Source: Nitrospirota bacterium
Lineage (GTDB): Bacteria > Nitrospirota > Thermodesulfovibrionia > UBA6902
Direction of reading: 5' to 3'
NCBI GenBank assembly: GCA_016234115.1
Contig: JACRHD010000060.1
Coordinates: 41,135-105,134, forward strand
DNA: 64,000 nt
This document shows, piece after piece, positions 1-64,000 of this stretch; positions within the stretch are counted from its first letter, which is position 1; each line of letters opens with the position of its first letter. Made by a program: the position numbers and the translations under genes. Under the pieces are notes generated by a model. That model had not been told where the DNA came from. It saw only the letters and a program-made list of their open reading frames with translations, and ran no database searches.

Positions 1-19
1 TTGACAGCCAAGGTATTTA

Positions 20-463
20 ATGTCTATGTTCATAACACGTAAAACAGATTACGCCATACGATGTATTCTTTACCTTTCAAAGGACCTTGACCGCATTGCC
101 ACTGTTGAAGAGATATCGAAAGCAGTTCATGTCCCGAAGACGTTCATGGCAAAGATACTTCAGCAACTGATGAAGGCCGGGATCGCGGGCTCTGTCCGGG
201 GTATAAAGGGAGGGTTTCAGCTTGCAAGAAATCCGGAGGACATCAACCTCCTTGAGGTCATTGAAGCCATTCAGGGTCCTTCGGCAGCCAATATATGCGC
301 TCTCGACAAGAAGGCGTGCAGTCTCAGCGGGACATGCGCCGTCCACACGGTATGGGTCGAGCTGCGCGAAGAGGTCAACAGTCGCCTGAAAAGCTGGGAT
401 TTCGGGAAACTGACGGATAGAGAAAACAGATTGTCACATAGGGCAAAATGTGATAAAAGGTAA
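20..463 (+). CDS. Rrf2-family (IscR/NsrR-like) Fe-S transcriptional regulator
   Basis: The N-terminal winged HTH reads 'TDYAIRCILYL...ISKAVHVPKTFMAKILQQLMKAGI...GGFQLAR', typical of Rrf2 proteins. Three C-terminal Cys (CALDKKACSLSGTC) are spaced like IscR/NsrR cluster ligands. It lies immediately upstream of ccoN. Confidence 0.8.
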   Translation: MSMFITRKTDYAIRCILYLSKDLDRIATVEEISKAVHVPKTFMAKILQQLMKAGIAGSVRGIKGGFQLARNPEDINLLEVIEAIQGPSAANICALDKKACSLSGTCAVHTVWVELREEVNSRLKSWDFGKLTDRENRLSHRAKCDKR

Positions 464-502
464 ATATGACATGTCTTTAACCTTTTTAAGAGGAGGCGCA
501 TC

Positions 503-1912
503 ATGAATGATTATCAATACGATAATCTGACGGTCAAAGGATTCATCACCTCCTCCATCTTCTGGGGTGTAGTAGGCATCCTCGCCGGAATCTGGATCTC
601 CATCCAGATGTGGAGTCCGTCATTGAATGTCCCCCCCTACTTCACATTCGGAAGATTGAGGGTGGTGCATACCAATATCCTGGCGTTCGGGCTCGTCCTG
701 GGATCTCTGATGGGAACATTCTACTACATCACAATGAGGCTGACCAGGAGACCTCTTCTCTTACCGAAGCTCGCAAGACTTACCTTGTATTTGTTCAACG
801 CCGCCATAGCGCTGGCCACGGTGACCCTGCTTCTTGGAATGACCCAGTCCCTTGAATACGCCGAGCTTGAATGGCCGCTCGACGTCGGGGTCGTTATTTT
901 ATGGGTGCTTTTTTCAGTCAATATTCTCGGCACTGTCATTAAAAGGAAAGAGGAACAGATGTACATCTCGCTCTGGTATATCATCGCCACGCTGATAACA
1001 ATTGCGGTGATCTACATTATCAATAACCTTTCCATCCCGGCGGGCCTCTTCAAGTCCTACCATCTTTTCGCTGGCGTCAACAGCGCCAACATCGAATGGT
1101 GGTACGGCCACAACGCGGTCGGGTCCGAACTCACAATGGCGGTCCTGGCAATATTCTATTACTTCCTGCCCAAATCCACGGGCATGCCGATATACAGCCA
1201 CAGGCTGTCGATAATCGCCTTCTGGTCGCTCGTATTCACATATCTCTGGACAGGCGCCCACCACCTTGTTTATACGCCTTTGCCGGACTGGATACAGACA
1301 CTCGGTATCGCCTTTACCGTGTTTCTCATTGCGCCGTCCTGGGGCTCGGTGGTAAACGGGTTCTATACCGTGGGCGCGGACTGGTCAAAGATGAGGACCC
1401 ATTATCTTACAAAATTCTTCATTCTCGGCATCACGTTCTACGGACTCCAGACCGTCCAGGGACCGACCCAGGGGCTCAGGGTGGTAAGCCAGTTGATCCA
1501 TTACACCGACTGGGTGCCCGGGCATGTGCATATGGGCACTATGGGATGGGACGCGCTGGTAATCGTCGCGGCCATTTACTATATCATCCCGCAGATATAT
1601 AAGACGGAGATATACAGCATAAAGATCGCAAATACCCATTTCTACCTCGTTTTGATCGGGCAACTGATCTTCTCGGTAACAATGTGGTTCACCGGGATCC
1701 AGCAAGGGGCCATGTGGAAGGCTTTAAACCCGGACGGAACGCTTAAGTACACGTTCATGGAGACCCTCGTGAAGAATTATCCCTTCTGGAAGATGAGGAC
1801 CCTTGGCGGAATTATATTCACTGTCGGGATGCTCTTTTTTATCTATAACATATACATGACGATCCGCAGGGGCAAGGAGCTGATTGCGTCAGGGGCGCAG
1901 GAGGTGGCATGA
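503..1912 (+). CDS. ccoN: cbb3-type cytochrome c oxidase subunit I (CcoN)
   Basis: 469-aa polytopic haem-copper oxidase with the conserved His ligands. It is followed by a CcoO-signature gene and a ccoGHIS-like set. An RBS (aggagg) precedes the ATG. Confidence 0.85.
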   Translation: MNDYQYDNLTVKGFITSSIFWGVVGILAGIWISIQMWSPSLNVPPYFTFGRLRVVHTNILAFGLVLGSLMGTFYYITMRLTRRPLLLPKLARLTLYLFNAAIALATVTLLLGMTQSLEYAELEWPLDVGVVILWVLFSVNILGTVIKRKEEQMYISLWYIIATLITIAVIYIINNLSIPAGLFKSYHLFAGVNSANIEWWYGHNAVGSELTMAVLAIFYYFLPKSTGMPIYSHRLSIIAFWSLVFTYLWTGAHHLVYTPLPDWIQTLGIAFTVFLIAPSWGSVVNGFYTVGADWSKMRTHYLTKFFILGITFYGLQTVQGPTQGLRVVSQLIHYTDWVPGHVHMGTMGWDALVIVAAIYYIIPQIYKTEIYSIKIANTHFYLVLIGQLIFSVTMWFTGIQQGAMWKALNPDGTLKYTFMETLVKNYPFWKMRTLGGIIFTVGMLFFIYNIYMTIRRGKELIASGAQEVA

Positions 1913-2853
1913 TGAAAGGCGAACTTTATAGAAGGCCCATACTGTTTGCTATTGTAGCTACTCTGGCCGTTCTTGTTGGAAGTATTGTTACTGCTATATA
2001 CCCGATATTTACCGAGCAGATGCATCCGAAGCTTGAAGCGCTTAAGCCCTTTACCGCCTTACAGCTTGCGGGAAGGGACATCTACCAGAGAGAAGGATGT
2101 GTTAATTGCCACACCCAGACCGTCAGGCCGCTTAAGACCGAAGTGCAGAGGTATGGCGAATACTCAAAGGCCGGGGAGTTCGCATACGACCATCCGTTTC
2201 TGTGGGGCTCCAAGAGGACCGGTCCCGACCTTGCGAGGATAGGAGGTAAATACCCCGATGCATGGCACTACAGGCATTTTGAAGATCCCGCGTCGTTCTT
2301 TGCGGAATCAAATATGCCCGCCTATGCATGGCTGAAGGACGAAAGGCTTGTTCCTTCCTCAGTGGAAGCCCACATGAAGGCGCTGAGTTTCCCGTATAAG
2401 AATGAAGAAATAGCCGCTCTTTCCGTCAAGTCGGAGCTTGACGCGCTTGTTTCTTATATGCAGGTAATAGGTACTTCCGTGGCAAAGAGACCCGTGGCAG
2501 CGACAACACATGTTGAAGTAGCAGAAGAGTCTCATCTTCAAAATCCCTTCGCAGGCGACGCGCAGGCTATAGCTTCCGGGAAAATGATCTACGCCGACAA
2601 CTGCGCAGTCTGCCATGATGATGATGCCGAAGGCGACATCGGCCCCGATCTGACCGATGATGTATTCCTTTATGCGGAAGGGGATTTACCGGATAATGAT
2701 TACTTTGAGATCATCAACAACGGCACGACGGCCGGGATAGTCGAGGAAGGACGCCGGGCAAAAGGCGGGATGCCCGCATACAAAGATGTATTAAGCAAAG
2801 ATGCGATATGGTCGGTAATCGCTTATATACGATCACTTCAGGAGAAGAAATAG
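1909..2853 (+). CDS. ccoO: cbb3 oxidase dihaem cytochrome c subunit (CcoO fused to a CcoP-like C-terminal haem domain)
   Basis: The N-terminal transmembrane segment is followed by CVNCH and the CcoO signature 'WGSKRTGPDLARIGGKY...WH..HF..P...S.MPAYAWL'. A second haem motif, CAVCHDDDAEGDIGPDL, lies in the C-terminal roughly 110 aa. The start overlaps the ccoN stop (ATGA). Confidence 0.8.
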   Translation: MMKGELYRRPILFAIVATLAVLVGSIVTAIYPIFTEQMHPKLEALKPFTALQLAGRDIYQREGCVNCHTQTVRPLKTEVQRYGEYSKAGEFAYDHPFLWGSKRTGPDLARIGGKYPDAWHYRHFEDPASFFAESNMPAYAWLKDERLVPSSVEAHMKALSFPYKNEEIAALSVKSELDALVSYMQVIGTSVAKRPVAATTHVEVAEESHLQNPFAGDAQAIASGKMIYADNCAVCHDDDAEGDIGPDLTDDVFLYAEGDLPDNDYFEIINNGTTAGIVEEGRRAKGGMPAYKDVLSKDAIWSVIAYIRSLQEKK

Positions 2854-2860
2854 AATTGTA

Positions 2861-2883
2861 GGGGCGAGGCGGCGCCTCGCCCT
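2861..2883 (+). terminator. GC-rich hairpin downstream of ccoO
   Basis: gggcgaggc-ggc-gcctcgccc is a perfect 9-bp stem located 8 nt after the stop. No U-tract follows, so this may be a stability element rather than an intrinsic terminator. Confidence 0.3.
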
Positions 2884-2963
2884 GAAGGGAGATTCACCGA
2901 ATCGCCCCTACGGGATTTCGGGTCTGACCGGAATCCGGACGAATAAAAGGAGGATGTAACTAT

Positions 2964-3413
2964 ATGTGCATGGATTACAAGAAGGAATGTTGCTGCGGCA
3001 GTAAGGTCGCCGGCTTTAATTTGAGGGACGGGGTAATGCCTGTCGGCGTTGTAAGCAGGCTTTATTGCCCCGAGTGTTCAAAGGATGTTGCTCATGACCC
3101 GGAGACTATGGTCCACGACAACGGCTGGATCATAGAATACGACATGGATGCCGCAAGGTTTATGGGCAAACAAATCTCTGTAACGAAAATTACGCCGGAT
3201 TTTCTTTTTGATGAAGGATACTGCACCTGGCGGGGAACATACCCAACGGACCACATAGATTCCGTGAGGGAGCGCGAAGAGATAATAAAACTTGCAAAGA
3301 CGGACCCTAAGAGATATTTCGCGGAAATCAGAAGATGGGGAACAGAAAGAATGGACCGCCTTGCCGCAGCCGGATGGAGGAAGGCGAATGAGCGTGAACA
3401 GTCAAAAGTTTAA
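2964..3413 (+). CDS. hypothetical Cys-rich protein
   Basis: 149-aa ORF with RBS aaggagg. It contains 'CCCGSK...CPEC' motifs. I could not recognise the family. Confidence 0.4.
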   Translation: MCMDYKKECCCGSKVAGFNLRDGVMPVGVVSRLYCPECSKDVAHDPETMVHDNGWIIEYDMDAARFMGKQISVTKITPDFLFDEGYCTWRGTYPTDHIDSVREREEIIKLAKTDPKRYFAEIRRWGTERMDRLAAAGWRKANEREQSKV

Positions 3414-3564
3414 TGGAAAGCCCGCGTGCGCGGAAAAGCCCGTGGCTTTTCCCGCGGAAATGACGTGCCCTCACTGCGGAGCGCTCGTTGAAATCTGGAA
3501 CGACGAGTACGAGGCCTCGTGCCCTCTTTGCAGAAAGACAGTGTACAGGGAGGAGTCATGGTAA
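3388..3564 (+). CDS. small zinc-ribbon protein (CxxC...CxxC)
   Basis: The ATG at 3388 is preceded by ggaggaagg. The protein reads 'MSVNSQKF...CPHCGALVEIWNDEYEASCPLCRK'. The start overlaps the stop of the upstream ORF. Confidence 0.4.
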   Translation: MSVNSQKFNGKPACAEKPVAFPAEMTCPHCGALVEIWNDEYEASCPLCRKTVYREESW

Positions 3565-3743
3565 ATGAATACGACAACTTGGAAGAGTTTGAAGCTGAAG
3601 AAACAAAAAACAAACTGCCCGCCGGCTGGCTGATACTTTTCTGGGGACTGATACTCTGGGGCATTTACTATTATGCCGCCTATAGTCCCGCCGTCAGCGG
3701 CTGGACACAGGAAAAGGCGTACGAGGAAACGTTGAAAAAATAA
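3558..3743 (+). CDS. small membrane protein resembling the CcoP N-terminus or CcoQ ('EYDN...LP.WW' plus one TM)
   Basis: RBS aggagg is followed by 'MVNEYDNLEEF...KLPAGWLILFWGLILWGIYYYAAYSP'. This pattern matches the N-terminal anchor region of CcoP, split off as a separate small subunit. Confidence 0.45.
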   Translation: MVNEYDNLEEFEAEETKNKLPAGWLILFWGLILWGIYYYAAYSPAVSGWTQEKAYEETLKK

Positions 3744-3835
3744 AGAAACCCGTTCCAACCGCTTGAGCCGCTCGAACCGCTTGAGCCGTGTAAACAGTTC
3801 AAGCGGTTCAAGCGTTAATAAAAGGAGGCTTAACC

Positions 3836-4456
3836 ATGTCAGACACATGCAGTTGTTTAGGATGCAATGTAGGCGAAACAGTACCGGACTTCAGGCTTGA
3901 GACTTACGAGCCGGCCAAGGGCGACTTCGGAGAGATCAGCCTTGAGACACTGAGGAATAATGGGAAGTGGACGATACTGTTTTTCTACCCTGCGGATTTC
4001 ACATTTGTCTGAGCTACCGAATTTGCTGCTCTGGCAGAGCAGTACGACAAGTTCAAAATGATGGACGCGGAGATCATTACAGTCAGCTCGGACACAAAGT
4101 TCGTGCACCTCGCGTGGCAGAGGGATGAAATGGAGCTGAAGGGGGTAAAATTCCCGATGGGCTCGGACACCACCGGCAAACTTGCGAGGATGTTCGGCGT
4201 TTATGATGAGAATACCGGCCTTTCATTAAGAGGCACCTTCATCATAAGTCCGGAAGGAAAGCTCATGAACTCGGAAGTCAATTTCTATAACCTCGGCAGG
4301 AACATTGACGAGCTGCTGAGAAAATTCAGGGCCAACCGCCATCTTGCGGAATACACTGCGGAGGCATGCCCTGCCCAATGGAGAAGCAACGGCGACCTGA
4401 CCCTGAAGCCTTCCGCCAAAATGGTCGGAAAGGTGCATGAAGCAATGGGGAAGTGA
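3836..4456 (+). CDS. selenocysteine-containing 2-Cys peroxiredoxin (in-frame UGA at 4010..4012 replaces the peroxidatic Cys)
   Basis: The ATG at 3836 (RBS aaggagg) opens a frame that reads ...FYPADFTFV-[TGA]-ATEFAA... and continues into ORF 4058..4456 in the same frame. The canonical peroxiredoxin motif is FTFVCPTE, so the TGA sits exactly at the peroxidatic-Cys position. The rest aligns to the AhpC/Prx fold ('VSSDTKFVHLAW', 'RGTFIISPEGKL...GRNIDELLR'). Confidence 0.75.
4026..4042 (+). promoter_or_regulatory. putative bacterial SECIS hairpin 13 nt downstream of the UGA
   Basis: ctgctct-ggc-agagcag forms a 7-bp stem with a small loop. It starts 13 nt 3' of the in-frame TGA, which is the spacing expected for a bacterial SECIS. 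Confidence 0.5.
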
Positions 4457-4520
4457 CAAGTGACGAGTAACAGGTGACAGGTGCCTTTTTACATGTTACT
4501 TGTCACTTGTTACTTGTTAC
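4453..4520. repeat. heptad-built inverted-repeat hairpin (GTGACAA GTGACGA GTAACAG GTGACAG / loop / GTTACTT GTCACTT GTTACTT)
   Basis: Four tandem GTRACRR heptads, a 14-nt spacer, then inverted copies. The first heptad contains the prx stop codon. Confidence 0.7.
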
Positions 4521-4534
4521 TATTTGGAGGATTC

Positions 4535-4630
4535 ATGGACATATCGGTCATCGCAACAATAGGTTTCACCACAATCGCAGCGCTGGGGATAGTGTTTATA
4601 TTATTAACTTCAGCCAGGAAGAGAAAATAA
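4535..4630 (+). CDS. small single-TM membrane protein (31 aa)
   Basis: RBS ggagg, then MDISVIATIGFTTIAALGIVFILLTSARKRK. It is bracketed by heptad repeats. Confidence 0.35.
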   Translation: MDISVIATIGFTTIAALGIVFILLTSARKRK

Positions 4631-4633
4631 AAT

Positions 4634-4798
4634 ATGACGTCTCAGCAGACAGCATATTTCGTCTTCGGACTCACGCTCGTTGTCATATTCACGGTAATAA
4701 TCATCTTTTACTCTTCAAAAAAGAGACACAAAGAGGTGGAGGGGCCGAAGTATAAAATGCTCGAGGATGAAGACAGAGAAGTGACGAGTGACAAGTAA
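4634..4798 (+). CDS. CcoS-like small membrane protein (divergent paralog)
   Basis: 54 aa with one TM and the tail 'EGPKYKMLEDEDRE'. The bona fide CcoS at 10202 ends 'AEKPKYRMLDDEDRQ'. The 3' end and stop of this gene lie inside a heptad repeat. Confidence 0.45.
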   Translation: MTSQQTAYFVFGLTLVVIFTVIIIFYSSKKRHKEVEGPKYKMLEDEDREVTSDK

Positions 4799-4866
4799 CA
4801 AGTGATCGGCAATTTACAAAAATCCCTCTAACTCGTTACCCGTTACTTGTTACCCGTTACTTGTTA
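4781..4866. repeat. heptad-built inverted-repeat element
   Basis: gtgacgagtgacaagtaacaagtga ... ctcgttacccgttacttgttacccgttacttgttac, running up to the ccoG start. Confidence 0.7.
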
Positions 4867-4869
4867 CTA

Positions 4870-6069
4870 ATGAAATTAAGGATACACACGTGGAGGCGTC
4901 TTGCCGGGATTGTCCAGGCGGTCATTATTATCGGTCTCCCTTTTCTCAGGACAGGCGGCGAGAGCGCGTTGCGGTTTGATATTCCGTCGCTGACGCTCCA
5001 CTTCTTCGGCGCCGGCATATGGATGGAAGATTTTTTTATCGTCCTGGTTGCCGTAATGTTCGTGACGCTTCTGCTTGCATTTATCACATTGATGTTCGGA
5101 AGGATATGGTGCGGATGGGCGTGTCCCCAGACGGTGCTCATCGATTTCACGCCCTTCGCGGACAAGATGAAATCCGGAGGCATTATATTCAAATCAGGGG
5201 CCTATGCCCTGATCTTTTTTATAAGCGTAATAGTCTCTGCAAATCTCATATGGTATTTCGTCTCGCCGTATGAATTCATAGGGAAGCTGACAGAGGGAGG
5301 TCCTGGAAATGTTACTCTTGGATTCTGGGTGGTCATGAGCGGAATCCTGTTTCTGAATTTTGCCATGCTCAGACACACCTTCTGCGCGACGGTCTGCCCT
5401 TATGCGAAACTGCAGAGCGTCCTGTTCGACGATAAGACGCTCGTTATATCCTTTGATCCGCGCAGAAAGCAAGAGTGCATGAAGTGCATGGCCTGCGTAA
5501 GGACATGTCCCGTCGGAATTGATATCAGGGAAGGGTCAAACGCCGCGTGTATAAGCTGCGCGCAGTGCATCGACGCATGCACAAACATCATGGAGCGCAG
5601 TCATAAGAAGTCCCTGATAGGATATTTCTTCGGTCTTCCGGGCACTGAGGGAAGGTTACTCCGCCGGAGCGCGGCAATCACGGGTTCGGCCTCTCTGGCG
5701 TTTCTGATTTTTTTTATATACCTTGTGCTGACACACGTTCCTCTCGACATGACCATTCTTCCCAACTACTCGTACCCTCCGCGCATCACGGCCGATGGCG
5801 GTGTCATCAACTCGTATATCCTTTCCCTTAAAAACAGGGGGAGGTCGGACGCGGAAATAGACATCACGGCAGCAGGGAAAGAAGGTGTTATCAAGTTGAC
5901 TCCCGACAGCGTACACCTCTCTGCGGGGGGACTGAAGAAATTACCTGTCTATGTACAGATTGACAATATACCAGGGAAAGAAACCCCGGTAAGCATCGAT
6001 ATATCTATAAGGTCAAAAGATTCAGGAGGCGACGCAGTCGTCAAAAAAGCAAATTTCATTATTCCGTAG
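4870..6069 (+). CDS. ccoG: cbb3 oxidase accessory 4Fe-4S membrane protein CcoG/FixG
   Basis: Carries the CcoG signature 'RIWCGWACPQT' and two ferredoxin motifs (CMKCMACVRTCP, CISCAQCIDAC). The C-terminal half is predicted periplasmic. Confidence 0.8.
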   Translation: MKLRIHTWRRLAGIVQAVIIIGLPFLRTGGESALRFDIPSLTLHFFGAGIWMEDFFIVLVAVMFVTLLLAFITLMFGRIWCGWACPQTVLIDFTPFADKMKSGGIIFKSGAYALIFFISVIVSANLIWYFVSPYEFIGKLTEGGPGNVTLGFWVVMSGILFLNFAMLRHTFCATVCPYAKLQSVLFDDKTLVISFDPRRKQECMKCMACVRTCPVGIDIREGSNAACISCAQCIDACTNIMERSHKKSLIGYFFGLPGTEGRLLRRSAAITGSASLAFLIFFIYLVLTHVPLDMTILPNYSYPPRITADGGVINSYILSLKNRGRSDAEIDITAAGKEGVIKLTPDSVHLSAGGLKKLPVYVQIDNIPGKETPVSIDISIRSKDSGGDAVVKKANFIIP

Positions 6070-6079
6070 GAAAACTAAA

Positions 6080-6137
6080 GTAACGGGTAACAAGTAACGA
6101 GTGACGAATAATTATTTAGTCACCCGTCACTTGTCAC
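6080..6137. repeat. heptad-built inverted-repeat element
   Basis: gtaacgggtaacaagtaacgagtgacga / ataattatttag / tcacccgtcacttgtcac. Confidence 0.7.
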
Positions 6138-6152
6138 TAAATGGAGTTACAT

Positions 6153-6635
6153 ATGAAAACGTTAATCATCACAGTATCAATATTCGCCCTTTCCGCTGTA
6201 GTCGGCGCCATTGTCGTCGGAGTCAATGTCTTTGACGGGGTCGTGGTTGAAAAGCCGTATGAGACGGGACTGGAATGGGACAGGATACAGAATGAACAGG
6301 CCGATTCGGGAGCGCTCAACGATAAGGGCCTCCACGCGGTTTTCGACATCAACCCGAAGCCCGTGAGGGCCATGTCCGAGCTCGTTTTCAGCATGTATCT
6401 TGAAGAATCCGGCAGACCTGTCACTGACGCTGATATTACTCTGGACCTGACGATGCCGGGAATGTTTATGGGTATCAACAGACCCGTACTTAAACACGTC
6501 AAAGACGGCAGATATGAAGGCAAGGGAGTTATCCCCGCATGTCCGCACGGGGGAAAGCAGTGGAAGGCGGAGGTGAACATTGAACGGGGCGGCAAAGTTG
6601 AGACTGCAAGTTATACTTTTGAGGTGAATCAATGA
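6153..6635 (+). CDS. FixH/CcoH-like membrane-anchored protein
   Basis: About 160 aa with an N-terminal TM. It sits between ccoG and ccoI, as fixH does. RBS ggag. Confidence 0.5.
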   Translation: MKTLIITVSIFALSAVVGAIVVGVNVFDGVVVEKPYETGLEWDRIQNEQADSGALNDKGLHAVFDINPKPVRAMSELVFSMYLEESGRPVTDADITLDLTMPGMFMGINRPVLKHVKDGRYEGKGVIPACPHGGKQWKAEVNIERGGKVETASYTFEVNQ

Positions 6636-6716
6636 CAGACAGAAAAAGGGGCAAGGGTTAAGAAAGAACCGGTCCGGGTTTTTACCCTTGACCCCTGACC
6701 CTTGACCCTCAATACT

Positions 6717-7382
6717 ATGGAACTAAGTTACACCCTCGCATTTACAACAGGCTTTCTCGGAGGCTTCGGACATTGCATAGGTATGTGCGGACCTATTATT
6801 ACAGCATATACTTTTCACAGCACTCCTGCCGGATTTTATCCGTCACCTGTCAGGAACGTTCTTCCCCACCTCTTCTACAACACAGGGCGCATTACTACGT
6901 ACATGTTCGCGGGCGCGGTAATGGGATTGACAGGTTCATTTGTGAACACGGCAGGCCGCTTAACTGGGTTTCAAAATTCAGTAGCGCTTATTGCCGGGCT
7001 CCTGATGTTAATAATGGGTATACGAATTTCAGGCATTACAGGCGGAATAACATGGCTCGAAAAACGTAACGGCCTCATTATCCGGGCAGGGAAAGGTCTG
7101 GCAGGCGGCGAAACCTTATGGATGTATTATCCCCTCGGGGCGTTATTCGGCTTTCTGCCGTGCGGCCTTTCCTATTCAGCGTTCCTGGCCGCAGCGGGAA
7201 GCGGCAGCATGCTGTCCGGCATGCTTACAACGTTCTTCTTCGGGCTCGGCACACTTCCCGCGTTACTGTTGTTCGGGCTTGCCGCCGGGTATCTGAGTAA
7301 TAAATTAAAAGGGCTGCTGTACAGATTGTCAGGAGTGATCGTCATTTTGACGGGGGGGTATTTTATTGTCAGAGCATTATAA
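6717..7382 (+). CDS. DsbD_2/UreH-like polytopic membrane protein with an HCxxMCGP motif (probable metal or thiol handling)
   Basis: Has 'GGFGHCIGMCGPII' and about six TM helices. It is located inside the ccoGHIS maturation cluster. Confidence 0.5.
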   Translation: MELSYTLAFTTGFLGGFGHCIGMCGPIITAYTFHSTPAGFYPSPVRNVLPHLFYNTGRITTYMFAGAVMGLTGSFVNTAGRLTGFQNSVALIAGLLMLIMGIRISGITGGITWLEKRNGLIIRAGKGLAGGETLWMYYPLGALFGFLPCGLSYSAFLAAAGSGSMLSGMLTTFFFGLGTLPALLLFGLAAGYLSNKLKGLLYRLSGVIVILTGGYFIVRAL

Positions 7383-7385
7383 TTC

Positions 7386-7645
7386 AAAAAAATCCCCCTT
7401 AATCCCCCTTTTTCAAAGGGGGACTTTTAGAATTCCCCTCTTTGGAAAAGACCAACAGTAGGTGCCTTAAGCAGGGGTCAGGGGGAGATTTTGTCAAAAC
7501 AAAGGTGAGTACAATGTATCCATTCAGTTATAGGGTGTATCTTTGTGCCGGAAAGAAACCCACCCCCCTCCCAGGAGGGGACCTTGTCTTTAGTCCCCTC
7601 TTGAGAGGGGTGCAGGGGTGTGTTATAACTTGTAACTGAATGGAT
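7386..7645. repeat. composite intergenic repeat (element B 7386-7425, element A 7434-7492, IR-flanked element C 7519-7645)
   Basis: B = aaaaatcccccttaatcccccttttcaaagggggactttt. A = cccctctttggaaaagaccaacagtaggtgccttaagcaggggtcaggggagatttt. C is flanked by gtatccattcagttat / aactgaatggatac and contains the palindromes cccctcttgagagggg and cccctcccaggagggg. Copies occur at 16686, 53571, 58581 and 62967. Confidence 0.75.
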
Positions 7646-7655
7646 ACAAATTCTT

Positions 7656-10097
7656 ATGCAAACATGTGACCACTGCTTACTTCAATTCCCGGACAGAGAA
7701 GCAGTCTACGGGGAAATCAAAGGCCGGAGACAGGTCTTCTGCTGTCACGGATGTATGGGTATTTTCAGTCTGATTAATGATGAGGGACTCGAAGAGTTTT
7801 ATGAGAAACGAGACTCATGGCTGCCCGGCCCCGCTTCCGACAAGCCGTGGAACGCAGCGGCCTTTACGGAACACGTGCGACAGGCCGGGAATGAACTCGA
7901 AACCGAAGTGGTCCTCGACGGCATAAGATGCGCCTCCTGCGTCTGGCTGAATGAGAAGGTCCTGGACAGGACAAAGGGAGTGACATTCGTCAGCGTCAAT
8001 TATGCCACTCATCGGGCAAGGATACGCTGGAGACCTGAAGACACCGGCCTTGATACAATCCTCAGAAGGATTGCGTCAATCGGATATACGCCTAAACCTC
8101 CTGTTGCAGCGGCATATGAAGAAGACTTGAAGGCCGGTCAGAAAGACCTTCTGATACGCCTTGGGACAGCCTCATTTTTTTCAATGCAGCTTATGCTGTA
8201 TTCCACTGCCCTTTACGCGGGATATTTCCAGGGGATTGATGAACGCACAAAAGACATTTTCCATCTCATCTCGCTGATGCTTACAACCCCCGTGCTTTTT
8301 TATTCCGGCTTTCCTTTCATAAATGGAGCGGCAAGGGGATTGCGAAACCGGGTATTCAATATGGACCTGCTTATTGTTACAGGGGCGGGCTCCGCATACC
8401 TGTACAGCATGTTCCAGATGTTTTCAGGCGGGAAGGTATATTTCGACACTGCCGCCATGATAATAACCCTCATCCTTTTAGGCAGATATATAGAGGCCGG
8501 GGCAAAGAGTAAGGCTTCACAAACAATAATCAGGCTCCTGTCTTTAAGTCCGAAGGAAGCGAAGAAAATAAAGGGGCAAGGGGCAAGGAGCAAGGGTCAA
8601 GGGTGGGGAGACACAGATTTCGAAACAGTCCTGATATCTTCTATAAAGCCGGGCGAATTGATTCAGGTGGCCCCGGGCGAGAAGATACCGCTTGACGGCA
8701 TTATGGTATCAGGATCATCAGAGGTCGATGAATCCATGCTTACAGGTGAATCAAGGCCTGTATCGAAGACAGAGGGCGCTGAGGTTTTCTGTGGTACGCA
8801 AAACTTATACGGTAACATCATTTTCGAAGTCAACAGGACCTCCGCGGACACTGTTCTTTCACAGATCATAAAGGTCGTCGGAGATGCGCAGGCGCGGCGC
8901 GCTCCGTTTCAAATGTTTGCGGACAGGGTTGTCGGCTTCTTTGTGCCGTCTGTCCTTCTTCTGAGTATCATGACATTTGCGTACCGCTTTTTAAACGGCA
9001 GCCCGGCCACCGAGGCACTGATGATTTCCATCTCCGTCCTCGTGATAGCCTGCCCGTGCGCCTTAGGTCTTGCAACGCCCCTTGCCGTACTCGCGGGCAC
9101 AACACGCGCCGCGTCAAAAGGCATATTGATCAAAGGCGGTGACGTAATAGAAATAGCAAAGAATATAGACCTTGCAGTCCTGGACAAGACAGGCACCATA
9201 ACAGAAGGCCGCCCCCTCCCCGGCCCGTTCATGACCAGAGGTCTTTCAGAAACAGAAGCCCTCAGCATCGCAGCGTCGCTTGAACGCCATTCCGAGCATT
9301 CGATAGGAAAGGCGATAGCCGGCGCGGCAAAGGGCCTTGAATTGCATGAAGTAACAGGCTTTACTGCGCATCCCGGCAAAGGAGTAAAGGGAGAGGTAAA
9401 CGGGAAGATAGCCCTCATTGGCAACAGGAGCTTCCTGGAATCTGAGGGAATCGATCTCAACCCGGACCATAGTATTCTCTCTGAATCCGTATCCCTCGAA
9501 TCAGCCGGAGCTACTGTTGTTTATTTATCTTATGACGGAGAATTCGCCGGGATATTTTCGGTGTCGGACGCCGTGCGGAAAGAAGCTGCGGAAGCAGTCC
9601 GGCTATTGCAACAGGAAGGTCTTGATGTGGAGATGATAACAGGAGATAATGGTATAACAGCATCGGCGGCGGCAAAGGATGCCTGGATAAATGAAGTAAA
9701 GGCCCGGATGTCTCCTGTTGAAAAGGCCGGTGAGATCAAAAGGATGCAGGATGTAGGAAGGCATGTGATGATGGTAGGTGACGGAATCAACGACGCTCCT
9801 GCGCTGGTGCAGGCCGACATAGGTATCGCGATGGGCAAGGGCACAGACATTGCCCTTGAAAGCTCCGACATGGTGCTGATGAGAGACGACCTCCGTCTTC
9901 TTCCCGAAGCCCTAAGCATTGCGAAAAAGACCTTCTCCGTGATCAGGCAGAATATCTTCTGGGCCTTCTTCTATAACGTGCTCGCGATTCCTCTTGCGAT
10001 AACAGGCGTCCTTCACCCTATTGCCGCAGCCGGCGCCATGGCGTTCAGCTCGTTGAGCGTGGTGGGGAATTCGTTGAGATTGTTGAGGATAAAATAA
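7656..10097 (+). CDS. ccoI: copper-translocating P1B-type ATPase CcoI/FixI
   Basis: Has the N-terminal CDHC...CCHGC motifs and an HMA-like 'GIRCASCV' motif. It also has the CPC motif (IACPCALGLATP), DKTGT, and the GDGINDAP hinge. 813 aa. Confidence 0.85.
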   Translation: MQTCDHCLLQFPDREAVYGEIKGRRQVFCCHGCMGIFSLINDEGLEEFYEKRDSWLPGPASDKPWNAAAFTEHVRQAGNELETEVVLDGIRCASCVWLNEKVLDRTKGVTFVSVNYATHRARIRWRPEDTGLDTILRRIASIGYTPKPPVAAAYEEDLKAGQKDLLIRLGTASFFSMQLMLYSTALYAGYFQGIDERTKDIFHLISLMLTTPVLFYSGFPFINGAARGLRNRVFNMDLLIVTGAGSAYLYSMFQMFSGGKVYFDTAAMIITLILLGRYIEAGAKSKASQTIIRLLSLSPKEAKKIKGQGARSKGQGWGDTDFETVLISSIKPGELIQVAPGEKIPLDGIMVSGSSEVDESMLTGESRPVSKTEGAEVFCGTQNLYGNIIFEVNRTSADTVLSQIIKVVGDAQARRAPFQMFADRVVGFFVPSVLLLSIMTFAYRFLNGSPATEALMISISVLVIACPCALGLATPLAVLAGTTRAASKGILIKGGDVIEIAKNIDLAVLDKTGTITEGRPLPGPFMTRGLSETEALSIAASLERHSEHSIGKAIAGAAKGLELHEVTGFTAHPGKGVKGEVNGKIALIGNRSFLESEGIDLNPDHSILSESVSLESAGATVVYLSYDGEFAGIFSVSDAVRKEAAEAVRLLQQEGLDVEMITGDNGITASAAAKDAWINEVKARMSPVEKAGEIKRMQDVGRHVMMVGDGINDAPALVQADIGIAMGKGTDIALESSDMVLMRDDLRLLPEALSIAKKTFSVIRQNIFWAFFYNVLAIPLAITGVLHPIAAAGAMAFSSLSVVGNSLRLLRIK

Positions 10098-10126
10098 TTA
10101 ACCACAGAGGACACAGAGAACAAAAG

Positions 10127-10191
10127 TGACAAGTGACGAGTAACAGGAGCTCAAAGAGCCCACCAGTCACTCGTTACTTGTCACTTGTTAC
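10127..10191. repeat. heptad-built inverted-repeat hairpin
   Basis: gtgacaagtgacgagtaacag / loop / gtcactcgttacttgtcacttgttac. Confidence 0.7.
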
Positions 10192-10201
10192 TTTTTATAT
10201 T

Positions 10202-10348
10202 ATGTGGAGCATACTTCTTTTAATATTTCTCACATTGTGCGCGGGGCTTGCCGCATGGCTGTTTTTCCTGTGGGCGGTCAAGAGCGGCCAGTATGATGAT
10301 GCGGAGAAGCCGAAGTATCGGATGCTTGATGATGAGGACAGACAGTGA
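10202..10348 (+). CDS. ccoS: cbb3 oxidase maturation protein CcoS/FixS
   Basis: 'MWSILLLIFLTLCAGLAAWLFFLWAVKSGQYDDAEKPKYRMLDDEDRQ' matches the CcoS consensus W..AVKSGQ(F/Y)DD.E.P. Its stop TGA is the first heptad of another half-repeat (10345-10373). Confidence 0.7.
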   Translation: MWSILLLIFLTLCAGLAAWLFFLWAVKSGQYDDAEKPKYRMLDDEDRQ

Positions 10349-10404
10349 CAAGTGACGAGTAACATGTAACAAGTTTTGCGCTTGACAACCGGAGTCCTTC
10401 GGTG

Positions 10405-10743
10405 TTAGATACCGATTATTTCATTCAACCCCTCAACTGCCAGTGCCAACTCTTCTGGAGATACCCTTCCAAGCTTCTTTCCAATTCTCTCAACAGAAAG
10501 AGTTCTAATCTGACTGATCTTAACCCAAGACCGTTTGGGTAAATATTCAAATTTTAATTCTAACGTCAAAGGAAAACCCGCATGTTGTGGCTGACTGGTA
10601 AGAGCCATAGCGATTACTGTTCCTGAACGCTCATTAAAGATATCATGACTCAAGATTAAGACAGGTCTCATGCCTGCTTGCTCATGACCACGCGTTGGAT
10701 TTAAATCAGCCCATCGAATCTCTCCCCTTAATATTTTGGCCAT
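10405..10743 (-). CDS. type II toxin, PemK/MazF-family endoribonuclease
   Basis: 'RGEIRWADLNPTRGHEQAGMRPVLILSHDIFNERSGTVIAMALTS' matches the MazF/PemK fold. It overlaps the upstream RHH gene by 16 nt. Confidence 0.8.
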   Translation of the reverse strand: MAKILRGEIRWADLNPTRGHEQAGMRPVLILSHDIFNERSGTVIAMALTSQPQHAGFPLTLELKFEYLPKRSWVKISQIRTLSVERIGKKLGRVSPEELALAVEGLNEIIGI

Positions 10744-10970
10744 TCACTTAAATCCTCGCATAATCCTTCCTCAGCCATCGCCCTCTCAAATGTTGGATCC
10801 AATTTGGCACATTCCTTTGCTAAACGATTGCGCTCCAATCTCTCTATTTTTTCATCAACCGCTTCCTGAATTGCCTGACTACGATTTGAAAAGATTTGTT
10901 CATGAACAAGATGGTCCAGGCGTTTGATAGAATCTTGTTCCAAAGTTATAGCAATTTTTGCTTTACTCAT
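10728..10970 (-). CDS. ribbon-helix-helix antitoxin (CopG/MazE-like)
   Basis: 'MSKAKIAITLEQDSIKRLDHLV...SNRSQAIQEAV' reads as an RHH motif. RBS gggaggtg. Confidence 0.7.
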   Translation of the reverse strand: MSKAKIAITLEQDSIKRLDHLVHEQIFSNRSQAIQEAVDEKIERLERNRLAKECAKLDPTFERAMAEEGLCEDLSEWPKY

Positions 10971-11492
10971 ATATTCACCTCCCGGTATTACCATATATCA
11001 TACCGAATACCGGAAATACGTTCAAGCTGCTATCATTCCACCCGTAACGGTCTTGCCATCGTGTCCCCCACCTTCAAACGATAAATTAAATTAAACAACA
11101 GTGCCGTTTCGAGTCAATGCATTTCGCTTTTAAAATATTTTTTCAAGGGCTGACCCCTTGCCGTTCTGATTTCAAGCCCCGACCCATTTGCTGCTCTTTA
11201 AAAGAGCAAAATGAAAGACTTGACCCTCATCCTTGACTCACTGTGGCACTCGTTCAACTCCATCACAAATGACAACTGTTTGTTTTTTAGAGACTTGAAA
11301 AACTGATATTCGCAATTCATCATATTACGCAGATAATACGCCCTTCGTAATATCCGGGCTCAATTACATTATGGTGGGACAAGATGCATAGGGACGCTTT
11401 ACCGTGTCATGAATTTCCGCTTGCCCACGCCTTGTTGATGAAAAGTATATTCCATCCTGGCTTCATGGTCAAGCAAATTCTTGGCAGCGGCC

Positions 11493-12509
11493 TCACAGCG
11501 TCTTCATAAACCCCTCAAGCGCCCCTATCTGTTTCCGGAGTCTTTCGAATTCCCTGAAATTCAGGGACTGGGGTCCGTCTGAAAGCGCGTGTTCCGGGTC
11601 CGGGTGCACCTCGATCATCGCGCCGTGAGCGCCCGCAGCGACAGAGGCTAAGGCCATTGACGGGACCAGGTTTCTCTTCCCGGTCGCATGACTCGGGTCG
11701 AAGATAACAGGCAGGTGAGAAATAGCCTTTACGAGAGTAATGACGGAAAGGTCTGCCGTATTGCGGGTGGCTGTCTCGAATGTCCTTATCCCCCGCTCGC
11801 AGAGAACAACTTCCGGGTTGCCCTCGAGGAGGATATATTCCGCGGAGGCTAACCATTCTTCCACGGTTGCTGAAAGCCCCCTCTTCAACAAGACCGGCTT
11901 GCGCGTCTTGCCGACTTCTTTAAGGAGGTCATAATTCTGCATATTGCGGGCGCCTATCTGGAGGACATCGACATGCTCCGAAACGAGCCCAACGTGTTCT
12001 GGGCTCATGACTTCAGTGATGGTAAGTATTCCGACCTCTTCCCCTACAGATGAAAGTATCTCAAGCCCCTCCTCCCTCAGGCCCTGGAAACTGTGAGGGC
12101 TTGTCCTCGGCTTATAGGCCCCTCCCCTCAGGACAGGGACACCGATCTTTTTGAGGAAGCGCGCCGTCCTGAAAGTCTGCTTCCTGTCCTCGACAGCGCA
12201 GGGTCCTGCAATCAGCAGGAAGGGAGACTTTCCGCCCACCTTTGTCTTTCCGCCGATTTTGACCACGGTGTCTGCGGGATGGAAGTCCCTGCTCACTAAT
12301 TTATAAGGCTTGGTAACGTGGATTATCTCTAATATCCCCTTCATGCCCCTGAAAGGAGTATCGTCCACCCATCCCTGGTTTCCTATCACTCCGATGGCAG
12401 TCCTCTCAGCGCCTGGAATCGCAACGGCCTTAAATCCAATAGAGGAGATTGTCTTTTTTACCTTCTCAACATCCTTCCCCAAAGCCGAATGGTGCATCAC
12501 TATGAGCAT
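11493..12509 (-). CDS. 3-deoxy-7-phosphoheptulonate (DAHP) synthase, class I-beta with an N-terminal regulatory (ferredoxin-like/ACT) domain
   Basis: 'LLIAGPCAVEDR', 'GGAYKPRTSPHSFQGLREEGL' and 'VIFDPSHATG' form the DAHPS/KDO8PS TIM-barrel core. Confidence 0.8.
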   Translation of the reverse strand: MLIVMHHSALGKDVEKVKKTISSIGFKAVAIPGAERTAIGVIGNQGWVDDTPFRGMKGILEIIHVTKPYKLVSRDFHPADTVVKIGGKTKVGGKSPFLLIAGPCAVEDRKQTFRTARFLKKIGVPVLRGGAYKPRTSPHSFQGLREEGLEILSSVGEEVGILTITEVMSPEHVGLVSEHVDVLQIGARNMQNYDLLKEVGKTRKPVLLKRGLSATVEEWLASAEYILLEGNPEVVLCERGIRTFETATRNTADLSVITLVKAISHLPVIFDPSHATGKRNLVPSMALASVAAGAHGAMIEVHPDPEHALSDGPQSLNFREFERLRKQIGALEGFMKTL

Positions 12510-12713
12510 GACCGACTCCTTCCCTCTTTCTTAATGCAGGCGTCCTCTAAAGAACAAAGATTTATTGTTCGCTGAGAAAAGATGGTTTATTCTAAATTCA
12601 CTGGTAGGAAATATCAAGATAATTTCGACTCTCGAAGTAACCGCTCATGCAGGGACATAGACTCCTTCCTGCCGCCCCAGGCAACTATAGTCTGTGGCAA
12701 AATGACAATCGCC

Positions 12714-13391
12714 CTAAACCGGCCTCCCAATCCTCTGATAGTTGGCCATGGATTTATTGCATATGTAACATGGCGCCAAAGGCTGTTCGGCAAGGGTAGA
12801 GCCGCAGACTTTGCATACGTAAAAATCAAACTTCATTTCTTCAATTCTGCCGACTATTACGGATAGAAAGAACCTGGCGTATTTGTTTAATTGGCCTATC
12901 AGCTCCTGGTGCTGCTGATGGGATTTCCACGAATACATGCAACAACTGACGGCCTCGTCATATGCATCGGTTTCCAGTTTCTTCAGGATATCGGGATAGA
13001 TTATTTCTATTTTTCGCATTTCTATTTGCGCGGCCTCTTTCAGGTTTTTCTTGGTATCTTTCATGTTGATTTCTATATGAATGTCCTGCACCTTTTCCCC
13101 GGAGGCTTCCAGGACAGCCTTATAATTGTCCGCGTGTATCTCCTCCGAAACAGCAAAAGCCCCAAACAGGTATGCAATATTGGGATAATTCTCCTGCAAG
13201 GCCTTGTCTTTAAAACTCTCGTAATGCTCATAAGCCGACATTTCAGCTAAATAGGCATCATGCAAGGCCGATACTGTTACGGGGCATTCCCTTAATGTCT
13301 TATGACATTCTTTTTCGCCCTGAGCGGGCAACGCATAGATAAGAGATGAAGCCATTGCAAGATGCAGAAACTGTCTTCTTGATAAATCCAT
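12714..13391 (-). CDS. rubrerythrin-family diiron protein with a twin-arginine (Tat) signal peptide and a C-terminal rubredoxin-like Cys4 domain
   Basis: N-terminus 'MDLSRRQFLHLAMASSLIYALPAQG'. Ferritin-like ExxH motifs (EEIH, KSHQQH). C-terminus CKVCG...CYIC. Confidence 0.55.
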   Translation of the reverse strand: MDLSRRQFLHLAMASSLIYALPAQGEKECHKTLRECPVTVSALHDAYLAEMSAYEHYESFKDKALQENYPNIAYLFGAFAVSEEIHADNYKAVLEASGEKVQDIHIEINMKDTKKNLKEAAQIEMRKIEIIYPDILKKLETDAYDEAVSCCMYSWKSHQQHQELIGQLNKYARFFLSVIVGRIEEMKFDFYVCKVCGSTLAEQPLAPCYICNKSMANYQRIGRPV

Positions 13392-13500
13392 ACGTCACCT
13401 CATTCAAATTTGGAATGGTTCTTAACTAAATTCTACCACTCCTTCAGGAAATATCAACCCTTGGTCCGGTCGCTACGAATACCCGTTCCGAAGCGACAGG

Positions 13501-14373
13501 CTACCAGATAATGCTCACCGCGTCCTTGACGACATCGACCTTCGCGGGCAAGGTCCCGAAATAATCCCCGTCAACCTGCACGTGGACCGTGCCTTCGGAC
13601 GTTATTTCAAGCCCTGTTGTCCTGAAATAAGAAACGTCTTTAAAAAGAAGGTGCCTTCTCCGCATTACGCCAAAGATAAAGCGCAGAATATCCTTTCTTG
13701 TCTTACCCTTGAAAACACAAACATCAACATACGGTTCAGTAATGCGGGCGTCGGGTGTGACGTAAAAAAATCCGCCGTAATTGCTTGCCTTGCCGACAAT
13801 AACGGTGTATCCCGTCAACTCACTTCCATCATATCTGATCTTAATGAGGGACGGCCCGTATCGGCCGAGGACCCTGAAACCGGACACAATGTGCGCAGCT
13901 TTGCCGGATATTTTTTTTATCATATTATTCCTGACCCCCAGCACCGTCTCCGCGTCAAACCCTATGCCCGCCATTGAAGCAAAGAACCAGCCATTGATTC
14001 TGCCGAGAGATACTCTTCTGGGGTCGCCGGACAAGGCAAGGTCCACGGCCCTGTCGATTCTTTCAGAAACGCGCAGCTCTTTTGCAAGGACATTGGTAGT
14101 GCCGAGAGGGACCAGTGCGAGTGGAATTTCAGTCAGTCTGAGGTTTGAAGAGGAAAGGACACCGTTTATCACTTCATTGAATGTGCCGTCGCCGCCGGCG
14201 GAGATGATACGGTCGACGCCAGAAAGTCCTTTTGCAAAGTTAAACGCGTCTCCTTTTTTCTGTGTAATGAACGTCTTGAGACGAGCGCTTTTTTTTAACA
14301 GGGTCTCGATCCTGTCAATTGCCCTGTATGCCCTATTCCCGGCCGCGGGATTTACGATGAGACTTACGTTCAA
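13501..14373 (-). CDS. diacylglycerol-kinase catalytic-domain lipid kinase (YegS/BmrU family)
   Basis: 'LIVNPAAG...' and 'ISAGGDGTFNEVINGV' form the DAGK_cat signature. Confidence 0.75.
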   Translation of the reverse strand: MNVSLIVNPAAGNRAYRAIDRIETLLKKSARLKTFITQKKGDAFNFAKGLSGVDRIISAGGDGTFNEVINGVLSSSNLRLTEIPLALVPLGTTNVLAKELRVSERIDRAVDLALSGDPRRVSLGRINGWFFASMAGIGFDAETVLGVRNNMIKKISGKAAHIVSGFRVLGRYGPSLIKIRYDGSELTGYTVIVGKASNYGGFFYVTPDARITEPYVDVCVFKGKTRKDILRFIFGVMRRRHLLFKDVSYFRTTGLEITSEGTVHVQVDGDYFGTLPAKVDVVKDAVSIIW

Positions 14374-15154
14374 GGATTTCCTTTAAGGTCAACATCCCTT
14401 CGCAAGGTTTGATTTTATCAATTAATACAGGGGTCATCTGGAGATATTTAATGAGTTCCTTTATCTCTCCGCCCGTGACAAAAAAGGCCCTGCCGCCATA
14501 TGGCACCCCTTTTTTCTTTATGTGCGGGAGCCTGATATACCCGTATGCGCGGCTGGCGATATATCCTGTCGTATAGTTCGGATCATCCGATATACACAGC
14601 TCTCCTAATACCATGGGGTACCTGTGGACCTTGCTGGCCAGTATCAGCGCCTCTTTAACAGTGCTGTTATCGAGAGAGAGCTTTGCCAACTGTTTTGAAA
14701 GCTGTGCCTCAGCGTTCTTTGAGATCCCCATACGGGTAACCCTGACCCCTCGAAGGAGGTCCGGTTCAAGCCTTACCCCTTCGATATCCATAAGCATGGC
14801 GCCCCTCATTGTGATTCCCATTCTGAGGGAGTTAAACGCCTCATCAATGGCCCTGTCGGTTATGCCGATTGATGAAAGTATTTTAAATGCCGCCTTGCGC
14901 ACCGCTTCCGGCCTTGTCGCATTAAGGGTGCAAAGAGGCAGGGATGAAATCCTGCCGGGCTTCTCCTTGAGCTCCTCTATTGCGATATGAATCTCATCCG
15001 CCCTTCCCTTTTCATGCGTCAACGCCCTGCCGGTATATTCCCGTACGACATCGAGAATGTCGCCTTTTTCATAAATGCCTTCGGCCCCCGACATATGAAC
15101 GCTGTTTTCAGCGGCCCTCATTCTGATACTGTAATATAAACGTCCCGACATCAA
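14333..15154 (-). CDS. bioW: 6-carboxyhexanoate--CoA ligase (pimeloyl-CoA synthetase) BioW
   Basis: 'YYSIRMRAAENSVHMSGAE' and 'EALILASKVHRYPMVLGELCISDDPNYTTGYIASRAYGYIRL...GGRAFFV' resemble the B. subtilis BioW as I recall it from memory. It sits directly upstream of bioB. Confidence 0.7.
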   Translation of the reverse strand: MMSGRLYYSIRMRAAENSVHMSGAEGIYEKGDILDVVREYTGRALTHEKGRADEIHIAIEELKEKPGRISSLPLCTLNATRPEAVRKAAFKILSSIGITDRAIDEAFNSLRMGITMRGAMLMDIEGVRLEPDLLRGVRVTRMGISKNAEAQLSKQLAKLSLDNSTVKEALILASKVHRYPMVLGELCISDDPNYTTGYIASRAYGYIRLPHIKKKGVPYGGRAFFVTGGEIKELIKYLQMTPVLIDKIKPCEGMLTLKEILERKSHRKSRGRE

Positions 15155-16131
15155 ATCTCCAGTCCCAAATCTTTAATCATCTGCAGATCGTCCCCTGTGC
15201 GCCGCCCCTGCGTCGTCAGATAATTCCCCGCCAAAAGCCCATCTGCGCCGGCATAAAATATATATGAGTTGAGGTCCCTGAGGGTCGCGGGCCTGCCGCC
15301 GCAAACCCTTATCTGGCGATCAGGGAGGACAAGCCTGTATATTGCTATTATCTTCAGGGCCTCCAGCGGACTCATCGTCTCCCTGCCTTCCAGCGGGGTG
15401 CCGGTCACGGGAGTAAAAAAATTGACCGGCACTGAATCCACCCCGAGTTCTTTCAGGGCAAAGGCCATGTCGATCCGGTCTGCCCATGATTCACCGAGAC
15501 CGAATATCCCGCCGCTGCATACGGAAAGCGCGAGAGACTTCGCGGCTTCAATGGTTTTGACTTTTTCCCGGTAGGTATGAGTAGTGCATATCTCGCTGAA
15601 AAATGCCTCGGAAGTTTCGAGATTATGATGATACCTCCTCAGTCCCGCTTCTTTCAGTTTTTCAAGTTGCCCCTTATCTAACAGTCCCAAAGTAGCGCAG
15701 GGAAGGAGTCCCGTATCCCGGACCCCGGAAATGATGTCACAGATTTTATCCAACTCCTTACCGCCGGTCTTCTTCCCGCTCGTGACTATGCAAAAGCGCC
15801 TGATTCCTGATTCTCTTGCGGACGCCGCAGCCTTAAGGACCACATCACCGTCAAGCAATGGATAGACCGGGGACCCCGTTTTACTACGCGCTGATTGGGC
15901 GCAAAAAGAACAGTCCTCGGGACATGCTCCCGATTTTGCATTAATAATGGAGCAAAGATCGACCTTATTGCCCCGAAACTTCACCCTTGTTCTGTTGGCC
16001 GATGCAAAGAGGTCGAATATTTCCGGACCGTTAATCCGTGACATATCAAGCGCGGTCTGTCTGTCTATCCCCTGGGCCGCATTCCTGGTTCCGACTCCCG
16101 TCTCCTGACCCCTGTTTCGTGTTTTCAGCAT
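15151..16131 (-). CDS. bioB: biotin synthase BioB (radical SAM)
   Basis: 'CPEDCSFCAQS' is the CxxxCxxC motif. 'YHHNLETS' and the usual C-terminal auxiliary-cluster residues are also present. Confidence 0.9.
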   Translation of the reverse strand: MLKTRNRGQETGVGTRNAAQGIDRQTALDMSRINGPEIFDLFASANRTRVKFRGNKVDLCSIINAKSGACPEDCSFCAQSARSKTGSPVYPLLDGDVVLKAAASARESGIRRFCIVTSGKKTGGKELDKICDIISGVRDTGLLPCATLGLLDKGQLEKLKEAGLRRYHHNLETSEAFFSEICTTHTYREKVKTIEAAKSLALSVCSGGIFGLGESWADRIDMAFALKELGVDSVPVNFFTPVTGTPLEGRETMSPLEALKIIAIYRLVLPDRQIRVCGGRPATLRDLNSYIFYAGADGLLAGNYLTTQGRRTGDDLQMIKDLGLEI

Positions 16132-16318
16132 GTGCTATTATCTACACACAAAAAGGCCGTTGTCAATAACGGGAGTGCTTCATATATTGGGGAGGACGGA
16201 TGTTTCCGGCGCAGCGCTTTCCCTGATCAAACAACCTGTTTTGTTTTGTTTTTAAAGGGTTAGGTGGCCTACCATAAAGTTATTCAGCAAGCGTTAAAGG
16301 CGCTATATAGTTTAAAAA

Positions 16319-16603
16319 TCAATATCCGTATCTTATATCAAAACTCTTGTACTCCCCGGTAGGTCCCTGCCATTCCTCCTCGACCTTTAATACCCTTGCG
16401 CCGACGGGACCCCTCTGGCACCATTGAACAGCCTGCATGACTTTTTCCACAGGCCCTTCAAACACCGCTTCAACATTACCGTCATGCAGGTTCCTGACCC
16501 ATCCCGTCAGCCCGAGTCTGAAGGCAGTGTCCCGTGTGCTTGCACGGAAGAAGACCCCCTGGACATATCCTTTAATGATCAGATGTACCCGGCCGTTTTC
16601 CAT
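16319..16603 (-). CDS. acyP: acylphosphatase
   Basis: 'IKGYVQGVFFRASTRDTAFRLGLTGWVRNLHDGNVEAVFEG' is the acylphosphatase signature. Confidence 0.85.
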   Translation of the reverse strand: MENGRVHLIIKGYVQGVFFRASTRDTAFRLGLTGWVRNLHDGNVEAVFEGPVEKVMQAVQWCQRGPVGARVLKVEEEWQGPTGEYKSFDIRYGY

Positions 16604-16685
16604 ATGTTAATAGGTCCTTCACAGGGCCAACGCCTCGCCCTGCCGACTGGGTCTGCGACAAAAAAGTTGGGGCTCTCAACTAATT

Positions 16686-16840
16686 CCCCTCTTTGGAAAA
16701 GACCAACAGTAGGTGCCTTAAGCAGGGGTCAGGGGAGATTTGTTGAAAACGATTATTCCGAAAAATCCCCCTTCATCCCCCTTTGCCAAAGGGGGAATAT
16801 GGCTTTACCAATAAATTTGTCGCACACCCCTGCCAACTCC
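16686..16840. repeat. composite intergenic repeat (element A 16686-16742, element B 16761-16798, truncated C-like segment about 16821-16840)
   Basis: Near-identical to the 7434-7492 and 7386-7425 copies. Confidence 0.75.
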
Positions 16841-16951
16841 TTCACTAACGCTTTATTAGATTATAAGTTATAATATTCATCTCAAATGCCACTTGCAAGC
16901 TTTTTTTTGTACTGGTAGAATTCTCTGTAGACTTAACAGCGGAGGTGTGTT

Positions 16952-18169
16952 GTGAAGTACGTAGAAATAAAGCCGGGTATCTTCTGGGTGGGCGCTATAG
17001 ACTGGGCGGTCAGGGATTTCCACGGCTACGTCACTCCGAAGGGAACGACTTACAACAATTATCTTATCCTGGACGAGCAGATCACCCTTGTCGACACGGT
17101 GAAATACGACTTTTCACACGTTACGATGGACAACATCAGGAACCTCATAGACCCGTCACGAATTGCAAACGTTATAATCAACCACATAGAGCCCGACCAC
17201 GCAAGCAGCATCGACAAGATAATGACTGTTGCGCCCGACGCGACCATTTATATTACCGATAAAGGGAAGAAAGGGCTGGACAGGCACTTTGATACATCGA
17301 AATGGAAATTCAGGATTGTAAAAACAGGAGACACTCTCAATACGGGGCGATACAATCTCGTATTTCTTGAGACCCCGATGCTTCACTGGCCGGATTCAAT
17401 GATGACGTACGTCAGGGAGGCAAAACTTCTTGTTTCGCAGGACGCCTTCGGCCAGCACCTCGCCACGTCCTCGAGGTTCGACGACGAATTTATCGAGTGC
17501 GCCTCTCATGCTGAACTTGAGGATGCCGTAATTGATTATTACGCAAACATCCTCATGCCGTTCGGCCAGTTGATAAAGACGAAAATCGCCGAGGTGCTGA
17601 AACTCGGACTTGATATAGACATGATCGCGCCGGACCACGGCGTTATATGGAGGAGCGGGCCCGGTCATATTATTCAAAAATATCTTGATCTGGCGGACGG
17701 CAAAGCGCACCTGAGCGTGGCCGTTATTTATGACACCATGTGGCACAGCACCGAGCGCATGACATTGCCCATAATGAAGGGCATCAAGGATGAAGGGGTC
17801 GATTGTAATGTGATCAAACTTCGCGCCACGCCGATGAGCGTAGCTGTTAAAGAATTCTGGAAGGCGAGAGGATGTCTTATAGGAAGCCCTACTCTCAACA
17901 ACATACTGTTTCCCACGGTAGCCGAGTTCCTTACTCATCTCCGCGGTCTCAGGCCCAAAAACAGGATAGTCGGCGCCTTCGGCAGTTTCGGCTGGGGCGG
18001 CGGGGCCGTAAAAGAGGCGTACGAAGAATTCGTAAGGATGAAGCTGAAAGTTTTCGAGCCTGGTTTTCAGGTGCTTTACAACCCCTCGGCTGAAGACGAG
18101 GTCAGGTGTTATGAATTTGCGAGGGAATTTGCCCGGAAGGTCAAGGAATATCACGCCGAATTCAAGTAA
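16952..18169 (+). CDS. flavodiiron protein (FprA / rubredoxin:oxygen oxidoreductase type; O2 or NO reductase)
   Basis: GTG start after ggaggtg. The metallo-beta-lactamase domain has 'INHIEPDHASS'. The C-terminal flavodoxin domain has 'IVGAFGSFGWGGGA'. Confidence 0.85.
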   Translation: MKYVEIKPGIFWVGAIDWAVRDFHGYVTPKGTTYNNYLILDEQITLVDTVKYDFSHVTMDNIRNLIDPSRIANVIINHIEPDHASSIDKIMTVAPDATIYITDKGKKGLDRHFDTSKWKFRIVKTGDTLNTGRYNLVFLETPMLHWPDSMMTYVREAKLLVSQDAFGQHLATSSRFDDEFIECASHAELEDAVIDYYANILMPFGQLIKTKIAEVLKLGLDIDMIAPDHGVIWRSGPGHIIQKYLDLADGKAHLSVAVIYDTMWHSTERMTLPIMKGIKDEGVDCNVIKLRATPMSVAVKEFWKARGCLIGSPTLNNILFPTVAEFLTHLRGLRPKNRIVGAFGSFGWGGGAVKEAYEEFVRMKLKVFEPGFQVLYNPSAEDEVRCYEFAREFARKVKEYHAEFK

Positions 18170-18357
18170 TTCAGCCGTCTCCTGACCCTTAATTGTCCGA
18201 AAGACCTTAACTAACTTTCAGATTTTTCTCGATTATTACTATAGGGGAATCCCTGATTTTCAAGCGCTGAAATTTAACTTATAATGTCATTACCTGAAAT
18301 TTTGGATTAATCAGTCTCTTCAAATATTTCATTAATAATTATTTTCGATAAAGCTAT

Positions 18358-18573
18358 ATGATGAATATACAAGAAATTGAAAGAAGAGTTCACGAAGTCC
18401 TCCATAATGTAAATTGGCTTATCGAACCGCATGACAGTTCCGCAGAGCTGATAGCGATAAAGGGCAGGAAGGTAATACTACGGTGCGTGGGACACTGCGC
18501 ATTCTGCGAATCAGACTGCATAAGGGTCGCCTTCAGGGAACGCCTGCCCGAAGTAAAGCTGGTCCTCCAGTAA
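18358..18573 (+). CDS. NifU-like (Nfu) Fe-S cluster assembly domain protein
   Basis: 71 aa with 'LRCVGHCAFCESDCIRVAF', i.e. an Nfu CxxC motif. Confidence 0.6.
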   Translation: MMNIQEIERRVHEVLHNVNWLIEPHDSSAELIAIKGRKVILRCVGHCAFCESDCIRVAFRERLPEVKLVLQ

Positions 18574-18585
18574 TCCGATTTATTT

Positions 18586-19239
18586 GTGCCTCCCCTTAAA
18601 AAAGAAATCATTGCCCTGCTCGAAAATAAGTCGTTCGACGTCCTGGTAGGGCTTTCACTGGCCGATAAAAAAACAATCAGTCTTCTGATTTCTCTCTCAT
18701 ACGATAAGAACGACCGGAAGGCCTGGCGGGCCATGGAAGTGATCGGTCTTGCAACCGGGAAAATCGCCGCATCAAATCCCGAGGCAGTCAGGAATATCGC
18801 CGGGAGGCTGTTGTGGATGATACGCGATGAGTCCGGCGGCATCGGCTGGAGCGCTCCGGAGATATTGGGCGAAATTGTCAGGAACAACCCGGTGCTCTGT
18901 TCGGATTTGGCCCCGATAATCGTATCATTCCATGAAGAGGAGATGCTTTGCTCCGGGGTGCTGCGCGCGATAGGCAGAATAGGACCTATAAATCCTGAAA
19001 CGGTCCGATATGCCGCGCCGATTGTCCGCTCCTACCTGAGCTCGCCTGATGATACACTCCGTGGTTACGCCGCGTGGGCGAGTGGTGAAATAGGAATCAC
19101 GGAATCTTTGAGTGAGCTTGAAGGCATCAAATCAGATAACGGCCATGTCGGATTTTATGAAGAAGGGGAAATCAGGCCAAGGACAGTGGGGGAAATCGCT
19201 TCGGCGGCGCTGGTGAAAATCAGGAGCGGACGGCGTTAA
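18586..19239 (+). CDS. HEAT-repeat protein
   Basis: GTG start. Repeated alpha-helical HEAT-like units. No catalytic motif was recognised. Confidence 0.45.
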   Translation: MPPLKKEIIALLENKSFDVLVGLSLADKKTISLLISLSYDKNDRKAWRAMEVIGLATGKIAASNPEAVRNIAGRLLWMIRDESGGIGWSAPEILGEIVRNNPVLCSDLAPIIVSFHEEEMLCSGVLRAIGRIGPINPETVRYAAPIVRSYLSSPDDTLRGYAAWASGEIGITESLSELEGIKSDNGHVGFYEEGEIRPRTVGEIASAALVKIRSGRR

Positions 19240-19904
19240 TCAATGAATGCGGCCAATTCCTGTACTATGAAATTAAACGCGAGGTATTCATTATTGCAGT
19301 AACCCTCCTCGGATACCATCTCATATGTTTCACACTCGCCCAATTGACACGCCCGGAAGACGTCCGAACAGCCCCTTTCAAATTCACCCATAATCATATA
19401 GACAACACCCCTGTTGTCATAAGGTTTTGCGAGGTCCGGTTCAATATCGATGGCCCTGTTGTAGTCACGGAGCGCCCGTTCGTATTCACCTAATGCAAAA
19501 TATGCGAGGCCCCTGTTGTTGTACGCCTTCGAGTACTCGGGATTATGCCTGATAGCATTATTGAATTCGATTATGGCACGTTCATATTGCTTAATCTGAA
19601 AGTACGCGAACCCGAGATTGCTATATGCCTTGGCATAGCCGGGATCCGAATTGACGGCCTTCCTGTACTCGCTGATGGCAAGTTCATACTGCCCCTTCAT
19701 GAAATAGACGTTCCCCTTGTCATTGTATGCCGCAGCATAATCCGGATCTATTTCGATTGCCCTGTTATATTCGACAATCGCAAGCTCATACTGCCCGTTG
19801 TCTGCATACATAATTCCCTGATTTACAAGTTCCACAGCCCTGTTATTCGAGGTGGATGCGCAGCCCGAAAGAATAAGGACAGTGATAAGGATGAATATTC
19901 TCAT
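19236..19904 (-). CDS. TPR-repeat lipoprotein
   Basis: 'MRIFILITVLILSGC' is a lipobox. At least five 34-aa TPR units follow (AIVEYNRAIEIDPDYAAAYNDKG...). The start is chosen at the Met with an upstream aggaa. The ORF could extend to 19937. Confidence 0.7.
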   Translation of the reverse strand: MRIFILITVLILSGCASTSNNRAVELVNQGIMYADNGQYELAIVEYNRAIEIDPDYAAAYNDKGNVYFMKGQYELAISEYRKAVNSDPGYAKAYSNLGFAYFQIKQYERAIIEFNNAIRHNPEYSKAYNNRGLAYFALGEYERALRDYNRAIDIEPDLAKPYDNRGVVYMIMGEFERGCSDVFRACQLGECETYEMVSEEGYCNNEYLAFNFIVQELAAFID

Positions 19905-20294
19905 CAAGGTTTCTTTCCTCATATATTTTGACGTCACGCAATAAATATACCAATGAAGTATTACGCATTATCTCATTGAATTTAAATGATATAGTCCCGT
20001 AGGGCCTAAGAATATTAAATGTTAAAGTGTAATGCATCCCTACACTATGTAAAATATTCCGTCACATCACCGAATTATTCATAAATATCGCACTCGCTGT
20101 CTGCACGACCTCATAGAACTGTCATGCCCGAAGTTCCCCCGACTAAGACCTTCGAGGGCAGGCTTAATCGGGCATCCATGGACTGTCCAAGGGTGGATTC
20201 CCGCTTACTGACTGAGGAAATGACAGGCTTCGGTAGATATTACATGTACCCACATAACTGAGCGGTTACCTGAAAGAAGGGTCGGCTTGCTGCG

Positions 20295-20340
20295 TCTAAA
20301 AAAAAACACAGGGATTACTAAACTGTAATCTCCTGTGTTT
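20295..20340 (-). terminator. rho-independent terminator of tRNA-Pro
   Basis: On the minus strand, aaacacaggagattacagtttagtaatccctgtgttttttttt forms a hairpin followed by a U-run. It lies immediately 3' of the tRNA. Confidence 0.55.
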
Positions 20341-20355
20341 ATCGGGTAATTTCTA

Positions 20356-20433
<78 letters not shown>

Positions 20434-20481
20434 TGCATGAATGATACCATACTCAGTACATTATTTATCAATTATCGTCCA

Positions 20482-21627
20482 CTAAAAAAAATCCCGGGCG
20501 CCTGCATATTCTGATCTCTTCCGGTCGATGCCGGTGTACCTCTGTTGATCATTGCAGGACTGTTTTGCCTTATATGCAATTAATTTTTCTTTTTGATCTT
20601 TGACGTGCTGATTGATGTTATCACTATTTATAAGCACGCCAAAATCCGCCGGGACCGGGGTCCCGGAGCAATTGGTCATCCTGCATACAATCAAATCGCC
20701 GACTATAGTCCTGTAATGCGATGTCTCATAATAATAATAATTGCTGGTCGTGACGGAGTTGATCCCGCTGAAGTCCCAATAATCGGTAATTTGGGCCAAT
20801 TTTTCCTTGAACAGCAGGAACCGGCACGGATCACTCTGCAAGTAAAACTTATAATGGGTCGGACTTATAAAAAAATACACGTTGAAATTATATGCTTCGG
20901 ACAGCTCTATAATTTCGTCGATATCCCGGATTGTGTCGTTTATCAAGTTCAGATAGTCGCGCTCAGCCTGCCCGCTGAACGGGTCATTGACTTCGTTAAA
21001 ACGTTCGTTATTCAAATGGCCTTCAATATTGCTTTCTATTTTCGCGTCAACTTTTTTCAGGTCCTGCATGCCGTCTTCGGGAATGCCGAATGTTACCAAC
21101 GGTTCATTATTCTTAAACCGCATATATCTGCCGATGCCGATCCGGGGCGCGGCGCACAGATACTTGATCTGGAAAATTATTCTCCTGAAGACCGATTCGT
21201 CGTACGGATGCCTCAATATCTGGCCCCTGTGATCGTCCGGCCTGAATGCATAGGATGTATTGTCCAGTCCGATAATTATGTTCTTTACAGGCAGACCTTC
21301 TTGAAGCATGATCCTGATATCTGCAAGGTGTTCGCCCGGGACGCCTTCCGAATAATTCATATTATAATATTTGCCGCCCGGTATTAAGGCGGGATTAATT
21401 TTCCCTACCCGGGAAGAACCGAATAAAAAAGAATCCCATGCATGTTTATCTTTAATAATATGCCGCATTTTCGCGTAGTGCTGATTAGGCTCATAGCCGG
21501 GCTCATAAGCCAAATCCTCCCCCGTGATCCTGAAAATTCCATACGGATCGGTCAGATAATTGTAGGACGCAACAGATATGATCGTGATCGAGGTCAGGAC
21601 AATTATTTTCAGGTAAATCCGCTTCAT
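20482..21627 (-). CDS. DltD/AlgJ-like (SGNH-type) protein partner of the MBOAT acyltransferase
   Basis: Has an N-terminal signal/anchor (MKRIYLKIIVLTSITIISVA) and a 'LFGSSRV' motif. It sits directly downstream of the MBOAT gene, where dltD and algJ normally lie. The family assignment is tentative. Confidence 0.4.
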   Translation of the reverse strand: MKRIYLKIIVLTSITIISVASYNYLTDPYGIFRITGEDLAYEPGYEPNQHYAKMRHIIKDKHAWDSFLFGSSRVGKINPALIPGGKYYNMNYSEGVPGEHLADIRIMLQEGLPVKNIIIGLDNTSYAFRPDDHRGQILRHPYDESVFRRIIFQIKYLCAAPRIGIGRYMRFKNNEPLVTFGIPEDGMQDLKKVDAKIESNIEGHLNNERFNEVNDPFSGQAERDYLNLINDTIRDIDEIIELSEAYNFNVYFFISPTHYKFYLQSDPCRFLLFKEKLAQITDYWDFSGINSVTTSNYYYYETSHYRTIVGDLIVCRMTNCSGTPVPADFGVLINSDNINQHVKDQKEKLIAYKAKQSCNDQQRYTGIDRKRSEYAGARDFF

Positions 21628-21687
21628 TCTATAATGTTTCAGTTAAAAGGAGGCGGAAACATCATATCCGCCGCCGGGTAATAAAGA

Positions 21688-23208
21688 CTAAAATTGGAAA
21701 TAAATAAATTGCTGCCCGACATCGGAAGCAAAAAAGATCATTATTAAAACAGAGCCGTAATATATCGACCAGCGAACAATAAGCGGTTTTGTCAAAAAAG
21801 CTTTTTCAATATCCGCCCTGCTCTGCGCGAAATGTATAAGCTCCAGCAGACCGATCAGGAACAGGCAGAAGATAAATTCCGAATCCGAAATTCCGAGGCC
21901 TTTGCCGAATATCGCGGCCCGAATGTTTGCCTTCATTACAATCAGCTCGTATATCGTCACGAATGTGCCGGTTATGCCGTGTGATAAAATGTAAACCGCG
22001 TCTGAAAGGCTGTTCGCCCTGAAAAAAATCCAGCCCGCGCAGACTATGCAGAACATGATGAACATGTTTACTGCGTTTCCGAAGGGGTTGTTTTCCACTA
22101 CGAGGTTTCTGATAACGGGGTTTTTGATACTGCGTGAATGCGCATTCGCATATTCCCTGATTTTATTATAGCCAATTATTACCATTCCCCAGTATACGCC
22201 GAAAACCACAAAAGTCCAGTTCGCGCCGTGCCACAGGCCGATCAGGGTCATTGCATAAAAATGCGCCTTATATTTGTTGAACATGCCGCCGGCCTTTCTC
22301 ATGTAATGCATTGCCATAGGAAAATAGAGGTAATCCTGAAACCATCTTGATAAACTGATATGCCACCTCTGCCAGAACTCCACGGGATTTTTTGAGTAAT
22401 AAGGCAAATTAAAATTCATTGTTATGTTGAATCCGATCGTTCTCGCCACTCCCCTGGCTATATCGGAATAACCTGAAAAATCACAGTAGATCTGGACCGC
22501 AAAAAAGAAGGTCGCGATGACCAGGGGGACCCCGGTATAATCGTGCGCGTTGTTGAACACCGTGTCCACAAGCACGGCGACCCTGTCGGCGATTATGACC
22601 TTTTTAAACATACCCCAGGCCGAAAGCCTTAAACCTGAAGCCACCGAATTGTATTCAAAAGTCCTTTTCTTCTTTATCTGCGGAAGCAGGTTTGTGGCCC
22701 TCTCGATGGGTCCGGCCACCAACTGGGGGAAGAACGCGACATAAAGCGCATAGTCGAGAAAATTCTTTTCCGGCTTCAGTTTCTTCCTGTAGATATCAAT
22801 GTAATAACTCATCGACTGAAAGGTATAGAAAGAGATGCCGATCGGCAAAATTATCTTAAGCGTCGATATGTTTTCCCTGAGCCCCAGCATGGACAGCAGG
22901 GCAGAAGCTTCAGCAATGAAAAAGCCGGCGTATTTAAAAAAGCCCAGCATGCCGAGACTCGCAAACAGACCTAACAGTAAAAAACGCTTTTTCCGTTTTT
23001 CATCCGCGCTTTCATCAATGAAAATTCCGCAATAATAATCAATAACGGTGCTGATGATCAACAGAGAAAGAAATTTCCAGTTCCAGCTTCCGTAAAAAAA
23101 ATAGCTCCCGGCAAGAAGAAACCTGTTCTGCAGCTTATGGGGTAGAACCCAGTATATGGCAAAGAAAAAACCGAAAAAGACCAGGAATTCCGTGCTATTG
23201 AACAGCAT
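21688..23208 (-). CDS. MBOAT-family membrane O-acyltransferase (DltB/AlgI-like)
   Basis: 506 aa and polytopic. It starts 'MLFNSTEFLVFF' as MBOATs do and carries the conserved His region (WHISLS..F). Its start overlaps the E2 stop by 1 nt. Confidence 0.85.
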   Translation of the reverse strand: MLFNSTEFLVFFGFFFAIYWVLPHKLQNRFLLAGSYFFYGSWNWKFLSLLIISTVIDYYCGIFIDESADEKRKKRFLLLGLFASLGMLGFFKYAGFFIAEASALLSMLGLRENISTLKIILPIGISFYTFQSMSYYIDIYRKKLKPEKNFLDYALYVAFFPQLVAGPIERATNLLPQIKKKRTFEYNSVASGLRLSAWGMFKKVIIADRVAVLVDTVFNNAHDYTGVPLVIATFFFAVQIYCDFSGYSDIARGVARTIGFNITMNFNLPYYSKNPVEFWQRWHISLSRWFQDYLYFPMAMHYMRKAGGMFNKYKAHFYAMTLIGLWHGANWTFVVFGVYWGMVIIGYNKIREYANAHSRSIKNPVIRNLVVENNPFGNAVNMFIMFCIVCAGWIFFRANSLSDAVYILSHGITGTFVTIYELIVMKANIRAAIFGKGLGISDSEFIFCLFLIGLLELIHFAQSRADIEKAFLTKPLIVRWSIYYGSVLIMIFFASDVGQQFIYFQF

Positions 23209-24290
23209 TATTTTCCCTGAAGCATGGTTGACAGCTCATTAAGCATGTCCGCAGCCATCATGCCATCCGCCATTTGATGATCAAAAGTCAGTATGCATTT
23301 AAAGCAGCCCGTCCCCGGCATTACCGCACAGACGCCGAGGATCGCGGATTGCATATTGTTTATTACAGGTATGAAATCAACGACTCCCCTCGACGAAATG
23401 TCCGTCACGGTAAAAGTCCCCCCAGCAAGATCATTCAATGCAAGTTCTTCCCTGAAATACCTGAGGCTGAGATCTTTTACCGTATTCGAGATGTCCTTCA
23501 CCGACATCTTATCGGCATTCCTGATCACCGGCACCTTCAGCCCCCTGCCCATATTTACGGCAAAACCGACATTGATCTCGCTGTAGACCGCGCAGACGTC
23601 TTTATCATAATAGCCGTTGAAGAGATTGTATTTCTTCAACAAACGGGACACGTTGTATATTATCAGCTCGCCGACGGCGGCCCGTACGCCTTCATTCTGA
23701 GAAATACTCCTGATATTCGCCTCAACCTTTTGAAAATCAATCATGACGCTCACACTGCTCGCTATTACCCGCCGGCTGCTTTCACGAAGTTGTCTTATCT
23801 CATATTTCTTTGCCGGACTTATTTCGACAATGTTTAAAGAAGGACAATTTTTGTCCCTGACGCCGGTCACGCTTTGAGGGCCTTTGGTTTGCAGGCCTTT
23901 TTCCGCGACCTTGGCCTTCACATCCTCGAGTTTGACTCTTACCATGCCCGCAAAGTCTTCATCCCGCAATCCATGTTCCTTCATTAATTTTGCGGCCTTG
24001 GCGGAAATGTCCAGCTTACCGTCGCGCGCCCTGCTCCCGTCGTTCACCCCGGCATCCGTCCTGATTTCGGGCATCCTGTTCTCTTTGCAAATATAAGCAA
24101 TTTCACTTCCGACCCTGACCTCATCCCCTTCCTTCACTTTATAGAAAAAGAAGCCGCTCTCTTCAGCTTCAATTTCAAATACCGCCTTCATGGTCTCCAG
24201 TGTTATTATGACTTCTCCCTTTTTGACCTCTTCCCCCGACGCAATATTCATCCTGACTATGGTTGCCACCTCGTCGTTGGTATTTTCCAT
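23208..24290 (-). CDS. dihydrolipoamide acyltransferase (E2 component of a 2-oxoacid dehydrogenase complex)
   Basis: Lipoyl domain (...LETMKA...), a peripheral-subunit-binding segment, and a catalytic domain ending in 'DHQMADG'. The start is uncertain: a TTG at 24344 would extend the ORF. Confidence 0.8.
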   Translation of the reverse strand: MENTNDEVATIVRMNIASGEEVKKGEVIITLETMKAVFEIEAEESGFFFYKVKEGDEVRVGSEIAYICKENRMPEIRTDAGVNDGSRARDGKLDISAKAAKLMKEHGLRDEDFAGMVRVKLEDVKAKVAEKGLQTKGPQSVTGVRDKNCPSLNIVEISPAKKYEIRQLRESSRRVIASSVSVMIDFQKVEANIRSISQNEGVRAAVGELIIYNVSRLLKKYNLFNGYYDKDVCAVYSEINVGFAVNMGRGLKVPVIRNADKMSVKDISNTVKDLSLRYFREELALNDLAGGTFTVTDISSRGVVDFIPVINNMQSAILGVCAVMPGTGCFKCILTFDHQMADGMMAADMLNELSTMLQGK

Positions 24291-24312
24291 TGGAACAATT
24301 ACGGCAAAACAC

Positions 24313-26277
24313 TCAGACACTGAATATCTCCTTGCAGCAATCAATAATGGTCTCCTTCGACGGCAGACATTCTTTTTCCATAGGGCCGGAACATGGAATC
24401 GGGATTTCCCCCGGGGAGACGCGACGGCTTATAAACGCCCCGGCGTCATCCCATTCTTCATTTATCCTGGCAATGACTTCAGCGCCTAAATTGAAGAACG
24501 AGGTCCCCTCTTCAACAACAATCAACTTGCGGGTCTTCTTTACTGAATCAAATACGGCCGAGATGTTCAACGGGCTCACGCTCAACGGGAATATGAGCTC
24601 AACAAGAATTTCTTCATCCCTGTACAATACTTCAGCGGCCTCTTCGGCAAGCAGCGCCATCCTGCCGAAAGCACAAATCGTAACGTCCGGCTCTCCATCG
24701 GATTTTACAACCGTTGTCGGATATGCCTCATCCGTCTCATAGACCTCAAATTCGTCTGTCGCCTCTCTGTCCCCTTTCACCGCGTATAACACCTTGTTTT
24801 CTATTATGACGGACGGATCTTTTATATTTTTAAACAACTCTGAATAAAACCGCGCTATATCTACCCGATGGTGCAGGATGTAGATATTAAGTCCCGGAAC
24901 GCCTACAATATGTTTCTCAAGGCTTTGGCTGTGAGTCGGCCCATACCCTCGCCCCGCGCCCATGGGGGTCCTGACGATCAGCGGGACAGACACCTGATCG
25001 TTATACATATGCCTGAATTTCGCGGCGTGATTGACAAGCTGATCAAAAGAGAGGGTAATAAAATCACCGAACATTATTTCTATAACCGGCTTATATCCGG
25101 CCAGGGCCAATCCGTTTCCGATGCCGACTATCCCGGCCTCGCTGATCGGCGTGTTCAGGACCCTCCCGGGAAAATCATCGGATAGTCCCTTCGTGACCTT
25201 GAACGCTCCGCCGTACGGCATCCTGATGTCTTCACCGAGAAGAATAATGCGACTGTCCTCCTTCAACCCGTCCGATAAAGCCTTATTGATGGCCTTCAGT
25301 TGAGTGTCGCCGCTTTTTGCCGCCCTTTTCAGAGAGGACAAATCAGGGAACGCCGTTCTTGCCGCATTTAGTCCGGCAAACTCCGACTGCTCCGCTTTTT
25401 CGACCGCATTTTTTATCCTGTCTGCGGCCTGACGGAGTTTCTCCTTTATTGCTTCATCATCTTTGTATTCATTTAAAAAAATATTTAACGGGTCTTTTTC
25501 TTCGTAATCCCTGATCTCGTTTATGTCTCTGTGGTCGTCGCCTTTTGAGTGCGCCCGCAGCCTGTACGTCAAGACCCTGAAAAAGACCGGCTCGCATTCT
25601 TTTCGCACATGGTCCGAGGCCCTTTTCATATCGGCAATAAGCTTCTCATATTCCCAGGTATTGCCTTCAAAGACCTTTATCCCGAAAGCCGACGCCCTGC
25701 CGGCGATTGAACCGGAAAGGGTCTCATGTTGTGATGTGGACTGGGAATAGCCGTTATCTTCCAGAACAATCAGCAAAGGGAGCGCCCATTTTGAGGCCAT
25801 GTTCATGGTTTCATACACTACACCTTGCCCCAGGGTCCCGTCTCCGATGCAAACTACGGTGATTGTGTCTTTTCCATCGAGCTTCTGTCCCAGCGCCATC
25901 CCCGCCGCAACAGGCGCTATCCCCCCCTGCACCCCGTTTGAAAAGAAGTTCCGTCCGCATAAATGCTGGCTGCCGCCTATCCCCCCGCAAATGCCGTTCG
26001 ACTTGCCCATAATCTCAGCCAACAGCCCTTCGATATCATTCGTCTTTGCGATATAATGCCCGTGACATCTGTGGTTTGAGAAAATCACGTCTTCATCATT
26101 TAACGCATTTGCAACGGCAAGCGCGGAAAACTCCTGCCCTACGCAGGTGTGGGTCGTTCCAAAGAGTTTCCCTTTGCGGTAGAGATCCAAAAGGGTCTCC
26201 TCCGTACATCTTATCGTATAGGCCTTTAAAAGAAAATCGTTCAAATCTTCCATGCGCTCGTTACATTCTCTGTTCAA
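24313..26277 (-). CDS. TPP-dependent 2-oxoacid dehydrogenase E1 component, fused alpha+beta subunits
   Basis: The N-terminal half is E1-alpha ('CIGDGTLGQG...LLIVLEDNGYSQST', the TPP GDG...N motif). The C-terminal half is E1-beta ('MPYGGAFKVTKGL...TPISEAGIVGIGNGLALAGYKP'). 654 aa. Confidence 0.8.
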   Translation of the reverse strand: MNRECNERMEDLNDFLLKAYTIRCTEETLLDLYRKGKLFGTTHTCVGQEFSALAVANALNDEDVIFSNHRCHGHYIAKTNDIEGLLAEIMGKSNGICGGIGGSQHLCGRNFFSNGVQGGIAPVAAGMALGQKLDGKDTITVVCIGDGTLGQGVVYETMNMASKWALPLLIVLEDNGYSQSTSQHETLSGSIAGRASAFGIKVFEGNTWEYEKLIADMKRASDHVRKECEPVFFRVLTYRLRAHSKGDDHRDINEIRDYEEKDPLNIFLNEYKDDEAIKEKLRQAADRIKNAVEKAEQSEFAGLNAARTAFPDLSSLKRAAKSGDTQLKAINKALSDGLKEDSRIILLGEDIRMPYGGAFKVTKGLSDDFPGRVLNTPISEAGIVGIGNGLALAGYKPVIEIMFGDFITLSFDQLVNHAAKFRHMYNDQVSVPLIVRTPMGAGRGYGPTHSQSLEKHIVGVPGLNIYILHHRVDIARFYSELFKNIKDPSVIIENKVLYAVKGDREATDEFEVYETDEAYPTTVVKSDGEPDVTICAFGRMALLAEEAAEVLYRDEEILVELIFPLSVSPLNISAVFDSVKKTRKLIVVEEGTSFFNLGAEVIARINEEWDDAGAFISRRVSPGEIPIPCSGPMEKECLPSKETIIDCCKEIFSV

Positions 26278-26482
26278 TTATGGAAATAATTCTGCCGATA
26301 CTGTTCATTTCCGTCGCATCAGAGCCGTCAAACCTTAAATTAAATTCCCTCTCCAGTGCCACGAGGAACTCAATATGCTTCATTGAATCCCATTTGCTCT
26401 CCGTCTCTCTGCTTAATTCACTGTTGAAAGCTATCGCTCCTTTAAAGACGTCCTCGAAAACTCTCCTGATCCGCTCTTGCAC
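26261..26482 (-). CDS. acyl/peptidyl carrier protein (ACP-like)
   Basis: 73 aa with 'DSMKHIEFLVALEREF'; the Ser in this DS(L/M) motif would carry the phosphopantetheine. Its stop overlaps the E1 start by 17 nt. Confidence 0.65.
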   Translation of the reverse strand: MQERIRRVFEDVFKGAIAFNSELSRETESKWDSMKHIEFLVALEREFNLRFDGSDATEMNSIGRIISIIEQRM

Positions 26483-26731
26483 CTGTCATTTACTCCCGGT
26501 CCATTGTGTTATGATGGATATTGAATAATTAATGAAGTTCCCGCGATTATCCATCGCGGTTAAAACGTAGAAATTGCTCCGGCCATTTATTAATTTTAAC
26601 AATAACATCGGGCCAACTGCAAATATCACTTCAGTGTTTCAGAGGCATGACCGCAAGTCCTTCGGCTACTTGAGTCCAAATGCTGTTTTCAGGATGACGG
26701 CAAATACTTATGGCAATAAAACGGGCGTCTC

Positions 26732-28216
26732 TCATACATGCCTGTTTATAATCTCATGGGCAAATGCCATGATAGTCCCCTGTGGGTTCTTTCCGATGCT
26801 GGAAGGCAGCACGCTCGCATCCGTCACTAATATATTGTCCATTTTCCACAGCTTACCGTCGGGATTTACTGCAGACACGGCAGGATCGGTTCCCATAGGA
26901 CATGAAGCCATGATATGGACGGTAACAATCTCGAGATTTTCAGGTCTGACCCGGTCAAGGGTCTGTTCCAGCTCGGGAAGCGATCTGATCTTTCCGGCCC
27001 CGGTGACCGGCATATAGAGCTCAATCGCCCCGGCCTGAAACAGCAGCTTGGCCGTTCTCCTCAGGGCCAGCTTGATCATTGACAGGTCATCAGGATCAAA
27101 CCTGTATGTTACCAACGGCTGATCTCCAAACCGGCTTGAAATATGCGCGACGCTTTTGGGCCGGATCATGGCCGTAAAAATCCCCAGATTTTCATAATTG
27201 CTCAATACCGAATTGATTTCTTCATTAGTATGCTGAGACAGTGTCATGGCTACATAGTGACGTTTAATATTTGAAGCCATAATCAAAAGACCTTCACGGT
27301 CAAACTCCTGCATCTGCACCGTGAACATCGTGCCCTGCTCCGCGTTGAGTCTGTCTTTAAAGCGGGCGACGACTTTAAGGTTCATATGGAACTGAAGATT
27401 ACGACCGGCCAGGCCCGAAATTCCGCTGCGGCGCAGCAAATGGGGGGTCTGGACGGCGCCGCCTGCCACCACCAGGTGATCAAACGATATTTCGATGCGT
27501 TTTGGTCCTCCGCCCATGACACGTACTATAATTTTTCTCGCCTTCCCGCCGGAATGGATAATCCGGACGGCGCGACATCGTGAAAAAATACGGGCGCCGT
27601 TATTCAAGGCCCTCGGAAGGTATGTCACAAGGGCGCTCTGTTTGGCGCCTGATATGCACCCGGTCGGACACGAGTTGCCGTTCTTGCAATCATTGACCGC
27701 TCGCGTGGCCATATCGCATTTCCAGCCCAACTCTTCCGAAGCCTTCAGAAGTTTCATTGAATCGAGATTTCCATTTTCCTCAATTTCATGTCTTACTACA
27801 TGCAGGTCCCTTTCAACCGTCTCGAAATACTTCTTCAGTTCATTCAGACCATACCCTTTTAAACCATAATCATTCTGCCACTCGTCAAGGACCCAGGAAG
27901 GAGTATGACAAATCAGGGCGCCGTTTATAACGGTGCCGCCGCCGACACAACAACCTTCGGCGAGCGCGATGGATGGTTTGCCGAGAAGAGGGAATACTCC
28001 CCGGTTTCTATAAAGTTGCGCCGTCATTGCGCTGATATCGGAGGTGTAGGATTCAGTCGGAAAATATCCGCCTTCTTCCAGGAAAATGACGTCCCGTCCC
28101 CTCTCGGCAAGCAATGCCCCCGCCACGCTTCCCCCTGCGCCGGTCCCGACTATCAGATACTGACAGCGGTAAGCCTTTTCAGTATAGTCTTGTCTGTCCA
28201 GAATCGAGTCTTTCAC
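26732..28216 (-). CDS. GMC-family FAD oxidoreductase (choline/alcohol dehydrogenase-like)
   Basis: Has the N-terminal 'YLIVGTGAGGSVAGALLAE' FAD fold and a C-terminal GMC domain. Confidence 0.8.
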   Translation of the reverse strand: MKDSILDRQDYTEKAYRCQYLIVGTGAGGSVAGALLAERGRDVIFLEEGGYFPTESYTSDISAMTAQLYRNRGVFPLLGKPSIALAEGCCVGGGTVINGALICHTPSWVLDEWQNDYGLKGYGLNELKKYFETVERDLHVVRHEIEENGNLDSMKLLKASEELGWKCDMATRAVNDCKNGNSCPTGCISGAKQSALVTYLPRALNNGARIFSRCRAVRIIHSGGKARKIIVRVMGGGPKRIEISFDHLVVAGGAVQTPHLLRRSGISGLAGRNLQFHMNLKVVARFKDRLNAEQGTMFTVQMQEFDREGLLIMASNIKRHYVAMTLSQHTNEEINSVLSNYENLGIFTAMIRPKSVAHISSRFGDQPLVTYRFDPDDLSMIKLALRRTAKLLFQAGAIELYMPVTGAGKIRSLPELEQTLDRVRPENLEIVTVHIMASCPMGTDPAVSAVNPDGKLWKMDNILVTDASVLPSSIGKNPQGTIMAFAHEIINRHV

Positions 28217-28256
28217 GGTAACTGTTATGGTCCTCTCAATATCGATACACTATATT

Positions 28257-28613
28257 TTAATGGTCCGGCGATAAGGGAAGGCTGTCAAACAGTTTCAAAA
28301 AAGCCATGGAGCGGACTAACTTGTTTAACATGCCGAAAGCAGGAATGAACCGGACGCTTCGCAGAAAGGAAGAGCGTTTTTCAGCCGGCAACAGGTTTAA
28401 TTTGCGTCCCGTAGTAATCAGACAGAGCAGGCCGGTTACAATGGCGAGAATTCTGACGGGTAAATGAAAATACCAGGGAAGGTTTGTTACTACATCGGAG
28501 ACGAACTGAAAGACGCCCTCCGCCGTATTGGAATTCCTTTTCTGCATGATTTGATACTGCCTCAAGGATTCTATGTTTTCCAGGACCATGCCTGCCAGCA
28601 CACTCTTCCACAT
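28257..28613 (-). CDS. hypothetical protein (possibly single TM)
   Basis: ORF-only call in the 435-nt gap between the GMC and aminotransferase genes. No motif recognised. Confidence 0.2.
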   Translation of the reverse strand: MWKSVLAGMVLENIESLRQYQIMQKRNSNTAEGVFQFVSDVVTNLPWYFHLPVRILAIVTGLLCLITTGRKLNLLPAEKRSSFLRSVRFIPAFGMLNKLVRSMAFLKLFDSLPLSPDH

Positions 28614-28652
28614 AAGCTTACCTGTTTGACCTGCGGTCTTAAACTGAATTGA

Positions 28653-30086
28653 TTATTTCTTTAAAACTTTTTGTTTGAGAAAATTCAAAATTAAAGTAAG
28701 CTTGCCGATTGCCAATGTCCTGTCCAGGGCATCGAGAAACGTATCCAATTCTTCATCAGATACAATTAAAGAAGGCGAGATGATAAGAGATATTTCTCTA
28801 TTATCACCAAAGAACGTTAAAACATTATGCGCGCTGAAAAGTTCCGATATAACGGAACCGGTGATTAATTTGGACAGAAATCGTTCATCCTTAAACACCT
28901 TTGCAGGTATTAAACTGATTAAAGACTTGACAAATGAGTTGATATCTTTATTGAAAATGACCCCATGCAATGCCCCGCTGCCTCTTACGTCATTTATCAA
29001 GTCAGGGTATTTACCCTGAAGCCTCTTTAAACCGTTACTCAAACGCAGGTGAATTCTCTTTGACTTGCCGACGTAATCGTCATCAACAATTATATTGATT
29101 GCTTCTATGGCCGTTATGCATTCTTCGCCGAAACCGCTGAAAGTGGTGCTGTGCAACGTTGCTTCATTCAGATTATCATATGCCTTGCGAAATAAAGGAG
29201 TACGCGTCGTGTAACCGGATATTGAAGACTTGCCGCCTCCAAAGGATTTTGAGAAAGTGACAATGTCCGGGATCGCGCCTTTTCCGATGAAATTGAACAG
29301 CTCACCGGTCTTTGCCCAGCCGGTGTATACCTCGTCAAAGATCAGAATAATCCCCTCGCCGCTGCAAATTCCGCGCAGCTCTTTTAAGAAGTCCGCGGAA
29401 CATTCCCGTAGACTGCTAGCGCTGAAGGGCTCAAGGATTATGGCATAGATATCGGATTTCCCGTTGGGCTTACGAATCTTCGCGACAAGATCTTTAATAC
29501 TTTCAATATTGCCGTACTCAAAACATTCTATATTTGGAATGGTGGGGAAATTATATACCAATTCCGGCGAGCCTGTCAGTCCCGCGGCTCCCAATAATTT
29601 GCCGTGAAAGGATATGTCGGCGTGCAAAATATGTTTTCTGTCCCCGTCATGGTATTTATAAGCAAGCTTGACTGCCCCCTCCACTGCTTCAGCTCCGGAA
29701 TTGCAAAAGAAACTTATATTCAGATCTTCCGGCATCAGCCTGGCTATATTGTGACTTAACCCCGCAATATACGGCGACAGAAAATTCTTGTGGACCTCCA
29801 TCTTCTTCTGTTTCTGAAATTCCACTCGCGCGGCAAGTATCCGCGGATGGTTGTGTCCGTGATTAAGCACTCCTATCCCGCCGGTAAAATCGAGAATCTT
29901 CCGGCCGTCCGATGTGTAAATGTACATCCCCTCGGCATGGCTGGCAACCGCCCTGCCGAAACCGAAAGAACCGATCAATTCGACCTGGCTCTTGTTGAAA
30001 TATTCCCTGTACAGCTCCTGGATCTTTTCAATATCAAATTCCGCGCATTCCTGCCATCTGTATAATTTGCCTGTGGGGGGTTGCAT
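28653..30086 (-). CDS. class-III PLP aminotransferase (omega-aminotransferase family)
   Basis: 'GGIGVLNHGHNHP', 'DEVYTGWAKTG' and 'TFSKSFGGG' match the class-III aminotransferase fold. Confidence 0.8.
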   Translation of the reverse strand: MQPPTGKLYRWQECAEFDIEKIQELYREYFNKSQVELIGSFGFGRAVASHAEGMYIYTSDGRKILDFTGGIGVLNHGHNHPRILAARVEFQKQKKMEVHKNFLSPYIAGLSHNIARLMPEDLNISFFCNSGAEAVEGAVKLAYKYHDGDRKHILHADISFHGKLLGAAGLTGSPELVYNFPTIPNIECFEYGNIESIKDLVAKIRKPNGKSDIYAIILEPFSASSLRECSADFLKELRGICSGEGIILIFDEVYTGWAKTGELFNFIGKGAIPDIVTFSKSFGGGKSSISGYTTRTPLFRKAYDNLNEATLHSTTFSGFGEECITAIEAINIIVDDDYVGKSKRIHLRLSNGLKRLQGKYPDLINDVRGSGALHGVIFNKDINSFVKSLISLIPAKVFKDERFLSKLITGSVISELFSAHNVLTFFGDNREISLIISPSLIVSDEELDTFLDALDRTLAIGKLTLILNFLKQKVLKK

Positions 30087-30276
30087 TATTCCGGTTACCT
30101 CATAATTTTAAAGTTTGTATTATTGTCGGGAGCGCTTCTCCGCCGTGAAACTTCGCAGAGATTTTACTTACTTAATCACCGGCCACCCAACTCGTCAATT
30201 ATTATATATTATTTTTTTTACTAATATCAAAATAAACAATCATAGGGGCAAATATAGTCTTATTGCCGGAGCAGGG

Positions 30277-31626
30277 CTAATCCATTCCTATCTGACCGGA
30301 CAGGGATGATCCCAACGGCACCATAGAAGACTTTATGCCGACTTTTCTGCAGGCCCGGGCCGCTGTCCTGATCGCATTATTACAGCTCCTTTCATCAGGA
30401 TAAATATGGCTCATGTTGACGACATACATATTCTTGACCGGGGTCTCACAATTCGGCACTATGCCGGAATAATTGAGTCCGCATATTGTTGCGGCCGTTT
30501 TCGCGCGAAAGACATAAGTATTTTTTATCCATGACTCATTGAACCGCGGGTTGATCCTGTTTAACGGCGCGATCATCCGATGCAGAATTTCACTGTTTGT
30601 CGCCGAGGCAATATCGGCATCACCGGCAAAGTATCTCGAAAGGTACAAAATATGACTGCCGTTATACTTGTCCGGGGATATAAAATTGGTATGCTCAATA
30701 ATTCCGCCGAAAGGGAACCCGGGGTCGGCAATGTTGAGCCAGTATATATGGCTGAGAGGTCGGTCCATCTCCAGGATGGTGCAAACTGCGCTGCTGTATC
30801 TGATTCGGGACAGTTCATCCGCATATTCAGATGCGGTCTCCCTTAATAATGGAGTTAGATGCGTCGCGGCTATCGTCGCAAGGAAAAGCCCGCCGGTATA
30901 CGGGCCTCTTGTTGTTTCCACCGCGCACAGCGTATTGGCCTTTATCACCAATTTTGTCAGCCGCGCGTTCAATATGATCTTTACCCCCAGGTTTGTCAAA
31001 CTTCTTTCGAGGGTGTCCGTCAATATCTGCAGACTTCCTTCAATATACCCGAGCTGCTCTCCTGTTCCCTTGCGGGAATTCATTCTCTGCTTAAGGCGTC
31101 CTACCATCCAGGCAGCAGGCACTTTGTCCGCATGGGAGCCGAACTTTATTTCAAGCAGCGGCCTCCATATCGAATCAGTAACATTCCTTCCGGTATATCT
31201 GTAAAACCATTCCAGGGCTGAAACGCCTTCCCATTTTCTCCAGTCCGTCAGCTTACCGAGATAAATACTGGTAAGAAGGAACCGTATTTTGTCCGCTGCG
31301 CCCAGAGGAGTGAACCCGAGGAGGTCTTTCAGTCCGTTGAAATCGTAGATTTTATTATTTCGGAATATGCCTACCGTTGTTTTTTTGAAATCAATCCTGT
31401 CACTTAAGTTCAATTCCCTTAATAACCACAACAGTTCCGCGTCATTGGTAAAACAGTGATGGTAGTAATGCTCCAACAGGCTGCCGCCGATCTGAAAAGT
31501 ACTCATTAAACCGCCTAACTGCGGGCCGCCTTCCAGCAAGGTCACTTCCCATCCGTCTTTGGCCGCAAGATAAGCAGAGGAAAGCCCTGTTATTCCTCCT
31601 CCGATAATGGTTATTTTCTTCCGCAT
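30277..31626 (-). CDS. FAD-dependent oxidoreductase (amine oxidase / phytoene desaturase superfamily)
   Basis: 'KKITIIGGGITGLSSAYLAAKDGWEVTLLE' is a Rossmann FAD-binding N-terminus. 449 aa. Confidence 0.7.
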   Translation of the reverse strand: MRKKITIIGGGITGLSSAYLAAKDGWEVTLLEGGPQLGGLMSTFQIGGSLLEHYYHHCFTNDAELLWLLRELNLSDRIDFKKTTVGIFRNNKIYDFNGLKDLLGFTPLGAADKIRFLLTSIYLGKLTDWRKWEGVSALEWFYRYTGRNVTDSIWRPLLEIKFGSHADKVPAAWMVGRLKQRMNSRKGTGEQLGYIEGSLQILTDTLERSLTNLGVKIILNARLTKLVIKANTLCAVETTRGPYTGGLFLATIAATHLTPLLRETASEYADELSRIRYSSAVCTILEMDRPLSHIYWLNIADPGFPFGGIIEHTNFISPDKYNGSHILYLSRYFAGDADIASATNSEILHRMIAPLNRINPRFNESWIKNTYVFRAKTAATICGLNYSGIVPNCETPVKNMYVVNMSHIYPDERSCNNAIRTAARACRKVGIKSSMVPLGSSLSGQIGMD

Positions 31627-31696
31627 CCGCTTTATGATTTTTATGTCCGGCCTGAACTGACGGCATAATCACGCAAAGTGATTATGCCCGTTATAC

Positions 31697-32680
31697 TCAT
31701 AACGGGTTAGACGGCGGCTTTGTCGATAAGCCCAGGTGTTGTTTAATGATCCATCGGGGCCGCTGTTTGACTTCATCATAGATTCTTCCGAGATACTGCC
31801 CTATAATCCCCAAAAAGATCAGTTGAACTCCTCCGAGGAAAAGGATCGTGACGTGGGTTGAAAATCCGGGCTTGAGCCCTATCCCCAAAGATTCGAAAAA
31901 GTCCCTGAAAATATATTGCAGCACAAGTAAAATAATGCCGAGAAAAGACAAAGCTGAAGTCCATAAACCGATATTGGTAGCCATTGACAGTGGAAGAGTT
32001 GAAAAAGATATTATGCCGTCCAGGGCCAGACGGCGCAATCTTTTGAAATCATACTTTGACTCTCCGGCAGTCCTTGCGTGCCTTTCATAGGCGAGGCCTG
32101 TTTGCCTGAACCCGGCCCATGCCCTCAATCCCCGTACAAACCTGTTTCTCTCTGGCATGGTATTTAAGATATCGACTATCTTCCGGTCCATGATACAAAA
32201 GTCACCTGAGTCCAGCGGCAGATCAAAATCTATCATTCTCGACAATAACCGGTAGAACGTCCAGTAGCTGATTTTCTTGAGGATCCCTTCTTTCCGGTGC
32301 TCTCTGACTGCGTACACTATGTCGTAACCATCCAGCCACTTTTTTATAAAACGATGGATTTCTTCCGGCGGGTCCTGCAGGTCAGCGTCAATAACAATGA
32401 CCGCGTCCCCTGTCGCATGAAATATGCCGGCTGAAACCGCCGTCTGATGTCCGAAGTTGCGGGAAAAAGAAAGTGCGGACCATCTCGGGTCATTCGCGTG
32501 CTGGGTGCTCAGCAGCGCCCAGGTGTTGTCATGAGAACCGTCGTCGATGCAAATAATTTCCCAATCAACCCCCCAGCCTTCAGCCGCGTCCGTCATTCTC
32601 CGGAAAAGCTCAGGAAGCACATCCTGTTCATTATAACAGGGGATAACAACAGATATTTTATACTTTTCTCTTCCGTTCAT
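31697..32680 (-). CDS. GT2 polyprenyl-phosphate glycosyltransferase (GtrB/ArnC/DPM1-type, C-terminal 2 TM)
   Basis: 'VVIPCYNE', 'IICIDDGSHDNT', 'DADLQDPPE', and a C-terminal hydrophobic pair of helices. Confidence 0.8.
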   Translation of the reverse strand: MNGREKYKISVVIPCYNEQDVLPELFRRMTDAAEGWGVDWEIICIDDGSHDNTWALLSTQHANDPRWSALSFSRNFGHQTAVSAGIFHATGDAVIVIDADLQDPPEEIHRFIKKWLDGYDIVYAVREHRKEGILKKISYWTFYRLLSRMIDFDLPLDSGDFCIMDRKIVDILNTMPERNRFVRGLRAWAGFRQTGLAYERHARTAGESKYDFKRLRRLALDGIISFSTLPLSMATNIGLWTSALSFLGIILLVLQYIFRDFFESLGIGLKPGFSTHVTILFLGGVQLIFLGIIGQYLGRIYDEVKQRPRWIIKQHLGLSTKPPSNPL

Positions 32681-32717
32681 TCTGAAATCAATCTGTCAAA
32701 CAGACGATGCCGTCATT

Positions 32718-33419
32718 CTACACTTTTTTTCGGGAATAAATCTTGATAGGTGTATCCGGATTTTCATAATGCGAATAAACAACAGAGAAATTCTTTTTTG
32801 TTATAATGCCTTCGTTTTGAGGACCAAAATAAATTATGATACAATCAATAAGTTTGAGTTCGTCGAATTTATTCAACAGAATTTCCAGCATTTCATCCTT
32901 AAACGGCGCATACAGAAAAAATATCAGTGAATTCGTTTTCCGGTCCCTGCTGAAATCAGTTATTAAGTTCGGGAAATCGACATCTCTGACATTTTGATTA
33001 ACAATTTTCATTTTGGCATGAGGCGGTAAATATTTTTTGAGGTTTTGACTGCACAGCTCCGCGAGTTTATTGGATTGCTCAATCCCTATTAACCGGTTGA
33101 AGCCGATGGAGAACGAATAATACAGGGCCCTGCCCGGACCACATCCGATGTCAAAAAAGATTGAATCCTGAAAATCGGTTACTATATTTTTCAGTTGATT
33201 CAGGGACTTGGTAAGGATAAAATACGGGGCGGGCACGTAAGGATCGGAGAGCCTGCTGTCTTCATCACTGATATCCAGTTCCTGAGGCTCAACGACAAAA
33301 AAATATTTAAACCCGGGATGTCTTATCAAAAAAAACAGTTCATAAACGGATCCGATGATTAATGGTTTTAATCCCCAATCATTTTTTGTCTTGATGACCT
33401 GTTTTATTATTGAAATCAA
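32718..33419 (-). CDS. class I SAM-dependent methyltransferase
   Basis: 'FFDIGCGPGRALYY' is motif I. The segment is markedly AT-rich. Confidence 0.6.
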   Translation of the reverse strand: MISIIKQVIKTKNDWGLKPLIIGSVYELFFLIRHPGFKYFFVVEPQELDISDEDSRLSDPYVPAPYFILTKSLNQLKNIVTDFQDSIFFDIGCGPGRALYYSFSIGFNRLIGIEQSNKLAELCSQNLKKYLPPHAKMKIVNQNVRDVDFPNLITDFSRDRKTNSLIFFLYAPFKDEMLEILLNKFDELKLIDCIIIYFGPQNEGIITKKNFSVVYSHYENPDTPIKIYSRKKV

Positions 33420-33568
33420 AGTATGATTGATGATGACAAGAAATCGCTTCTCAAGCTATAGTGAATTATAGCAGAAAAATCCGGACACTTGTCAATATTT
33501 CATTAATTTTCTCAATTAATTGCGATTGTATTTTATAGCTCGGGCTTTGTATAATTACAACATCATTC

Positions 33569-35158
33569 ATGAAACCATATAAGACGTATTTTGAAGATAA
33601 ATATGAAATATGCATATATGGCCTACTGTTCATATCAGCCCTCGCGGCCGCCCTCCTTGCAGTAAAAAATATAAGAATATCTCCTGACTCGATGATATAT
33701 GCGCTGATTTCACAGGAGATACGGTCCGGCAATGGAATAACACTGCCGATAATTTATGATCTGAACGACAATTACGCCTTTATCGACGGGGCGGTCCCGT
33801 ATCTCGCTCAGCCCCCCCTTCTGCCGATGCTTTTCGCCTTATTGGGCGGGGTCACACCGCAAAATTTCCTGGCCGCACAGATAATTAATGTGATCAGTCA
33901 TGTGGCTACTGCGTTTTTCAGTTTTCTCTTAATGAAAAAATTATACGATAATAAGGCCGTTGCCCTGCTGACCGGGATACTCGTCTCCGTTTCCCTTCCT
34001 CTGGTGTCTAATGCCCACTCCATGTTGAGTGAATCGTTATTTGTCGCATTAACGACTGCGGCGTTATATTTTATAGTCTTGACGCGACATTCCGGCGGTC
34101 ATCAGTCAATCCGATATTATTTCATTGCGAGTATCTGCGCCGGCGCCGCTATTTCAACAAGGTTTGCCGGAGTGGCCCTGATACCAGTATTTTTGTGGGA
34201 AGTCTTTGTCCTGGTAAGGAACAAAAGCATAAAGTCAAAAGGCGCGGCCGCCGTCTTATCGGCAATGCTGCCTCTGATTGCCATCGGAGCGCTTTTCATT
34301 CGTAACTACTTTGTGTCGGGCACAATAGTAGGCTGGAACCCATATGCTTCCGAGAGGCCTTATACCGAAGCCCTTACAGGCACTTTGAAGATGCTATTTC
34401 TGCAATTTCAATTAGGAGGACATCTTGTTGCGCCGTTCATGGCGGCATCTGTTTTATTTATTCTGTATATTGTCGCGACTACTGATGGAAGAAAAAAAAT
34501 GACAGAGTGCGTTCATTCAGGACTGGACCTGCTTGTAGTTTTCATGCTGAGCTATACGGCGCTGATTACTCATGCACTGGCCAGGGTGCAGCCGCTTTTT
34601 GAAGTGCGATATATTTCTCCTTTGGCGCCTTTCTTATTTATAATTTGTATTCTTGTCATCGTTGTTTTATGGGACGTGATAAGATTTAAAGGGTTCTCCA
34701 AACTATCATTATTCGGAATGATATTGTCTCTCGGCATAATAATATTCGGTAATCTTTATAAGACGTGCTTGAATGCGGAGCCGTTATTTTCCCGTCAGAC
34801 CGGGCATTACCGGATACTGAATTCCCCTACGTACAACTGGATTAAACAGAATTATGATGAAGACGTCGTCATTACGACCAACAGACCGTTTCATCTCAGC
34901 TTTTTCGGGGGATATCCGACGGTAAGATTATCGCACAGGAGATTTAACAGGAATGATTATCTTCCTGATAACATGGAATCATTTCTGCCGGCCCGAATGT
35001 CCAGATTCGGATCGCGGGTGCTTGTCTTGTTTGAAGAAGTAGATGAGCAGAATGAAGGAAGTTATCTTACGGGACTGTTCAATAAGAGAGAAGGCGACGA
35101 CCGCTTTGTATTAATGCAAAAATTACCTGACGGGGTCATATATAATCTCAAGGAATAA
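33569..35158 (+). CDS. GT-C fold membrane glycosyltransferase (ArnT/PMT-like)
   Basis: 529 aa. The N-terminal polytopic region has many TM helices. A periplasmic C-terminal domain follows. The family call comes from topology and context. Confidence 0.5.
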   Translation: MKPYKTYFEDKYEICIYGLLFISALAAALLAVKNIRISPDSMIYALISQEIRSGNGITLPIIYDLNDNYAFIDGAVPYLAQPPLLPMLFALLGGVTPQNFLAAQIINVISHVATAFFSFLLMKKLYDNKAVALLTGILVSVSLPLVSNAHSMLSESLFVALTTAALYFIVLTRHSGGHQSIRYYFIASICAGAAISTRFAGVALIPVFLWEVFVLVRNKSIKSKGAAAVLSAMLPLIAIGALFIRNYFVSGTIVGWNPYASERPYTEALTGTLKMLFLQFQLGGHLVAPFMAASVLFILYIVATTDGRKKMTECVHSGLDLLVVFMLSYTALITHALARVQPLFEVRYISPLAPFLFIICILVIVVLWDVIRFKGFSKLSLFGMILSLGIIIFGNLYKTCLNAEPLFSRQTGHYRILNSPTYNWIKQNYDEDVVITTNRPFHLSFFGGYPTVRLSHRRFNRNDYLPDNMESFLPARMSRFGSRVLVLFEEVDEQNEGSYLTGLFNKREGDDRFVLMQKLPDGVIYNLKE

Positions 35159-35340
35159 TGTTGTCAGTGTGTGGGCCTTAACACTCTGAATTTTGGGCAT
35201 CTTTATCACTTATAAATCTCTATACGGTTTCCGCGTCGTCAAATCGCGGAAGGGCTTTATCCGCCTTCCTTTAAGTTCTTTTGAAAAATAATATATAATA
35301 TATACACTTATATAAAACAGGGGCTGACCTGAGAAGGTTT

Positions 35341-36402
35341 ATGAAAGATTTCTACAAAGGCAAAAACATATTATTGACAGGCGCCGCAGGCACTGTAGGA
35401 AGAGAACTCGTAAGACAACTTATCGCTTTTGGGCCTTCCGAGCTCCGTTTGATGGACAACAATGAAACAGAGATGTTCTTTCTTATGGAAGAATACAGAA
35501 ATGACCATGTGTTCTGTTTTCTCGGCGATATAAGAGACAGGGACAAGCTGGAAAAATTGTCAAAGGACGTGGATATAATCATTCACTCCGCGGCCTTCAA
35601 ACATGTTTATCTGTCCGAATATAATCCATTCGACGTAGTGCAGACAAATATAATCGGAGTTGAAAATATTATAAGAGCGGCGACCTCGGGCAATGTGAAA
35701 CTTCTCCTGTTTACAAGCAGCGACAAAGCTGTAAATCCTACTAATGTTATGGGCACCTCCAAACTTATGGGTGAAAGGCTGATAACCGCCGCGTCCGCCG
35801 TGCGAAATAACAGCAATACCATTTTCAGCAGCACCAGGTTCGGCAATGTTCTCGGGTCAAGAGGTTCCGTAGTTCCTTTATTCATGAAACAGATCAGAAA
35901 AGGCGGTCCCGTGACCATTACGGACAAGAGAATGACCAGATTTGTCATGACCATAGAAGAAGCCGCAAGATTGGTGCTGCAATCAGTCCTGATCGCAAAA
36001 GGGGGTGAAGTTTTCATTACAAAAATGCCGGTCGTAAGAATACCCGACCTTGCCGAAGCAATGATAAAGCTGCTTGCGCCAAAGTATGGTTATAAACCTG
36101 CGGACATTAAAACCGTTGAAATCGGGATGAAGGCCGGTGAAAAGTTATATGAGGAGCTGATGAGCGATCAGGAGGTCCCGCGCTCCATGGAATTAAAAGA
36201 TATGTTTGTGGTGACCCCGGCTTTCAAGGCGCTTTTTCAGTCAATAAAACATGAATATCCCGACACCGTTTCCAATAAAATAGAGAGGTCTTATATATCG
36301 GAGAATGAAACACCATTGAATGTATATGAGATTGAAAAATATCTTATTGAAAACAGGGTGATCGAGAAAGTTGAAGAATTTTCCTACGGCAGCAGTGTTT
36401 GA
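35341..36402 (+). CDS. polysaccharide biosynthesis protein CapD/PseB-like (UDP-GlcNAc 4,6-dehydratase-type SDR)
   Basis: 'KNILLTGAAGTVGREL' plus a characteristic CapD/FlaA1 core ('FTSSDKAVNPTNVMGTSKLMGERL'). Confidence 0.75.
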   Translation: MKDFYKGKNILLTGAAGTVGRELVRQLIAFGPSELRLMDNNETEMFFLMEEYRNDHVFCFLGDIRDRDKLEKLSKDVDIIIHSAAFKHVYLSEYNPFDVVQTNIIGVENIIRAATSGNVKLLLFTSSDKAVNPTNVMGTSKLMGERLITAASAVRNNSNTIFSSTRFGNVLGSRGSVVPLFMKQIRKGGPVTITDKRMTRFVMTIEEAARLVLQSVLIAKGGEVFITKMPVVRIPDLAEAMIKLLAPKYGYKPADIKTVEIGMKAGEKLYEELMSDQEVPRSMELKDMFVVTPAFKALFQSIKHEYPDTVSNKIERSYISENETPLNVYEIEKYLIENRVIEKVEEFSYGSSV

Positions 36403-36518
36403 GTATTTTTATCCGGCCGCGGACGAACGTTCTGCCGGCCTGCATGCAGGCGCCTTCGTCGGCTTATTAGTGGGGAAATAATAATTTATCATCATCAGGT
36501 CAATAACGGAGGTGCTGC

Positions 36519-37667
36519 TTGAAAATTCTGATCTTGGGCGCTGACGGTTATTTAGGCTGGCCCAGTTGTTTATATTTTTCCCGGAGAGACCACGAAGTTA
36601 CCGGAGTTGATAACTACTTCCGCCGCAACGCCGCAACGGAACTCGACTGTGAATCCCTAATACCCGCGCCCAATCTTCTTCAAAGGGCGAATATATGGAA
36701 AGAAGTCACGGGCAGAAGCATCAAAGTGCATATAGGGGACATTACCAATTACGAGTTTCTCCTGTCCTTATTCAGAGAATACAATCCTGACGCGGTCATT
36801 CACTATGCGGAACAGCCTTCCGCTCCTTATTCCATGATGAGCCGGGACAAGGCCGCTTTTACTGTGCAGAACAATCTTATCAGCACTCTTAACATAATGT
36901 ACGCGGTAAAAGAGGTCAATCCGGAATGTCACATCATTAAGCTCGGGACCATGGGAGAATACGGCACGCCGAATATCGATATTGAAGAGGGTTGGCTGGA
37001 AATAGAGCATAACAGCCGCAAAGACAGGTTTCTGTTTCCAAGACAGGCAGGTTCGTTGTATCACACGACAAAGGTCCAGGACACGGACATGATCTGGTTT
37101 TACGTCAGGACATGGGGCCTCGGAGTGACGGACCTGATGCAGGGGCCCGTGTACGGACTTTCCACCGAAGAGACGGACCTCGACCCCCGGCTGACGCCGA
37201 GCTTCCACTACGATGAAATATTCGGGACTGTTTTAAACAGATTCATAGTCCAGGCTGTTGCGGGATATCCCCTTACGGTCTTCGGAAAAGGCAACCAGAC
37301 AAGGGGATTTTTGAACTTAAGAGACACCATGCAGTGCGTTTATTTGTCCGCCTCACGGCCTGCCGCCCGTGGACAGCTCAGGGTCTTCAACCAGTTGACG
37401 GAACAATTTTCAGTTAATCAGCTTGCGGAGAAAGTAAAAATAGTCGGGGACAGGCTTGGTTATAATGTTGTGATCAAGCATATTAATAATCCGAGAGTCG
37501 AGAAAGAAGACCATTACTACAATGTAAAATATACGGGACTCTTTGACCTGGGACTGAAACCTCATTATCTGACGGATGAAATCCTTGAAAGCTTTTTCGC
37601 AGTTACGGACACATATAAGGACCTTATCAACAGGGACGCTTTCTTCAGAGGCGTAAGTTGGAAATAA
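36519..37667 (+). CDS. UDP-sulfoquinovose synthase (SQD1/SqdB-like)
   Basis: 'KLGTMGEYGTPNIDIEEG', 'EQPSAPYSM' and 'YHTTKVQDTDMIWF' closely match the SQD1 signature blocks as I recall them from memory. The N-terminus is GADGYLGWP. Confidence 0.7.
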   Translation: MKILILGADGYLGWPSCLYFSRRDHEVTGVDNYFRRNAATELDCESLIPAPNLLQRANIWKEVTGRSIKVHIGDITNYEFLLSLFREYNPDAVIHYAEQPSAPYSMMSRDKAAFTVQNNLISTLNIMYAVKEVNPECHIIKLGTMGEYGTPNIDIEEGWLEIEHNSRKDRFLFPRQAGSLYHTTKVQDTDMIWFYVRTWGLGVTDLMQGPVYGLSTEETDLDPRLTPSFHYDEIFGTVLNRFIVQAVAGYPLTVFGKGNQTRGFLNLRDTMQCVYLSASRPAARGQLRVFNQLTEQFSVNQLAEKVKIVGDRLGYNVVIKHINNPRVEKEDHYYNVKYTGLFDLGLKPHYLTDEILESFFAVTDTYKDLINRDAFFRGVSWK

Positions 37668-37752
37668 CACTTCTTACTGAATAATTTCGATATGGAACCA
37701 ATAATGAAGCCCCGCTGTATTTTTTTGCCGGGCTTGCCGCATGGGCCGTTAA

Positions 37753-38061
37753 ATGATAAATAACGAAAATATCTTACAGGCCGTTATAGAGACTATCGAT
37801 GAATTAAACGGGCAACTGCCGAAAGAGCAACGATTGGAGAAGTCTGCCGACACGGCCCTTTTCGGCAATGAGGGGCCGCTGGATTCTTTAGGTTTAGTCA
37901 GCCTGATTACGACGTTGGAACAAAAAATCGAAGAGAAGTCAGGGAAGCCGGTAACCATACTTGAGGAATTGGAAGCCCTTGAAAATGAAAATCCCTTTGA
38001 AACGGTCAGGACCCTGGTCGCATATGTCGCTTCCTCTTTAGAGCAAAGGGGACATGAATAA
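37753..38061 (+). CDS. acyl carrier protein
   Basis: 'GPLDSLGLVSLITTLE' is the phosphopantetheine-attachment DSL motif. Its stop overlaps the FkbH-like start. Confidence 0.65.
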   Translation: MINNENILQAVIETIDELNGQLPKEQRLEKSADTALFGNEGPLDSLGLVSLITTLEQKIEEKSGKPVTILEELEALENENPFETVRTLVAYVASSLEQRGHE

Positions 38062-39751
38062 ACAAAAGGTCAGGTGCGTATTAATATCCGATTTCAACCT
38101 GGATATTTTTTCCGGATATTTAAGCAATGATGAAGAGCTTCCTGCCGTCGCTGCCGTCGCCGCTCCCTTCGGCCAGGTAACACAGCTCCTGGTGCAGGAA
38201 GACCCGGAGTACTGGAACGGCAATACCGACTTTGCTTTTATCTGGACCAGACCGGAAGGAGTCATTAAGTCCTTTAATGACCTTCTCGCTTACAACCCGC
38301 ATTCAATAGCGGACATCCTTGATGAAGTCGATCAATTCGCCTCTCTATTGCTGAAGCTTTGCGACAGGGTAAGGTTCGTATTTGTTCCCGCCTGGATTAA
38401 GTCCTTCAACAGGGGGTCCGGCCTGCTTGACATGAAAAAGGACGTCGGCATTGCGAATATTTTAATGCAAATGAACTTGAGACTGTGTGAAATATTCGAG
38501 CAAAGATCCAATATTTACCTGCTTGACTCACAAAACTGGGTAAACGCCGCAGGCAAGTACGCCTTCAATCCGAGGTTATGGTACAGGGGGAAGATCGCCT
38601 TTGGAAACGACGTTTACAAGGCTGCGGTAAGGGACATAAAATCCGCCATAAGGGGCCTGGAAGGACTTTCAAAAAAGGTCCTTGTTCTTGATCTGGACAA
38701 TACCTTGTGGGGTGGGGTTGTCGGCGACCTCGGATGGGAGGGCATTGTATTGGGCGGACATGATCCGATAGGTGAAGCGTTTGCGGACTTTCAGCGCGCT
38801 TTAAAAGCATTGTCGAATCGGGGCGTCCTGCTGGCAATAGTAAGCAAGAATGAAGAACCTGTCGCGCTGGAGGCAATAAATAAACATCCTGAAATGGTCC
38901 TGAGATTGAAAGACTTCGCCGGATGGAGGATCAACTGGCTGGACAAGGCCTCCAATATTGCAGACCTGATCGCGGACCTGAACCTTGGTCTCCAGTCAGT
39001 GGTCTTTATCGATGACAATCCAATGGAACGGGCAAGGGTCAGAGAGACCCTGTCCGAGGTGCTTGTCCCTGAATGGCCCGAAGACATTATGCTGTACACA
39101 AGTACGCTCCTCGGTCTGCGCTGTTTTGACAGTCCTTCACTGAGTAAGGAAGACACTGAAAGAACAAAGATGTATATTTCGGAGAAACAGCGAAAGGAGC
39201 TCAGGAAAAGTCTCGGCTCTTTTGATGAATGGCTGGGCAGCCTGGAGACCAGGACCAGCGTGGAAGAATTGAACAGGGTCAATCTTCAAAGGACTGCGCA
39301 GTTGTTAAACAAGACCAGTCAAATGAACCTCTCAACAAGAAGGCTGTCCGAACGGGAGCTTGCCGACTGGGCGGATGAAGACTACCGGAAACTCTGGACT
39401 TTTCGCGTATCGGACAAACTGGGAGATTCAGGTCTTACCGGCATTATCAGTCTTGAAGTAATAAACAAAACAGGGCGAATCGTGGATTTCGTTCTGAGTT
39501 GCAGGGTCATAGGCCGCAAGGTTGAAGAAGCGATGCTCTTTACCGTTATTGACTACGCGCGCGGCCTGGGTTTAGATGAGCTTGTAGCGGAATTTTTGCC
39601 GACGCAAAAAAACAAACCCTGCCTGGACTTCTGGAAAAGATCAGGTTTTGATTTTGATGTCCGGAGAAATTCCTTTACGTGGGACGTGGAAAGAGATTTT
39701 CAAATGCCGGAACACATTGAAATCCTGACGACTGAACACGTTGACGAGTAA
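38054..39751 (+). CDS. FkbH-like HAD-IIIC protein (glyceryl-S-ACP synthase family)
   Basis: 'VLVLDLDNTLWGGVVGDLGWEGIVLGG...AIVSKNEE' is the HAD-IIIC core. A C-terminal acyltransferase-like domain follows. 565 aa. Confidence 0.8.
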   Translation: MNKQKVRCVLISDFNLDIFSGYLSNDEELPAVAAVAAPFGQVTQLLVQEDPEYWNGNTDFAFIWTRPEGVIKSFNDLLAYNPHSIADILDEVDQFASLLLKLCDRVRFVFVPAWIKSFNRGSGLLDMKKDVGIANILMQMNLRLCEIFEQRSNIYLLDSQNWVNAAGKYAFNPRLWYRGKIAFGNDVYKAAVRDIKSAIRGLEGLSKKVLVLDLDNTLWGGVVGDLGWEGIVLGGHDPIGEAFADFQRALKALSNRGVLLAIVSKNEEPVALEAINKHPEMVLRLKDFAGWRINWLDKASNIADLIADLNLGLQSVVFIDDNPMERARVRETLSEVLVPEWPEDIMLYTSTLLGLRCFDSPSLSKEDTERTKMYISEKQRKELRKSLGSFDEWLGSLETRTSVEELNRVNLQRTAQLLNKTSQMNLSTRRLSERELADWADEDYRKLWTFRVSDKLGDSGLTGIISLEVINKTGRIVDFVLSCRVIGRKVEEAMLFTVIDYARGLGLDELVAEFLPTQKNKPCLDFWKRSGFDFDVRRNSFTWDVERDFQMPEHIEILTTEHVDE

Positions 39752-39843
39752 GCGAGACCGGGCATGGTCTATATCATGCCCTGCAGAGGAACGATGCCTA
39801 TACTGTTGAAAAAAGTTATACTATCTTTCTGGAACAAGCACAC

Positions 39844-41265
39844 ATGAAACATCGCAGATTCACTTCAGATGATCAGCTCGCCTTTGCGGAACTGTCGGGC
39901 GATTATAATCCTTTGCACATAGACGCGATTGCCGCCCGCAGGTCTCTTTTCGGCGCGCAGGTGGTGCATGGAATACATTCTCTGTTATGGGGTCTGGATT
40001 GGTGGCTGGAGGGAAAGACATCATCAATACAATTTCGTTCAGTGAAGACTGTTTTTCCCAAACCGGTCAGGGTCGGCGACCAGGTAAGTCTGTTGATTGA
40101 GAATCATGGCGAAAGGCGCTCTACGATTAAGTTGCAAAGCGGCGGCTCGACGGCATCGATAACGGACATTGAATGGACTGAGGCCGGGGAAGGCAGCAGC
40201 GACTTTATTAAAGCGGGTTTCCCGGACAGGCGGCAGCCGCGCTGCTTATCGGATAATGAAATAGAGACGGCCTCGGGGACTTTGGACCTGTATTTGAATA
40301 TTGAAGCGGCGGGAAAGATATTTCCCAACCTTGTCGGATGCGTCTCTCCATTGCAGATTGCGATTATTTTAAGCACTACCAGATTGGTCGGCGTTGAGTG
40401 TCCGGGGGCGCGTTCAATGTATTCTTCCCTGAATTTGTCCTCAAACGACCTGTCTGACGGCGCAACAATGAAATATGAAGTCACAAAACTCGACAGGCGT
40501 TTCGGGCTGGCATCTATCAGTGTATCGGCCCCCGGCATGGCCGGCGCCATAAAGGCATTTATCCGGCCGTCTCATCAGGACCAGGCCGCCTGCCTGGAGT
40601 TGAAGAAATTCGTTGAGAGTAATGAGTTTAAGGGCCAGCGCGCGCTGGTCATAGGAGGGTCCCGGGGCCTGGGCGAAGTGTCCGCAAAACTCCTGGCTGC
40701 CGGAGGAGCGGACGTGAAAATAACCTATCATCAGGGAATGGATGACGCCCTGCGCGTTGTCGGGGACATCAATTCCAACGGCGGAATTTCCGGAAGCATC
40801 CATGTCAATGTGTTGTCCCCTGAACAGGATTCCCTTCTTTCATCTCTCGACGGCTGGGCCCCTACTCATTTGTACTATTTTGCCACCCGTTTCATATTTT
40901 CAGGAGTTAAAGGAGTATTTTCAGGAGAGTTGTTCACTGACTTCTGCGATTATTATATTTTCGGTTTTATTAATATCGTAGACCGGTTGCGACGCCTGGG
41001 GCTGAGGAATGTTTTCTATCCGTCGACCGTCGCCATTGACGAACTGCCCCCGGACATGGGAGAGTATACGGCAGCCAAGACGGCAGGCGAAGTGCTGTGC
41101 ATGTATTTGAAGAAAGGCAATAAAGACATGACGGTCTACTGCCCCCGGCTCGATAGAATGAGCACTGATCAGACAGTCAGTTTATTACATATCAGGAGCC
41201 ATGATCCTGCGCCGGTCATGCTGGAACATTTGAGAAAATTCAGGGACGCATCAGCTCCAAAATAA
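39844..41265 (+). CDS. MaoC-like hot-dog dehydratase fused to a short-chain dehydrogenase/reductase
   Basis: N-terminus 'FAELSGDYNPLHID...VVHGI' is the MaoC dehydratase. C-terminus 'ALVIGGSRGLGEVSAKLLAAGGADV' is an SDR. Confidence 0.7.
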   Translation: MKHRRFTSDDQLAFAELSGDYNPLHIDAIAARRSLFGAQVVHGIHSLLWGLDWWLEGKTSSIQFRSVKTVFPKPVRVGDQVSLLIENHGERRSTIKLQSGGSTASITDIEWTEAGEGSSDFIKAGFPDRRQPRCLSDNEIETASGTLDLYLNIEAAGKIFPNLVGCVSPLQIAIILSTTRLVGVECPGARSMYSSLNLSSNDLSDGATMKYEVTKLDRRFGLASISVSAPGMAGAIKAFIRPSHQDQAACLELKKFVESNEFKGQRALVIGGSRGLGEVSAKLLAAGGADVKITYHQGMDDALRVVGDINSNGGISGSIHVNVLSPEQDSLLSSLDGWAPTHLYYFATRFIFSGVKGVFSGELFTDFCDYYIFGFINIVDRLRRLGLRNVFYPSTVAIDELPPDMGEYTAAKTAGEVLCMYLKKGNKDMTVYCPRLDRMSTDQTVSLLHIRSHDPAPVMLEHLRKFRDASAPK

Positions 41266-41287
41266 CACTTGATACAATGGACCTAAA

Positions 41288-42364
41288 GTGGTTAAATGCA
41301 TAATTCGGGAAGCCGGCGATGACGACATCGAGGGCATAGCCCGGCTCCGGCTCAGGATCAAAGAGTTTCAGCCGATTGAAACAGAAGAATATACGGCTTT
41401 CTGGAAAAGCTGGATCAAGGACAACCCCCGGTCAGGGCAGAAAGTCTTTGTAGCAGTGGACGACAAAGGCGGGATTGTAGGTCATTACGCCATGGTCGCC
41501 TATGATTTTAGAAGGGACGGTAATACATTAGTGGGTGGATTTGTCGGACAACTGATGGTGGACGAAGACTACAGGAATGCGCTCATATTCCCCAAAATGC
41601 TGTTGAAGCTCCTCAGAGAATATAAAGACGCCGGCGTAGATTTCGTGTACAGCCTGAGCAACAGACAGGAAGTGGTAACGGCGCATCAGTCCTTTGGTTT
41701 TCGTAAAATCGGCGTACTGTCTGTTTATGCAAGACCATACAAATTTACAAAAATAGGCGGCCATCTTATAAAAAACAAGCTGTTGTATTCAACAATGAAA
41801 CCTTTTCTCCTGCTTGCTGAAAAGGTCGTTCCCTTAATCGGTTTCGCGGGCAGCAGTCGGTTGAAGGTAAAAGAGATATCAAAATTCGACGCAAGCGTTG
41901 ATAAGTTTATTGAAGAGGTCCGGCTCTATTTTCCTTATTGTATTGTCCGCAATGCCGCTGTGCTTAATTGGCTGACGCTCGGCTCTCCCGCGAGAAAATA
42001 CAGGGCATTGATTGCTGAAGAAGAGGGAAATTTTTCCGGATATGTAGTGGTCCGTCGTATGAAAATGAAACAGTTTGACGTCCTGGCCATTGTGGACATA
42101 TTATTCTCGCCGGAACGCCCGGACGTAGGGAAGGCGCTCCTGAAGGCCGCCCACGGTATCGCCCGTCAGATGCAGGTCGACATGACGAATTGTCTGCTGA
42201 GTTCCCATGACCCGCTGTACCCGACGCTGAAGAAATGCGGCTATTACAAGACACCGGAATCGATCGCGCTGTTTATTCATGAACAGAAAGGCGCGGTCCC
42301 TCAATTTACGGAAGACTCATTTTTCAGGTGGCACCTGACCTGGCTTGATCATGATTCCGTATAG
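41288..42364 (+). CDS. GNAT-like acyltransferase with a C-terminal extension
   Basis: Weak GNAT motif A region (GGFVGQLMVDEDYRNALIFPKML). 358 aa. Confidence 0.4.
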   Translation: MVKCIIREAGDDDIEGIARLRLRIKEFQPIETEEYTAFWKSWIKDNPRSGQKVFVAVDDKGGIVGHYAMVAYDFRRDGNTLVGGFVGQLMVDEDYRNALIFPKMLLKLLREYKDAGVDFVYSLSNRQEVVTAHQSFGFRKIGVLSVYARPYKFTKIGGHLIKNKLLYSTMKPFLLLAEKVVPLIGFAGSSRLKVKEISKFDASVDKFIEEVRLYFPYCIVRNAAVLNWLTLGSPARKYRALIAEEEGNFSGYVVVRRMKMKQFDVLAIVDILFSPERPDVGKALLKAAHGIARQMQVDMTNCLLSSHDPLYPTLKKCGYYKTPESIALFIHEQKGAVPQFTEDSFFRWHLTWLDHDSV

Positions 42365-42515
42365 GGACCGTCAAATCGGGAAGATGATCAGGATGGAATG
42401 ATTTTATGTTAGTATGTCGGATGAAACTGGCTGAATGTCCGGATCCATTTGCATAGATCGATGTCGCTGTCGCATATTTAATTTATTGGTAATTATAACT
42501 CTTAAATAAATTTAA

Positions 42516-43925
42516 ATGAATAAAATCCTACTTGTTAATCCTCCTTACAATCTGGAAGTTTATAAAGAGAACAAGAATTTTTCCGTCCACCCTCCTGTAG
42601 GGCTGGCTTACCTGGCGAGTTTCATAAAGGGGCACGGATATGACGTCGAACTTATTGACGCCAATGCCCTCAACATGTCCAAAAATGAGCTCATCGATCT
42701 TCTCATTAATCATCCTGCCGGCATTATCGGAATTACAAGCGTGACCGCTACTATTAATCTTGTATGCCGTATCTGTGACAAGGTCAAAGAGAGCTCAGGC
42801 AAGGTATTGATCATAGGCGGACAACATGCGACATTTAAGGCCGAAGAAATATTGGCGGGCTGCAAATCAATTGACTATATAGTGCGCGGCGAAGGGGAGA
42901 TGACCCTGCTTCGCCTGTTGAACAGATTGAAGATCAATAAAACGGCAAGAGGACTAATGGGGATTACTTACTCTGAAGAAAACAGGACAATTTCAAACCC
43001 GCCCCGCCCTCCGATAAAGAACATAAATAAATTGCCGTTCCCCGCCTGGGAACTTTTGCCGAGATCGAGATACCGTCTTAACGGGTTCCAGGACATCGGA
43101 TTCAAGGGTGAACAATTAGGGAAGCTGATTTCCACGAGGGGCTGCCCCAATAAATGCACCTTCTGTTCGTCCGCTCATTTTTGGGGCAAACCGCGCTTTA
43201 GAAATGTTGATAATATTTTCGAGGAATTAGTGTTTCTGACGCAGAAATTAAAGGTCAGGCACATAGATTTTATGGACGACTGCCTGACGATTCCCGTTTC
43301 GAGATTCAGGGAATTATGCAACAGGATCATCGGGAACAATTTGAATTTTAAATGGAGTTGTTACTCAAGGGTCCAGAATATAAACGAAGAGCTTGTCCAA
43401 TTGATGAAAAAGGCGGGATGCTTCATGGTGCTGCTCGGGATTGAAAGCGGCAACCAGGAGATAATAAACAGCATCAGGAAGAATATTACACTGGAACAGG
43501 TCACTAACGCGGTAAAGCTGTTTAAAAAATATGATATCGACTGTCTCGGTTTTTTTATGGTCGGCCTGCCGAAGGACACCAAAGAAACGGTCCGTGAAAC
43601 AGTCGATTTTGCCAGGAAATTAAACCTCGACTTCCCTTTCTTTTCAGTCACGACGCCTTTCCCGGGCACCGAGCTGTATGACTGGTTTATGTCGAGCAAT
43701 CTTTCCCCCGGCAGTTTTCAATGGAGCCAGCTTTCCACACATGGGGCGACTGTTTATCGCACGGAGAATTTGTCTTCCGAAGAAATCAAAAAACTGTATG
43801 ATTACGCCATAAGAAAATGCTATCTCGACCCGGCTTTTATTACAAAGCTGATAATAAAAATGATTAAAAACCCGTACAAGCTTTCGAGGTACTGGAAATT
43901 ATTCAGGACCTTCATAAATGTCTGA
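42516..43925 (+). CDS. B12-binding radical SAM protein (class B radical SAM)
   Basis: The N-terminal B12-binding domain reads ILLVNPPY...VGLAYLASF. The radical-SAM cluster motif is 'STRGCPNKCTFCSS'. Confidence 0.8.
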   Translation: MNKILLVNPPYNLEVYKENKNFSVHPPVGLAYLASFIKGHGYDVELIDANALNMSKNELIDLLINHPAGIIGITSVTATINLVCRICDKVKESSGKVLIIGGQHATFKAEEILAGCKSIDYIVRGEGEMTLLRLLNRLKINKTARGLMGITYSEENRTISNPPRPPIKNINKLPFPAWELLPRSRYRLNGFQDIGFKGEQLGKLISTRGCPNKCTFCSSAHFWGKPRFRNVDNIFEELVFLTQKLKVRHIDFMDDCLTIPVSRFRELCNRIIGNNLNFKWSCYSRVQNINEELVQLMKKAGCFMVLLGIESGNQEIINSIRKNITLEQVTNAVKLFKKYDIDCLGFFMVGLPKDTKETVRETVDFARKLNLDFPFFSVTTPFPGTELYDWFMSSNLSPGSFQWSQLSTHGATVYRTENLSSEEIKKLYDYAIRKCYLDPAFITKLIIKMIKNPYKLSRYWKLFRTFINV

Positions 43926-44005
43926 CGTAATAATTCAACCGGCGATAAAATCCGTCAAATAGAAAGCGTGTCCTGAGCCGCCCGGATGGCGACCCCGCTC
44001 TGCCG

Positions 44006-46654
44006 TCATGTTTTTTCCTGGGGATAAACCTCAAGTTCATCAATGTATAATTTTCCTTCAGGCGCCTCTATCCTTATATATCTGTCAAGCCGGGGCCCTT
44101 CGAAAATGACGCTCAGGGGAGCATTCGGGCTTTTTCCCTGGACAACGGCATTCACCCGCTCCCATTTCAGGCCGTCCTGCGAAAGGTGGATTTCCGGCCG
44201 GGGGCTTATTTCGCCGTACAGTACGATTGACTTAATCGCCTCTTTGTCGTTCAGATCGACAATCACGACCCTATCAAAGCCTGCTGCTCCAAGAGGAATG
44301 CCGGAGCCTTTTCCGGTATCGCCGTCAACAACATTGCTGCTGTGCCACTGCAAATAAGAAAGGCTGGGGAGCGTGTACCCGGAGGTCTGTTTGCCGTATG
44401 CAATATTTACCGGGGCCCCGGGAGGGGCGTAGGTCCACCGGTATCGCGTATGAAGATCGTCTCCGGAATATAAGCTGTTGTACCAGCGAACGGACCCTGC
44501 CGTTGCGAACATTATAACGACAAAAAAACAGATCACCCGCGAATACCCCCCAAAAGCGCGCGAACACGCGTACAGCCCGATTACAATAAAAGTCGCGCAG
44601 GTAAGCAACACCCCCCACAGAAAAGGACCGCTCCAGTACCTGAATTCTATATCGCTCCCGCCGGCGGGGACCTCAACGGCATGGGCCGCTCCGTTTGCTC
44701 TGTATACGTGCGCCCTTTCACCATTCACCCACGCGCGCCAGTGGCCCGTATAGGGATAAGAAAGGCCGAACAACGCAGGCGCCTCTGAACTTACATGGAA
44801 CCGCAGCCGGTTAAAAGAACTGTACGTCAGCTCCACCGAGCCCTGTTTCATATCTTCCGCGCCCTCTGTTAATTTCTCCGCGCTGTTCGAATCAAACTCC
44901 TCGATAAAAATTTGCTGCGGCCGTCTATTCCCCCGCATTCGGACATACGCCTCATCCTGACTTGCTACGGGTATGACCTGCGTAAATATCCTGCCGACAA
45001 AAGGCTCCATGAATGAACGTGAGAGGTGGTCCAATACCACGCGGTGCTGAGTATTGGGACAATCATGAAAACCATATCCGAGGTCCTTTTCCTTTTGGGC
45101 CTTTAACTGCTCAAAAGACGGCATATCTTTCTTCTTTTCTATCCATATCCCATATTGGAGGGTCATCCCGATCTGCAATAGCGCGGTGACGCATAGAATA
45201 ATACCCGTGACACGCGTCAATCGTGAATTTATCTTATAAAAGACGAGCGCTGAAAGCGAAAGCAGTCCAAGGAAGACGGTAGTAATTTCTATCCGGAAGG
45301 GGACATTTCTTATAACGTGGGGCAGGAAATCCCCGAATTTCGGCCTTAATAAAAATAATATCAGTAAATAAAGCGGCAGCAATATTGAAGCGGCTGTTGC
45401 AAGCAGCCTGTAGGGAGGCACTGCCAAAGACAGACCCTTTACGCGAACGGAAAATGGTTCCGCCTTCAGCATCCAGGCCAGGACCATCATTATGATCGAG
45501 GGGGCCAACAGGGAAATTCGTCCCGTGCTTCCCAGAGACGACACAAGGGGTATATACTTGTGCGACCAGACGTATACGGGAGTTCCCGGACCCTGAATAA
45601 AAAAAAGAGAATACAACAATATCCCCCACAGAAGCCATATTGCGCGGGGGATATTCACCCTGAAAAATCGCAGCAGGGGCAATAACAGGGCGATTATTAT
45701 TAATGATGAGCCGCCGAATGAACCGATCAGGTCCGCGAAAAAGGGCATAAAATAATTATTCAACGCGCCGGCCATCGTTTCAGAAGGGTCCAGACCCGGT
45801 CCGATTAAACCGGCGGATTGCGAATACGAAATATTGTTTCTGACAAATTCAAAGTAAAACGGAACAAAATATGCGGACGACAACAATATACCCGCGCCAA
45901 TGAATAATACGACCCTTGCCAGGAAAGTCGAACTGTTCATGGCGGTAAAATCCCTGTCGTGCGCCATGGCCGGAAGAATAAAGGGTATAACGAGCGTAAA
46001 TATCCCCGCCGCGATAAACCCATAAACCATCATAGGCGGGTGGCCGCTGCACGCAAGCATATACGTAACGCCCGTGATACTCAGCGGCCCGCTCCATTTC
46101 GACGGGCTGACGTAGTATCGCCCTATCATCGCGCAGAGCAAAAGATGACCAGTAAACGCCTCCAGAGACGAGCCGTAACGAAACGCCTCCAGCATGCGCA
46201 TGTTATAAACAGTTATCAGTGAAAGTACAAAAGAAAAAAGCGTATTAAGCCGTATTTGTCTCAAAAATAAAAATAACGCCAATTGAGTAAGCCCGAGGCT
46301 CAAAATACGCAGGAACGTATTCCACTCGAGCGCCTTTCCGTTCCAGTAACCGGGGAAAAGCGAAGCTACGCGGGATATCGGATGAAAAATCTGACCTAAG
46401 GTAAGCGCGCTTGTGGAATGTCCCAGATGATAACCGGGCGCGTAAAGCGGATATGAGCCGGTCTTAATGGAAAATAAAAGCTCTACCTGCTCGGTGACCG
46501 GGTGCAGGGGATAGTCTTTTGACAGGGTAAAATCAGAAACAAAAGGCGCCATCCAGAAGAGCATGAGAAAAGGAAGTACTATAATGAAACAACATAAGAA
46601 TATATTTCTCTCGGACAGTGACGCCTTTTCATCTTTATTTCCGGGTGATATCAT
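44006..46654 (-). CDS. large polytopic membrane protein, YfhO/GT-C-like, with a C-terminal beta-rich (carbohydrate-binding-like) domain
   Basis: 882 aa. The first 650 aa or so has at least 15 predicted TM helices. The soluble C-terminus ends '...RYIRIEAPEGKLYIDELEVYPQ'. Size and topology resemble YfhO/GtrC-type transferases. Confidence 0.4.
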   Translation of the reverse strand: MISPGNKDEKASLSERNIFLCCFIIVLPFLMLFWMAPFVSDFTLSKDYPLHPVTEQVELLFSIKTGSYPLYAPGYHLGHSTSALTLGQIFHPISRVASLFPGYWNGKALEWNTFLRILSLGLTQLALFLFLRQIRLNTLFSFVLSLITVYNMRMLEAFRYGSSLEAFTGHLLLCAMIGRYYVSPSKWSGPLSITGVTYMLACSGHPPMMVYGFIAAGIFTLVIPFILPAMAHDRDFTAMNSSTFLARVVLFIGAGILLSSAYFVPFYFEFVRNNISYSQSAGLIGPGLDPSETMAGALNNYFMPFFADLIGSFGGSSLIIIALLLPLLRFFRVNIPRAIWLLWGILLYSLFFIQGPGTPVYVWSHKYIPLVSSLGSTGRISLLAPSIIMMVLAWMLKAEPFSVRVKGLSLAVPPYRLLATAASILLPLYLLILFLLRPKFGDFLPHVIRNVPFRIEITTVFLGLLSLSALVFYKINSRLTRVTGIILCVTALLQIGMTLQYGIWIEKKKDMPSFEQLKAQKEKDLGYGFHDCPNTQHRVVLDHLSRSFMEPFVGRIFTQVIPVASQDEAYVRMRGNRRPQQIFIEEFDSNSAEKLTEGAEDMKQGSVELTYSSFNRLRFHVSSEAPALFGLSYPYTGHWRAWVNGERAHVYRANGAAHAVEVPAGGSDIEFRYWSGPFLWGVLLTCATFIVIGLYACSRAFGGYSRVICFFVVIMFATAGSVRWYNSLYSGDDLHTRYRWTYAPPGAPVNIAYGKQTSGYTLPSLSYLQWHSSNVVDGDTGKGSGIPLGAAGFDRVVIVDLNDKEAIKSIVLYGEISPRPEIHLSQDGLKWERVNAVVQGKSPNAPLSVIFEGPRLDRYIRIEAPEGKLYIDELEVYPQEKT

Positions 46655-46715
46655 TTTTTAAACTTCAGACTGCGCGCCTTGAACGGATCTTTCATGTTCA
46701 GGCGCTGCCGTTTCA

Positions 46716-48137
46716 TCAGATCGCTAAAATAATTATTATTACCACCAATAATACGATAGACTGACTTACCCTGTCTCTCAGGGCGAACATGATCGGATCA
46801 TCAGTCATTTCTCCCCGTCCGGTTTTCAGCCAAAGCCGGCTGATCCAGTGTAAAAGTAAAGGACATATCAACCAGAGCACCTTCGGCCTGGAATAAAGTG
46901 TCGTAACGTCCGGGCTGTTGAGATACAGGGCGACAACAATGATAGAAAGATAACCGCTTGCAATACCCATCGCATGTAAATAGTTCAGATCGGTAACGAT
47001 ATAGTCTCTTCCTTTGGCCCTTTCCCTTCCGGTCTTGTCTATGGTGACGAGCTCTGAACAGCGCTTTACCAGCGCGAGACTATAGAAAATAAAGATTGAA
47101 AATGCGATAAACCAGAAGGAGAGAGCGACATTCATGACCTCCCCGCCTGCAATGACCCGGATGGTATACAATCCGGCCAGCACCAGAACATCGATCAACA
47201 TGTAGGCCTTCAGGCGTATTGTGTACGCCAGCGTCAATATCAGATACGCCGTCAGAACGCCGAAGAACCTCCAATCGAGAATGAATGCAATCGTCAGGCC
47301 CATTAATGGAAGAAGCAGCATAATTACGCTTCCGGATATAATGGAAATATCTCCTGAAGCGAACGGCCGGTTTCTTTTTCTCGGATGATTACGGTCCGAC
47401 GGCAAATCAAAAAAGTCGTTGAACAGGTAGCCCCCCGACGCGCAAAGATTGAAGGCGGCGAAGCCCGCTAACCCTTTCATGATCATTGGCATGTTGTTCC
47501 ATTCATGCGCCGTAAAAAGAGGGACAAAGAGCAGGAGATTTTTCAGCCATTGATAGACCCTGATGGCCCTGAGATACACTATAAAACCGCCGCTCCCGCT
47601 TTTAAAGACCTTATGGACATCCGACGTCTTCCCGGCTTTTCTCAGGACGGCCCCTCCCGGATTCACAAGAATGGCCTTCCGGGCATATGGAAAGATATTC
47701 AGATCGACCCTGGAATTGCCGACATAGTCAAAACCCTTGCTGCCGTACTTCTGAAGAAATATTTCAAGTTTCCGTTTTGCGGTAATATTGACGTCCCTGT
47801 CGCTCGCCAGCACAGCGGAGAAAATTCCGAGATGGTTCGCGACACCCGTCGCCAGATTTATCGATGATCCCGTTGCCAGTATCAATTCCCGTCCCTTATG
47901 ACGCTCGCCGCGCAGGAAATCCAGGAAATCATTATTGAACGGCAACAGACCGAAGTCTATATCCACGCGCGCCGCTATCTGGTATTTCAGATAAGATTTC
48001 CCTTTCCAGAGCCAATATGGAATGATAAAAATAAAGAGGGGGTTGCGCTTCAATAAGGCATAACAGCTCTCATACAACAAATCACTTTTGATTAATGTCC
48101 CGTCAAGGTCGACAATAAGTGGTGTTGCCTGACTCAT
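46716..48137 (-). CDS. HAD-IB hydrolase fused to a UbiA-family prenyltransferase (decaprenyl-phosphate phosphoribosyltransferase-like)
   Basis: N-terminus 'LIVDLDGTLIKSD' is the HAD. C-terminal polytopic UbiA domain with the Asp-rich 'NDFFDLPSDRNHPRKRNRP' motif. Confidence 0.7.
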   Translation of the reverse strand: MSQATPLIVDLDGTLIKSDLLYESCYALLKRNPLFIFIIPYWLWKGKSYLKYQIAARVDIDFGLLPFNNDFLDFLRGERHKGRELILATGSSINLATGVANHLGIFSAVLASDRDVNITAKRKLEIFLQKYGSKGFDYVGNSRVDLNIFPYARKAILVNPGGAVLRKAGKTSDVHKVFKSGSGGFIVYLRAIRVYQWLKNLLLFVPLFTAHEWNNMPMIMKGLAGFAAFNLCASGGYLFNDFFDLPSDRNHPRKRNRPFASGDISIISGSVIMLLLPLMGLTIAFILDWRFFGVLTAYLILTLAYTIRLKAYMLIDVLVLAGLYTIRVIAGGEVMNVALSFWFIAFSIFIFYSLALVKRCSELVTIDKTGRERAKGRDYIVTDLNYLHAMGIASGYLSIIVVALYLNSPDVTTLYSRPKVLWLICPLLLHWISRLWLKTGRGEMTDDPIMFALRDRVSQSIVLLVVIIIILAI

Positions 48138-48164
48138 ATCACGTATAGCTAAGTCCTATTTCAT

Positions 48165-48893
48165 TCATGCGCCCGGTCCTGTCTGTTTGAATATCTTTTT
48201 ATAGACCCTGAACATGTCCTTAATGCTGTTGGTAATATGTCTCCTTGACATAACACTTGATTCCCCGAAGGTCCTCGGATAAGTTTGAATGCCCGCCTCT
48301 CCTATCGGGTATCCTCTCACCATTGCATTAATGATTATTTCAGCGCCGATAAATGCGCTGTTGGATATCAGCTTCATATCTTTCACGACGCTTGAGCGGA
48401 TTACTTTCAGGCCGCAATTATGATCACGTAAATGCGACTTAAATAACGTCCTGATAATGCAATTATATACGAAAGATATAAATGTCCGTAACGTGCCGTA
48501 TATTTTGGAATAACGAAACGTTACAATCAGGTCATAATGATGGAACAATTTCGACAGATGGTACAATTCGTTCACGTCATACTGGTTGTCCCCGTCGGTA
48601 AAACAGATCCATTCATACTCAAGCGAATATTTAAAGCCGGTCTGAAGCGCGGCGCCGTATCCGAGGTTCTTCTCATGATGCACTGATATGATATCGGGAT
48701 ATTTCTTTGCTAATTCATCCGCTATCGCCCCTGACCTGTCGGGGCTCGCATCGTCAACGATGATCACTTTGTAACGCGCCGCTACATCGGACAGGACCTT
48801 GAGCGACTTCATGGCGACTGTTTCAACTGTCCCCTCGTCGCGATAAACGGGGAAAAAAATCGCTATGGAAGGTTTTTCAGAAATATTATTCAA
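48165..48893 (-). CDS. GT2 glycosyltransferase (DPM1/GtrB-like catalytic domain, no C-terminal TM)
   Basis: 'IAIFFPVYRDEGTV' and 'IIVDDASPDRS' place it in the GT2 family. Confidence 0.75.
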   Translation of the reverse strand: MNNISEKPSIAIFFPVYRDEGTVETVAMKSLKVLSDVAARYKVIIVDDASPDRSGAIADELAKKYPDIISVHHEKNLGYGAALQTGFKYSLEYEWICFTDGDNQYDVNELYHLSKLFHHYDLIVTFRYSKIYGTLRTFISFVYNCIIRTLFKSHLRDHNCGLKVIRSSVVKDMKLISNSAFIGAEIIINAMVRGYPIGEAGIQTYPRTFGESSVMSRRHITNSIKDMFRVYKKIFKQTGPGA

Positions 48894-49026
48894 TTAATTT
48901 TCCCGCAAACATGTTAGAAACAGTAAGACAAGCATTTTACTATTATATACCGCTCTTGAATTACGGCCGCTGAAGCCTGCACATAATCCATATTCTGAAT
49001 GTTGACTGCGTCTGGTAAGGGACCGG

Positions 49027-50484
49027 CTAATGACTGAGCTGGTTCTTTGCTTCAAAATATTTTCTTTTTATAAATAGTGTTGATAAAAGACCATACATGC
49101 CCTTAGCCATAATTATGATAAACCTGGCCCCGGTCATTCGCTTCAGGTAAGACAGTATGATTCGCGGCCTGAAATAAAATCTTCTGTAGGTGGACTGATT
49201 AATCCTGATGAGCTCTTCACGGGTAAAGCCCTCGGCCACAAAAGTCGCGTTCAGCGTCGTCATCGCGTCCCAATCCTCTGCGAAGGTCCCAAACCGGTGT
49301 ATGTCCCTGTACGCGGGAGAGCCCGGGTAAGGAGTAAAAATGGTGAAAGCCATATCGTCCAGGGGAAGCTCCAGAGCAAGGTCGATGGTCTTTTTAAGGG
49401 TTTCATGCGTCTCCCGGGGCATCCCCATCATGAAATAGCCCTTCATGCCGATGCCGGCCTTCTTTGTCATTTCCGTCGTCTTATAGACCTGCTCCAGTTT
49501 GATCGATTTCAATAATGAATCGAGTATTGCCTGATCACCGCTTTCAATTCCGTAGCATATTTGCCAACACCCCGCTTGCTTCATCAGCTCGAGCATCTCG
49601 GGCGTAACACCGGTGACGCGAGAGAGACAACTCCAGGTCAGGTCGATTTTTTCATCTATCAGCCTTTGACAAAACGCCATCACGCGCTTTCGATTGACGG
49701 TAAAGGTGTCATCGTTGATCTGAAATTCCTTGATGCCGTATTTCTTCGTCAACAAATAAATATATTCGAATAAATAATCGAGGGAATATTGACGGATTAC
49801 CCTCCCATGAATCTCGTTTGTACAAAAAGTACATTGTCCGGGACACCCGCGGGTCGTCATGACGGTAACGGCGGGCGTGCGCTTGACGCTGAAATACGGC
49901 GGTATATATGAGGATTTCAAATCCGGGAACAAATCAACGGCCGGCAGAGGCAGCCAATCAAGGTCTTTAATAAGCTCTCGCCGTTGGGAAAGAGAGACCT
50001 CATTGCCTTTTTTCCAGATCAAACCGTTTATTTCAGCAAACCGGTCTTTTGAGGGGTTGGAAAGATGCAATAATTCAAGCATGGTAATTTCACCCTCTCC
50101 GATTACGCCGACGTCAAATTCCGAATATCGCTTTATGGTGGCCTCAGGCGCGCATGAAATATGCGGGCCCCCTATTACAGTGAGCACGCCCGGCAGAGTT
50201 CGCTTTGCTATCCCGGCGACCCTGGCGGCATCGGAAATCGCAATAGTCGGCGCCGTCAAGCCGACAATTCTGGGCCTGCAGTCGTCAAGGTATTTGCCCA
50301 GTTCATCATCGTTGAGGTCCGTGACTCCCATGTCGAGAATCCTGACCTTAAAACCGTCACGTCTCGCCACGGCAGCAATGCAGGCCAGCCCCGTCTGGAA
50401 AGATTTGCCCCCGCATATTGCGAAATGGCCATATCGTTTTGTCATGCTCAGTGGTGGATCGATCAGAAGAAGGTCGATAGACAT
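49027..50484 (-). CDS. B12-binding radical SAM protein
   Basis: N-terminal B12 domain (LLLIDPP...) plus the cluster motif 'TTRGCPGQCTFCTNE'. Confidence 0.8.
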   Translation of the reverse strand: MSIDLLLIDPPLSMTKRYGHFAICGGKSFQTGLACIAAVARRDGFKVRILDMGVTDLNDDELGKYLDDCRPRIVGLTAPTIAISDAARVAGIAKRTLPGVLTVIGGPHISCAPEATIKRYSEFDVGVIGEGEITMLELLHLSNPSKDRFAEINGLIWKKGNEVSLSQRRELIKDLDWLPLPAVDLFPDLKSSYIPPYFSVKRTPAVTVMTTRGCPGQCTFCTNEIHGRVIRQYSLDYLFEYIYLLTKKYGIKEFQINDDTFTVNRKRVMAFCQRLIDEKIDLTWSCLSRVTGVTPEMLELMKQAGCWQICYGIESGDQAILDSLLKSIKLEQVYKTTEMTKKAGIGMKGYFMMGMPRETHETLKKTIDLALELPLDDMAFTIFTPYPGSPAYRDIHRFGTFAEDWDAMTTLNATFVAEGFTREELIRINQSTYRRFYFRPRIILSYLKRMTGARFIIIMAKGMYGLLSTLFIKRKYFEAKNQLSH

Positions 50485-50656
50485 AGTTGTAGCATCCTTT
50501 TTACTGTTTTAGTGTGTGTAATATTTTAATATATACATTGTTTTTAAAGCAAAGTTTCATATTACCTGTGTCATATTACCTGTAATATGATTACACTCTG
50601 AAAAAAACATGAGATTGATCGACATGCCGGCATTTGATCAATAAACATGTCCCGGT

Positions 50657-52381
50657 TTATTTTTTTTCAATCCAGTAGTTGTTAAGAACAAGAACATCAA
50701 GCCCATTAGTAAAAAAACAGGCAATAGCGTCTCTCGGCCTGGCAATCATCGGCTGGCCCCTGAGGTTAAAAGAGGTATTCATCACTACAGGATGACCTGT
50801 AAGGGATTTTAGTTCATTCAGCATCTCCCAGTACCTGGGATTGGCCTCTCTTTCAACGGTCTGCGGTCTTACACTATTGTCGACATGAACGACTGAAGGA
50901 ACCAAGTCTTTCATCCCGGGCCTGGCCTGATAAGCGACAATCATGAACTCGGCGTCTTCGGCGTCTTCAAGATAGTCCTGCTTGTGCTCCGTCATAAGTG
51001 ACGGGCAAAAAGGCCTCCACGGCTCGCGGAATTTGACCCTTATATTGACCTTGTCTTTCATCTCGGGATCACACGGATTTGCAAGTATCGACCGGTGTCC
51101 CAGGGCCCGGGCGCCGAATTCCAGCGCGCCGTCGAAGTGGGCGACGATTTTACCTTCACTGATCGCTTCGGCAATCTTTCTCGCCATATTGTCCGGACTG
51201 GAATATTTTACCCCGGCAATTTCAAGTTCCTTCCTGATTTCCTCATCAGTCGAAGAAGGGCCGTAATAAACATTTTTCAATTTATGGGGCCTCCATTCCC
51301 CGAGTTTGTGAGACAGCGCTATTGCGGCCCCCAGCGCGGACCCGGCGTCACTCGACGCGGGTTGTGCGAAAATTTTATCAACATAGGGCGAATGCCTGAT
51401 GACCCCGTTCATCTTACAGTTCAGGCCGACCCCGCCGGCTACGCACACATTTCTGATCTTTCCGTTGCCGGTCGCCGTCCTGACTATATTCAGCACGGCT
51501 TTTTCGAGGGTGTCCTGGACAGTAAAGGCAATATCTTTAATTTTTTGATTCAACGGCTCCCCGTAATATCTCGGGGGACCAAAGAGCGCTGCGAGTTTAT
51601 CCGAGTAATGCTTGCCCGCGTCGTGAGTCCCCAATAACAGATACGAAGGGTCTATTTCGTAACCGTCGGAAGATATCCTGATTACCTTTGCTATTTTTTC
51701 TTCCCATTCGGCGACCCTGTTGCCGTAAGGGGCGAGACCCATTACCTTGCCTTCGTCGCGATACGGAACAAATCCCAGGTAATCGGTCATTCCAGCATAG
51801 AACCAGCCGAGAGAATGCGGGATGTCGATTGATTTGATTAATCTGTAATTGCCGCCTTTTGCATGCCATACGCTTGTGCTCAAGTGCTCGCCGGAGCCGT
51901 CGATAATTATAACGGCCGCTTCGTCAAACCCGGACAACAAATAGGTTGAAGCGACGTGTGATTCATGGTGCTCGATAAACTCGATCCTCGGTATCTTTCC
52001 TTTCAGTCCCACCCGCCTCAAACCTTCCCTGGTCTTTGCCGTGATCGTGCCGGGTAGATAATCTAAAATCTGGTATACCCCCTCACGGACGCCCCCGTCA
52101 CTCTTGCCCGATAAGCCGTATTTTAAAAACTGTTTTCCGAAAAATAACGGCATCCTGATTCTATAAGCCGTGCTGTCCCAGCCCCACGCAATATAATCGA
52201 TATCGTCCAGCGTGAGTTTTGCTTTTTCCAGACACCACCTGGCAGCCATACCGGGGAACATGAAATGGGCCCCCTTGAAGTTGATCATGCGCTCTTCTTC
52301 AACGAAGCCCACGAGTTGACCGTCAACTACCAGAGCGGCAGCCGGGTTATATCCGAAACCTAACAACCCCAGTATCTTCAA
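50657..52381 (-). CDS. carbamoyltransferase (NodU/CmcH family)
   Basis: 'MKILGLLGFGYNPAAALVVDGQLVGFVEEER' is the N-terminal Kae1/YgjD-like domain. A C-terminal carbamoyltransferase domain follows. 574 aa. Confidence 0.8.
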   Translation of the reverse strand: MKILGLLGFGYNPAAALVVDGQLVGFVEEERMINFKGAHFMFPGMAARWCLEKAKLTLDDIDYIAWGWDSTAYRIRMPLFFGKQFLKYGLSGKSDGGVREGVYQILDYLPGTITAKTREGLRRVGLKGKIPRIEFIEHHESHVASTYLLSGFDEAAVIIIDGSGEHLSTSVWHAKGGNYRLIKSIDIPHSLGWFYAGMTDYLGFVPYRDEGKVMGLAPYGNRVAEWEEKIAKVIRISSDGYEIDPSYLLLGTHDAGKHYSDKLAALFGPPRYYGEPLNQKIKDIAFTVQDTLEKAVLNIVRTATGNGKIRNVCVAGGVGLNCKMNGVIRHSPYVDKIFAQPASSDAGSALGAAIALSHKLGEWRPHKLKNVYYGPSSTDEEIRKELEIAGVKYSSPDNMARKIAEAISEGKIVAHFDGALEFGARALGHRSILANPCDPEMKDKVNIRVKFREPWRPFCPSLMTEHKQDYLEDAEDAEFMIVAYQARPGMKDLVPSVVHVDNSVRPQTVEREANPRYWEMLNELKSLTGHPVVMNTSFNLRGQPMIARPRDAIACFFTNGLDVLVLNNYWIEKK

Positions 52382-52469
52382 ATTATTTCTCCTTCATCCG
52401 TCCAGTCTTATATTAGCACATTATTTTTTAACGTATCAAAAACCGGCAAAGGCATCGACCTTGGGCCGG

Positions 52470-53249
52470 CTATCTCTTGTGCATATCATATATTTCCGAC
52501 ATATAGCAGAATCTGTAACCCTTCCTGACGACGCCCTCCAGAAAGTTCATGCACAAATCAATCCCGCTATATTTGTTCCGGCTGTAGATGAGCTTCCAGA
52601 TAAGGGGCAGTTTGTCAAAAGATTTTTCGTTGATAATGAAATCATGTAAATGTGAGCCGAAACATGCGACCTCGGGGAGGGAGAGTCTATTATAAAAATC
52701 AAGCCCCAGCAATTTGATATATGAAATTGAAAGAGTAAGCCTGAAAGGAGGCAGCGATGTAAAGGGGATCTCCATGATTCCGGAATTATCATAGTAATGA
52801 ATATTTTTGTTTCTGAGAAGATATTTAAACGGATTGGGGAAATAGGACGGGATTAAACTCGAGTCATAAGAAAAGCCGTGCCTTTCAAGCGCTTTTATCC
52901 CTGAATCGGAAATCTTGCCGCGGGGAGCGCGATACCCTCTGGGCTGCCTTTTGAAATAATCAAGATAAACCGCCTTTGCCCTCGCGATTTCATCCTCTGA
53001 ATCCGGGACGTCAAAATTATGAGAGTAACTGTGCGGTTCAATTTCACAAGCATATTTTTCAAACAATTTAACGACGTTCGGAAATAATTCAAATATTTCG
53101 CCCACGGTAAATACCGTCATCTTTACATCAAGAGAACTCAATGCCGACAATATCTCTTCTACCTTGCCCAGGTCTTTGAAAATTTCATATCCGCCCACCA
53201 CTCCGGCGTAATCAGCCTCAAGGTCCATGGTAAACGAGAAAAGTTTCAA
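52470..53249 (-). CDS. polysaccharide deacetylase (CE4; ArnD-like)
   Basis: 'FTMDLEADY' and 'HSYSHNF' are CE4 motifs. Confidence 0.75.
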   Translation of the reverse strand: MKLFSFTMDLEADYAGVVGGYEIFKDLGKVEEILSALSSLDVKMTVFTVGEIFELFPNVVKLFEKYACEIEPHSYSHNFDVPDSEDEIARAKAVYLDYFKRQPRGYRAPRGKISDSGIKALERHGFSYDSSLIPSYFPNPFKYLLRNKNIHYYDNSGIMEIPFTSLPPFRLTLSISYIKLLGLDFYNRLSLPEVACFGSHLHDFIINEKSFDKLPLIWKLIYSRNKYSGIDLCMNFLEGVVRKGYRFCYMSEIYDMHKR

Positions 53250-53570
53250 ACCCTACCCTCCCGCAGTTCGCGCGGGCCCATTTGTTTCGGATTTGCTCCG
53301 GGACGAGACGGACCCATGGACCAGCGGCATTCTCTGTCGACTTTATGGACAGGATCAATATTGTTCATCACCGGGCAATCCCCTGTTTTTCTCACGGCCG
53401 ACGATCGGTTCCTTTGAAGGACTCATAGACAATATTACGTAATGTTTTATTATATCCTTTAATTCGCCGGTATATAAAGCCGGGGACGTTTTTCCATCCG
53501 GCATTTATTCAAAGCAGGAACCTATGACCCCCTTATTAATACAAACGCAAAATGTATAGTTACATTTTAA

Positions 53571-53668
53571 AAAATCTCCCATGACCCCTGCTTAAGGCGC
53601 CTACTGTCGGTCTTTTCCAAAGAGGGGATTAGTCTCCCCCTTTGAAAAAGGGATGAAGGGGGATTTTA
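53571..53668. repeat. composite intergenic repeat, reverse orientation (element A 53571-53632, element B 53633-53668)
   Basis: Reverse complements match the 7434-7492 and 16761-16798 copies. Confidence 0.75.
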
Positions 53669-53677
53669 TAACTTTAC

Positions 53678-55204
53678 TTATTGCGTTTGTATTAGTATTT
53701 CATAAATACCGAATGTCCTCTCCAGCGCATAGTTAGTCGAAATGTAATTATCAAGCAAATCTATTTTCGTGTCGATGCTGCTGAGATTAGGCTCATGCCG
53801 CAAGCGGGCGGCCAGAACAACAAGCCGGGGGGGACTTGCTTCAAATTCCCTGATCACTTCCTCCTGTACCTCTGCTGAAGTATGGACCCCCGGATTAAGC
53901 ACATGGTATCTTGAAGCGCAGTTCCTCTGCGCAAGAAAGTAAATTATTACGTCGTTGAAAACAAACTGATCGTGATTTGTCACTCCGACATATATTTTGT
54001 CGTCTTTTACGGTGTTGCTCTTTATGTATAATACGGCATCCCTGAGGTCCGAATCTATTACTGAATATCTCGCCCTCTCAATGTCGGGATTGACGGCCTC
54101 CACAACGTAACCGTTCGTGCGAGACAGGAGCATCATGATGACACTGACCGGTTTGGACAAGGTAATGCCGAAGACAACGACAAACAGCATATAGACCAAT
54201 CTGTTATAACCCGCGCTCAGCGACAGTCCTCTCGTCAATATATGGAGTAAAAGCGGGGCCAGTAAAATGCCGCTCAGCGCAACCGGAAGCAGGTGTACGA
54301 CGTCCGACCTGGTCCTTGCCTGATTAAAACAGAATATGCCGATGAGGGAGATAATAAGCAACGAATATGCCGTTGCATCATCTCTTTTGCGTTTTATCAT
54401 GCCGACAGACATAACAGCGCCCGTCACAAGGACTGACGGAAATATAAAGAAAGGAAGGTTCCACCTTGAAAAAGAAGGATAAGGAAGCGCCTGTTTCTCA
54501 AGAAAAGCTAACGGGATAAGGACCAGATCGTTAAACAATTCCCCTGCAGCAGAGTTCATGACAAAATAGACCAGCACAGGCAGCCCTGTCATGAGTCCGC
54601 CTGATATGAATGTGATCGGCGCAGCCCATGAACGTCTCTCAATTATGCTTCTGATTATCAGTACAATAGAAATCGCGATAGAAGCGTATCCTCCCAGATC
54701 ATGCCGAAACAGGACGGCGCAGGCGATAGAGACCGCGCTCAGGATTACATAGTAATTCTTTTGCTCCATCATATACCGCGTCAGCAAATAAACGCTTACA
54801 AATATAAACAGCATGGCGGGATACACCGGGTACGCGGGGAAACTGCTGTGCTGCAGCCAGACAAGCGACATAATCCAGCCTGGCAGCGCAATCTTCTCCG
54901 AAGCTATGAGGTTGATAATAAGAAAAATAGTCATCGAAAGGAGCGCCTTTATCACAAGGTCATATACTCTTTCAGTGAAGACCGATACCCCGAAGACTTT
55001 AAAGAGAGCGGCCAGGGCATAAAGCTGTCCCACCGGGTATTCCGAGGAAAAATCCTTATGCGGGACCTGTCCCTCCAATATCCTCTCCGCCCCGACCAGT
55101 ATTACCGCTTCATCATATGGGGCCAGGGGCAAATTGATTACGGGGAGATAATAAATGATGGCAATAACAAACAGAATTGCCGGGAACAGATATTTTTTGC
55201 GCAT
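53678..55204 (-). CDS. GT-C fold membrane glycosyltransferase (ArnT-like)
   Basis: Polytopic, about 510 aa, with an N-terminal 'LAPYDEAV' loop region typical of ArnT/PMT. The start could be at 55249 in the longer ORF. Confidence 0.5.
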   Translation of the reverse strand: MRKKYLFPAILFVIAIIYYLPVINLPLAPYDEAVILVGAERILEGQVPHKDFSSEYPVGQLYALAALFKVFGVSVFTERVYDLVIKALLSMTIFLIINLIASEKIALPGWIMSLVWLQHSSFPAYPVYPAMLFIFVSVYLLTRYMMEQKNYYVILSAVSIACAVLFRHDLGGYASIAISIVLIIRSIIERRSWAAPITFISGGLMTGLPVLVYFVMNSAAGELFNDLVLIPLAFLEKQALPYPSFSRWNLPFFIFPSVLVTGAVMSVGMIKRKRDDATAYSLLIISLIGIFCFNQARTRSDVVHLLPVALSGILLAPLLLHILTRGLSLSAGYNRLVYMLFVVVFGITLSKPVSVIMMLLSRTNGYVVEAVNPDIERARYSVIDSDLRDAVLYIKSNTVKDDKIYVGVTNHDQFVFNDVIIYFLAQRNCASRYHVLNPGVHTSAEVQEEVIREFEASPPRLVVLAARLRHEPNLSSIDTKIDLLDNYISTNYALERTFGIYEILIQTQ

Positions 55205-55211
55205 ATTGCGT

Positions 55212-56321
55212 TTAATCAATATCGTCCAGAATCTCCTGCAGCGCGGCAATGACTATTCCCTGTTCTTCATCGGAGAAGGAAGGATACATCGGCAAATTGA
55301 AGATCTCACCGGCGGCCTTTTCCGTATGGGGCAGGTCTCCCGTCCGGTAGCCCAGATACCTGTAACCCGTCATGGAATGAATGGGCCACGGATAGTTTAT
55401 GTTGACGAAAATATCTTTTGATTGAAGCCGGGACATGATCCCGTCCCTCCGGGGATGACGACAAACGTACAAATGATAAACATGCTCATTGCCCGGCATG
55501 GTCTCAGGCAGAGAGAGGCTTGTCATTGCTAAAGATTGATCATATTTATGCGCAATTTCTCTTCTGCGCGCAATATATTCATCGAGGTGAGACAACTTGC
55601 GCAAAAGGATTTCAGCGTGCAGTTCATCAAGCCGTGAATTATAGCCGCTTTCTTCCGAATAATACGTTTTCTCCATGCCGTAGAAGCGAAGGCGTCGCAT
55701 TTTGCTGTAGAGATTTTCATCGTTTGTCAATATCATGCCGCCGTCGCCGAAGCCGCCCAACACCTTGGTAGGGTAAAATGAAAAAGCGGCAAGGTCCGAC
55801 ATGGAGCCCGCCTTAATGCCGTTGAACGACGCCCCGTGACACTGGGCGCAATCTTCAATAACTCTTAAACCGTGGGCGCGGGCGATATCATTCACGCCTT
55901 TCATATCGACGCATTGGCCGTAGAGATGGACCGGCAGGATGCATTTTGTATTCTCCGTAATTGCCTTCTCAATCAAAGAAGTGTCCATAAGGTATGTCTC
56001 GGGGTCGATGTCGACAAAGACAGGCCTGGCCCCTGCTGCGACAATAGCTGAAACAGTCGGGACCGCCGTATTTGCGACCGTGATTACCTCATCGCCGGCG
56101 CCTATTCCCAGGGCCTTAAGACCGAGAAAGAGCGCGTCCGTGCCGCTGTTGACTCCCACGCCGAAATTCACTCCGCAGTACGCGGCAAAAGCTTCTTCAA
56201 AATTCTTTACGCTGTCTCCCAGGATCAGGCGCCCTGAACTCAACACCTTCTCGATAGCAGCGTGAATCTCTTCCTTTTCTTTCTCGTATTCCCTGAGATA
56301 GTCCCACACTCTTATGGTCAT
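55212..56321 (-). CDS. DegT/DnrJ/EryC1/StrS-family PLP sugar aminotransferase (ArnB-like)
   Basis: 'NSGTDALFLGLKAL', 'YGQCVDMKGV' and 'FSFYPTKVLG' match the fold type I sugar aminotransferase. Confidence 0.85.
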   Translation of the reverse strand: MTIRVWDYLREYEKEKEEIHAAIEKVLSSGRLILGDSVKNFEEAFAAYCGVNFGVGVNSGTDALFLGLKALGIGAGDEVITVANTAVPTVSAIVAAGARPVFVDIDPETYLMDTSLIEKAITENTKCILPVHLYGQCVDMKGVNDIARAHGLRVIEDCAQCHGASFNGIKAGSMSDLAAFSFYPTKVLGGFGDGGMILTNDENLYSKMRRLRFYGMEKTYYSEESGYNSRLDELHAEILLRKLSHLDEYIARRREIAHKYDQSLAMTSLSLPETMPGNEHVYHLYVCRHPRRDGIMSRLQSKDIFVNINYPWPIHSMTGYRYLGYRTGDLPHTEKAAGEIFNLPMYPSFSDEEQGIVIAALQEILDDID

Positions 56322-56429
56322 TTTCTTCTCACATGAAACAGTTTAAATGCGGTTAGTTGTTGCCCCGAATCTTTCATGGCCCCGGTCAAATCGTAATTTA
56401 TTTAAAAAATATCTTATGAAGCCCGGATT

Positions 56430-57446
56430 TCAATAGTCCCAGTAGTGGCTGCCGTACTTCCTGTAATATTCCAGAGAAGCGGCCAGTCCGTCTTCAATTG
56501 ATGTCCCGGGCTCCCATCCCAGCAGCGACCGGATTTTTCCGTAGTCTCCGTAATAATCCCCTATATCTATCTGCTTCCGTTCAGGCGGGAAAGGAACAAT
56601 GGAATACGACCCGGCCTTGTTGATTTTTATCAGCAGGGCCGCCAGGTCCTTCAGATTAATATGGTCATTGCAACCCGTATTGAAAATCTGACCATACGCT
56701 TCCTCTCTTATCGCCGACATCAAAAAGGCATCTACGATGTCCTCTACAAAATTAAAGTCGCGTAATTGTCTTCCATCGCCGAACACCTTGATTTCTTCCC
56801 CGGAGATAAGCTGCTTTATCCAGATACCCAGAAAAGTCTGTCTGGCGTCCTTCACGCGCATGCGCGGACCATAGGTGTTGGTCAAACGCAGTGAACAGGA
56901 CCTGATCCCATAAACATTATTGTAAAGGATGTGATACCATTCCCCGGCCATTTTGTTTATACCGTTGACGTCCGTAGGATGAAGCAAATGACGCTCGTCA
57001 ACAGGCAGGTAATCGGGCACTCCATACATTTGCCGGGTGCTGGCAAAGACAATTTTTATGGAAGGATTATAGTGGCGGCATGTCTCTAATATGGACAACT
57101 GCGCCCGGCAATTGATCTCCAGGTCCGTGTAAGGATCGACCATCGAGTCGGCATGGGCCGTCTGTCCCGCTAAATTGAACAGATAGTCTTTCCCCTTTAT
57201 AAGATATCGCATGCTGTATATGTCCCTTACATCGGCTATATTTACTTCAACCTCTTTTTCAATGTCCCTGATATTAAATAAATTGCCCCCGTATTCCGGA
57301 ATAAGCGAATCCACTAATAAAACCTGGGCGCCGTACTCAACCAGGCGGTGGGCCAGGTTTGAACCTATAAAACCCAGTCCGCCGGTAATAATGACCTTCT
57401 TGTTCCTGAATTTCTCAAGTCCCGTTGCTTTATTCATGAGCCTCAT
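56430..57446 (-). CDS. NAD-dependent epimerase/dehydratase (UDP-glucuronate decarboxylase / ArnA C-terminal-domain-like)
   Basis: 'VIITGGLGFIGSNL' and the 'YxxxK' motif mark an extended SDR. It is embedded in Arn-like gene context. Confidence 0.75.
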   Translation of the reverse strand: MRLMNKATGLEKFRNKKVIITGGLGFIGSNLAHRLVEYGAQVLLVDSLIPEYGGNLFNIRDIEKEVEVNIADVRDIYSMRYLIKGKDYLFNLAGQTAHADSMVDPYTDLEINCRAQLSILETCRHYNPSIKIVFASTRQMYGVPDYLPVDERHLLHPTDVNGINKMAGEWYHILYNNVYGIRSCSLRLTNTYGPRMRVKDARQTFLGIWIKQLISGEEIKVFGDGRQLRDFNFVEDIVDAFLMSAIREEAYGQIFNTGCNDHINLKDLAALLIKINKAGSYSIVPFPPERKQIDIGDYYGDYGKIRSLLGWEPGTSIEDGLAASLEYYRKYGSHYWDY

Positions 57447-58380
57447 ATGCTTTTCTGATCGTATATTGGGGCTTTTTATTGAGAGACAGAAAAATCCTTC
57501 CGATATATTCTCCGACCATTCCGAGCATTACCAACTGTATTCCGCCGAAAATGGAGATTGAAACAAAGAGGCTCGCGAAACCTACCGGGATATCGGGACT
57601 CAGGAGTTTTTCAATAGCAGTATAAATGCCCAACAGCAATCCGACGGAAGCAAATATAAGACCCAGGAAAATGGAAATCCTCAACGGCAGGACGGAAAAA
57701 TTTGTAAACATATTCAGCCACAGCGAAACCAGTTTTTTGATCGTATAGCCTGAGCGCCCCTCCCGCCGCTCGCCATGCTCCACCCTCACCGTCCCGATCT
57801 TGTCGGTAGTCTGTAATACTAATCCGTCTATGTACGGAAAGGGGGCCTGATACTTGATGATTTCCCTTACGAGGAATTTATTCAGGACCTTGAAACTCGA
57901 AAGGTACAGACCGGCCGGTTTATGCAGCATAAGGCCCGCGACCTTGTTATGAAACCAGCTCCCCCAGTTCCTGAACAGCGAATGTTTCTTCTTGTCATAA
58001 TATGAGTAAACCACGTCATACTCGCCGTCTAACGCCTTATCGACAAGTTTAACGACCTCGCTTATCGGGTTCTGAAAATCATCATCCATGATGACGACAT
58101 AGTCCCCCGTGACCTTATTTAATCCGGCCATCACCCCATTATGTTCTCCGACGTTTTTTGATAATGAATAAAACCGTACTGTCTCTCTGTATTTTTCAAA
58201 CAGGGCGACGCACGCCTCTTCCGAACGGTCGGCCGAATTGTCGTTTACGAGCACAACTTCGAGCTTGTAAAGAGGCCCCAAATCCCTGATAAGTCCTTCA
58301 ACCAGGCTCCCGATAGTATTTTCAGAGTTGTAGACCGGAATTAAAATGGATAATGCAATTGAGGGGTCTTTTTTGTTCAT
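57430..58380 (-). CDS. GT2 polyprenyl-phosphate amino-sugar transferase (ArnC-like)
   Basis: 'LSILIPVYNSE', 'VVLVNDNSADRS' and 'DDDFQNP' are GT2 motifs. Two C-terminal TM helices are present. 316 aa. Confidence 0.8.
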   Translation of the reverse strand: MNKKDPSIALSILIPVYNSENTIGSLVEGLIRDLGPLYKLEVVLVNDNSADRSEEACVALFEKYRETVRFYSLSKNVGEHNGVMAGLNKVTGDYVVIMDDDFQNPISEVVKLVDKALDGEYDVVYSYYDKKKHSLFRNWGSWFHNKVAGLMLHKPAGLYLSSFKVLNKFLVREIIKYQAPFPYIDGLVLQTTDKIGTVRVEHGERREGRSGYTIKKLVSLWLNMFTNFSVLPLRISIFLGLIFASVGLLLGIYTAIEKLLSPDIPVGFASLFVSISIFGGIQLVMLGMVGEYIGRIFLSLNKKPQYTIRKAYEAHE

Positions 58381-58580
58381 TAATCCGGTTTCGATAAGAT
58401 ATTCTCAATTCATCAAAAAATCTGAACCATCTCTGTTCTGCAAACAGGTCTCTTAATGATTTCGTCTCAACGACGTCATACCATTTGTTTCTTTGAAGAA
58501 ATCTTCTACGGATTTAATGTCTTAAATACAATTCAATAACTTATAAAGTATAGCAAATAACACAAAGTAAAAAATAGGTA

Positions 58581-58725
58581 TTCCCTGTAACCCTCAGTTA
58601 CGAGTTATAACACACCCCTGCGCCCCTCTCAAGAGGGGAATAAAGACAAGTCCCCTCCTGGGAGGGGTAAGGGGTGGTTTTCTTTCCGGCACACATATCC
58701 ACCACGTAACTGAAGGGGTCACGTA
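58581..58725. repeat. IR-flanked element C, reverse orientation
   Basis: Reverse complement of 7546-7640, including cccctctcaagagggg and cccctcctgggagggg. Flanked by ccctcagttacg / cgtaactgaagggg. Confidence 0.75.
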
Positions 58726-58802
58726 GCGGAATGACTTATATTTCCTAAAATATTATAATAAGAAAAGTTTATTTTCTATCATCCGGTGAAAAATAGCTGA
58801 TA

Positions 58803-60251
58803 ATGCCCCGAGCACTGACAAGCCTGAACGCCAAAGAGGTGAAATTCCTTCGGTCCGCCCTGACCGAGGAAAACGCCTTCATGACGACCCGTGATTGTCT
58901 TCAGTGGCTTGAGCATCGGAGAAAGCAGACCCATGTTCAAATTGAGCAGATACCGTTTGCCAAATTGCGTAAATGGTATTTTGATAAAGATACCGGTAAC
59001 TTACGCCATGAAAGCGGGCGTTTCTTTTCCATTGAAGGAGCTCATGTAAAGACGAACTATGGTTTTGTGTCTGAATGGTCGCAGCCTATTATAAATCAGC
59101 CTGAAATAGGCATTCTTGGAATTATTACCAGAGAGATCAACGGCATCCTTTATTTCCTCATGCAGGCAAAGATCGAGCCGGGGAATATAAATTACGTCCA
59201 GCTTTCTCCGACACTGCAGGCCACAAAAAGCAACTATACCAAAATACATAAAGGGGCGTCCCCCGAATATCTCGAATATTTCACGGACAGCTCAAAGAGC
59301 AGGGTCCTTTCAGACCAGTTACAATCCGAACAGGGCGCCAGGTTCCTGAAAAAGAGGAACAGGAACATCATAGTCGAGATCGACGATAATATACTTTTAA
59401 AAGATAACTTCTGCTGGCTGACCCTTGGACAGATCATCAGATTGATGGAATACGATAATGTGGTAAACATGGACACCCGGACAGTGATCTCCGGAATTCA
59501 GTTCGGCTCCCTCTGCCCGGAGCAGATAGAGCTGTACATTAAAAGCGACTTTCACCGAAAGGAACATACCATGTTTCAGCCGGATATTTTGACGTCGATG
59601 TTTGATAATACAAGTGCCCGGAACACCATAGACGACATTATATCCTGGATAACGGGACTGAAAACAAGATATGAATTGAACGTGGAAAATGTCCCCCTGA
59701 ACAGCGTCCGGGAATGGCAGAAAGACGATTATGCGATCCACCACAAGACAAAAAACTTTTTTTCAGTCATCGCAGTTCTGGTAGAAATAGAAAACCGCGA
59801 AGTCGCTTCATGGACACAGCCGCTAATCAGGGCCGCGCAGGAAGGTATAATATCGTTCCTCATGAAGAAATTCAGCGGGGTATCTCATTTCCTTGTTCAG
59901 GCCAAACTGGAGGCAGGCAATTTCGACATCCTCGAAATGGCCCCGACGGTCCAGTGCATTACCGGCAATTACCGTAATGCCCCTTCCGATAAGCGCCCTC
60001 CCTTTCTGGATTATGTGTTAAATGCGAGAGAAGATCAAATAAAGTATTCAACTTATCAATCCGAGGAAGGCGGCAGGTTTTACCGTGAACAAAACAGGAA
60101 TCTTATCATTGAAGTCGATGATTCCTTTCCGGCGGCCGTTCCCGACAATTATATCTGGATGACATTGAACCAGTTAAAGCAGTTTATCAAGTATAATAAT
60201 TACCTGAATATTCAGGCGCGCACGCTGCTGTCTGCGATTGGTCTCAAGTAA
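58803..60251 (+). CDS. NDP-hexose 2,3-dehydratase (EvaA/TylX3 family, tandem Nudix-like halves)
   Basis: Two homologous halves ('ILGIITREINGILYFLMQAKIEPGN' and 'ISFLMKKFSGVSHFLVQAKLEAGNF'). About 480 aa. Confidence 0.8.
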   Translation: MPRALTSLNAKEVKFLRSALTEENAFMTTRDCLQWLEHRRKQTHVQIEQIPFAKLRKWYFDKDTGNLRHESGRFFSIEGAHVKTNYGFVSEWSQPIINQPEIGILGIITREINGILYFLMQAKIEPGNINYVQLSPTLQATKSNYTKIHKGASPEYLEYFTDSSKSRVLSDQLQSEQGARFLKKRNRNIIVEIDDNILLKDNFCWLTLGQIIRLMEYDNVVNMDTRTVISGIQFGSLCPEQIELYIKSDFHRKEHTMFQPDILTSMFDNTSARNTIDDIISWITGLKTRYELNVENVPLNSVREWQKDDYAIHHKTKNFFSVIAVLVEIENREVASWTQPLIRAAQEGIISFLMKKFSGVSHFLVQAKLEAGNFDILEMAPTVQCITGNYRNAPSDKRPPFLDYVLNAREDQIKYSTYQSEEGGRFYREQNRNLIIEVDDSFPAAVPDNYIWMTLNQLKQFIKYNNYLNIQARTLLSAIGLK

Positions 60252-60260
60252 CACAACAAG

Positions 60261-61235
60261 TTGATGAAAAAAATAAATATCGGCGTCATCGGATGCGCAA
60301 ACGTAGCTGAAAGATGCATGCTGCCGGCCATAAAGGCGGCGAATGAATTTGAATTGATTGCCGTCGCCAGTCGTAACAGGGAAAAAGCCGCAAACCTTGC
60401 CGCAAAATTCTCATGTGAGGCAATCGAGGGTTACGCGGACATATTGAACAGGGACGATATCGACGCCGTATATGTGCCGTTGCCCACCGGATTGCATGAA
60501 GAATGGCTCATAAAAGCGCTTAGGAAAGGCAAGCACGTGCTGTCCGAGAAATCTCTGACAACGGATTACGCGTCGGCAAAAAAAGTAATCGACGAGGCCG
60601 AAATCAGGCAGTTACTGGTAATGGAGGATTTCATGTTTCCGTATCATCGCCAGCATGCCTTTGTCAAAAAGCTGCTCCTGGACGGCGAAATCGGAGATGT
60701 GTACTTCTTTAAAAGCTCCTTTGGGTTTCCTCCGAGGGGCAAGGATGATATCCGTTATGACAGGAAACTGGGCGGCGGCGCGCTTTTGGACGCAGGCGCT
60801 TATGTCGTAAAGGCGACCCAGATGTTTCTCGGACGAGATCTCACACTGCTCGGCGCCTTCCTGAAATACGACGGACGACTTGACGTGGACATTTACGGCG
60901 GGGCGATGTTTACGAACAATAAGGACCAAATCTCCCACGTCAGCTTCAGTTTTGATAATTATTACCAGTGCAGCTATGAAATATGGGGGAGCAAGGGCAA
61001 GATAACAGCGGACAGGGCATTTACCCCCCCGCCGAATTTCGCCCCGACAATCGTGCTGGAAAAACAGGACCACAGGCAGGAATTCGTCATAGCGCCGGAC
61101 AATCACTTCGTTAACATCCTGAAAGAATTTCACAGGGCGATACGGGAGAACGATTTCCGCCGCCACTGGGATGAAGCATTAACGCAGGCAAAATTACTCG
61201 ATCAGATAAGGGAGAACCATGCAAGATCAGATTAG
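60261..61235 (+). CDS. Gfo/Idh/MocA-family oxidoreductase (NDP-hexose 3-ketoreductase-like)
   Basis: 'INIGVIGCANVAERCMLPAI' is a Rossmann N-terminus. Its position after the 2,3-dehydratase is typical of a 3-ketoreductase. Confidence 0.7.
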   Translation: MMKKINIGVIGCANVAERCMLPAIKAANEFELIAVASRNREKAANLAAKFSCEAIEGYADILNRDDIDAVYVPLPTGLHEEWLIKALRKGKHVLSEKSLTTDYASAKKVIDEAEIRQLLVMEDFMFPYHRQHAFVKKLLLDGEIGDVYFFKSSFGFPPRGKDDIRYDRKLGGGALLDAGAYVVKATQMFLGRDLTLLGAFLKYDGRLDVDIYGGAMFTNNKDQISHVSFSFDNYYQCSYEIWGSKGKITADRAFTPPPNFAPTIVLEKQDHRQEFVIAPDNHFVNILKEFHRAIRENDFRRHWDEALTQAKLLDQIRENHARSD

Positions 61236-62322
61236 GAAACCGATATATGTTACGCAGCCGTCGCTGCCCCCCCTGGACGAATATACGCGTATCCTTGAAG
61301 GTGTCTGGGAAAGAGGCATACTGACTCATAACGGTCCAATGGTCCAGCTCCTGGAAAAAGAACTTATCGACTATCTACATGTGCCGAACCTCGTTGCTGT
61401 TACAAACGGGACCATTGCAATACAATTAGCCATTCGCGCCCTGAATTTAGAGGGAGAAATAATTACGACCCCGTTTACCTGGATAGCCACGGCCAGCGCG
61501 ATCATGTGGGAAAAATGCAGGCCTGTTTTTGCGGACGTTCAGCCGGACACATTTAACATAGACCCTCAGAGGATCGAAGAGAAGATCACCGACAGGACGT
61601 CCGCGATAATACCCGTTCATGTATTCAGCAATCCCTGTGACGTGGAGGCCATACAAAAAATCGCCGATAAGCACAATTTGAAGGTCATATACGACGCCGC
61701 CCATGCCATGTGCGTCGACTACAACGGGAAATCCCTGCTTGAATACGGGGACATTACTGCGACCAGTTTTCATGCCACCAAGATTTTTCAGTCAGGCGAA
61801 GGGGGCGCCTGTATTACAAAAGACAGGGAATTATTCGAGCGTCTCCGGAGACTCCGCTTTTTCGGTCACGACGAGAAGAAGGACATTGTCGACGAGGGGC
61901 TGAACGGAAAAATGACGGAGGTCCATGCCGCCCTTGGACTGGCAAGCCTGAAGTGGCTGGACAAGGTTTTGCATGACAGAAGAGAAAAATATGAATTATA
62001 CATGTCCCTTTTGGAGAACTGCGGCTTCATCGAATTTCAGAATTTTCCGCCGGATTCATATAACTACAGCTATATGCCTGTTCTGCTGGAAAACGAAGAG
62101 CAGTTACTTGCGCTTACGGAGCATTTGAACGGACACAACATTTATCCAAGGAGATATTTTCATCCTTCCTTAAATACTGTTGATGTCGTCTCATCAAAGG
62201 AGCATTTTCCGGTCGCGGAGGACCTGGCATCGAGGATATTGTGCCTGCCTCTGTTTTATACTCTGAAGAAGACGGACATTGAATATATTTGCGGTTTAAT
62301 CATCAACTGCCGGCGCCGATAA
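61219..62322 (+). CDS. DegT-family PLP sugar aminotransferase (C-3 aminotransferase-like)
   Basis: 'VAVTNGTIAIQLAIRAL', 'FHATKIF' and 'GEGGA' mark fold type I. Confidence 0.85.
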   Translation: MQDQIRKPIYVTQPSLPPLDEYTRILEGVWERGILTHNGPMVQLLEKELIDYLHVPNLVAVTNGTIAIQLAIRALNLEGEIITTPFTWIATASAIMWEKCRPVFADVQPDTFNIDPQRIEEKITDRTSAIIPVHVFSNPCDVEAIQKIADKHNLKVIYDAAHAMCVDYNGKSLLEYGDITATSFHATKIFQSGEGGACITKDRELFERLRRLRFFGHDEKKDIVDEGLNGKMTEVHAALGLASLKWLDKVLHDRREKYELYMSLLENCGFIEFQNFPPDSYNYSYMPVLLENEEQLLALTEHLNGHNIYPRRYFHPSLNTVDVVSSKEHFPVAEDLASRILCLPLFYTLKKTDIEYICGLIINCRRR

Positions 62323-62333
62323 AATAAGGAGCC

Positions 62334-62894
62334 TTGATTTTGAATAAATATGGCATTCCATACGTACGAATTTTTGAGCCTGCGGTCATCATTAATATCG
62401 AAAACATAGAGTTCGGCAAGTACGTCATGATCGACAGTTTCGTCCTTATCCAGGCCAAAAGGAAGATTAAAATAGGGGACCATGTTCATATCCCCTCTTT
62501 TTCATCAATCACGGGAGGCGGCAAGCTTGTAATGGAGGATTATTCCGGTTTGTCCTCAGGGGTAAGGATATTTACGGGGAGCGATGACTTTAAAGATTGG
62601 GGGTTCGGTAACCCGACTATAGATGAAAGGTTCAGGAATGTCAAAATCGGCGAGGTGATCATCAGGAAATTTGCTATCGTCGGGGCCAACAGTGTGGTGC
62701 TCCCGGATGTTGAAATCGGGGAAGGGGCTGCTGTCGGCGCGGGCTCTGTGGTGACTAAAAACCTGGAGCCGTGGGGGATATATATCGGGAACAGGAAAAT
62801 CGGAGAGCGTAACAGGAAAGACGTGCTGAAGAACTTTGAAAACTTTCTGACGACCAGCGAACCGGAAAGGACAGGGCCATTTTTCAGACAATAA
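62334..62894 (+). CDS. left-handed beta-helix (hexapeptide-repeat) sugar N-acetyltransferase
   Basis: Hexapeptide repeats 'IGDHVHI...VRIFTG...VKIGEVIIRKFAIVGANSVVLPDVEIGEGAAVGAGSVV'. Probable TTG start (62334 or 62340) after aaggag. Confidence 0.65.
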   Translation: MILNKYGIPYVRIFEPAVIINIENIEFGKYVMIDSFVLIQAKRKIKIGDHVHIPSFSSITGGGKLVMEDYSGLSSGVRIFTGSDDFKDWGFGNPTIDERFRNVKIGEVIIRKFAIVGANSVVLPDVEIGEGAAVGAGSVVTKNLEPWGIYIGNRKIGERNRKDVLKNFENFLTTSEPERTGPFFRQ

Positions 62895-62966
62895 GCAATT
62901 TATTTTCCGGATCATCGTGGAAAAGCGCGGGTAAAAACCCCTGAATTTGGATATGATTAATTGTAT

Positions 62967-62995
62967 CCCCCCTTTTTCAAAGGGGGAGACGGCAC
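62967..62995. repeat. element-B fragment (cccccctttttcaaagggggagacggcac)
   Basis: Shares the palindrome with the B copies at 7386, 16761 and 53633. Confidence 0.6.
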
Positions 62996-63024
62996 AGGTT
63001 ATACAATGATTTGAGCATCGCAAC

Positions 63025-63963
63025 ATGAACGACATAGATTATTCAATAATAATTCCTGTTTATTACAATGAAGGTTCAATAGAAAAGACTTTCAATATTT
63101 TACATGAGAAAGTGATTTCGATAAATAAAGGGTTGAACTGCGAATTGATATTCATCGACGACGGGTCAAGAGATAATTCGTTTAATGAAATATCGGGACT
63201 GAAGGAAAAATATCCGGACTTGATAAGGGTGATCAAGTTTACGCGTAATTTCGGCCAGGTAGCGGCAATTTATGCCGGATATCAATATGCCAGGGGCAAA
63301 TGCCTGATCAATATTTCGGCCGATTTACAGGACCCGCCGGAGCTTATTAATGAAATGATCGACTGCCATTTAAAGGACAAATATGAAATTGTCATTTGCA
63401 CCCGTGAAGCGAGAGAAGACTCCTATTTTCAGAGAAAGACCTCCGGCATTTTTTACAAGCTGATAAGAAAACTCTCCTTTCCCGATATGCCGTCGGGCGG
63501 CTTTGATTTTGTATTGATAAGCGACAAGGTGAAAGACATCATATTGGAGAAAAGAGAAGCAAACCCTTTCTGGCAGGGACACCTGCTGTGGACGGGCCAT
63601 CGGACCAGATTTATTCCATATAAAAGAAGCGAAAGAGAAATCGGAACATCCAGATGGACCTTTTCAAAAAAGATCAAATACCTGATAGACGGCGTAACGA
63701 GCTACTCCTATTTCCCCCTGAGACTGATGTCCGTGGTCGGCGGCCTGGTGGCGTTAGTGGGTTTTCTGTACGCCGTCTTCATAATATTCGCACGAATCTT
63801 CGGCGACGTCGTTCCGTTCGGCTGGGCGCCGATAATGGTAGTTGTGCTGCTTCTTTCCGGCATTCAAATGTTGATGCTGGGGATCGTGGGGGAATACCTC
63901 TGGCGGGTATTGGACCAGGTCAGAAACAGGCAGCCGTATATTATTGAGAACATCTGGTATTGA
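63025..63963 (+). CDS. GT2 polyprenyl-phosphate glycosyltransferase (GtrB/ArnC-type, C-terminal 2 TM)
   Basis: 'IIIPVYYNE', 'LIFIDDGSRDNS' and 'ADLQDPPE' are GT2 motifs. C-terminal hydrophobic helices are present. Confidence 0.8.
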   Translation: MNDIDYSIIIPVYYNEGSIEKTFNILHEKVISINKGLNCELIFIDDGSRDNSFNEISGLKEKYPDLIRVIKFTRNFGQVAAIYAGYQYARGKCLINISADLQDPPELINEMIDCHLKDKYEIVICTREAREDSYFQRKTSGIFYKLIRKLSFPDMPSGGFDFVLISDKVKDIILEKREANPFWQGHLLWTGHRTRFIPYKRSEREIGTSRWTFSKKIKYLIDGVTSYSYFPLRLMSVVGGLVALVGFLYAVFIIFARIFGDVVPFGWAPIMVVVLLLSGIQMLMLGIVGEYLWRVLDQVRNRQPYIIENIWY

Positions 63964-64000
63964 AAATTGAGGGTCGCTAACTCATCTTAACATTAAAATA

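Follow-up and report, generated by a model that had tools for sequence, protein, structure and literature searches.

A predicted selenocysteine peroxiredoxin encoded within the cbb3 oxidase locus of a Nitrospirota bacterium

Peroxiredoxins with selenocysteine (Sec) at the peroxidatic site have been on record in bacteria since PrxU of Eubacterium acidaminophilum, which was shown biochemically in 2001 to be such an enzyme (Sohling et al., 2001). Sec-peroxiredoxins with a TxxU active site are now an established family (PMC13188914, PMC1794560, PMC5029168), for which the motif is given as PxxxTxxU (PMC13188914). Twelve were counted in bacterial genomes in 2006, with five inferred independent conversions of Cys to Sec (PMC1794560); 43 genes came from Sargasso Sea data (PMC1088965), and the count for bacterial genomes in 2016 stood at 91 proteins in 78 organisms (PMC5029168). 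An earlier, sequence-only reading of the locus described here had called Sec-peroxiredoxins rare in bacteria; in view of these survey counts, that description is out of date and no longer accurate.

The gene of interest, prx, lies on the + strand of the window (the whole stretch of DNA that was analysed, 64 kb in length) and is predicted with high confidence to encode a genuine selenoprotein, in which Sec, inserted at a recoded UGA, replaces the catalytic Cys of a peroxide-detoxifying enzyme. Its coding sequence (3836..4456, +), traced by translation and by its match to Pfam AhpC-TSA, comprises 206 codons including Sec59, followed by the stop codon TGA 4454-4456. The frame from ATG 3836 onwards holds a single internal stop, the TGA at 4010-4012, in the context FYPADFTFV-TGA-ATEFAALAEQY; the Sec-spanning peptide of the product would be FTFV-U-ATEFAALAEQYDK. 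A ribosome-binding site, GGAGG (3824..3828, +), can be read in the sequence 7 nt 5' of ATG 3836, and this start matches the N-termini of the homologues in alignment A1, which contains the prx product and 23 full-length homologues of 64-81% identity. Translation bears out the earlier proposal of one frame of about 206 codons across TGA 4010-4012; ORF finders list just a 132-aa piece of it, 4058-4456, from ATG 4058. The N-terminal tail of the product (residues 1-15, 3836-3880) is Cys-rich, with CSCLGC in prx and CC or CxC in most relatives, and is a possible extra redox or metal site.

When the TGA is read as Cys, the prx product matches Pfam AhpC-TSA (PF00578) with 125.9 bits against a gathering score of 26 (E=1.2e-36). 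Its best matches among solved structures are the AhpC proteins 5y63 and 1we0 (E=7e-43), in which the TGA is aligned with the peroxidatic Cys of FSFVCPTE; the alignment to AhpC structures confirms the earlier statement that the UGA coincides with this residue. The active-site motif P52-x3-T56-x2-U59 (PADFTFVU; 3989..4012, +) corresponds to PADFSFVC of solved AhpC, with P52, T56, and V58 invariant in A1, and ends in the UGA codon putatively read as the peroxidatic residue Sec59 (4010..4012, +), a position that is TGA or TGY in relatives. The conserved active-site Arg132 (codon 4229..4231, +) is invariant in A1 and aligned to the R of the AhpC motif 'RA/GTF'; the PxxxTxxC/U motif and its Arg are therefore present as P52, T56, U59, and R132, all of them invariant in A1 except for the C/U site itself. 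Cys178 (codon 4367..4369, +), in the motif A-C-P-A-Q-W, is aligned to the resolving Cys of VCPAxW in 5y63 and 1we0, and C178, P179, and W182 are invariant in A1, so that the resolving Cys of a typical 2-Cys peroxiredoxin is found in ACPAQW. The FTFVCPTE motif named by the sequence-only reading holds at its peroxidatic position but not at its Pro: the clade has FTFV(C/U)ATE, with an invariant Ala. Because the TGA and Cys178 align with the peroxidatic and resolving Cys of AhpC, and because P52, T56, R132, and C178 are invariant, the product is, by homology, assigned as a typical 2-Cys peroxiredoxin of the AhpC/Prx1 subfamily, for which an intersubunit bond joining the peroxidatic and resolving residues and a dimeric or decameric assembly would be expected.

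The prx gene was compared with relatives at the 80 closest loci, obtained from a scan with one genome per bacterial species. These are mostly Nitrospirota, Nitrospiraceae, and Thermodesulfovibrionia MAGs from subsurface or groundwater metagenomes; some are labelled Acidobacteriota, Planctomycetota, Rokubacteria, or Syntrophobacteraceae. The orthologous codon is TGA in 68 of the 80 and TGC or TGT in the remaining 12, giving 69 TGA genes when the window prx is included; a metagenome contig (L081) also has TGA at this codon. The in-frame UGA is aligned with Cys of database homologues, and the TGA/TGY split among relatives is the Sec/Cys pair pattern seen in true selenoproteins. All 120 of the database protein matches listed are full-length (189-223 aa); 22 of those aligned carry Cys, and the nearest database protein (P0006, from JGI; 81% identity) has W at the Sec site, yet its DNA has TGA. 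As far as sequence can tell, the comparative evidence for Sec at UGA 4010-4012 is decisive.

That the TGA is a nonsense mutation in a pseudogene, or stands in place of TGC/TGT through faulty assembly or sequencing, would agree with the way in which gene callers split prx, listing just the 132-aa ORF 4058-4456, and with the Cys found in the nearest full-length database proteins. However, the TGA is shared by 68 independent assemblies of other species and by the one metagenome contig, and neither purifying selection nor codon periodicity is altered downstream of it: across the 69 genes, the mean entropies of the three codon positions are 0.47/0.35/1.37 ahead of the UGA and 0.48/0.29/1.41 behind it, and the frame stays open for 145-158 codons past the UGA in every one of them. 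A conserved hairpin, described below, is moreover specific to the TGA genes. The pseudogene or error reading is effectively refuted, and we regard it as extremely improbable.

Cys forms occur here and there among the Sec forms of a neighbour-joining tree of 81 sequences, and parsimony counts five changes. This scatter fits the picture of dynamic exchange between Sec and Cys known for the Sec-peroxiredoxin family; since relatives of a Sec query are over-represented in the sample, no direction of change is read from the tree. One sub-clade of Sec-peroxiredoxins (L019, L020, L021, L032, L036, L037, and L041) has PAAFTFVU...FVQLAW in place of PADFTFVU...FVHLAW; Asp54 to Ala and His91 to Gln change jointly in this group, as might be expected of two residues that interact close to the active site.

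The putative SECIS hairpin (4024..4044, +) has a 9-bp stem (4024-4032/4036-4044) and an apical loop GGC (4033-4035), with a conserved core at 4026-4042. The 7-bp stem ctgctct/agagcag, as first noted from the sequence, is located at 4026-4032/4036-4042, starting 13 nt past TGA 4010-4012, and lengthens to 9 bp via G-U and U-A pairs. The published bSECIS model sets constraints on the loop (3-9 nt) and stem (4-16 bp), on the presence of G in the first two loop positions, on the distance from UGA to loop (16-37 nt), and on the folding energy (at most -7.5 kcal/mol) (PMC13188914). The hairpin lies within all four: it combines a 3-nt loop with a 9-bp stem; its loop context U-GGC-A fits the pattern N1-G-[G|U]-N-N2, with G first in the loop; the spacing from UGA 4010-4012 to the loop is 20 nt; and the folding energy is -12.0 kcal/mol. 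The bacterial-SECIS spacing that the sequence-only reading had assigned to it is thus borne out by these four published criteria. Taken as a single sequence, the hairpin is not significantly more stable than dinucleotide shuffles (z=-0.74 for 66 nt; z=-1.85 for 41 nt, where 9 of 200 shuffles fold equally well), so that weight is placed on the comparative evidence. An Rfam search of the whole window returned no match for the hairpin, its sole match being a tRNA-Pro, and thus cannot decide the SECIS question.

The hairpin segment, GCTGCTCTGGCAGAGCAG, is nearly invariant in the 69 TGA genes. Since the Cys genes conserve the encoded AALAEQ to the same degree at the protein level, third codon positions provide a clean test at the RNA level: over codons +5 to +10, third-position entropy is 0-0.43 bit in the TGA genes against 0.65-1.92 bit in the Cys genes, and deviations at the third positions of the hairpin amount to 10/414 in the former against 43/72 in the latter (Fisher p=1e-32). 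The corresponding counts for flanking codons are 279/621 and 62/108. Pairing is intact in 96.8% of the cells of the stem across the 69 TGA genes. Two of the pairs have undergone compensatory double changes, with C-G in place of U-A in 5 genes and A-U in place of C-G in 1, and both changes alter amino acids. The hairpin sequence is under RNA-level selection in the TGA genes only, and its conservation there is far beyond chance. The codon directly before the UGA (4007-4009) is GTC in 64 of the 69 Sec genes, and GTT, GTA, GTC, or GTG in the Cys genes (0.38 vs 1.78 bit); its near-fixation in the Sec genes suggests that the sequence context 5' to the Sec codon is constrained.

The ATG at 4058 and the ORF 4058-4456 that ORF finders give from it would also allow for a split or truncated thioredoxin-fold protein lacking peroxidase activity, with termination at UGA 4010 and separate synthesis of the C-terminal 132 residues. 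Yet this fragment lacks the entire PxxxTxxU active site, no ribosome-binding site precedes 4058, and codons +1 to +4, between TGA and ATG, vary in the manner of coding sequence (entropy 0.03/0.00/1.36). The ATG at this codon is furthermore missing in 21 of the 69 orthologues, which shows that independent initiation is not the conserved mode. Two separate products are thus extremely unlikely, and the continuous frame with Sec at the UGA is the reading followed here.

Decoding of the UGA without selenium, either as Trp or Gly by code reassignment or as Cys or Trp by near-cognate suppression, could be supported by the translation of the orthologous TGA as W in P0006 and by the fact that no Sec machinery is visible in the window. 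No tRNA-Sec (selC) was found in the 64 kb by ARAGORN or Rfam, which gave only the tRNA-Pro; no selA, selB, or selD was found among the scanned window ORFs (NCBIfam, Pfam); and a SelD N-terminal motif (a weak pattern) had no match in the window or in the 81 loci. However, 17 of the 52 ORFs in the window end in TGA, prx included; TGA is an ordinary stop in the window, which excludes a reassigned genetic code. The terminal UGA of prx (4454) has no hairpin at a suitable distance and acts as a stop. In addition, W or G at the peroxidatic site would inactivate the enzyme, and the conserved SECIS-type hairpin points to Sec, as does a tRNA-Sec near the orthologue in L019, a Nitrospiraceae MAG. A standard amino acid at this codon is therefore very improbable.

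The L019 orthologue is 78% identical to the prx product and has TGA at the Sec codon. The tRNA-Sec lies 4.6 kb upstream of it on the same contig (1412-1505, adjoining a tRNA-Ser(UGA)) and was detected by ARAGORN and by Rfam (RF01852, 71.4 bits vs a gathering score of 47); it lends indirect support to the presence of Sec machinery in the organism of the window. Nitrospirae are named among the lineages with selC within or overlapping selB (PMC13188914), whereas a search for selB beside the L019 tRNA-Sec found no long open frame reaching the tRNA on its strand, though a minus-strand open frame lies upstream of the tRNA; the L019 lineage may therefore differ. A scan of the window for other TGA-bridged ORFs yielded no candidate for a second selenoprotein: the remaining TGA-bridged candidates appeared to overlap longer ORFs in another frame or on the other strand, or the start region of ccoS (9977-10348).

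The mechanism that these features would support is drawn from bacterial Sec decoding, 2-Cys peroxiredoxins, and selenoperoxidases (PMC13188914, PMC8533274). Following the bacterial SECIS model, hairpin 4024-4044 would recruit SelB-GTP-Sec-tRNA(Sec) to a ribosome that has paused at UGA 4010-4012, and Sec would be inserted there in place of termination. The selenolate of U59, held in a pocket of P52, T56, and R132, would attack H2O2 or an organic hydroperoxide to form a selenenic acid; condensation of this acid with Cys178 from the partner subunit would yield a selenenylsulfide. A thiol reductase would regenerate the enzyme, a thioredoxin-type reductant being likely; no reductant of the prx product was identified in the window. 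Judging from the gene neighbourhoods, the enzyme would remove peroxide as part of the O2/ROS defence of a microaerotolerant anaerobe, together with the cbb3 oxidase, flavodiiron, and rubrerythrin-like proteins.

The position of prx inside a cbb3 oxidase locus, also part of the sequence-only reading, is upheld by the Pfam and NCBIfam annotation of its neighbours. The cluster (20..10348, +; delimited by Pfam, NCBIfam for ccoS, and the ORF list) is encoded throughout on the + strand: it opens with an Rrf2 regulator (20-463), ccoN (503-1912), a ccoO fused to a cytochrome c domain (1909-2853), the Cys-rich 149-aa orf149 (2964-3413), and a small FixP_N-like protein (3519-3743), and continues past prx with two small membrane ORFs (4535-4630 and 4634-4798), ccoG (4861-6069), a fixH-like gene (6141-6635), DsbD_2 (6702-7382), the ccoI ATPase (7656-10097), and ccoS (about 10133-10348; NCBIfam). 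The two small ORFs, the first with GGAGG upstream and the second of 54 aa, each resemble a single transmembrane helix, and the second is CcoQ/FixQ-like in size and shape; they occupy 4474-4798 instead of a 93-aa ORF (4474-4755) that is probably spurious. The product of orf149 has no Pfam or NCBIfam match. Its gene is an insertion that separates ccoO/P from the FixP_N-like gene and is missing from that position in L001 and L004. In 12 other loci, homologues of orf149 adjoin Sec-peroxiredoxin, flavodiiron, or rubrerythrin genes; the protein could belong to an oxidative-stress neighbourhood as a member not yet characterised.

The placement of prx between the FixP_N-like gene and ccoG recurs in eight relatives (L001, L004, L005, and L008-L012), and prx lies directly upstream of Rrf2-ccoN in L051, as a Cys form, and in L052, as a Sec form. 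In 31 loci it adjoins a gene for a flavodiiron protein and in 11 a rubrerythrin-like gene; the window has homologues of both, a flavodiiron (flavorubredoxin-like) gene at 16952-18169 (+) and a rubrerythrin-like gene at 12714-13391 (-). As these recurrent neighbours handle O2 or peroxide, they support, by association only, a peroxide defence tied to O2 reduction. The terms 'apparent anaerobe' and 'coupled to O2 reduction', which the sequence-only reading had used, are both what we infer from gene neighbourhoods. The window also holds two genes for B12-binding radical-SAM enzymes (42516-43925, +, and 49027-50484, -), and the rubrerythrin-like, flavodiiron, and radical-SAM genes are consistent with an anaerobic or microaerotolerant lifestyle. 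Between about 30 and 64 kb, genes for sugar modification and glycosyltransferases predominate over much of the sequence, and several ORFs there belong to no known family.

A bolder view, which we offer tentatively and consider rather unlikely as a whole, is that the Sec form is the majority state of the clade in subsurface Nitrospirota/Thermodesulfovibrionia, hidden by annotation through truncated gene calls, and that the enzyme is a dedicated partner of O2-reducing enzymes such as the cbb3 oxidase and the flavodiiron protein, under Rrf2 control. If so, its task would be to clear the peroxide that arises as traces of O2 are respired or scavenged by nominal anaerobes, and the three arrangements of prx with cco genes (inside the cluster, upstream of Rrf2-ccoN, and beside ccoG) would reflect selection for co-expression, not ancestry. 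A literature search combining Thermodesulfovibrionia, cbb3, and peroxiredoxin found no papers.

The cbb3 cluster also contains long hairpins. Nine of the ten long inverted repeats in the window (arms of at least 18 nt) mark five sites in or beside its intergenic gaps (2858-2911, 3757-3814, 4451-4521, 4779-4868, and 10122-10195), the tenth being a palindrome within ccoG (5545-5576). Two of these sites, identified from their inverted repeats, flank prx: a long intercistronic hairpin upstream of it (3757..3814, +; -34.1 kcal/mol and z=-5.0 for a 92-nt segment) and one directly past its stop (4451..4521, +; -36.9 kcal/mol, z=-6.9). The long hairpins of the cluster are very stable (z=-5 to -7), and the arm AAGTGACAAGTGACGAGTAACAGG, built from 7-nt GTGAC/GTAAC units, is common to 4451-4521, 4779-4868, and 10122-10195. 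They look like a REP-like family, and are absent from the corresponding positions around prx in L001, L004, L011, and L012.

Standard gene calling truncates prx to a 132-aa fragment, while 68 of the 80 closest genomes encode the Sec form; because of this truncation, metabolic reconstructions of subsurface Nitrospirota would under-count both peroxide defence and selenium dependence. The value of the locus lies in a corrected annotation and in a selenoperoxidase whose association with O2-reducing enzymes is conserved among subsurface Nitrospirota. It is a further clear example of peroxide removal based on selenium beside a high-affinity oxidase, in a lineage usually called anaerobic. Knowledge of Sec decoding and of peroxiredoxin chemistry is unchanged by it.

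The gene belongs to a class of bacterial selenoproteins known since 2001. With the bacterial Sec-peroxiredoxin family as a whole it shares the AhpC-TSA fold, the PxxxTxxU motif with peroxidatic Sec, a SECIS hairpin directly 3' of the UGA, a mixture of Sec forms and Cys orthologues, and a leaning towards anaerobic hosts; the Nitrospirota-centred FTFVUATE clade may be either the surveyed Sec-peroxiredoxin lineage (reference WP_011365628.1) or a separate conversion of Cys to Sec. Like PrxU, which comes from a strict anaerobe, the prx product is a peroxiredoxin with Sec at the peroxidatic site, and it matches the PrxU profile (NF040737, peroxi_PrxU) over 193 residues (E=4.8e-55); its score of 186.8 bits, however, is below the equivalog cut-off of 270, so that it is not a PrxU orthologue. 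It further differs from PrxU in its host, which is Nitrospirota-like where that of PrxU belongs to the Firmicutes, and in its context of cbb3 oxidase and oxidative-stress genes. It agrees with AhpC (TIGR03137; PDB 5y63, 1we0, and 1yep) at the peroxidatic and at the resolving position (FxFVC/U...VCPAxW) and would be expected to run through a typical 2-Cys cycle as AhpC does, whereas its score of 191.1 bits is below the TIGR03137 cut-off of 272 and no ahpF was found adjacent to prx or among the annotated ORFs of the window. What distinguishes the prx product from AhpC is its predicted Sec in place of Cys, the Ala in place of Pro after the catalytic residue, and the Cys-rich N-terminal tail.

Follow-up and report, generated by a model that had tools for sequence, protein, structure and literature searches.

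The window, a 64-kb stretch of a metagenome-assembled Nitrospirota genome (Thermodesulfovibrionia), contains a cbb3 oxidase operon with hairpins built from tandem heptads at several of its gene junctions. Four full hairpins (HP1 to HP4) and a half copy are composed of the unit GTRACRR, and repeat elements with other units lie among them. The features are as follows.

503 to 10348, + strand: host cbb3 oxidase operon, genes all intact
503 to 1912, + strand: ccoN
1909 to 2853, + strand: ccoO/P fusion
2964 to 3413, + strand: unknown ORF
3757 to 3814, no strand: hairpin of tandem 9-mers AACCGCTYG / CAAGCGGTT, upstream of prx; folds −30.5/−34.5
3836 to 4456, + strand: prx (Sec-type)
4453 to 4520, no strand: HP1, 4 heptads, 12-nt loop, 4 inverted heptads; fold −38.8 kcal/mol, z −8.5
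4535 to 4630, + strand: 31-aa ORF
4634 to 4798, + strand: ccoQ
4781 to 4867, no strand: HP2, 3 heptads, 31-nt loop, 5 inverted heptads; fold −32.6 kcal/mol, z −6.0
4870 to 6069, + strand: ccoG
6080 to 6137, no strand: HP3, 4 heptads, 9-nt loop, 3 inverted heptads; fold −19.4 kcal/mol, z −3.2
6153 to 6635, + strand: fixH
6646 to 6710, no strand: hairpin of a second heptad family, AAGGGGC/AAGGGTT arm, then CCCTTGA/CCCCTGA arm; −28.5, z −2.7
6717 to 7382, + strand: DsbD_2
7656 to 10097, + strand: ccoI
8571 to 8603, + strand: AAGGGGC array (4.7 copies), in frame within ccoI
10126 to 10191, no strand: HP4, 3 heptads, 17-nt loop, 4 inverted heptads; fold −36.8 kcal/mol, z −8.3
10202 to 10348, + strand: ccoS
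10345 to 10372, + strand: half copy, purine arm only, 4 heptads

HP1 lies between prx and the 31-aa ORF (ATG at 4535), and the Shine-Dalgarno sequence downstream of it (GGAGG, 4526-4530) stays free. HP2 separates ccoQ from ccoG (ATG at 4870), HP3 separates ccoG (stop codon 6067-6069) from fixH (ATG at 6153; GGAG at 6143-6146), and HP4, with ACAAAA to its left and TTTTTATATT to its right, separates ccoI (stop codon 10095-10097) from ccoS (ATG at 10202). Downstream of the half copy there is a terminator-like hairpin (10399-10415). The 54-aa ORF before HP2, which the original prediction had taken for CcoS-like, is instead a CcoQ/FixQ orthologue, 57% identical to its FixQ-family counterpart in the relative L122, with the C-terminal extension REVTSDK.

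The AAGGGGC-type hairpin is located between fixH and the DsbD_2 gene, again with its purine/G-rich arm 5′, while the AAGGGGC array in ccoI encodes a variable-loop insertion (KGQGARSKGQGWG region) that amounts, relative to L122, to an in-frame gain of 7 aa, i.e., 21 nt or three heptads. The hairpin upstream of prx has the same tandem-unit foldback architecture as the heptad hairpins but another period. Altogether, ten junction elements of several kinds are found in this one 10-kb operon and none in the remaining 54 kb, a crowding that tolerated random insertion does not predict and that suggests either short-range spread or selection within the transcription unit. No transposase, RAYT, reverse transcriptase or integrase was found among the 40 large ORFs in the window.

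Array anatomy and copying between sites

A regular-expression search for at least two GTRACNN heptads returned forward arrays at 4453-4480, 4781-4801, 6080-6107, 10126-10146 and 10345-10372, reverse arrays at 4493-4520, 4833-4867, 6117-6137 and 10164-10191, and none elsewhere in the 64-kb window; Tandem Repeats Finder assigned period 7 to every one of them. A four-heptad pattern matched seven times in the window against 0.00 in shuffles, and a two-heptad pattern with at most one mismatch 26 times against 0.46 expected, with 25 of the 26 inside the five sites. The predicted RNA folds of the four full hairpins range from −19 to −39 kcal/mol, with stems of about 17 to 30 pairs if G-U pairs are counted, while the half copy (z −0.7) gives no hairpin on RNA folding. 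HP4 and the half copy were moreover recovered, with equal heptad copy numbers, in an independent Logan assembly (run SRR12113407, L001). These results confirm that the arrays and hairpins are real, the chance expectation being about zero. The five predicted sites were borne out, except that the half copy does not fold, that HP2 ends at 4867 rather than 4866 and HP4 starts at 10126 rather than 10127, and that GTRACRR holds overall but not for some inner heptads, which depart from the RR ending (GTAACAT, GTGACTG, GTGACTA). Positions G1, T2, A4 and C5 are invariant and positions 3, 6 and 7 variable, and the GTNAC core, a 5-bp palindrome, is found in both arms.

Sequence has been copied between sites. 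HP4 and HP1 are identical over the outer 24 nt on the left and about 20 nt on the right, with their right arms offset by one heptad, and the 19-mer GTGACAAGTGACGAGTAAC is common to HP1, HP4 and the half copy. Both this offset and the gain in ccoI are length changes by entire heptads, in keeping with foldback repeats. These three share strings of 19 to 24 nt and yet have unrelated loops, and a left flank AGA(G/C)A(A/G) is common to three sites.

Stop codon donation and arm polarity

At three sites, as originally predicted, the array is fused to a stop codon: the prx TGA (4454-4456) sits in heptad 1 of HP1, the ccoQ TAA (4796-4798) in heptad 3 of HP2, and the ccoS TGA (10346-10348) comes from heptad 1 of the half copy. 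Within three heptads the purine arm offers TGA or TAA in all three frames, and arrays often supply the upstream gene's stop, at offsets −4, −11 or −18. The purine/G-rich arm is 5′ in about 34:0 cases in this family and in 17:3 cases in other heptad families, a polarity not seen in ordinary hairpins. Such strictness (~34:0) is not expected from simple slippage and symmetric template switching.

Relatives and other genomes

We found no heptads at the matching cco junctions of three relatives, whose CcoN proteins are 88, 81 and 79% identical. Their cco genes abut or overlap: in L122, a 14-nt overlap of ccoQ with ccoG takes the place of HP2, and the HP3 junction is a 1-nt spacer or an overlap. The Rrf2 synteny upstream is retained between window and relatives. 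The compact, heptad-free operons of all three relatives indicate that the hairpins are not a conserved cco feature and represent lineage-specific, recent insertions.

The family nevertheless extends well beyond this operon. Scanning GTDB genomes for heptad arrays returned at least 120 blocks in many phyla, 10 metagenome contigs with a GC content of 42-63% (about seven distinct, about five of those hairpins) contain the exact 22-mer, and 84 stretches of phage contigs carry family heptads. Hairpins of this kind are present in Acidobacteriota, Bacteroidota, Verrucomicrobiota and phage contigs, and in the Thermodesulfovibrionia genome L016 one lies between a NuoF-like and a formate-dehydrogenase-like gene. 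Intergenic arrays prevail (122 versus 31 in genomes, 79 versus 31 in viral contigs), and single arms point either way relative to genes. Heptad hairpins occupy successive junctions of a Thermomicrobiales S10 ribosomal operon and, five in number, of a phage head module. Several unrelated heptad units also stand side by side in one operon (the window; L057). Between two related phages, one junction holds a hairpin in both, built from a different heptad unit, and another carries a hairpin in just one of the two, with no target-site duplication. The mixed units per operon and these phage junctions speak for construction in situ with rapid turnover rather than for a sequence-specific transposon. 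That size-constrained phages retain five such hairpins in the head module, and that a junction retains its hairpin while the sequence is replaced, hints at function and speaks against mere foldback repeats.

The proposal that the elements are a device of the cbb3 operon is hence at odds with the three hairpin-free relatives and with the family's presence at unrelated junctions in many phyla and phages. Confinement to the cco cluster applies within the 64-kb window, the part of the MAG that was scanned, and the hairpin clusters of the S10 operon and the phage head module weaken the view that such a restriction would be unusual.

Comparison with known repeats

Like cyanobacterial STRR, the cco elements consist of tandem 7-nt units, are intergenic and multi-copy, and can form hairpins between two cistrons of an operon. 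The canonical STRR1-3 units are reportedly those of Mazel et al. 1990. Here, by contrast, the unit is GTRACRR, the host belongs to the Nitrospirota, the two-armed form dominates, and the family reaches other phyla and phages. Hairpins of 7-bp STRR between hupS and hupL are of unknown function, with transcript stability, translational coupling and termination as proposed roles (PMC2670836). The Nostoc unit TTGTCAG, with 44 copies (PMC2408588 Table 3), is the complement strand of CTGACAA, one base apart from GTGACAA here. The TAACTGA direct repeats of Beggiatoaceae, Cyanobacteria and Bacteroidetes, found inside ribosomal-protein operons too (MacGregor 2015, PMC4679880), are likewise intergenic, operon-internal arrays of 2-6 heptamers close to start codons, with ORF-end overlap, TAA/TGA content and a patchy cross-phylum spread without known transfer mechanism. 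However, they are almost all one-armed (1 inverted set in 170; PMC4679880), point towards the start codon that follows and extend into the ribosome-binding region, whereas among the cco elements foldbacks predominate and the Shine-Dalgarno sequence stays clear.

According to PMC4692102, heptamer repeats are intergenic, in part inverted and over-represented, the excess of heptameric SSRs being credited there to Mrazek et al. 2007. GGGAATC of Xanthomonas and GGGGAYT of Nostoc (Rehm et al. 2015, PMC4692102) resemble the cco elements as intergenic heptamer SSRs whose length varies between close relatives and some of which form inverted, stem-loop-capable pairs; one repeat of this type lies inside an operon, between pecE and pecF, and the proposed origin is slippage tied to the polymerase footprint (PMC4692102). 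They are, though, rich in G-tracts and studied as G-quadruplex formers, while GTRACRR is free of G-tracts. The multicopy paired tandem-repeat elements of Geobacter metallireducens (Aklujkar et al. 2009, PMC2700814) also comprise 3-5 tandem 7-9-nt units in opposite-strand pairs at variable distance, present dozens of times, both inside genes and in the gaps between them, and of unknown function; their units differ (TCTCCGTS[Y], MTYCTGA, GGACCGG), they were read as global-regulator sites, and that study did not treat stop-codon anatomy or arm polarity.

REP/BIME/REPIN elements are intergenic imperfect palindromes within operons as well, but are not internally tandem and have conserved sequence, a cognate RAYT and conserved REPIN loops, none of which the cco elements possess. 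REP elements can stabilise mRNA segments upstream. The original statement that the elements are neither CRISPR nor classic REP/BIME is supported, and "microsatellite-derived", with slippage-prone heptads, remains their best description. Intrinsic terminators and phage T7-type RNase III hairpins are also stem-loops between cistrons, the stem length fits a double-strand RNase, and HP4 and one phage site (site c) share with terminators the layout of A-tract, stem and T-tract. Compared with typical terminators, the predicted cco stems are far longer, more A-U/G-U rich and mostly without a U-tract.

Origin and possible roles

We consider it somewhat probable (roughly 55%) that the cco elements are STRR-like heptanucleotide simple-sequence foldback repeats, tolerated and perhaps used as intercistronic stem-loops, rather than a cco-specific control. 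A 7-nt unit with a GTNAC core would grow in tandem through replication slippage; an inverted array would arise next, and strand or template switching in the quasi-palindrome could keep the arms roughly complementary. The identical 19-24-mers at three sites suggest short-distance spread of copies. Elements would survive only where harmless, which here means the short gap that separates a stop codon from the Shine-Dalgarno sequence after it. Since the purine arm carries stops in three frames, an abutted gene would still be terminated, and since the insert folds on itself, stop and start would remain close and the untranslated RNA would not be naked, two properties that could make persistence at gene junctions possible. 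Each hairpin would be a 17-30-bp stem-loop in the mRNA, acting, if at all, probably as a generic 3′ exonuclease barrier, a double-strand RNase site or a weak terminator; judged by position and stem length, an mRNA stability or processing element is plausible.

It is also possible, albeit doubtful, that the hairpins are adaptive RNA elements, selected to segment the polycistronic cco mRNA as 3′-exonuclease barriers, RNase III-type sites (stems of at least 21 bp, i.e., three heptads) or leaky terminators, so that ccoNO, prx, ccoQ and the assembly genes ccoGHIS would be expressed at different levels, an arrangement that resembles the hairpins between phage head genes. They lie exactly between a stop and the next, unpaired Shine-Dalgarno sequence, HP2 marks the classical ccoNOQP/ccoGHIS boundary, the stems suffice for a double-strand RNase, and RNA-level constraint could underlie the polarity; the terminator-like layout of HP4 and phage site c, the hairpin-at-every-junction arrangement of the S10 operon and phage head module, and the phage junction that kept a hairpin despite a different unit point the same way. 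However, the compact operons of the three relatives are presumably functional, near-identical phages are polymorphic for presence, and the sense strand has no consistent folding advantage (HP1 folds better on +, HP3 on −, HP4 equally). Only HP4 has a T-run, a + strand terminator scan calls none of the hairpins, and neither the half copy nor the in-frame ccoI array has a structural role.

Non-autonomous mobile foldback elements of a MITE- or REPIN-like kind, moved by an enzyme that a phage or another part of the genome encodes, could hop over short distances in the operon and be carried by phages from phylum to phylum; they would account for the identical terminal 19-24-mers, the common left flank, the tight clustering, the heptad words in 42-63% GC genomes and in phage contigs, and the filled and empty phage site. 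We regard them as improbable, given that no target-site duplication was found, that the phage comparison shows spacer replacement and no clean insertion, that loops are unrelated and arm lengths differ by whole heptads, that many units act alike inside one operon, and that transposase and RAYT genes are absent among the 40 ORFs. The invariant G1, T2, A4 and C5 and the palindromic GTNAC on both arms, recurring every 7 bp (21 bp being two helical turns), might instead suggest DNA-level arrays bound by a regulator, nucleoid protein or restriction-modification enzyme; yet the sites are at 3′ ends inside the operon and not at promoters, relatives lack them, the architecture and polarity recur in heptad units that lack GTNAC, and single arms occur in either orientation, which leaves the once-proposed regulator-binding array very unlikely. 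As to assembly artefacts or chance, inverted repeats in a metagenome-assembled genome can be chimeric, but the zero matches to the four-heptad pattern in shuffles, the imperfect, array-like arms, the second assembler's reproduction of HP4 and the half copy, and the family's presence in isolate genomes and hundreds of independent assemblies leave this explanation hardly any credence.

Returning to the heptanucleotide foldback repeats, the cco hairpins belong to a widespread, poorly understood class of heptanucleotide-repeat hairpins that many bacteria and phages carry; an oxidase-specific regulator they are not.

Heptad hairpins in the cco operon

The original prediction placed long hairpins built of tandem heptads at five sites of the cbb3 oxidase (cco) cluster, one of them a half-copy, and these elements are real: regular-expression searches, Tandem Repeats Finder, shuffled sequences and RNA folding all agree on them. 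Across the 64-kb window, forward arrays of at least two GTRACNN units start at positions 4453, 4781, 6080, 10126, and 10345, inverted arrays start at 4493, 4833, 6117, and 10164, and the regular expression found no GTRACNN array outside the five sites. In concordance with this search, Tandem Repeats Finder assigned all five sites a period of 7 with 3.1 to 5.4 copies per arm, i.e., the head-to-tail tandem 7-nt unit that is typical of STRR-like repeats. A four-heptad pattern gave 7 matches versus 0.00 in shuffles, and a two-heptad pattern with one mismatch gave 26 matches versus 0.46 expected, 25 of which lie within the five sites.

Repeats of the cco operon (window coordinates)
2858-2911: GC-rich hairpin (GTAGGGGCGAGGCG...) directly 3′ of the ccoO/P fusion, −35 kcal/mol
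3757-3814: 9-mer hairpin upstream of prx, tandem AACCGCTYG units plus inverted copies
4453-4520: HP1, GTRACRR hairpin between prx and a 31-aa ORF
4781-4867: HP2, GTRACRR hairpin between ccoQ and ccoG
6080-6137: HP3, GTRACRR hairpin between ccoG and fixH
6646-6710: GGGGCAA-type hairpin at the fixH–DsbD_2 junction, AAGGGGC/AAGGGTT arm against CCCTTGA/CCCCTGA arm
7379-7655: dispersed repeats of the DsbD_2–ccoI spacer, a 273-nt block before ccoI, where the genes of relatives overlap
8571-8603: AAGGGGC array of 4.7 copies, in frame within ccoI, a Gly/Lys/Gln-rich variable-loop insertion
10103-10122: tandem 9-mer CACAGAGAA, 2.2 copies, directly left of HP4
10126-10191: HP4, GTRACRR hairpin between ccoI and ccoS
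10345-10372: half copy, purine arm only, at the 3′ end of ccoS

HP1 to HP4 have predicted stems of 17 to 30 pairs and predicted RNA folds of −38.8, −32.6, −19.4, and −36.8 kcal/mol (z scores of −8.5, −6.0, −3.2, and −8.3); the half copy is a single arm with no predicted fold. All five sites are intergenic or overlap only a stop codon. Each hairpin starts 0 to 28 nt 3′ of a stop codon. Its other boundary lies 2 to 15 nt ahead of the Shine-Dalgarno sequence, which is left unpaired, or ahead of the following start codon if that gene has none.

HP1, HP4, and the half copy have identical 19- to 24-mers in common, while the loops of HP1 to HP4 are unrelated to one another and a one-heptad shift separates the right arm of HP1 from that of HP4, indicating that copying between sites and insertion or deletion of whole units both occur. 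Such whole-unit changes in length, the signature of slippage, are seen both in this shift and in the heptad array of ccoI, where the region exceeds that of the relative’s cluster L122 by exactly 21 nt (3 heptads) and that of L124 by 12 aa. HP4, the half copy, and the ccoI array were recovered with identical copy numbers in a second assembly of the same run (Logan, SRR12113407), whose ccoI sits on a 3.4-kb contig; no heptad copy-number polymorphism was seen between these two assemblies of one sample.

The host operon and its other repeats

Based on Pfam and the relatives, the gene order is Rrf2 regulator, ccoN, ccoO/P fusion, 149-aa ORF, peroxiredoxin (prx), 31-aa ORF, ccoQ, ccoG, fixH, DsbD_2 protein, ccoI, and ccoS. 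A “Nitrospirae bacterium” MAG encodes a protein with 100% identity to CcoN, whose relatives belong to the Thermodesulfovibrionia. The ORF at first labeled CcoS-like is instead ccoQ; its product shares 57% identity with the FixQ-family protein in L122. Some repeat is present at nearly all junctions of this operon, and no heptad-type repeats were found in the other 54 kb of the window. The 6646-6710 hairpin carries its purine/G-rich arm 5′, like the GTRACRR family, and the structural-gene transcript may end at the GC-rich hairpin (2858-2911). Within the DsbD_2–ccoI spacer lie a nested inverted repeat (7515-7648) and a 54-nt segment (7431-7484) that recurs with 100% identity at 16682-16735; a ATCCCCCTT...AAAGGGGGA hairpin module occurs at three places of the window (7379-7655, 16682-16796, and 62943-62987).

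Two further observations concern the genes around these repeats. In prx (3836-4456), an in-frame TGA at 4010-4012 takes the place of the peroxidatic cysteine (FYPADFTFV*ATEF), and a 9-bp stem-loop begins 14 nt 3′ of it; the relatives have no prx at the corresponding position, and prx probably encodes a selenocysteine peroxiredoxin and entered the cco operon by insertion. At the other end, a PemK/MazF toxin and a ribbon-helix-helix antitoxin (10405-10994, minus strand) are convergent with the operon, from which a terminator-like hairpin (10399-10415) separates them.

The hairpins are absent from the cco clusters of three relatives

We compared these junctions with the cco clusters of L122 (CcoN 88% identical), L124/L125 (81%), and the complete genome behind L136 (79%); the closest relative, at 91% CcoN identity, was uninformative for the junctions since its 2.8-kb contig ends inside ccoO. 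Heptad arrays are absent from the cco clusters of all three relatives, whose genes abut or overlap (1 nt between ccoG and fixH, 2 nt between ccoI and ccoS, and a 14-nt overlap of ccoQ and ccoG). In the window, HP2 separates the latter two genes, such that the counterpart of the relatives’ ccoQ stop region now lies 3′ of HP2, inside ccoG, and CcoQ reads through into the HP2 array (REVTSDK) until the TAA of the third heptad ends it. Judged from these sequence comparisons, the GTRACRR hairpins are insertions and not a feature of the cco operon. The proposed oxidase-specific role is unsupported, given the three heptad-free relatives and the wide occurrence of the same family elsewhere (below). Comparison of the window junctions with those of the relatives revealed no convincing target-site duplication; the only candidate, a 5-nt ATGAA repeat around HP2, is uninformative because pulling ccoQ and ccoG out of their overlap would need it anyway.

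Heptad hairpins in other genomes and phages

A scan of GTDB, with one genome per species and a pattern of four GTRAC heptads, returned at least 120 blocks. The matches listed include Acidobacteriota (many of them Pyrinomonadaceae and Blastocatellia), Thermodesulfovibrionia, Cyanobacteria, Bacteroidota, Chloroflexota, Planctomycetota, Verrucomicrobiota, Omnitrophota, and others, and 14 sites among them are two-armed hairpins like those of the window. Across loci, the arms are 2 to 7 heptads long. Another member of the Thermodesulfovibrionia (L016) carries its hairpin not in a cco cluster but at the junction of a NuoF-like and a formate-dehydrogenase-like gene. The molybdopterin oxidoreductase beside that hairpin (L016 3685-6399, minus strand) appears as two adjacent ORFs; by analogy with formate dehydrogenases, the split may reflect a selenocysteine TGA. 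An exact 22-mer common to HP1 and HP4 was found on 10 JGI contigs of 42 to 63% GC, about 7 of which are distinct, with hairpins on about 5 of the distinct ones. In IMG/VR, a stricter pattern matched 84 stretches, where well under one was expected. As is typical of STRR-like repeats, the arrays are predominantly intergenic, with 122 intergenic versus 31 coding arrays in other genomes and 79 versus 31 in phage contigs by crude ORF calls.

Clusters of heptad hairpins at successive junctions likewise recur beyond the window. In a Thermomicrobiales MAG (DATBFX010000377.1, positions 1-8000), the S10 ribosomal-protein operon contains seven heptad hairpins made of at least 6 different units. Six of them lie among ten Pfam-identified ribosomal-protein genes (S10|L3, L3|L4, L2|S19, S3|L16, S17|L14, and after L14) and the seventh at 7645-7699; the S10 stop codon marks the start of the first array. 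In the phage contig L180 (IMG/VR 3300037043_000420), GTRACRR hairpins occupy five junctions of a head module (4654-13169) that encodes a head maturation protease, a decoration protein, and the major head protein. A related phage, L190 (3300037044_000223, positions 1-3488), has flanking genes 77 to 98% identical to those of L180. At one junction the hairpin is identical in both phages; at a second, L180 has a GTGACRR hairpin whereas L190 has one of GGGTGCA/CTGCCCC units; and at a third, L180 has an A9-stem-T7 hairpin whereas L190 has an unrelated 16-nt spacer. No target-site duplication was found at this filled/empty junction.

Stop-codon donation and arm polarity

With its GTGACAA or GTAACAA units, the purine arm carries TGA or TAA, and since 7 and 3 are coprime, it stops every reading frame within three heptads; the pyrimidine arm, as read from its sequence, has no stop codon in any frame. 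In keeping with this property, the stop codon of the upstream gene is frequently array-supplied in other genomes and in phages, at offsets of −4, −11, or −18.

In GTRACRR hairpins, the purine arm invariably comes first (5′), and the rule is identical on both strands. The counts are 4:0 in the window, 14:0 in genome blocks among the matches listed, and 15:0 in phage contigs, with further cases in metagenome contigs. A Tandem Repeats Finder survey of period-7 foldbacks in the fetched loci and the window gave 19:0 for GTNAC units and, both for purine excess and for G over C, 17:3 for unrelated units, such that the purine/G-rich arm is 5′ in 36:3 period-7 hairpins overall. Ordinary perfect inverted repeats of the same DNA display no G/C polarity (62 versus 57) and a mild purine bias (60 versus 43). 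Arrays with a single arm lie in either orientation with respect to genes.

Relation to known repeat classes

As originally proposed, the elements are neither CRISPR nor REP/BIME repeats. CRISPR arrays consist of 24- to 48-nt direct repeats with unique spacers of similar size, usually beside cas genes, while the heptads are contiguous 7-mers without spacers and the Pfam scans revealed no cas domains. In place of the conserved, non-tandem palindrome and loop of REP/BIME/REPIN elements, the arms are tandem heptads and the loops of HP1 to HP4 are unrelated. No RAYT (Y1 transposase) was found among the 40 large ORFs of the window. MITEs or foldback transposons were rejected as well: inverted arms are present, but no convincing target-site duplication was seen at the window junctions compared with relatives or at the filled/empty phage junction, and the internal sequences are not conserved. 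Rfam 15 returned no family at or above its gathering score, and the subthreshold matches to miRNA precursors (28 bits versus 80 to 89) are due to the long stem.

Heptamer repeats have been noted in cyanobacteria since 1990 and, to our knowledge, are without accepted origin or function. The GTRACRR family, in Nitrospirota, other phyla, and phages, belongs to this known but unexplained kind. Its closest class comprises the cyanobacterial STRRs and other heptamer repeats; it is not an STRR in the strict sense, which denotes the canonical units STRR1 to STRR3 of heterocystous cyanobacteria, as the host belongs to the Nitrospirota (Thermodesulfovibrionia) and the unit is GTRACRR. Published examples include 7-bp STRR hairpins of unknown function between hupS and hupL (PMC2670836); a Nostoc unit, TTGTCAG, with 44 copies, one base off the complement of the window’s GTGACAA (PMC2408588); GGGAATC and GGGGAYT repeats that are sometimes inverted, one of them inside the pec operon (PMC4692102); TAACTGA repeats within ribosomal operons that overlap ORF ends (PMC4679880); and paired tandem arrays on opposite strands in Geobacter (PMC2700814). 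Over-representation of heptamers in bacterial genomes has been noted since 2007 (Mrazek 2007, as cited in PMC4692102). No paper describing the GTRACRR unit family came up when the literature was searched in full text for the heptad strings.

Origin and possible role of the hairpins

The best-supported account of the GTRACRR hairpins is that they are simple-sequence foldbacks. By analogy with established knowledge of slippage and quasi-palindrome mutagenesis, heptad units would expand by slippage, and the inverted arm would be made, and kept roughly complementary, by template switching within the quasi-palindrome. Selection would then filter the products, the survivors being those that supply a stop codon, spare the ribosome-binding site, and fold on themselves. 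Of the earlier suggestion of a microsatellite-derived mobile element, this account retains the simple-sequence repeat; against movement by a sequence-specific element stand the many different heptad units that coexist and the window itself, where Pfam scans of the 40 large ORFs revealed no transposase, RAYT, or reverse transcriptase.

A role in the intercistronic RNA, as a stabilizer, an RNase III site, or a leaky terminator, is plausible. It would fit the position between cistrons, the retention of hairpins in phages, and the stem length, the predicted 17 to 30 pairs being in keeping with the stem of about 20 bp or longer in a polycistronic transcript on which RNase III-type processing acts, with a single cco transcript deduced from gene order only. 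The lack of conservation in the cco relatives speaks against such a role, and strand asymmetry lends it no support: the sense-strand folding advantage (G-U/A-C asymmetry) is mixed, with none consistent on the plus strand, and for this reason we do not count it in favor of an RNA-specific role. As for termination, a plus-strand scan for Rho-independent terminators called no GTRACRR hairpin, and the hairpins do not have the short G+C-rich stem, small loop, and 3′ U-tract of intrinsic terminators; in the window, only HP4 has a T-run 3′ of it. Flanks are A-rich on the 5′ side (4.5 of 10 versus 2.35) and T-rich on the 3′ side (3.8 versus 2.3), a pattern from which GTGACTG-type hairpins depart, but because the flanks resemble decayed heptads, this enrichment is ambiguous as a sign of termination.

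Neutral slippage and template switching do not explain the arm polarity or the crowding in one operon. Recent horizontal transfer of the cco cluster, considered as a cause of the crowding, is unlikely given its ordinary GC content and the preserved upstream Rrf2 synteny. One candidate explanation of the polarity is avoidance of Rho, in which the C-rich arm would emerge second and be paired at once; another is snap-back synthesis, in which the G-rich strand would be copied from its 3′ end to give the inverted arm. Single-stranded DNA self-folding of the purine and pyrimidine strands differs in the expected direction, but by 0 to 4 kcal/mol, too weak to carry the snap-back idea. Going further, heptad foldbacks could arise by a process common to many bacterial phyla and their phages that is polar and seeks out gene junctions. 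Stem-loops would then be installed with the purine/G-rich arm leading, precisely in the gap from a stop codon to the following ribosome-binding site, either by the snap-back synthesis just described or by an as yet unknown enzyme or mobile element. We consider this unlikely; if true, the G-rich-arm-5′ rule would be a general law of heptad foldbacks, and it could mirror either the mode of synthesis or a selective filter, e.g., one that favors a C-rich arm that comes second and is hidden from Rho.

The locus is a clean natural experiment, in that the relatives give the ancestral compact, overlapping junctions, nearly all of which are filled here. For annotation, the arrays change C termini (7 residues added to CcoQ and 2 to CcoS) and insert in-frame peptides (CcoI). 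Together with the phage and ribosomal-operon examples, the window reveals elements that can enter even 1- to 15-nt junctions of essential operons, carry their own stop codons, and have a strand-symmetric arm polarity; stop-codon donation, entry into overlapping junctions, and polarity are the properties worth following up. Should Rho avoidance or snap-back synthesis underlie the polarity, this rule would offer a testable way into the question of how rapidly evolving RNA structure is tolerated, or exploited, by operons.

Follow-up and report, generated by a model that had tools for sequence, protein, structure and literature searches.

In the cbb3-oxidase maturation operon of this Nitrospirota genome, DsbD_2 and FixI are separated by a spacer of 273 nt, and repeats that recur elsewhere in the window (the whole 64-kb stretch of DNA analysed here) make up 241 of them. 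What kind of element fills this spacer, and how did it come to lie there? The sequence-only reading had recorded three short elements, A, B and C, at five sites in the window. This recurrence was borne out, as the recorded sequences were located at every site. With up to 3 mismatches allowed, a 50-nt core of A occurs three times, at 7435-7484 (+), 16686-16735 (+) and 53578-53627 (-), against 0 occurrences expected from 100 shuffles. According to the repeat finder, A1 and A2 (sites 1 and 2) are 100% identical across 54 nt and the minus-strand copy A3 (site 3) is 92-94% identical to the other A copies. B1 and B2 share 87% identity and B3 76% with the other B copies, while the two C modules (7520-7639 and 58594-58717) share 80-83%. 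The earlier estimate of 85-95% identity between copies is therefore too high for C and B3.

All copies in the window are intergenic. Their neighbour genes are ordinary and mutually unrelated, coding for DsbD_2 and the FixI ATPase, acylphosphatase and a flavo-diiron-like protein, polysaccharide deacetylase, glycosyltransferases and NDP-hexose dehydratase. The nearest homologues of the FixI-type ATPase in other organisms are only about 70% identical at the protein level. Every copy had been described as promoter-proximal and located at a boundary between functional modules, but divergent genes flank only sites 2 and 4; sites 3 and 5 separate co-directional genes and site 1 is inside an operon. 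Inverted arrays of heptamer repeats are present in nearby spacers of the window.

Judged from their sequences, A, B and C are not three separate elements, as initially proposed, but forms of one building block, here called U. U is about 35-40 nt long and consists of a perfect 8-10 bp hairpin with a C-run in the 5' arm and a G-run in the 3' arm, followed by 3-4 nt, a second G-run duplicating the arm and, last, a T tract. Read on the opposite strand, B is an empty U, its extra 5' C-run being a 10-nt tandem duplicate of the arm. C is an inverted pair of empty U units enclosed in a perfect 16-bp inverted repeat. In A, the 22-nt sequence CCAACAGTAGGTGCCTTAAGCA interrupts the hairpin TCCCCTCTTT-GGA-AAAGAGGGGA between AAAGA and GGGG. 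R1, a covariance model derived from the A copies, recognises the opposite-strand B copies as lacking the 22 nt, and finds another such copy at 9268-9300 of a related locus, L032. The general pattern of a hairpin followed by GGGG-N(2-5)-GGGG occurs 14 times in the window versus 3.8 times in shuffled sequences, and 7 of the 14 occurrences are A, B and C units.

Site 1 starts with B1 (7386-7428, minus strand; TCCCCCTTTGAAAAAGGGGGA TTAA GGGGGATTTTTTT), which has its hairpin at 7403-7423 and is matched by R1 at 7396-7428 (-). It is followed by A1 (7434-7492, plus strand; TCCCCTCTTT GGA AAAGA^GGGG TCA GGGGGAGATTTT, with the insert at ^). The first copy of the 22-nt insert occupies 7452-7473 (+), and its removal restores the 9-bp perfect hairpin CCCCTCTTTGGAAAAGAGGGG. 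B1 and A1 together (7386-7492, +) form a doublet of a reversed and a filled unit, [rcU][U+insert], with the outer arms AAAATCCCCC and GGGGGAGATTTT, which is a single insertion into the DsbD_2-FixI spacer. The next 22 positions, 7493-7514 (+; GTCAAAACAAAGGTGAGTACAA), lie outside the repeats and are a remnant of the ancestral spacer. C follows as a 134-nt module at 7515-7648 (+). The palindromes and the bracketing inverted repeat reported for it are exact, the latter being the perfect 16-bp terminal inverted repeat TGTATCCATTCAGTTA at 7515-7530 and 7633-7648. The interior of C is an inverted doublet of empty units with hairpins at 7565-7580 and 7595-7610 and a second G-run at 7615-7618. Folded as DNA, C gives z = -6.6.

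At site 2, a MITE-like shell of 181 nt (16649-16829, +) is delimited by the terminal inverted repeats GGGTCTGCGACAAA and TTTGTCGCACACCC and encloses units in the order U...rcU: A2 at 16685-16742, with the second insert copy at 16703-16724 (+), and the minus-strand unit B2 at 16762-16799, with its hairpin at 16776-16796. What had been taken for a C fragment at this site (16816-16829) belongs to another terminal inverted repeat, of which it forms the right arm (TTTGTCGCACACCC); it has only CACACCCCTGC in common with C. The shell of site 3 (53534-53697, -) is bounded by a 29-nt inverted repeat (53534-53562 and 53669-53697; core TAATACAAACGCAA, 86% identity) and contains [rcU][U+insert] on the minus strand, with B3 at 53630-53667, A3 at 53565-53628 and the third insert copy, CCGACAGTAGGCGCCTTAAGCA, at 53589-53610 with 2 substitutions. 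Site 4 is a reversed second C module, C' (58589-58718, -), in which the inverted repeat AACCCTCAGTTACG / CGTAACTGAAGGGG surrounds a pair of empty units whose double G-runs lie at 58615-58626 (-) and 58664-58674 (+). The solitary hairpin of site 5 (62968-62986; CCCCCTTTTTCAAAGGGGG) is the same as that of B1 and lacks the second run.

Since B is a reversed U and C an inverted U pair, sites 1 and 3 (in B+A) and the interior of C all hold [rcU][U] doublets. The permuted order, [U][rcU], is found at site 2 and in four related loci (L002, L003, L020 and L021). Inverted doublets, the arrangement by which REPs and REPINs are recognised, are thus formed by B+A, by the C interior and by A...B, and also occur in L002, L003, L032 and L036; U stands alone at site 5. 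In the predicted fold A and B pair with each other into a single long, imperfect hairpin from which the 22 nt are bulged out. Three different longer inverted-repeat shells enclose the doublets.

The 22-mer itself can be read as CCAACA-GTAG-(G)-mini-hairpin with a stem of 3-4 bp, because in the variants from L019 and L006 the mini-hairpin has C-G in place of T-A as its first pair. We collected 33 distinct copies from the window, Nitrospirota MAGs and metagenome loci. Removing exactly 22 nt produces a perfect 7-12 bp hairpin in 27 of them, representing 10 or more host hairpins. For copies whose left flank has a terminal G, the exact boundaries alone work, giving a stem of 10-12 bp versus at most 4 bp when shifted. 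The insert is always located directly 5' of a G-run, mostly GGGG and rarely AGGG, GGCC, GCGG or GGTT. When 31 copies are aligned with guidance from the model, 95.6% of cells in the interrupted host stems are paired, compared to 42-60% when the pairing partners are slid, and 6 of 9 host stem pairs show compensatory changes. The flanking genes are co-directional in 12 cases, and in 11 of these the insert lies on the sense strand. Comparison of these copies shows the 22-mer to be a discrete, separate and secondary insertion that has a defined target position and apparently leaves no duplication.

A metagenome scan with the 22-mer found it in 27 contigs. In a genome scan, two further species-level MAGs, one assigned to Thermodesulfovibrionia and the other to Nitrospirae, proved to contain near-identical A+B. 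Because the metagenome loci were retrieved on condition that most of the 22-mer matched exactly, its invariance is partly a matter of ascertainment. In L008 the 22-mer also occurs in loops and reversed relative to its neighbours. Five contigs of one population (L037-L041) all carry it, so strain-level polymorphism is not seen there. No copy was found in viral contigs, and a Blastocatellia match (L004) was discarded as a chance match within a coding-like region. A second family of mini-inserts, the 21-nt palindrome CCTGCCTACCGGACAGGCAGG, is present in hairpins of L014, L022, L029 and L023 and has an empty counterpart in L005, and the B part of L032 carries a 38-nt hairpin insert. From these sequences, nesting is general in this lineage.

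Comparison with relatives bears directly on how the repeats arrived. Positions 9270-9305 of L032 are equivalent to A of the window without the 22 nt (ATTCCCCTCTTTGAAAAAGA^GGGGTTAGGGAGATTTT), and another hairpin, which L029 and L008 carry filled, is empty in L005. What we regard as the strongest sequence evidence for insertion of the 22-mer comes from an orthologous pair: in L024, U with the 22-mer directly follows the stop codon of an HlyD-family gene, while L046, with 96% protein identity to L024, has an empty U at the same place and shares the downstream sequence. The more distant L047 and L048 (90 and 88% protein identity) have no U there. These three states give the order of events: no unit, then the unit, then the unit with the insert. 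Relatives of L022 (88 and 80% protein identity) were considered as further empty sites and set aside; the element is absent from them, but synteny is broken.

Orthologous spacers also differ at site 1. DsbD_2 and FixI overlap by 14 nt in L032 and L033, are 26 nt apart in L034 and 273 nt apart in the window. When 7386-7492 and 7515-7648 are deleted, the rest of the window spacer, including the remnant at 7493-7514, is colinear with the L034 spacer. Site 1 is therefore the result of two independent insertions inside an operon and does not mark a module boundary. Similarly, L032 has a U+insert...rcU doublet between two genes, and the orthologous spacer of L033 lacks it. Absence from the orthologous spacers of relatives shows, at the level of sequence comparison, that units and shells came by insertion. 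Alternatively, gene conversion between similar hairpins could spread the insert without transposition.

These observations leave very little room for the idea that the repeats are local duplications or degenerate gene fragments peculiar to the window, which we consider hardly credible. One weak resemblance to the 22-mer does lie within an ORF, at 31075-31106 (-). However, the same elements occur in other species and in the 27 metagenome contigs, always in intergenic positions, and their insertion boundaries are precise.

A structured RNA family was the second possibility raised for these elements. The repeats would then be small RNAs, mRNA-stabilising 3' stem-loops or terminator/antiterminator modules, in which the 22 nt serve as a functional loop and the two G-runs compete for one C-run. 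Several features are in line with it. Host stems covary, the 273-nt spacer of site 1 folds better than shuffled sequence (z = -5.9), and units often begin 0-25 nt past a stop codon (L024, L046, L012, L026, site 1 and L036 from Acinetobacter). The A-tract and T-tract flanks look like bidirectional terminators, and the sense-strand bias of the insert (11 of 12 co-directional contexts) together with the T tracts would also fit selection for a role at the RNA level. On the other hand, the filled A unit has no fold advantage (z = +0.17) compared to the emptied one (z = -2.7), so the insert damages the structure of its own unit. A scan of 7200-7800 for intrinsic terminators (GC-rich stem with a T-run within 0-2 nt) did not flag A and B, because their T tract sits behind the second G-run and not behind the stem; hairpin 1 of C (7565-7580) alone was flagged, weakly. 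At the gathering threshold Rfam matched only a tRNA in the window, and with E up to 10 it gave only chance-level matches far under the cut-offs within 7300-7700, so twister, pistol and hammerhead ribozymes are not supported. Copies also lie in divergent promoter regions (sites 2 and 4) and have no common neighbour gene, units are absent at orthologous sites, and the 22-mer of L008 occurs in loops and in reverse orientation. An RNA function as the primary nature of the repeats thus appears improbable. As the units would form stable stem-loops in transcripts, possible effects on mRNA stability, termination or translational coupling are likely to be side effects and not the reason for the repeats; partial termination and lost translational coupling at site 1 are plausible by-products.

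Three other candidate functions were discarded. On inspection, a sigma-54 promoter on the reverse strand of the 22-mer (GGCAC-N-TTGG) has unfit spacing and an unfit -12 element. For IHF and CsrA sites there is no match to the consensus, and the host hairpins differ in the GGA loop. CTTAAG, considered as a HIP1-like palindrome tied to methylation or restriction, has no unusual frequency, being seen 12 times in the window versus 9.3 expected.

The remaining alternatives both belong to mobile DNA. The shells might be classical MITEs derived by cut-and-paste from insertion sequences with a DDE transposase, with the hairpins as cargo and the 22-mer as variable interior. Much of the MITE interpretation offered earlier has held: the elements are small, non-coding and multi-copy, they have terminal inverted repeats, recur beyond this genome and are missing from the orthologous spacers of relatives, giving filled and empty sites. 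C has its perfect 16-bp terminal inverted repeat; the terminal repeats of site 2 (14-17 bp) recur in L011, L013, L023 and L031 with a different host hairpin inside, and the inverted repeat of site 3 also surrounds the L009 copy. Site 2 is moreover flanked by a candidate target-site duplication, a 9-bp direct repeat (CTGCCGACT at 16640-16648 and CTGCCAACT at 16830-16838) matching at 8 of 9 positions. No duplication was seen at C, site 3 or L009, and the best match at L023 is 5 of 9. Within about 325 kb, no insertion sequence sharing the ends of the elements was found, nor any long element bearing the split halves of the 22-mer as ends. The window and about 270 kb of related loci yielded neither a transposase nor another candidate enzyme, which is a weak test. 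Several copies lack long terminal repeats altogether: B+A at site 1, which has just the 10-12 nt outer arms of its own units, the L024 copy of A and the L002, L003 and L032 doublets. The same interior is enclosed by three unrelated terminal repeats, which suggests that units were inserted into or captured by other palindromes. Finally, classical MITEs leave unexplained why 10 or more unrelated hairpins should hold one and the same 22-mer in an identical position. We therefore find this explanation rather doubtful.

A true REP/REPIN-BIME system with a RAYT (Y1 HUH) enzyme, where units are REPs, doublets are REPINs and the 22-mer is a minimal REP, seems less likely still. It would account for extragenic GC-rich palindromes and inverted doublets in both orders, as in BIMEs, for the GTAG of the 22-mer 1 nt 5' of a small hairpin with a covarying first pair (L019, L006), and for the strand bias and the lack of target duplication, which are expected of single-strand HUH enzymes. 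The REP rule quoted in PMC6006769 requires GT[AG]G and, after a gap of 0-2 nt on its 3' side, a hairpin whose basal stem comprises 7-20 paired nt. In front of the U hairpins (9-12 bp) stands AATT, TAAT or CTAA, so they have no GT[AG]G foot, and the 22-mer has GTAG at the right distance but a stem of 3-4 bp. A phmmer search with an approximate E. coli YafM query against 1,124 ORFs of the window and about 270 kb of related loci, with E up to 10, gave no Y1/RAYT hit, though with such a query this is a weak test. The repeats fall outside the formal REP definition and agree with MITEs only in part.

We consider it likely that the five sites represent one family of selfish, non-coding, hairpin-based interspersed repeats with a nested 22-nt insert. 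Their best reading in our analysis is non-autonomous mobile DNA composed of MITE/REPIN-like units, with an insert resembling the small dispersed repeats of Nostoc. In this reading, unit U inserted between genes, and the 22-mer later split the 3' arm of U directly 5' of the G-run. The shells would move like MITEs or REPINs, and both layers may be mobilised in trans by enzymes encoded elsewhere. The 22-mer would integrate into hairpin-forming DNA beside GG (on the other strand, 3' of CC), probably in single-stranded form and with no target duplication, as is reported for the Nostoc repeats. With low confidence, we speculate that a HUH/Y1-type enzyme carries out this single-strand integration next to CC/GG in extruded hairpins. 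Such enzymes are favoured by the pairing of GTAG with a hairpin, by the strand bias and by the absence of both terminal repeats and a duplication; against them speak the gene that was not found in the weak test described above and a mini-hairpin far shorter than those of canonical REPs.

A bolder proposal, which we regard as possible but put forward tentatively, is that the 22-mer and its sister inserts (CCTGCCTACCGGACAGGCAGG) are minimal mobile DNA that is, or recently was, active, integrating strand-specifically and without duplication at the G-run of extruded hairpins through a single-strand enzyme of the host or of an element. If this is true, very small mobile repeats known only from Nostocaceae are a widespread class that includes Nitrospirota and possibly the cyanobacterial and Acinetobacter plasmids with the same hairpin scaffold, and the orthologous filled and empty sites make the mechanism experimentally tractable. 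Behaviour like that of the Nostoc repeats appears here in an unrelated phylum with a simple, recognisable target, the G-run of a hairpin arm, and clean filled/empty pairs, and the combination of GTAG with a hairpin points to HUH/Y1 enzymes as candidates. The repeats also matter in practice for annotation of Nitrospirota MAGs and for operon prediction, since they create spurious ORFs (e.g., 16424-16873), can part translationally coupled genes, as at site 1, and break short-read assemblies; a Logan contig stops 37 nt before the ATPase gene.

A literature search by sequence and by topic found no description of these elements. What is new here is the nature of A as a hairpin repeat with a nested 22-nt insert and with filled and empty orthologous sites in Nitrospirota. 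The closest likeness in behaviour is to the small dispersed repeats (SDRs, here SDR4/5/6) of Nostoc punctiforme and its relatives, reportedly 21-27 nt long and described by Elhai and colleagues in 2008 (Genome Res 18:1484); in Nostoc, heptamer arrays are said in that work to be combined with nested 21-27 nt inserts in palindromic targets. To our knowledge, no enzyme is assigned to the Nostoc SDRs and their mechanism has been open since 2008. The likeness was judged by the described behaviour of SDRs. The inserts found here are of similar size (22 nt, and 21 nt in the second family), form near-identical dispersed copies (here partly a result of ascertainment), are nested inside other repeats in filled and empty versions, and are accompanied by heptamer tandem arrays as in Nostoc. 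They also take a precise position in a palindrome, directly 5' of a hairpin-arm G-run, just as SDR5 does within HIP1, where it inserts between nt 3 and 4 (PMC5861425, PMC4390886). The differences are the phylum, Nitrospirota and not Nostocaceae, and the target, a C-run/G-run hairpin and not HIP1. This literature reports that, among HIP1-rich cyanobacteria, SDR-like repeats were not found beyond Nostocaceae.

With REP, REPIN and BIME elements the repeats share extragenic GC-rich palindromes that occur singly and as inverted doublets in both orders and form long hairpins, a mosaic structure with other short motifs, a possible role as targets of further insertions, and, in the 22-mer, GTAG just 5' of a hairpin. 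They differ in the missing GT[AG]G foot of the U hairpins, in the 3-4 bp stem of the GTAG-bearing 22-mer and in that, by a weak test, no RAYT was found in the window and related loci. Compared with the MITEs Nezha of Anabaena/Nostoc, Chunjie of Geobacter and Correia of Neisseria, as described in PMC3184786, the elements are alike in their length of 100-190 nt, non-coding nature, terminal inverted repeats, very stable predicted folds and filled/empty orthologous sites, and the copy at site 2 resembles Chunjie in its 9-bp flanking direct repeat. Unlike MITEs, they show three unrelated terminal repeats around one interior, several copies without terminal repeats and no general duplication, and the search found no parent insertion sequence. 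The IS200/IS605 family of single-strand transposition (TnpA Y1), with its miniature derivatives, is similar to the 22-mer in having no terminal inverted repeats or target duplication, in the adjacent short fixed sequence (CC/CCCC on the bottom strand), in dependence on a small hairpin and in strand bias. It differs in that the 22-mer has a single weak hairpin and not two subterminal ones; no pairing between guide and target tetranucleotides was identified, and no TnpA was found.

The same scaffold reaches beyond Nitrospirota. In the plasmid collection only B-type units were matched, in Acinetobacter and Allocoleopsis. The Acinetobacter plasmids (L036) have an empty U...rcU pair directly after a stop codon. 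The plasmid of the cyanobacterium Allocoleopsis (L035) carries B and a second hairpin that holds a different 21-nt insert at the same spot, an architecture that hints at a link to cyanobacterial repeats.

The hairpin units (a C-run arm and a G-run arm, a second G-run and a T tract) carry inserts other than the 22-mer that splits element A. A second family of mini-inserts is a 21-nt perfect palindrome, CCTGCCTACCGGACAGGCAGG, which is inserted in hairpins of L014 (about 103-123, minus strand), L022 (1880-1900, plus strand), L023 and L029 (about 506-526, minus strand). The empty form of a hairpin bearing this palindrome occurs in L005 and reads ACCACCCCGGC^CTTTGGCC, where ^ marks the insertion point. 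At 9200-9240 of L032, a B-type unit has its two C-runs separated by a 38-nt hairpin, TGCTTCCCGTTGCGATGCTAAGCAGCAACGGGAGCCCA, in place of the 4-nt linker. Contigs L037-L041, which represent one population, are identical apart from a 20-nt hairpin-forming segment, TTCACAAACCAGTTGTGTAT, present in four of them and absent from L039 (alignment column 41-60); the nearby filled unit is some 200 nt away from this segment.

The same hairpin-unit architecture as in the window extends beyond Nitrospirota, to a plasmid of the cyanobacterium Allocoleopsis PCC 7113 (L035, 301-395) and to an Acinetobacter plasmid (L036, 240-340). The second hairpin of the former has a 21-nt insert, CCGGAGCTTTAGTGAGGAGCT, unlike the 22-mer, at the matching position; the latter carries an empty pair of units, the second reversed, immediately 3' of a stop codon. 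Within the window, TGGTAGGACGCCTTAAGCAGAG (31075-31106, minus strand) is similar to the 22-mer, having GTAGG and GCCTTAAGCAG in common with it. This segment falls within a 449-aa reading frame (30277-31626), and the likeness is probably due to chance.

Element C, two empty units inside a 16-bp inverted repeat, contains the end of L001, a Logan contig from an independent short-read assembly (SRR12113407) which covers the same ATPase gene and stops 37 nt upstream of its start codon; this fits an assembly-breaking repeat. At site 2, a 149-aa reading frame (16424-16873, plus strand) reads straight across the repeat. This frame is almost certainly spurious, and it is likely to give rise to mis-annotation.

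CAGCTG was not seen in the whole window (about 12 occurrences expected), and every hexamer palindrome containing CTAG is likewise missing from it; their absence suggests restriction avoidance.

In the cbb3-oxidase gene cluster, the spacers contain tandem heptamer arrays of the AAGTGAC and GTTACTT types (4451-4521, 4779-4868, 6079-6111, 10124-10193 and 10344-10374). These are paired in opposite orientation and would fold into long hairpins. Such hairpins flank a PemK-family toxin gene, which lies directly past FixS with a small partner reading frame upstream (10405-10994, minus strand). Two further arrays, ACCCTTG where the DsbD_2 gene begins (6684-6709) and AAGGGGC within the ATPase reading frame (8571-8604), are 85% complementary and 1.9 kb apart; a 7-nt period is unusual within a coding region. 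Heptamers similar to the AAGTGAC and GTTACTT types adjoin copies of element A in L020 and L024; in L047 and L048 they follow the HlyD gene. The AAGTGAC and GTTACTT arrays of the window are similar to the short heptamers repeated in tandem in heterocystous cyanobacteria.

Follow-up and report, generated by a model that had tools for sequence, protein, structure and literature searches.

Five genes on the minus strand, at positions 20482-26482 of the window (the whole 64-kb stretch of DNA analysed here), encode an acyl carrier protein (ACP), a fused E1 alpha/beta, an E2 acyltransferase, an MBOAT and an SGNH-fold protein. With a probability of roughly 0.6, they form one module that would acylate an envelope glycan from outside the membrane, by way of an acyl-ACP whose formation would need neither ATP nor CoA. 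The best reading of the locus is a variant of MBOAT-SGNH polymer acylation whose ACP would be loaded by ThDP- and lipoyl-dependent enzymes. A sequence-only reading of this DNA had located all five open reading frames correctly and had placed E1 and E2 in the position of the ligase DltA. That substitution is the best-supported reading and has gained comparative support, but its chemistry is already known, and both the substrate and the type of the export half had to be revised.

The five genes and their products

The residues and motifs expected for catalysis are present and conserved in all five proteins. The smallest of them (26261..26482, 73 aa) is confirmed as an ACP despite a PP-binding match (E=1.3e-3) that falls just short of the Pfam cut-off. 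A phmmer search of the PDB returned ACPs only (best 2LML, E 5e-5), the AF2 model (pLDDT 93) has four helices, its top Foldseek matches are all ACPs (TM 0.77-0.86), and NCBI names the product acyl carrier protein. DltC is absent from the best 50 Foldseek matches of this model. The predicted 4'-phosphopantetheine attachment site, Ser33 in W-D-S-M-K-H (codon 26384..26386), starts helix II in the model and is invariant in homologue alignment A3 and across the module loci; the serine and the motif W-[DT]-S-[ML]-x-H are retained in 16 distinct module ACPs. The modifiable serine on which the carrier role depends is thus present and conserved, its modification being a prediction.

Pfam searches back the domain calls made earlier for E1, E2 and MBOAT. 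The fused ThDP-dependent E1 (24313..26253, 646 aa) matches E1_dh (8e-45), Transket_pyr (5e-30) and Transketolase_C (8e-18) over the reading frame 24313-26277, and carries the ThDP/Mg-binding motif G137-D-G139 ... N167-x-Y169 (25747..25845), in which G-x-G and the Asn do not vary among 63 aligned E1 sequences. The E2 (23208..24320, 370 aa; identical to NCBI protein P0001) comprises a lipoyl domain, a divergent peripheral-subunit-binding domain (PSBD) and a catalytic domain, with Biotin_lipoyl (3e-11) and 2-oxoacid_dh (5e-39) matches in the reading frame 23208-24344. Its predicted lipoylation site, Lys45 in an E-T-x-K-A context (codon 24186..24188), and its catalytic His348 in the DHxxxDG motif DHQMADG (codon 23277..23279) are invariant in 32 homologues; the His348 region aligns to the DHR motif in an E2 of known structure, and the profile of the linker segment matches the PSBD structures 1W4I and 2EQ9 at E 6e-4.

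The MBOAT (21688..23208, 506 aa; Pfam MBOAT 3e-14) has the histidine motifs RWHISLS and LWHG, both of which align to DltB 6BUG and 8JEM, its only PDB sequence matches (E 2e-24). Against NCBIfam LTA_dltB it reaches 166 bits, far under the cut-off of 375. Its last six codons (21691..21708) spell FIYFQF, an instance of the FXYXXF acyl-shuttle motif (PMC12148441) in which the tyrosine is the predicted covalent acyl carrier. The same ending is found in all full-length module MBOATs except one (FIYFNF in L018), leaving aside four copies shortened by a contig end or a frameshift. The SGNH-fold protein (20482..21627, 381 aa) is DltD/PatB-like and membrane-anchored by an N-terminal TM helix, and DltD structures are its top Foldseek matches. 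Its predicted acyl-enzyme nucleophile, Ser72 in G-S-S-R (codon 21412..21414), probably at the block-I position of the fold, is invariant in 45 homologues, among which His304 of the Glu301-x-x-His304 motif is conserved along with it.

The tight coupling proposed for these genes holds at three junctions, which overlap or nearly abut, but the MBOAT stop (21688) and the SGNH start (21627) are separated by a 60-nt spacer, and two starts have been revised. The E2 start previously set at 24290 was 10 codons short: GTG 24320 yields the 370 aa annotated by NCBI and, read from the sequence, an 8-nt overlap with the E1 stop TGA (24313-24315). The ACP stop lies at 26261, and the overlap with E1 that had been described is possible from TTG 26277 (17 nt); ATG 26253, which leaves a 7-nt spacer, is the more likely start because the resulting 646 aa equal the length of the E1 homologue in the locus of 69% identity (L001). 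In three homologous loci the ACP and E1 genes overlap by 4 nt, and in a fourth (L007) they abut. The E2 stop and MBOAT start share TAATG at 23208, which indicates co-translation.

The module is surrounded by envelope glycan genes, including glycosyltransferases. A class-III aminotransferase and a GMC oxidoreductase are also encoded in the cluster. Neither an AMP-binding enzyme nor an E3 was found in the 64-kb window by a Pfam scan of all large ORFs and a motif scan, which for the adenylating enzyme agrees with the sequence-only reading, and none of the module loci has either within 8 kb. Re-oxidation of the lipoyl arm is required for turnover, so that the lack of a nearby E3 counts against the proposed module, as does the PSBD-like segment of E2, a feature of ordinary complexes.

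Recurrence of the gene set and kinship of the loading enzymes

The neighbourhood survey showed that E1 and E2 co-occur with an ACP and an MBOAT well beyond the window. Every locus with this type of ACP also has a fused E1, a short E2, an MBOAT and an SGNH-like protein, as seen around E2 homologues at 69%, 45%, 40% and 37% identity, and the gene set recurs with its order shuffled in Nitrospirota/Planctomycetota, Pirellulales and Steroidobacteraceae MAGs. At least five arrangements occur across phyla, and this rearranged recurrence argues that the association is not due to chance. Nearly all module loci come from MAGs, where mis-assembly is formally possible, though independent assemblies agree. 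In a scan of species-representative genomes, an MBOAT was present in 13/13 loci with this ACP type and in only three of about 67 loci without it, all three in Opitutaceae and ordered MBOAT-E1-E2-[PPTase-domain protein]-SGNH-like; four further metagenome loci likewise combine an MBOAT with this ACP type.

These counts bear on the idea that the loaded ACP serves a cytoplasmic enzyme, for example in N-acylation of an amino sugar or a lipid precursor, while the MBOAT-SGNH pair separately O-acetylates the glycan from acetyl-CoA, the gene linkage reflecting only a shared polymer target. A sister clade lends this idea some substance: there, an E1-E2-PPTase-domain cassette without an MBOAT stands beside cytoplasmic acyltransferase candidates, its neighbours including Hexapep/PglD-like proteins, an A-T-PglD fusion and LPG_synthase_TM, and the aminotransferase and oxidoreductase of the window could create an amine for acylation. 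However, no other acyltransferase is encoded inside the five-gene unit or conserved beside it across the module loci, the MBOAT alone always accompanies this ACP type in the 13 scanned and four metagenome loci, and the E2/MBOAT overlap speaks for joint expression. We therefore regard a separate consumer as improbable.

The affinities of the loading enzymes are equally informative. The closest annotated relative of the window E1 is RenH (46% identity, 99% query coverage). In a neighbour-joining (NJ) tree rooted on canonical E1s, in which QncN itself was not placed, the window E1 falls into a carrier-linked clade separate from canonical plasmid-borne E1s. This clade unites it with loci fused to NRPS/PKS enzymes or adjacent to ACPS genes, with RenH and with a Streptomyces NRPS-cluster cassette (ACP-E1a-E1b-E2) whose ACP motif is W-T-S-L-K-H, and a Scl/Qnc-like NRPS cassette is the basal relative. 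E2 proteins of the clade are fused to C-A-T-TE (L022) or to KS-DH-KR-ACPx3 (L070, Ruminiclostridium sufflavum), and an ACPS-domain protein is encoded directly after E2 in 43/80 loci. Judged by this gene content, the clade as a whole is apparently tied to phosphopantetheine chemistry.

An ordinary though divergent dehydrogenase for pyruvate, acetoin or a branched-chain 2-oxoacid is therefore very improbable as an account of E1 and E2; on that account the MBOAT would use its acyl-CoA as PatA does, and the ACP would be incidental or have another role. In canonical PDH, BCKDH and acetoin dehydrogenase, as in the module, the E1 alpha/beta does carry the ThDP motif, and the E2 combines a lipoyl, a PSBD-like and a catalytic domain and has the histidine of DHxxxDG. 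The MBOAT motif is moreover of the PatA/AlgI type, whose studied FXYXXF-fused members use acyl-CoA, namely acetyl-CoA (PMC12148441), and related MBOAT-SGNH_A pairs exist without ACP, E1 and E2 (L008, L009); for these two reasons the MBOAT could also accept acyl-CoA. Unlike those complexes, the module has an ACP gene coupled directly upstream of E1 in every locus and across phyla, its E1 lies under all NCBIfam PDH equivalog cut-offs and both E1 and E2 far beneath all PDH/OGDH ones, its E1 groups with RenH and the Scl/Qnc-like cassette in a clade whose other members are fused to, or lie next to, PKS/NRPS carrier domains and PPTase-domain proteins, and it has no E3 within 8 kb, whereas the more distant canonical E1/E2 loci have one adjoining.

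Proposed route and identity of the acyl group

In the favoured model of an ACP-fed MBOAT, the fused E1 would build a two-carbon (or short) intermediate on its ThDP and use it for the reductive acylation of the lipoyl arm on Lys45 of E2. The E2 catalytic domain (His348) would then move the acyl group not to CoA but to the thiol of the phosphopantetheine arm that the ACP is predicted to carry on Ser33, a step modelled on the homologous Qnc/Nap cassette, where it is established, and an E3 or other oxidoreductase encoded elsewhere would re-oxidise the dihydrolipoyl arm. Acyl-ACP would serve the MBOAT as donor at the cytoplasmic face, in the way that DltC serves DltB, and on the outer face the MBOAT would hand the acyl group to the tyrosine of its own FIYFQF, as in PatA. 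Ser72 of the SGNH-like protein would finally collect it and pass it to a hydroxyl (or amine) of a glycan that the neighbouring glycosyltransferases would assemble. The export steps are taken from PMC12148441; the modification of the ACP and the transfers from E2 to ACP and from ACP to MBOAT are inferred from homology and gene linkage.

The possibility, raised in principle by the sequence-only reading, that E2 acylates a carrier is supported by homologous cassettes, in which the step is already known: it is established for Qnc/Nap and proposed for Ren, Scl and pepteridine (PMC6335953, PMC5384830, PMC13249901). Given the closeness of the window E1 to RenH, carrier loading by E1 and E2 is not new chemistry. 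The 2-oxoacid-driven route first suggested is still conceivable, but the characterised homologous cassettes convert ketose phosphates to glycolyl-ACP for NRPS pathways (PMC6335953, PMC13249901), so that a 2-oxoacid is not the sole, and perhaps not the best, reading of the substrate. If the architecture is right, glycolyl (hydroxyacetyl), derived from a ketose phosphate or hydroxypyruvate, is the leading single candidate, which we propose tentatively and at somewhat less than even odds. It is favoured because the annotated proteins closest to the E1 come from glycolyl-ACP pathways, at 41-46% identity and with the Qnc/Nap enzymes, not RenH, as the characterised ones, and because a dedicated loading cassette best suits an acyl group without a CoA pool.

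The same architecture could instead draw its acyl group strictly from 2-oxoacid decarboxylation, with acetyl from pyruvate, propionyl from 2-oxobutyrate or a branched acyl group as possible products. Models and structures of PDH-type E1 alpha/beta give the highest scores for the two halves of E1, and PDH-like E1/E2 pairs have been proposed to prime carriers from 2-oxoacids in the pepteridine, N-acyl amide and pristinamycin pathways (PMC5384830). An exclusive 2-oxoacid source nevertheless seems rather unlikely: RenH as nearest and the Scl/Qnc-like cassette as basal relative both belong to ketose-derived glycolyl pathways (PMC13249901, PMC6335953), and acetyl-CoA is abundant, so that a dedicated acetyl-ACP cassette would presumably be redundant.

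Comparison with known systems

On the loading side, the homologous and syntenic relatives are the cassettes for quinocarcin (QncN/QncL/QncM), naphthyridinomycin (NapB/NapD), renieramycin (RenH/RenI) and scleric acid (SclQ1-4). Like the module, they combine a small ACP, a ThDP-dependent E1 and a lipoyl-bearing E2, lack an E3 in the cluster and share the ACP motif W-[DT]-S-[LM]-K-H, and the gene order ACP-E1-E2 is also that of the Streptomyces cassette. Fusion of E1 is seen in the window and in RenH, while the Qnc/Scl cassettes have a split E1. Their product is acyl-S-ACP, not acyl-CoA (PMC6335953, PMC13249901, PMC5384830), as is predicted for the window. The consumer differs, being an NRPS condensation domain in a secondary-metabolite cluster there and, as proposed, an MBOAT-SGNH pair among envelope glycan genes here.

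On the export side, the description as Dlt-like fits the carrier-type donor but not the export half, which is Pat/Alg-like because the MBOAT ends in FIYFQF, DltX is absent and the DltB equivalog cut-off is missed. With Dlt (DltA, DltC, DltB, DltX and DltD; D-alanylation of teichoic acids) the module would share a carrier-protein thioester as cytoplasmic MBOAT donor, and it shares an extracytoplasmic partner of SGNH fold with an N-terminal anchor. Unlike Dlt, it has no detected DltA-type adenylating enzyme, no DltX microprotein, since FXYXXF is fused to the MBOAT, and a carrier that resembles FAS-type ACPs; its acyl group is predicted not to be an amino acid, and its host would be a diderm lineage without teichoic acids. 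No description of an ACP/E1/E2 and MBOAT-SGNH combination was found in the searchable literature; this result and PMC12148441 agree with the earlier claim, which set the arrangement apart from the Dlt, Alg and Pat systems already described. PatA/PatB, AlgI/AlgJ/AlgX and WssH/WssI use acetyl-CoA without a carrier protein (PMC12148441), whereas here a dedicated ACP and its own loading enzymes are joined genetically to the MBOAT-SGNH pair. Non-Dlt MBOAT-SGNH pathways have been stated to have no carrier proteins (PMC12148441, a mechanistic paper of 2025), a rule to which the module, as predicted from its genes, is an exception.

The five-gene module and its recurrence

Five ORFs are called on the minus strand at 20482-26482, and four of the domain assignments made by the sequence-only reading are backed by Pfam: the fused E1 matches E1_dh, Transket_pyr and Transketolase_C, the E2 matches Biotin_lipoyl and 2-oxoacid_dh, the MBOAT matches the MBOAT family at 3e-14, and the 73-aa protein gives a borderline match to PP-binding. 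The last gene (381 aa, SGNH-like) has no Pfam or NCBIfam match. Read from the sequence, the E1 stop and the GTG start of the E2 overlap by 8 nt, and from this start the E2 corresponds to a 370-aa NCBI protein; the E2 stop overlaps the MBOAT start in the string TAATG, and 60 nt separate the MBOAT gene from the SGNH gene. The E1 most likely starts at the ATG at 26253, 7 nt past the ACP stop, which gives 646 aa like the homologue in L001, the closest of the related loci, while an alternative TTG start would make the ACP and E1 genes overlap. The cluster ends at a tRNA-Pro(CGG) gene (20357-20433, minus strand), 48 nt downstream of the SGNH gene. Composition across this boundary is unremarkable and so does not clearly point to an island; scans for promoter and terminator consensus sequences gave counts not above those in shuffled sequence and were uninformative. 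The window is part of a metagenome-assembled genome (MAG), and public labels for its proteins are inconsistent, an identical E2 being filed under 'Planctomycetes bacterium' and an identical SGNH protein and ACP under 'Nitrospirae bacterium', and an exact-sequence look-up of the window MBOAT returned no record.

The gene association is real and is not isolated to the window. Homologues of the E2 at 69, 45, 40 and 37% identity, in L001, L002/L003, L004/L005 and L007 respectively, each stand with the same type of ACP, a fused E1, an MBOAT and a protein that has an N-terminal anchor and the motifs GSS and xxH; the genes occur in the orders ACP-E1-E2-MBOAT-SGNH, SGNH<-/MBOAT-ACP-E1-E2 and SGNH-ACP-E1-E2-MBOAT. 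In L001 the SGNH-like gene is followed at once by another of a different kind, with a canonical G-D-S motif (L001:8556-9692), and then by genes for a methyltransferase and for a GtrA-like protein; in the window a single SGNH gene is followed by the tRNA. A pattern scan using one genome per species gave 80 loci, which were scored with HMMs built from the module proteins; the module loci come almost entirely from MAGs. Wherever the module-type ACP is found, an MBOAT is found too (13/13 loci, from Pirellulales, Steroidobacteraceae, other Gammaproteobacteria and one 'Proteobacteria' MAG), so that the co-occurrence of E1/E2 with ACP and MBOAT, for which a neighbourhood survey had been proposed, holds across genomes. 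Only three further loci of the 80 contain an MBOAT, all from Opitutaceae and including the cultured Horticoccus sp. 23ND18S-11, and here the order is MBOAT-E1-E2-[ACPS PPTase-domain protein]-SGNH-like. An AMP-binding domain is absent from the large ORFs of the 64-kb window, and its signature is absent within 8 kb in the module loci, in agreement with the earlier observation that no adenylating enzyme accompanies the genes. The E3 disulfide motif is likewise missing from the window and from within 8 kb in the module loci, and it adjoins the more distant canonical loci L073, L075, L076 and L085. The window holds no NRPS/PKS genes; the conserved neighbour is the MBOAT.

Proposed carrier loading by the E1/E2 pair

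Homology and modelling together identify the 73-aa protein as an ACP. Searches against PDB sequences returned ACPs only, with the Geobacter holo-ACP 2LML at the top (a literature search on this ACP found nothing useful), and the AF2 model (pLDDT 93) is a four-helix bundle in which Ser33, the predicted phosphopantetheine site, starts helix II and which superposes on known ACPs with a TM of 0.77-0.86. Two motifs, W-[DT]-S-[ML]-x-H and the striking RFDGxDA, are kept in 16 distinct homologues from related loci. In the E2, the predicted lipoyl-lysine K45 and the catalytic histidine H348 of the DHxxxDG motif are invariant among 32 homologues. The family profile places a shortened PSBD lacking the GTGxxG loop in the linker (23850-24020, minus strand, residues ~98-150); Pfam misses this domain, and the top matches of the linker profile are the PSBD structures 1W4I and 2EQ9 (E 6e-4). 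Because K45 and H348 are kept and the linker profile finds PSBD structures, the E2 is regarded as complete, its PSBD being shortened.

The E1 keeps the ThDP motif, and both enzymes fall far under every curated PDH, OGDH and acetoin equivalog cut-off: the E1 scores 214 bits against 394 for PDH_E1_alph_y and 211 against 321 for E1 beta, and the E2 scores 113 against 445. It is improbable that an ordinary dehydrogenase here yields acyl-CoA for the MBOAT, a reading that would have to accommodate the invariant coupling to an ACP, family scores under the thresholds, the carrier links seen across the clade and the lack of an E3 in the window or within 8 kb in the module loci; on these grounds the 'ordinary PDH' interpretation was rejected.

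The nearest annotated relatives of the E1 belong to natural-product pathways. In a tblastn search of annotated plasmids, the best of 507 records was RenH of the renieramycin pathway (46% identity, 99% coverage), followed at 41% by a Streptomyces NRPS-cluster cassette encoding ACP, E1 alpha, E1 beta and E2, while ordinary rhizobial and canonical E1s reach 35-38%. The ACP of the Streptomyces cassette carries the motif W-T-S-L-K-H, like the module ACPs. A neighbour-joining tree with two outgroups, rooted on canonical E1s and built without QncN, joins the module E1s and the PPTase-linked E1s with RenH, a PKS-fused E1 and the Streptomyces cassette as a single clade, apart from the canonical enzymes. 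Throughout, this fused-E1/short-E2 clade is tied to phosphopantetheine chemistry. A Dormiibacterota MAG encodes lipoyl-E2-C-A-T-TE in a single NRPS polypeptide with a fused E1 before it (L022:7926-13595), the cultured Ruminiclostridium sufflavum DSM 19573 encodes lipoyl-E2-KS-DH-KR-ACPx3 of PKS type, likewise as one polypeptide and again preceded by a fused E1 (L070:7971-15143), and in a third locus (L068) the E2 stands beside an A-T-PglD fusion. In 43/80 loci the E2 gene is directly followed by one for a protein of 210-320 aa that has an ACPS domain and, at its C-terminus, a hydrophobic tail.

The N-terminal domain of the latter protein spans ~85 aa, one Ser of which is invariant; the protein also has a PPTase domain of the AcpS type and a hydrophobic helix at the C-terminus. 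The E1-E2-PPTase-protein cassette occurs in glycan clusters (e.g., L019, L024, L026, L029, L031, L054:9362-10219 from Horticoccus and ~37 more) of Planctomycetota, Verrucomicrobiota, Elusimicrobiota, Acidobacteriota, Chloroflexota, Actinomycetota, Bacteroidota and Spirochaetota. We know of no description of this three-gene cassette. Its N-terminal domain looks carrier-like by eye, and a carrier role is a conjecture: the hhalign comparison with the module ACPs was weak (E 0.08), and a PDB profile search with this domain gave no ACP match.

The chemistry of the Qnc-type pathways, taken here second-hand from PMC6335953, PMC5384830 and PMC13249901, bears on what the module may load. PDH-like enzymes can prime the arm of a carrier in place of CoA, with the E3 coming from the host (PMC5384830), and RenH/RenI are described as corresponding, in the Ren pathway, to the Qcn enzymes by which ketosugars are turned into a glycolyl unit (PMC13249901). 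The sequence-only reading had proposed that the E2 could in principle acylate the neighbouring ACP; the reservation was overcautious for this type of cassette, in which such loading is already established as far as these sources describe it. Its choice of a 2-oxoacid as donor fared less well, since by the RenH/Qnc relatives a ketose phosphate giving glycolyl may apply instead, and a strictly 2-oxoacid version of carrier loading for the MBOAT appears doubtful. Given the E1/E2-loaded ACP feeding the MBOAT, homology would give glycolyl close to an even chance of being the acyl group, and it is favoured because a loader of its own would be of most use to an acyl group that has no CoA pool; acetyl and other groups derived from 2-oxoacids are possible.

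Export half, glycan context and proposed route

The MBOAT aligns with DltB at its RWHISLS and LWHG motifs, and scores 166 bits against the DltB equivalog model of NCBIfam (TIGR04091, cut-off 375), less than half the required value. Its C-terminus reads FIYFQF and so matches the acyl-shuttle motif FXYXXF, as do the C-termini of all full-length module MBOATs but one, L018 having FIYFNF; four further copies truncated by a contig end or a frameshift are left out of this tally. There is no separate DltX microprotein, the 60-nt gap before the SGNH gene being too small to encode one. The extramembrane partner has a predicted SGNH fold with a catalytic Ser and His. Three kinds of this partner, types A, B and C, have no BLAST match to one another and are taken as equivalent by their shared GSS and xxH motifs and their position, type A being the one modelled; weak hints of GDSL and DUF1574 appear only in the SGNH analogues of other loci. 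On its sequence features, the export half is thus Pat/Alg in layout, yet a carrier protein goes with it. MBOATs that lack ACP, E1 and E2 have partners from this SGNH family as well, in L008 and, with ALGX-domain genes, in L009, and therefore the loading cassette resembles an addition to an MBOAT-SGNH pair of general type, which is plausible because acyl-CoA and acyl-ACP would present one and the same phosphopantetheine thioester.

Homology and modelling favour, with a probability of about 0.6, an architecture in which an E1/E2-loaded ACP feeds MBOAT-SGNH acylation of a glycan. The E1 would form a short ThDP-bound intermediate and acylate lipoyl-K45 of the E2, whose His348 would pass the acyl group to the phosphopantetheine on Ser33 of the ACP, and the lipoyl arm would be re-oxidised by an E3 or another oxidoreductase encoded elsewhere. 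The MBOAT would then move the acyl group from acyl-ACP to its own C-terminal Tyr at the outer face, where Ser72 of the SGNH protein would pick it up and esterify a glycan, presumably one made by the surrounding genes, which encode an ArnC/PgfS-like GT2, an ArnT/PMT-like GT-C, sugar dehydratases, epimerases, aminotransferases and more glycosyltransferases. It is unlikely that the ACP is loaded as proposed and then serves a cytoplasmic acyltransferase, with the MBOAT acting independently, as the MBOAT is the only conserved partner.

Directly upstream of the module lies a GMC oxidoreductase gene (26732-28216), followed, all on the minus strand, by genes for a 118-aa protein of unknown function (28257-28613), a class-III aminotransferase (28653-30086), a PRK07233-type FAD oxidoreductase (30277-31626; 446 bits, over the cut-off), the ArnC/PgfS-like GT2 (31697-32680) and a methyltransferase (32718-33419), and then by the divergent ArnT/PMT-like GT-C gene on the plus strand (33569-35158). 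In neomycin biosynthesis, a GMC oxidase and a class-III transaminase (NeoQ/NeoB) convert a sugar 6-OH to a 6-NH2. By analogy, the upstream genes may form a polyprenyl-phosphate-linked amino-sugar pathway whose product is then acylated by the MBOAT module. A GMC oxidoreductase is also found near the module in L004 and L007, the latter copy with a small subunit bearing a Tat signal.

Positions 35341-64000 form one large envelope-glycan region, encoding a CapD-like dehydratase, epimerases, an NDP-hexose 2,3-dehydratase, two DegT aminotransferases and a polysaccharide deacetylase, together with a YfhO-like protein, a HAD-UbiA fusion, a carbamoyltransferase, a hexapeptide acyltransferase and several GT2s. 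It includes two B12-binding radical SAM enzymes (42516-43925 and 49027-50484) and two long ORFs with no Pfam match (38054-39751 and 53678-55249). At the other end of the window, a cbb3-type cytochrome oxidase cluster (20-10097; CcoN, a CcoO/P fusion, FixG, FixH, a DsbD-like protein and a copper P-type ATPase) adjoins rubrerythrin, flavodiiron protein and BioW/BioB-like genes, which suggests a microaerophilic lifestyle.

Significance and relation to known systems

Each half of the proposed architecture has a precedent, in Qnc-type loading and in Dlt/Pat-type export. Literature searches on MBOATs with an ACP and a dehydrogenase gave irrelevant papers or none and yielded no account of the combination, and a mechanistic paper of 2025 implies that it was not known, dividing MBOAT-SGNH systems into Dlt, with a carrier and an ATP-dependent ligase, and all others, which use acyl-CoA and no carrier (PMC12148441). 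The module lies outside this dichotomy, and the earlier assertion that it differs from described systems is upheld to that extent. It would represent a third kind, a PatA/AlgI-type MBOAT with a carrier loaded by ThDP and lipoyl enzymes without ATP or CoA and, if this is true, a third way, besides acyl-CoA and DltA/DltC, of providing the acyl donor when polymers are acylated outside the cytoplasm. More broadly, we tentatively propose an unrecognised, widespread branch of the 2-oxoacid-dehydrogenase/transketolase superfamily that would load carriers for envelope-glycan modification, one lineage feeding MBOAT-SGNH pairs and so installing an unusual ester such as O-glycolyl, drawn straight from a ketose of the pentose-phosphate pathway, and a larger sister lineage (the 43/80 loci) working with the membrane-anchored AcpS-type PPTase-domain protein. 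A type of loading cassette so far known only in NRPS pathways for antitumour alkaloids would thereby enter primary envelope biology in several phyla. On this proposal the glycan should bear an ester, possibly glycolyl, for which the standard CoA pool offers cells no source, and what makes an MBOAT take acyl-CoA or acyl-ACP becomes open to test; since a variant is present in the cultured Horticoccus sp. 23ND18S-11, genetic tests are feasible.

In the Dlt system, DltB moves D-Ala from DltC to the Tyr of the DltX FXYXXF motif, from which DltD takes over (PMC12148441). The module differs in having no counterpart of the adenylating ligase DltA in the window or within 8 kb in its loci, an MBOAT under the DltB equivalog cut-off, and a shuttle motif fused to the MBOAT instead of a separate DltX. 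The small carrier of the module is of the ACP type, not the DltC type, with a conserved Ser at helix II, and gene linkage makes it a candidate donor for the MBOAT. Canonical 2-oxoacid dehydrogenases reach their equivalog scores and have an E3 encoded alongside, whereas the module shows neither. Cassettes of the Qnc/Nap/Ren/Scl type, in contrast, resemble it closely: ACP, ThDP E1 and lipoyl E2 are adjacent without an E3, the gene order in the Streptomyces NRPS-cluster cassette is the same, and the module E1 is likewise kin to the pathway E1s and not to canonical dehydrogenases. By homology, the module product may be glycolyl-S-ACP derived from a ketose phosphate; the acyl-ACP of those pathways is used by an NRPS/PKS assembly line, in place of which the module has an MBOAT. 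With the general MBOAT-SGNH class the module shares a His-motif MBOAT, FXYXXF and an SGNH partner; for the putative transfer to an extracytoplasmic polymer, the context is an abundance of genes for glycosyltransferases, flippases and export in the window and in related loci.
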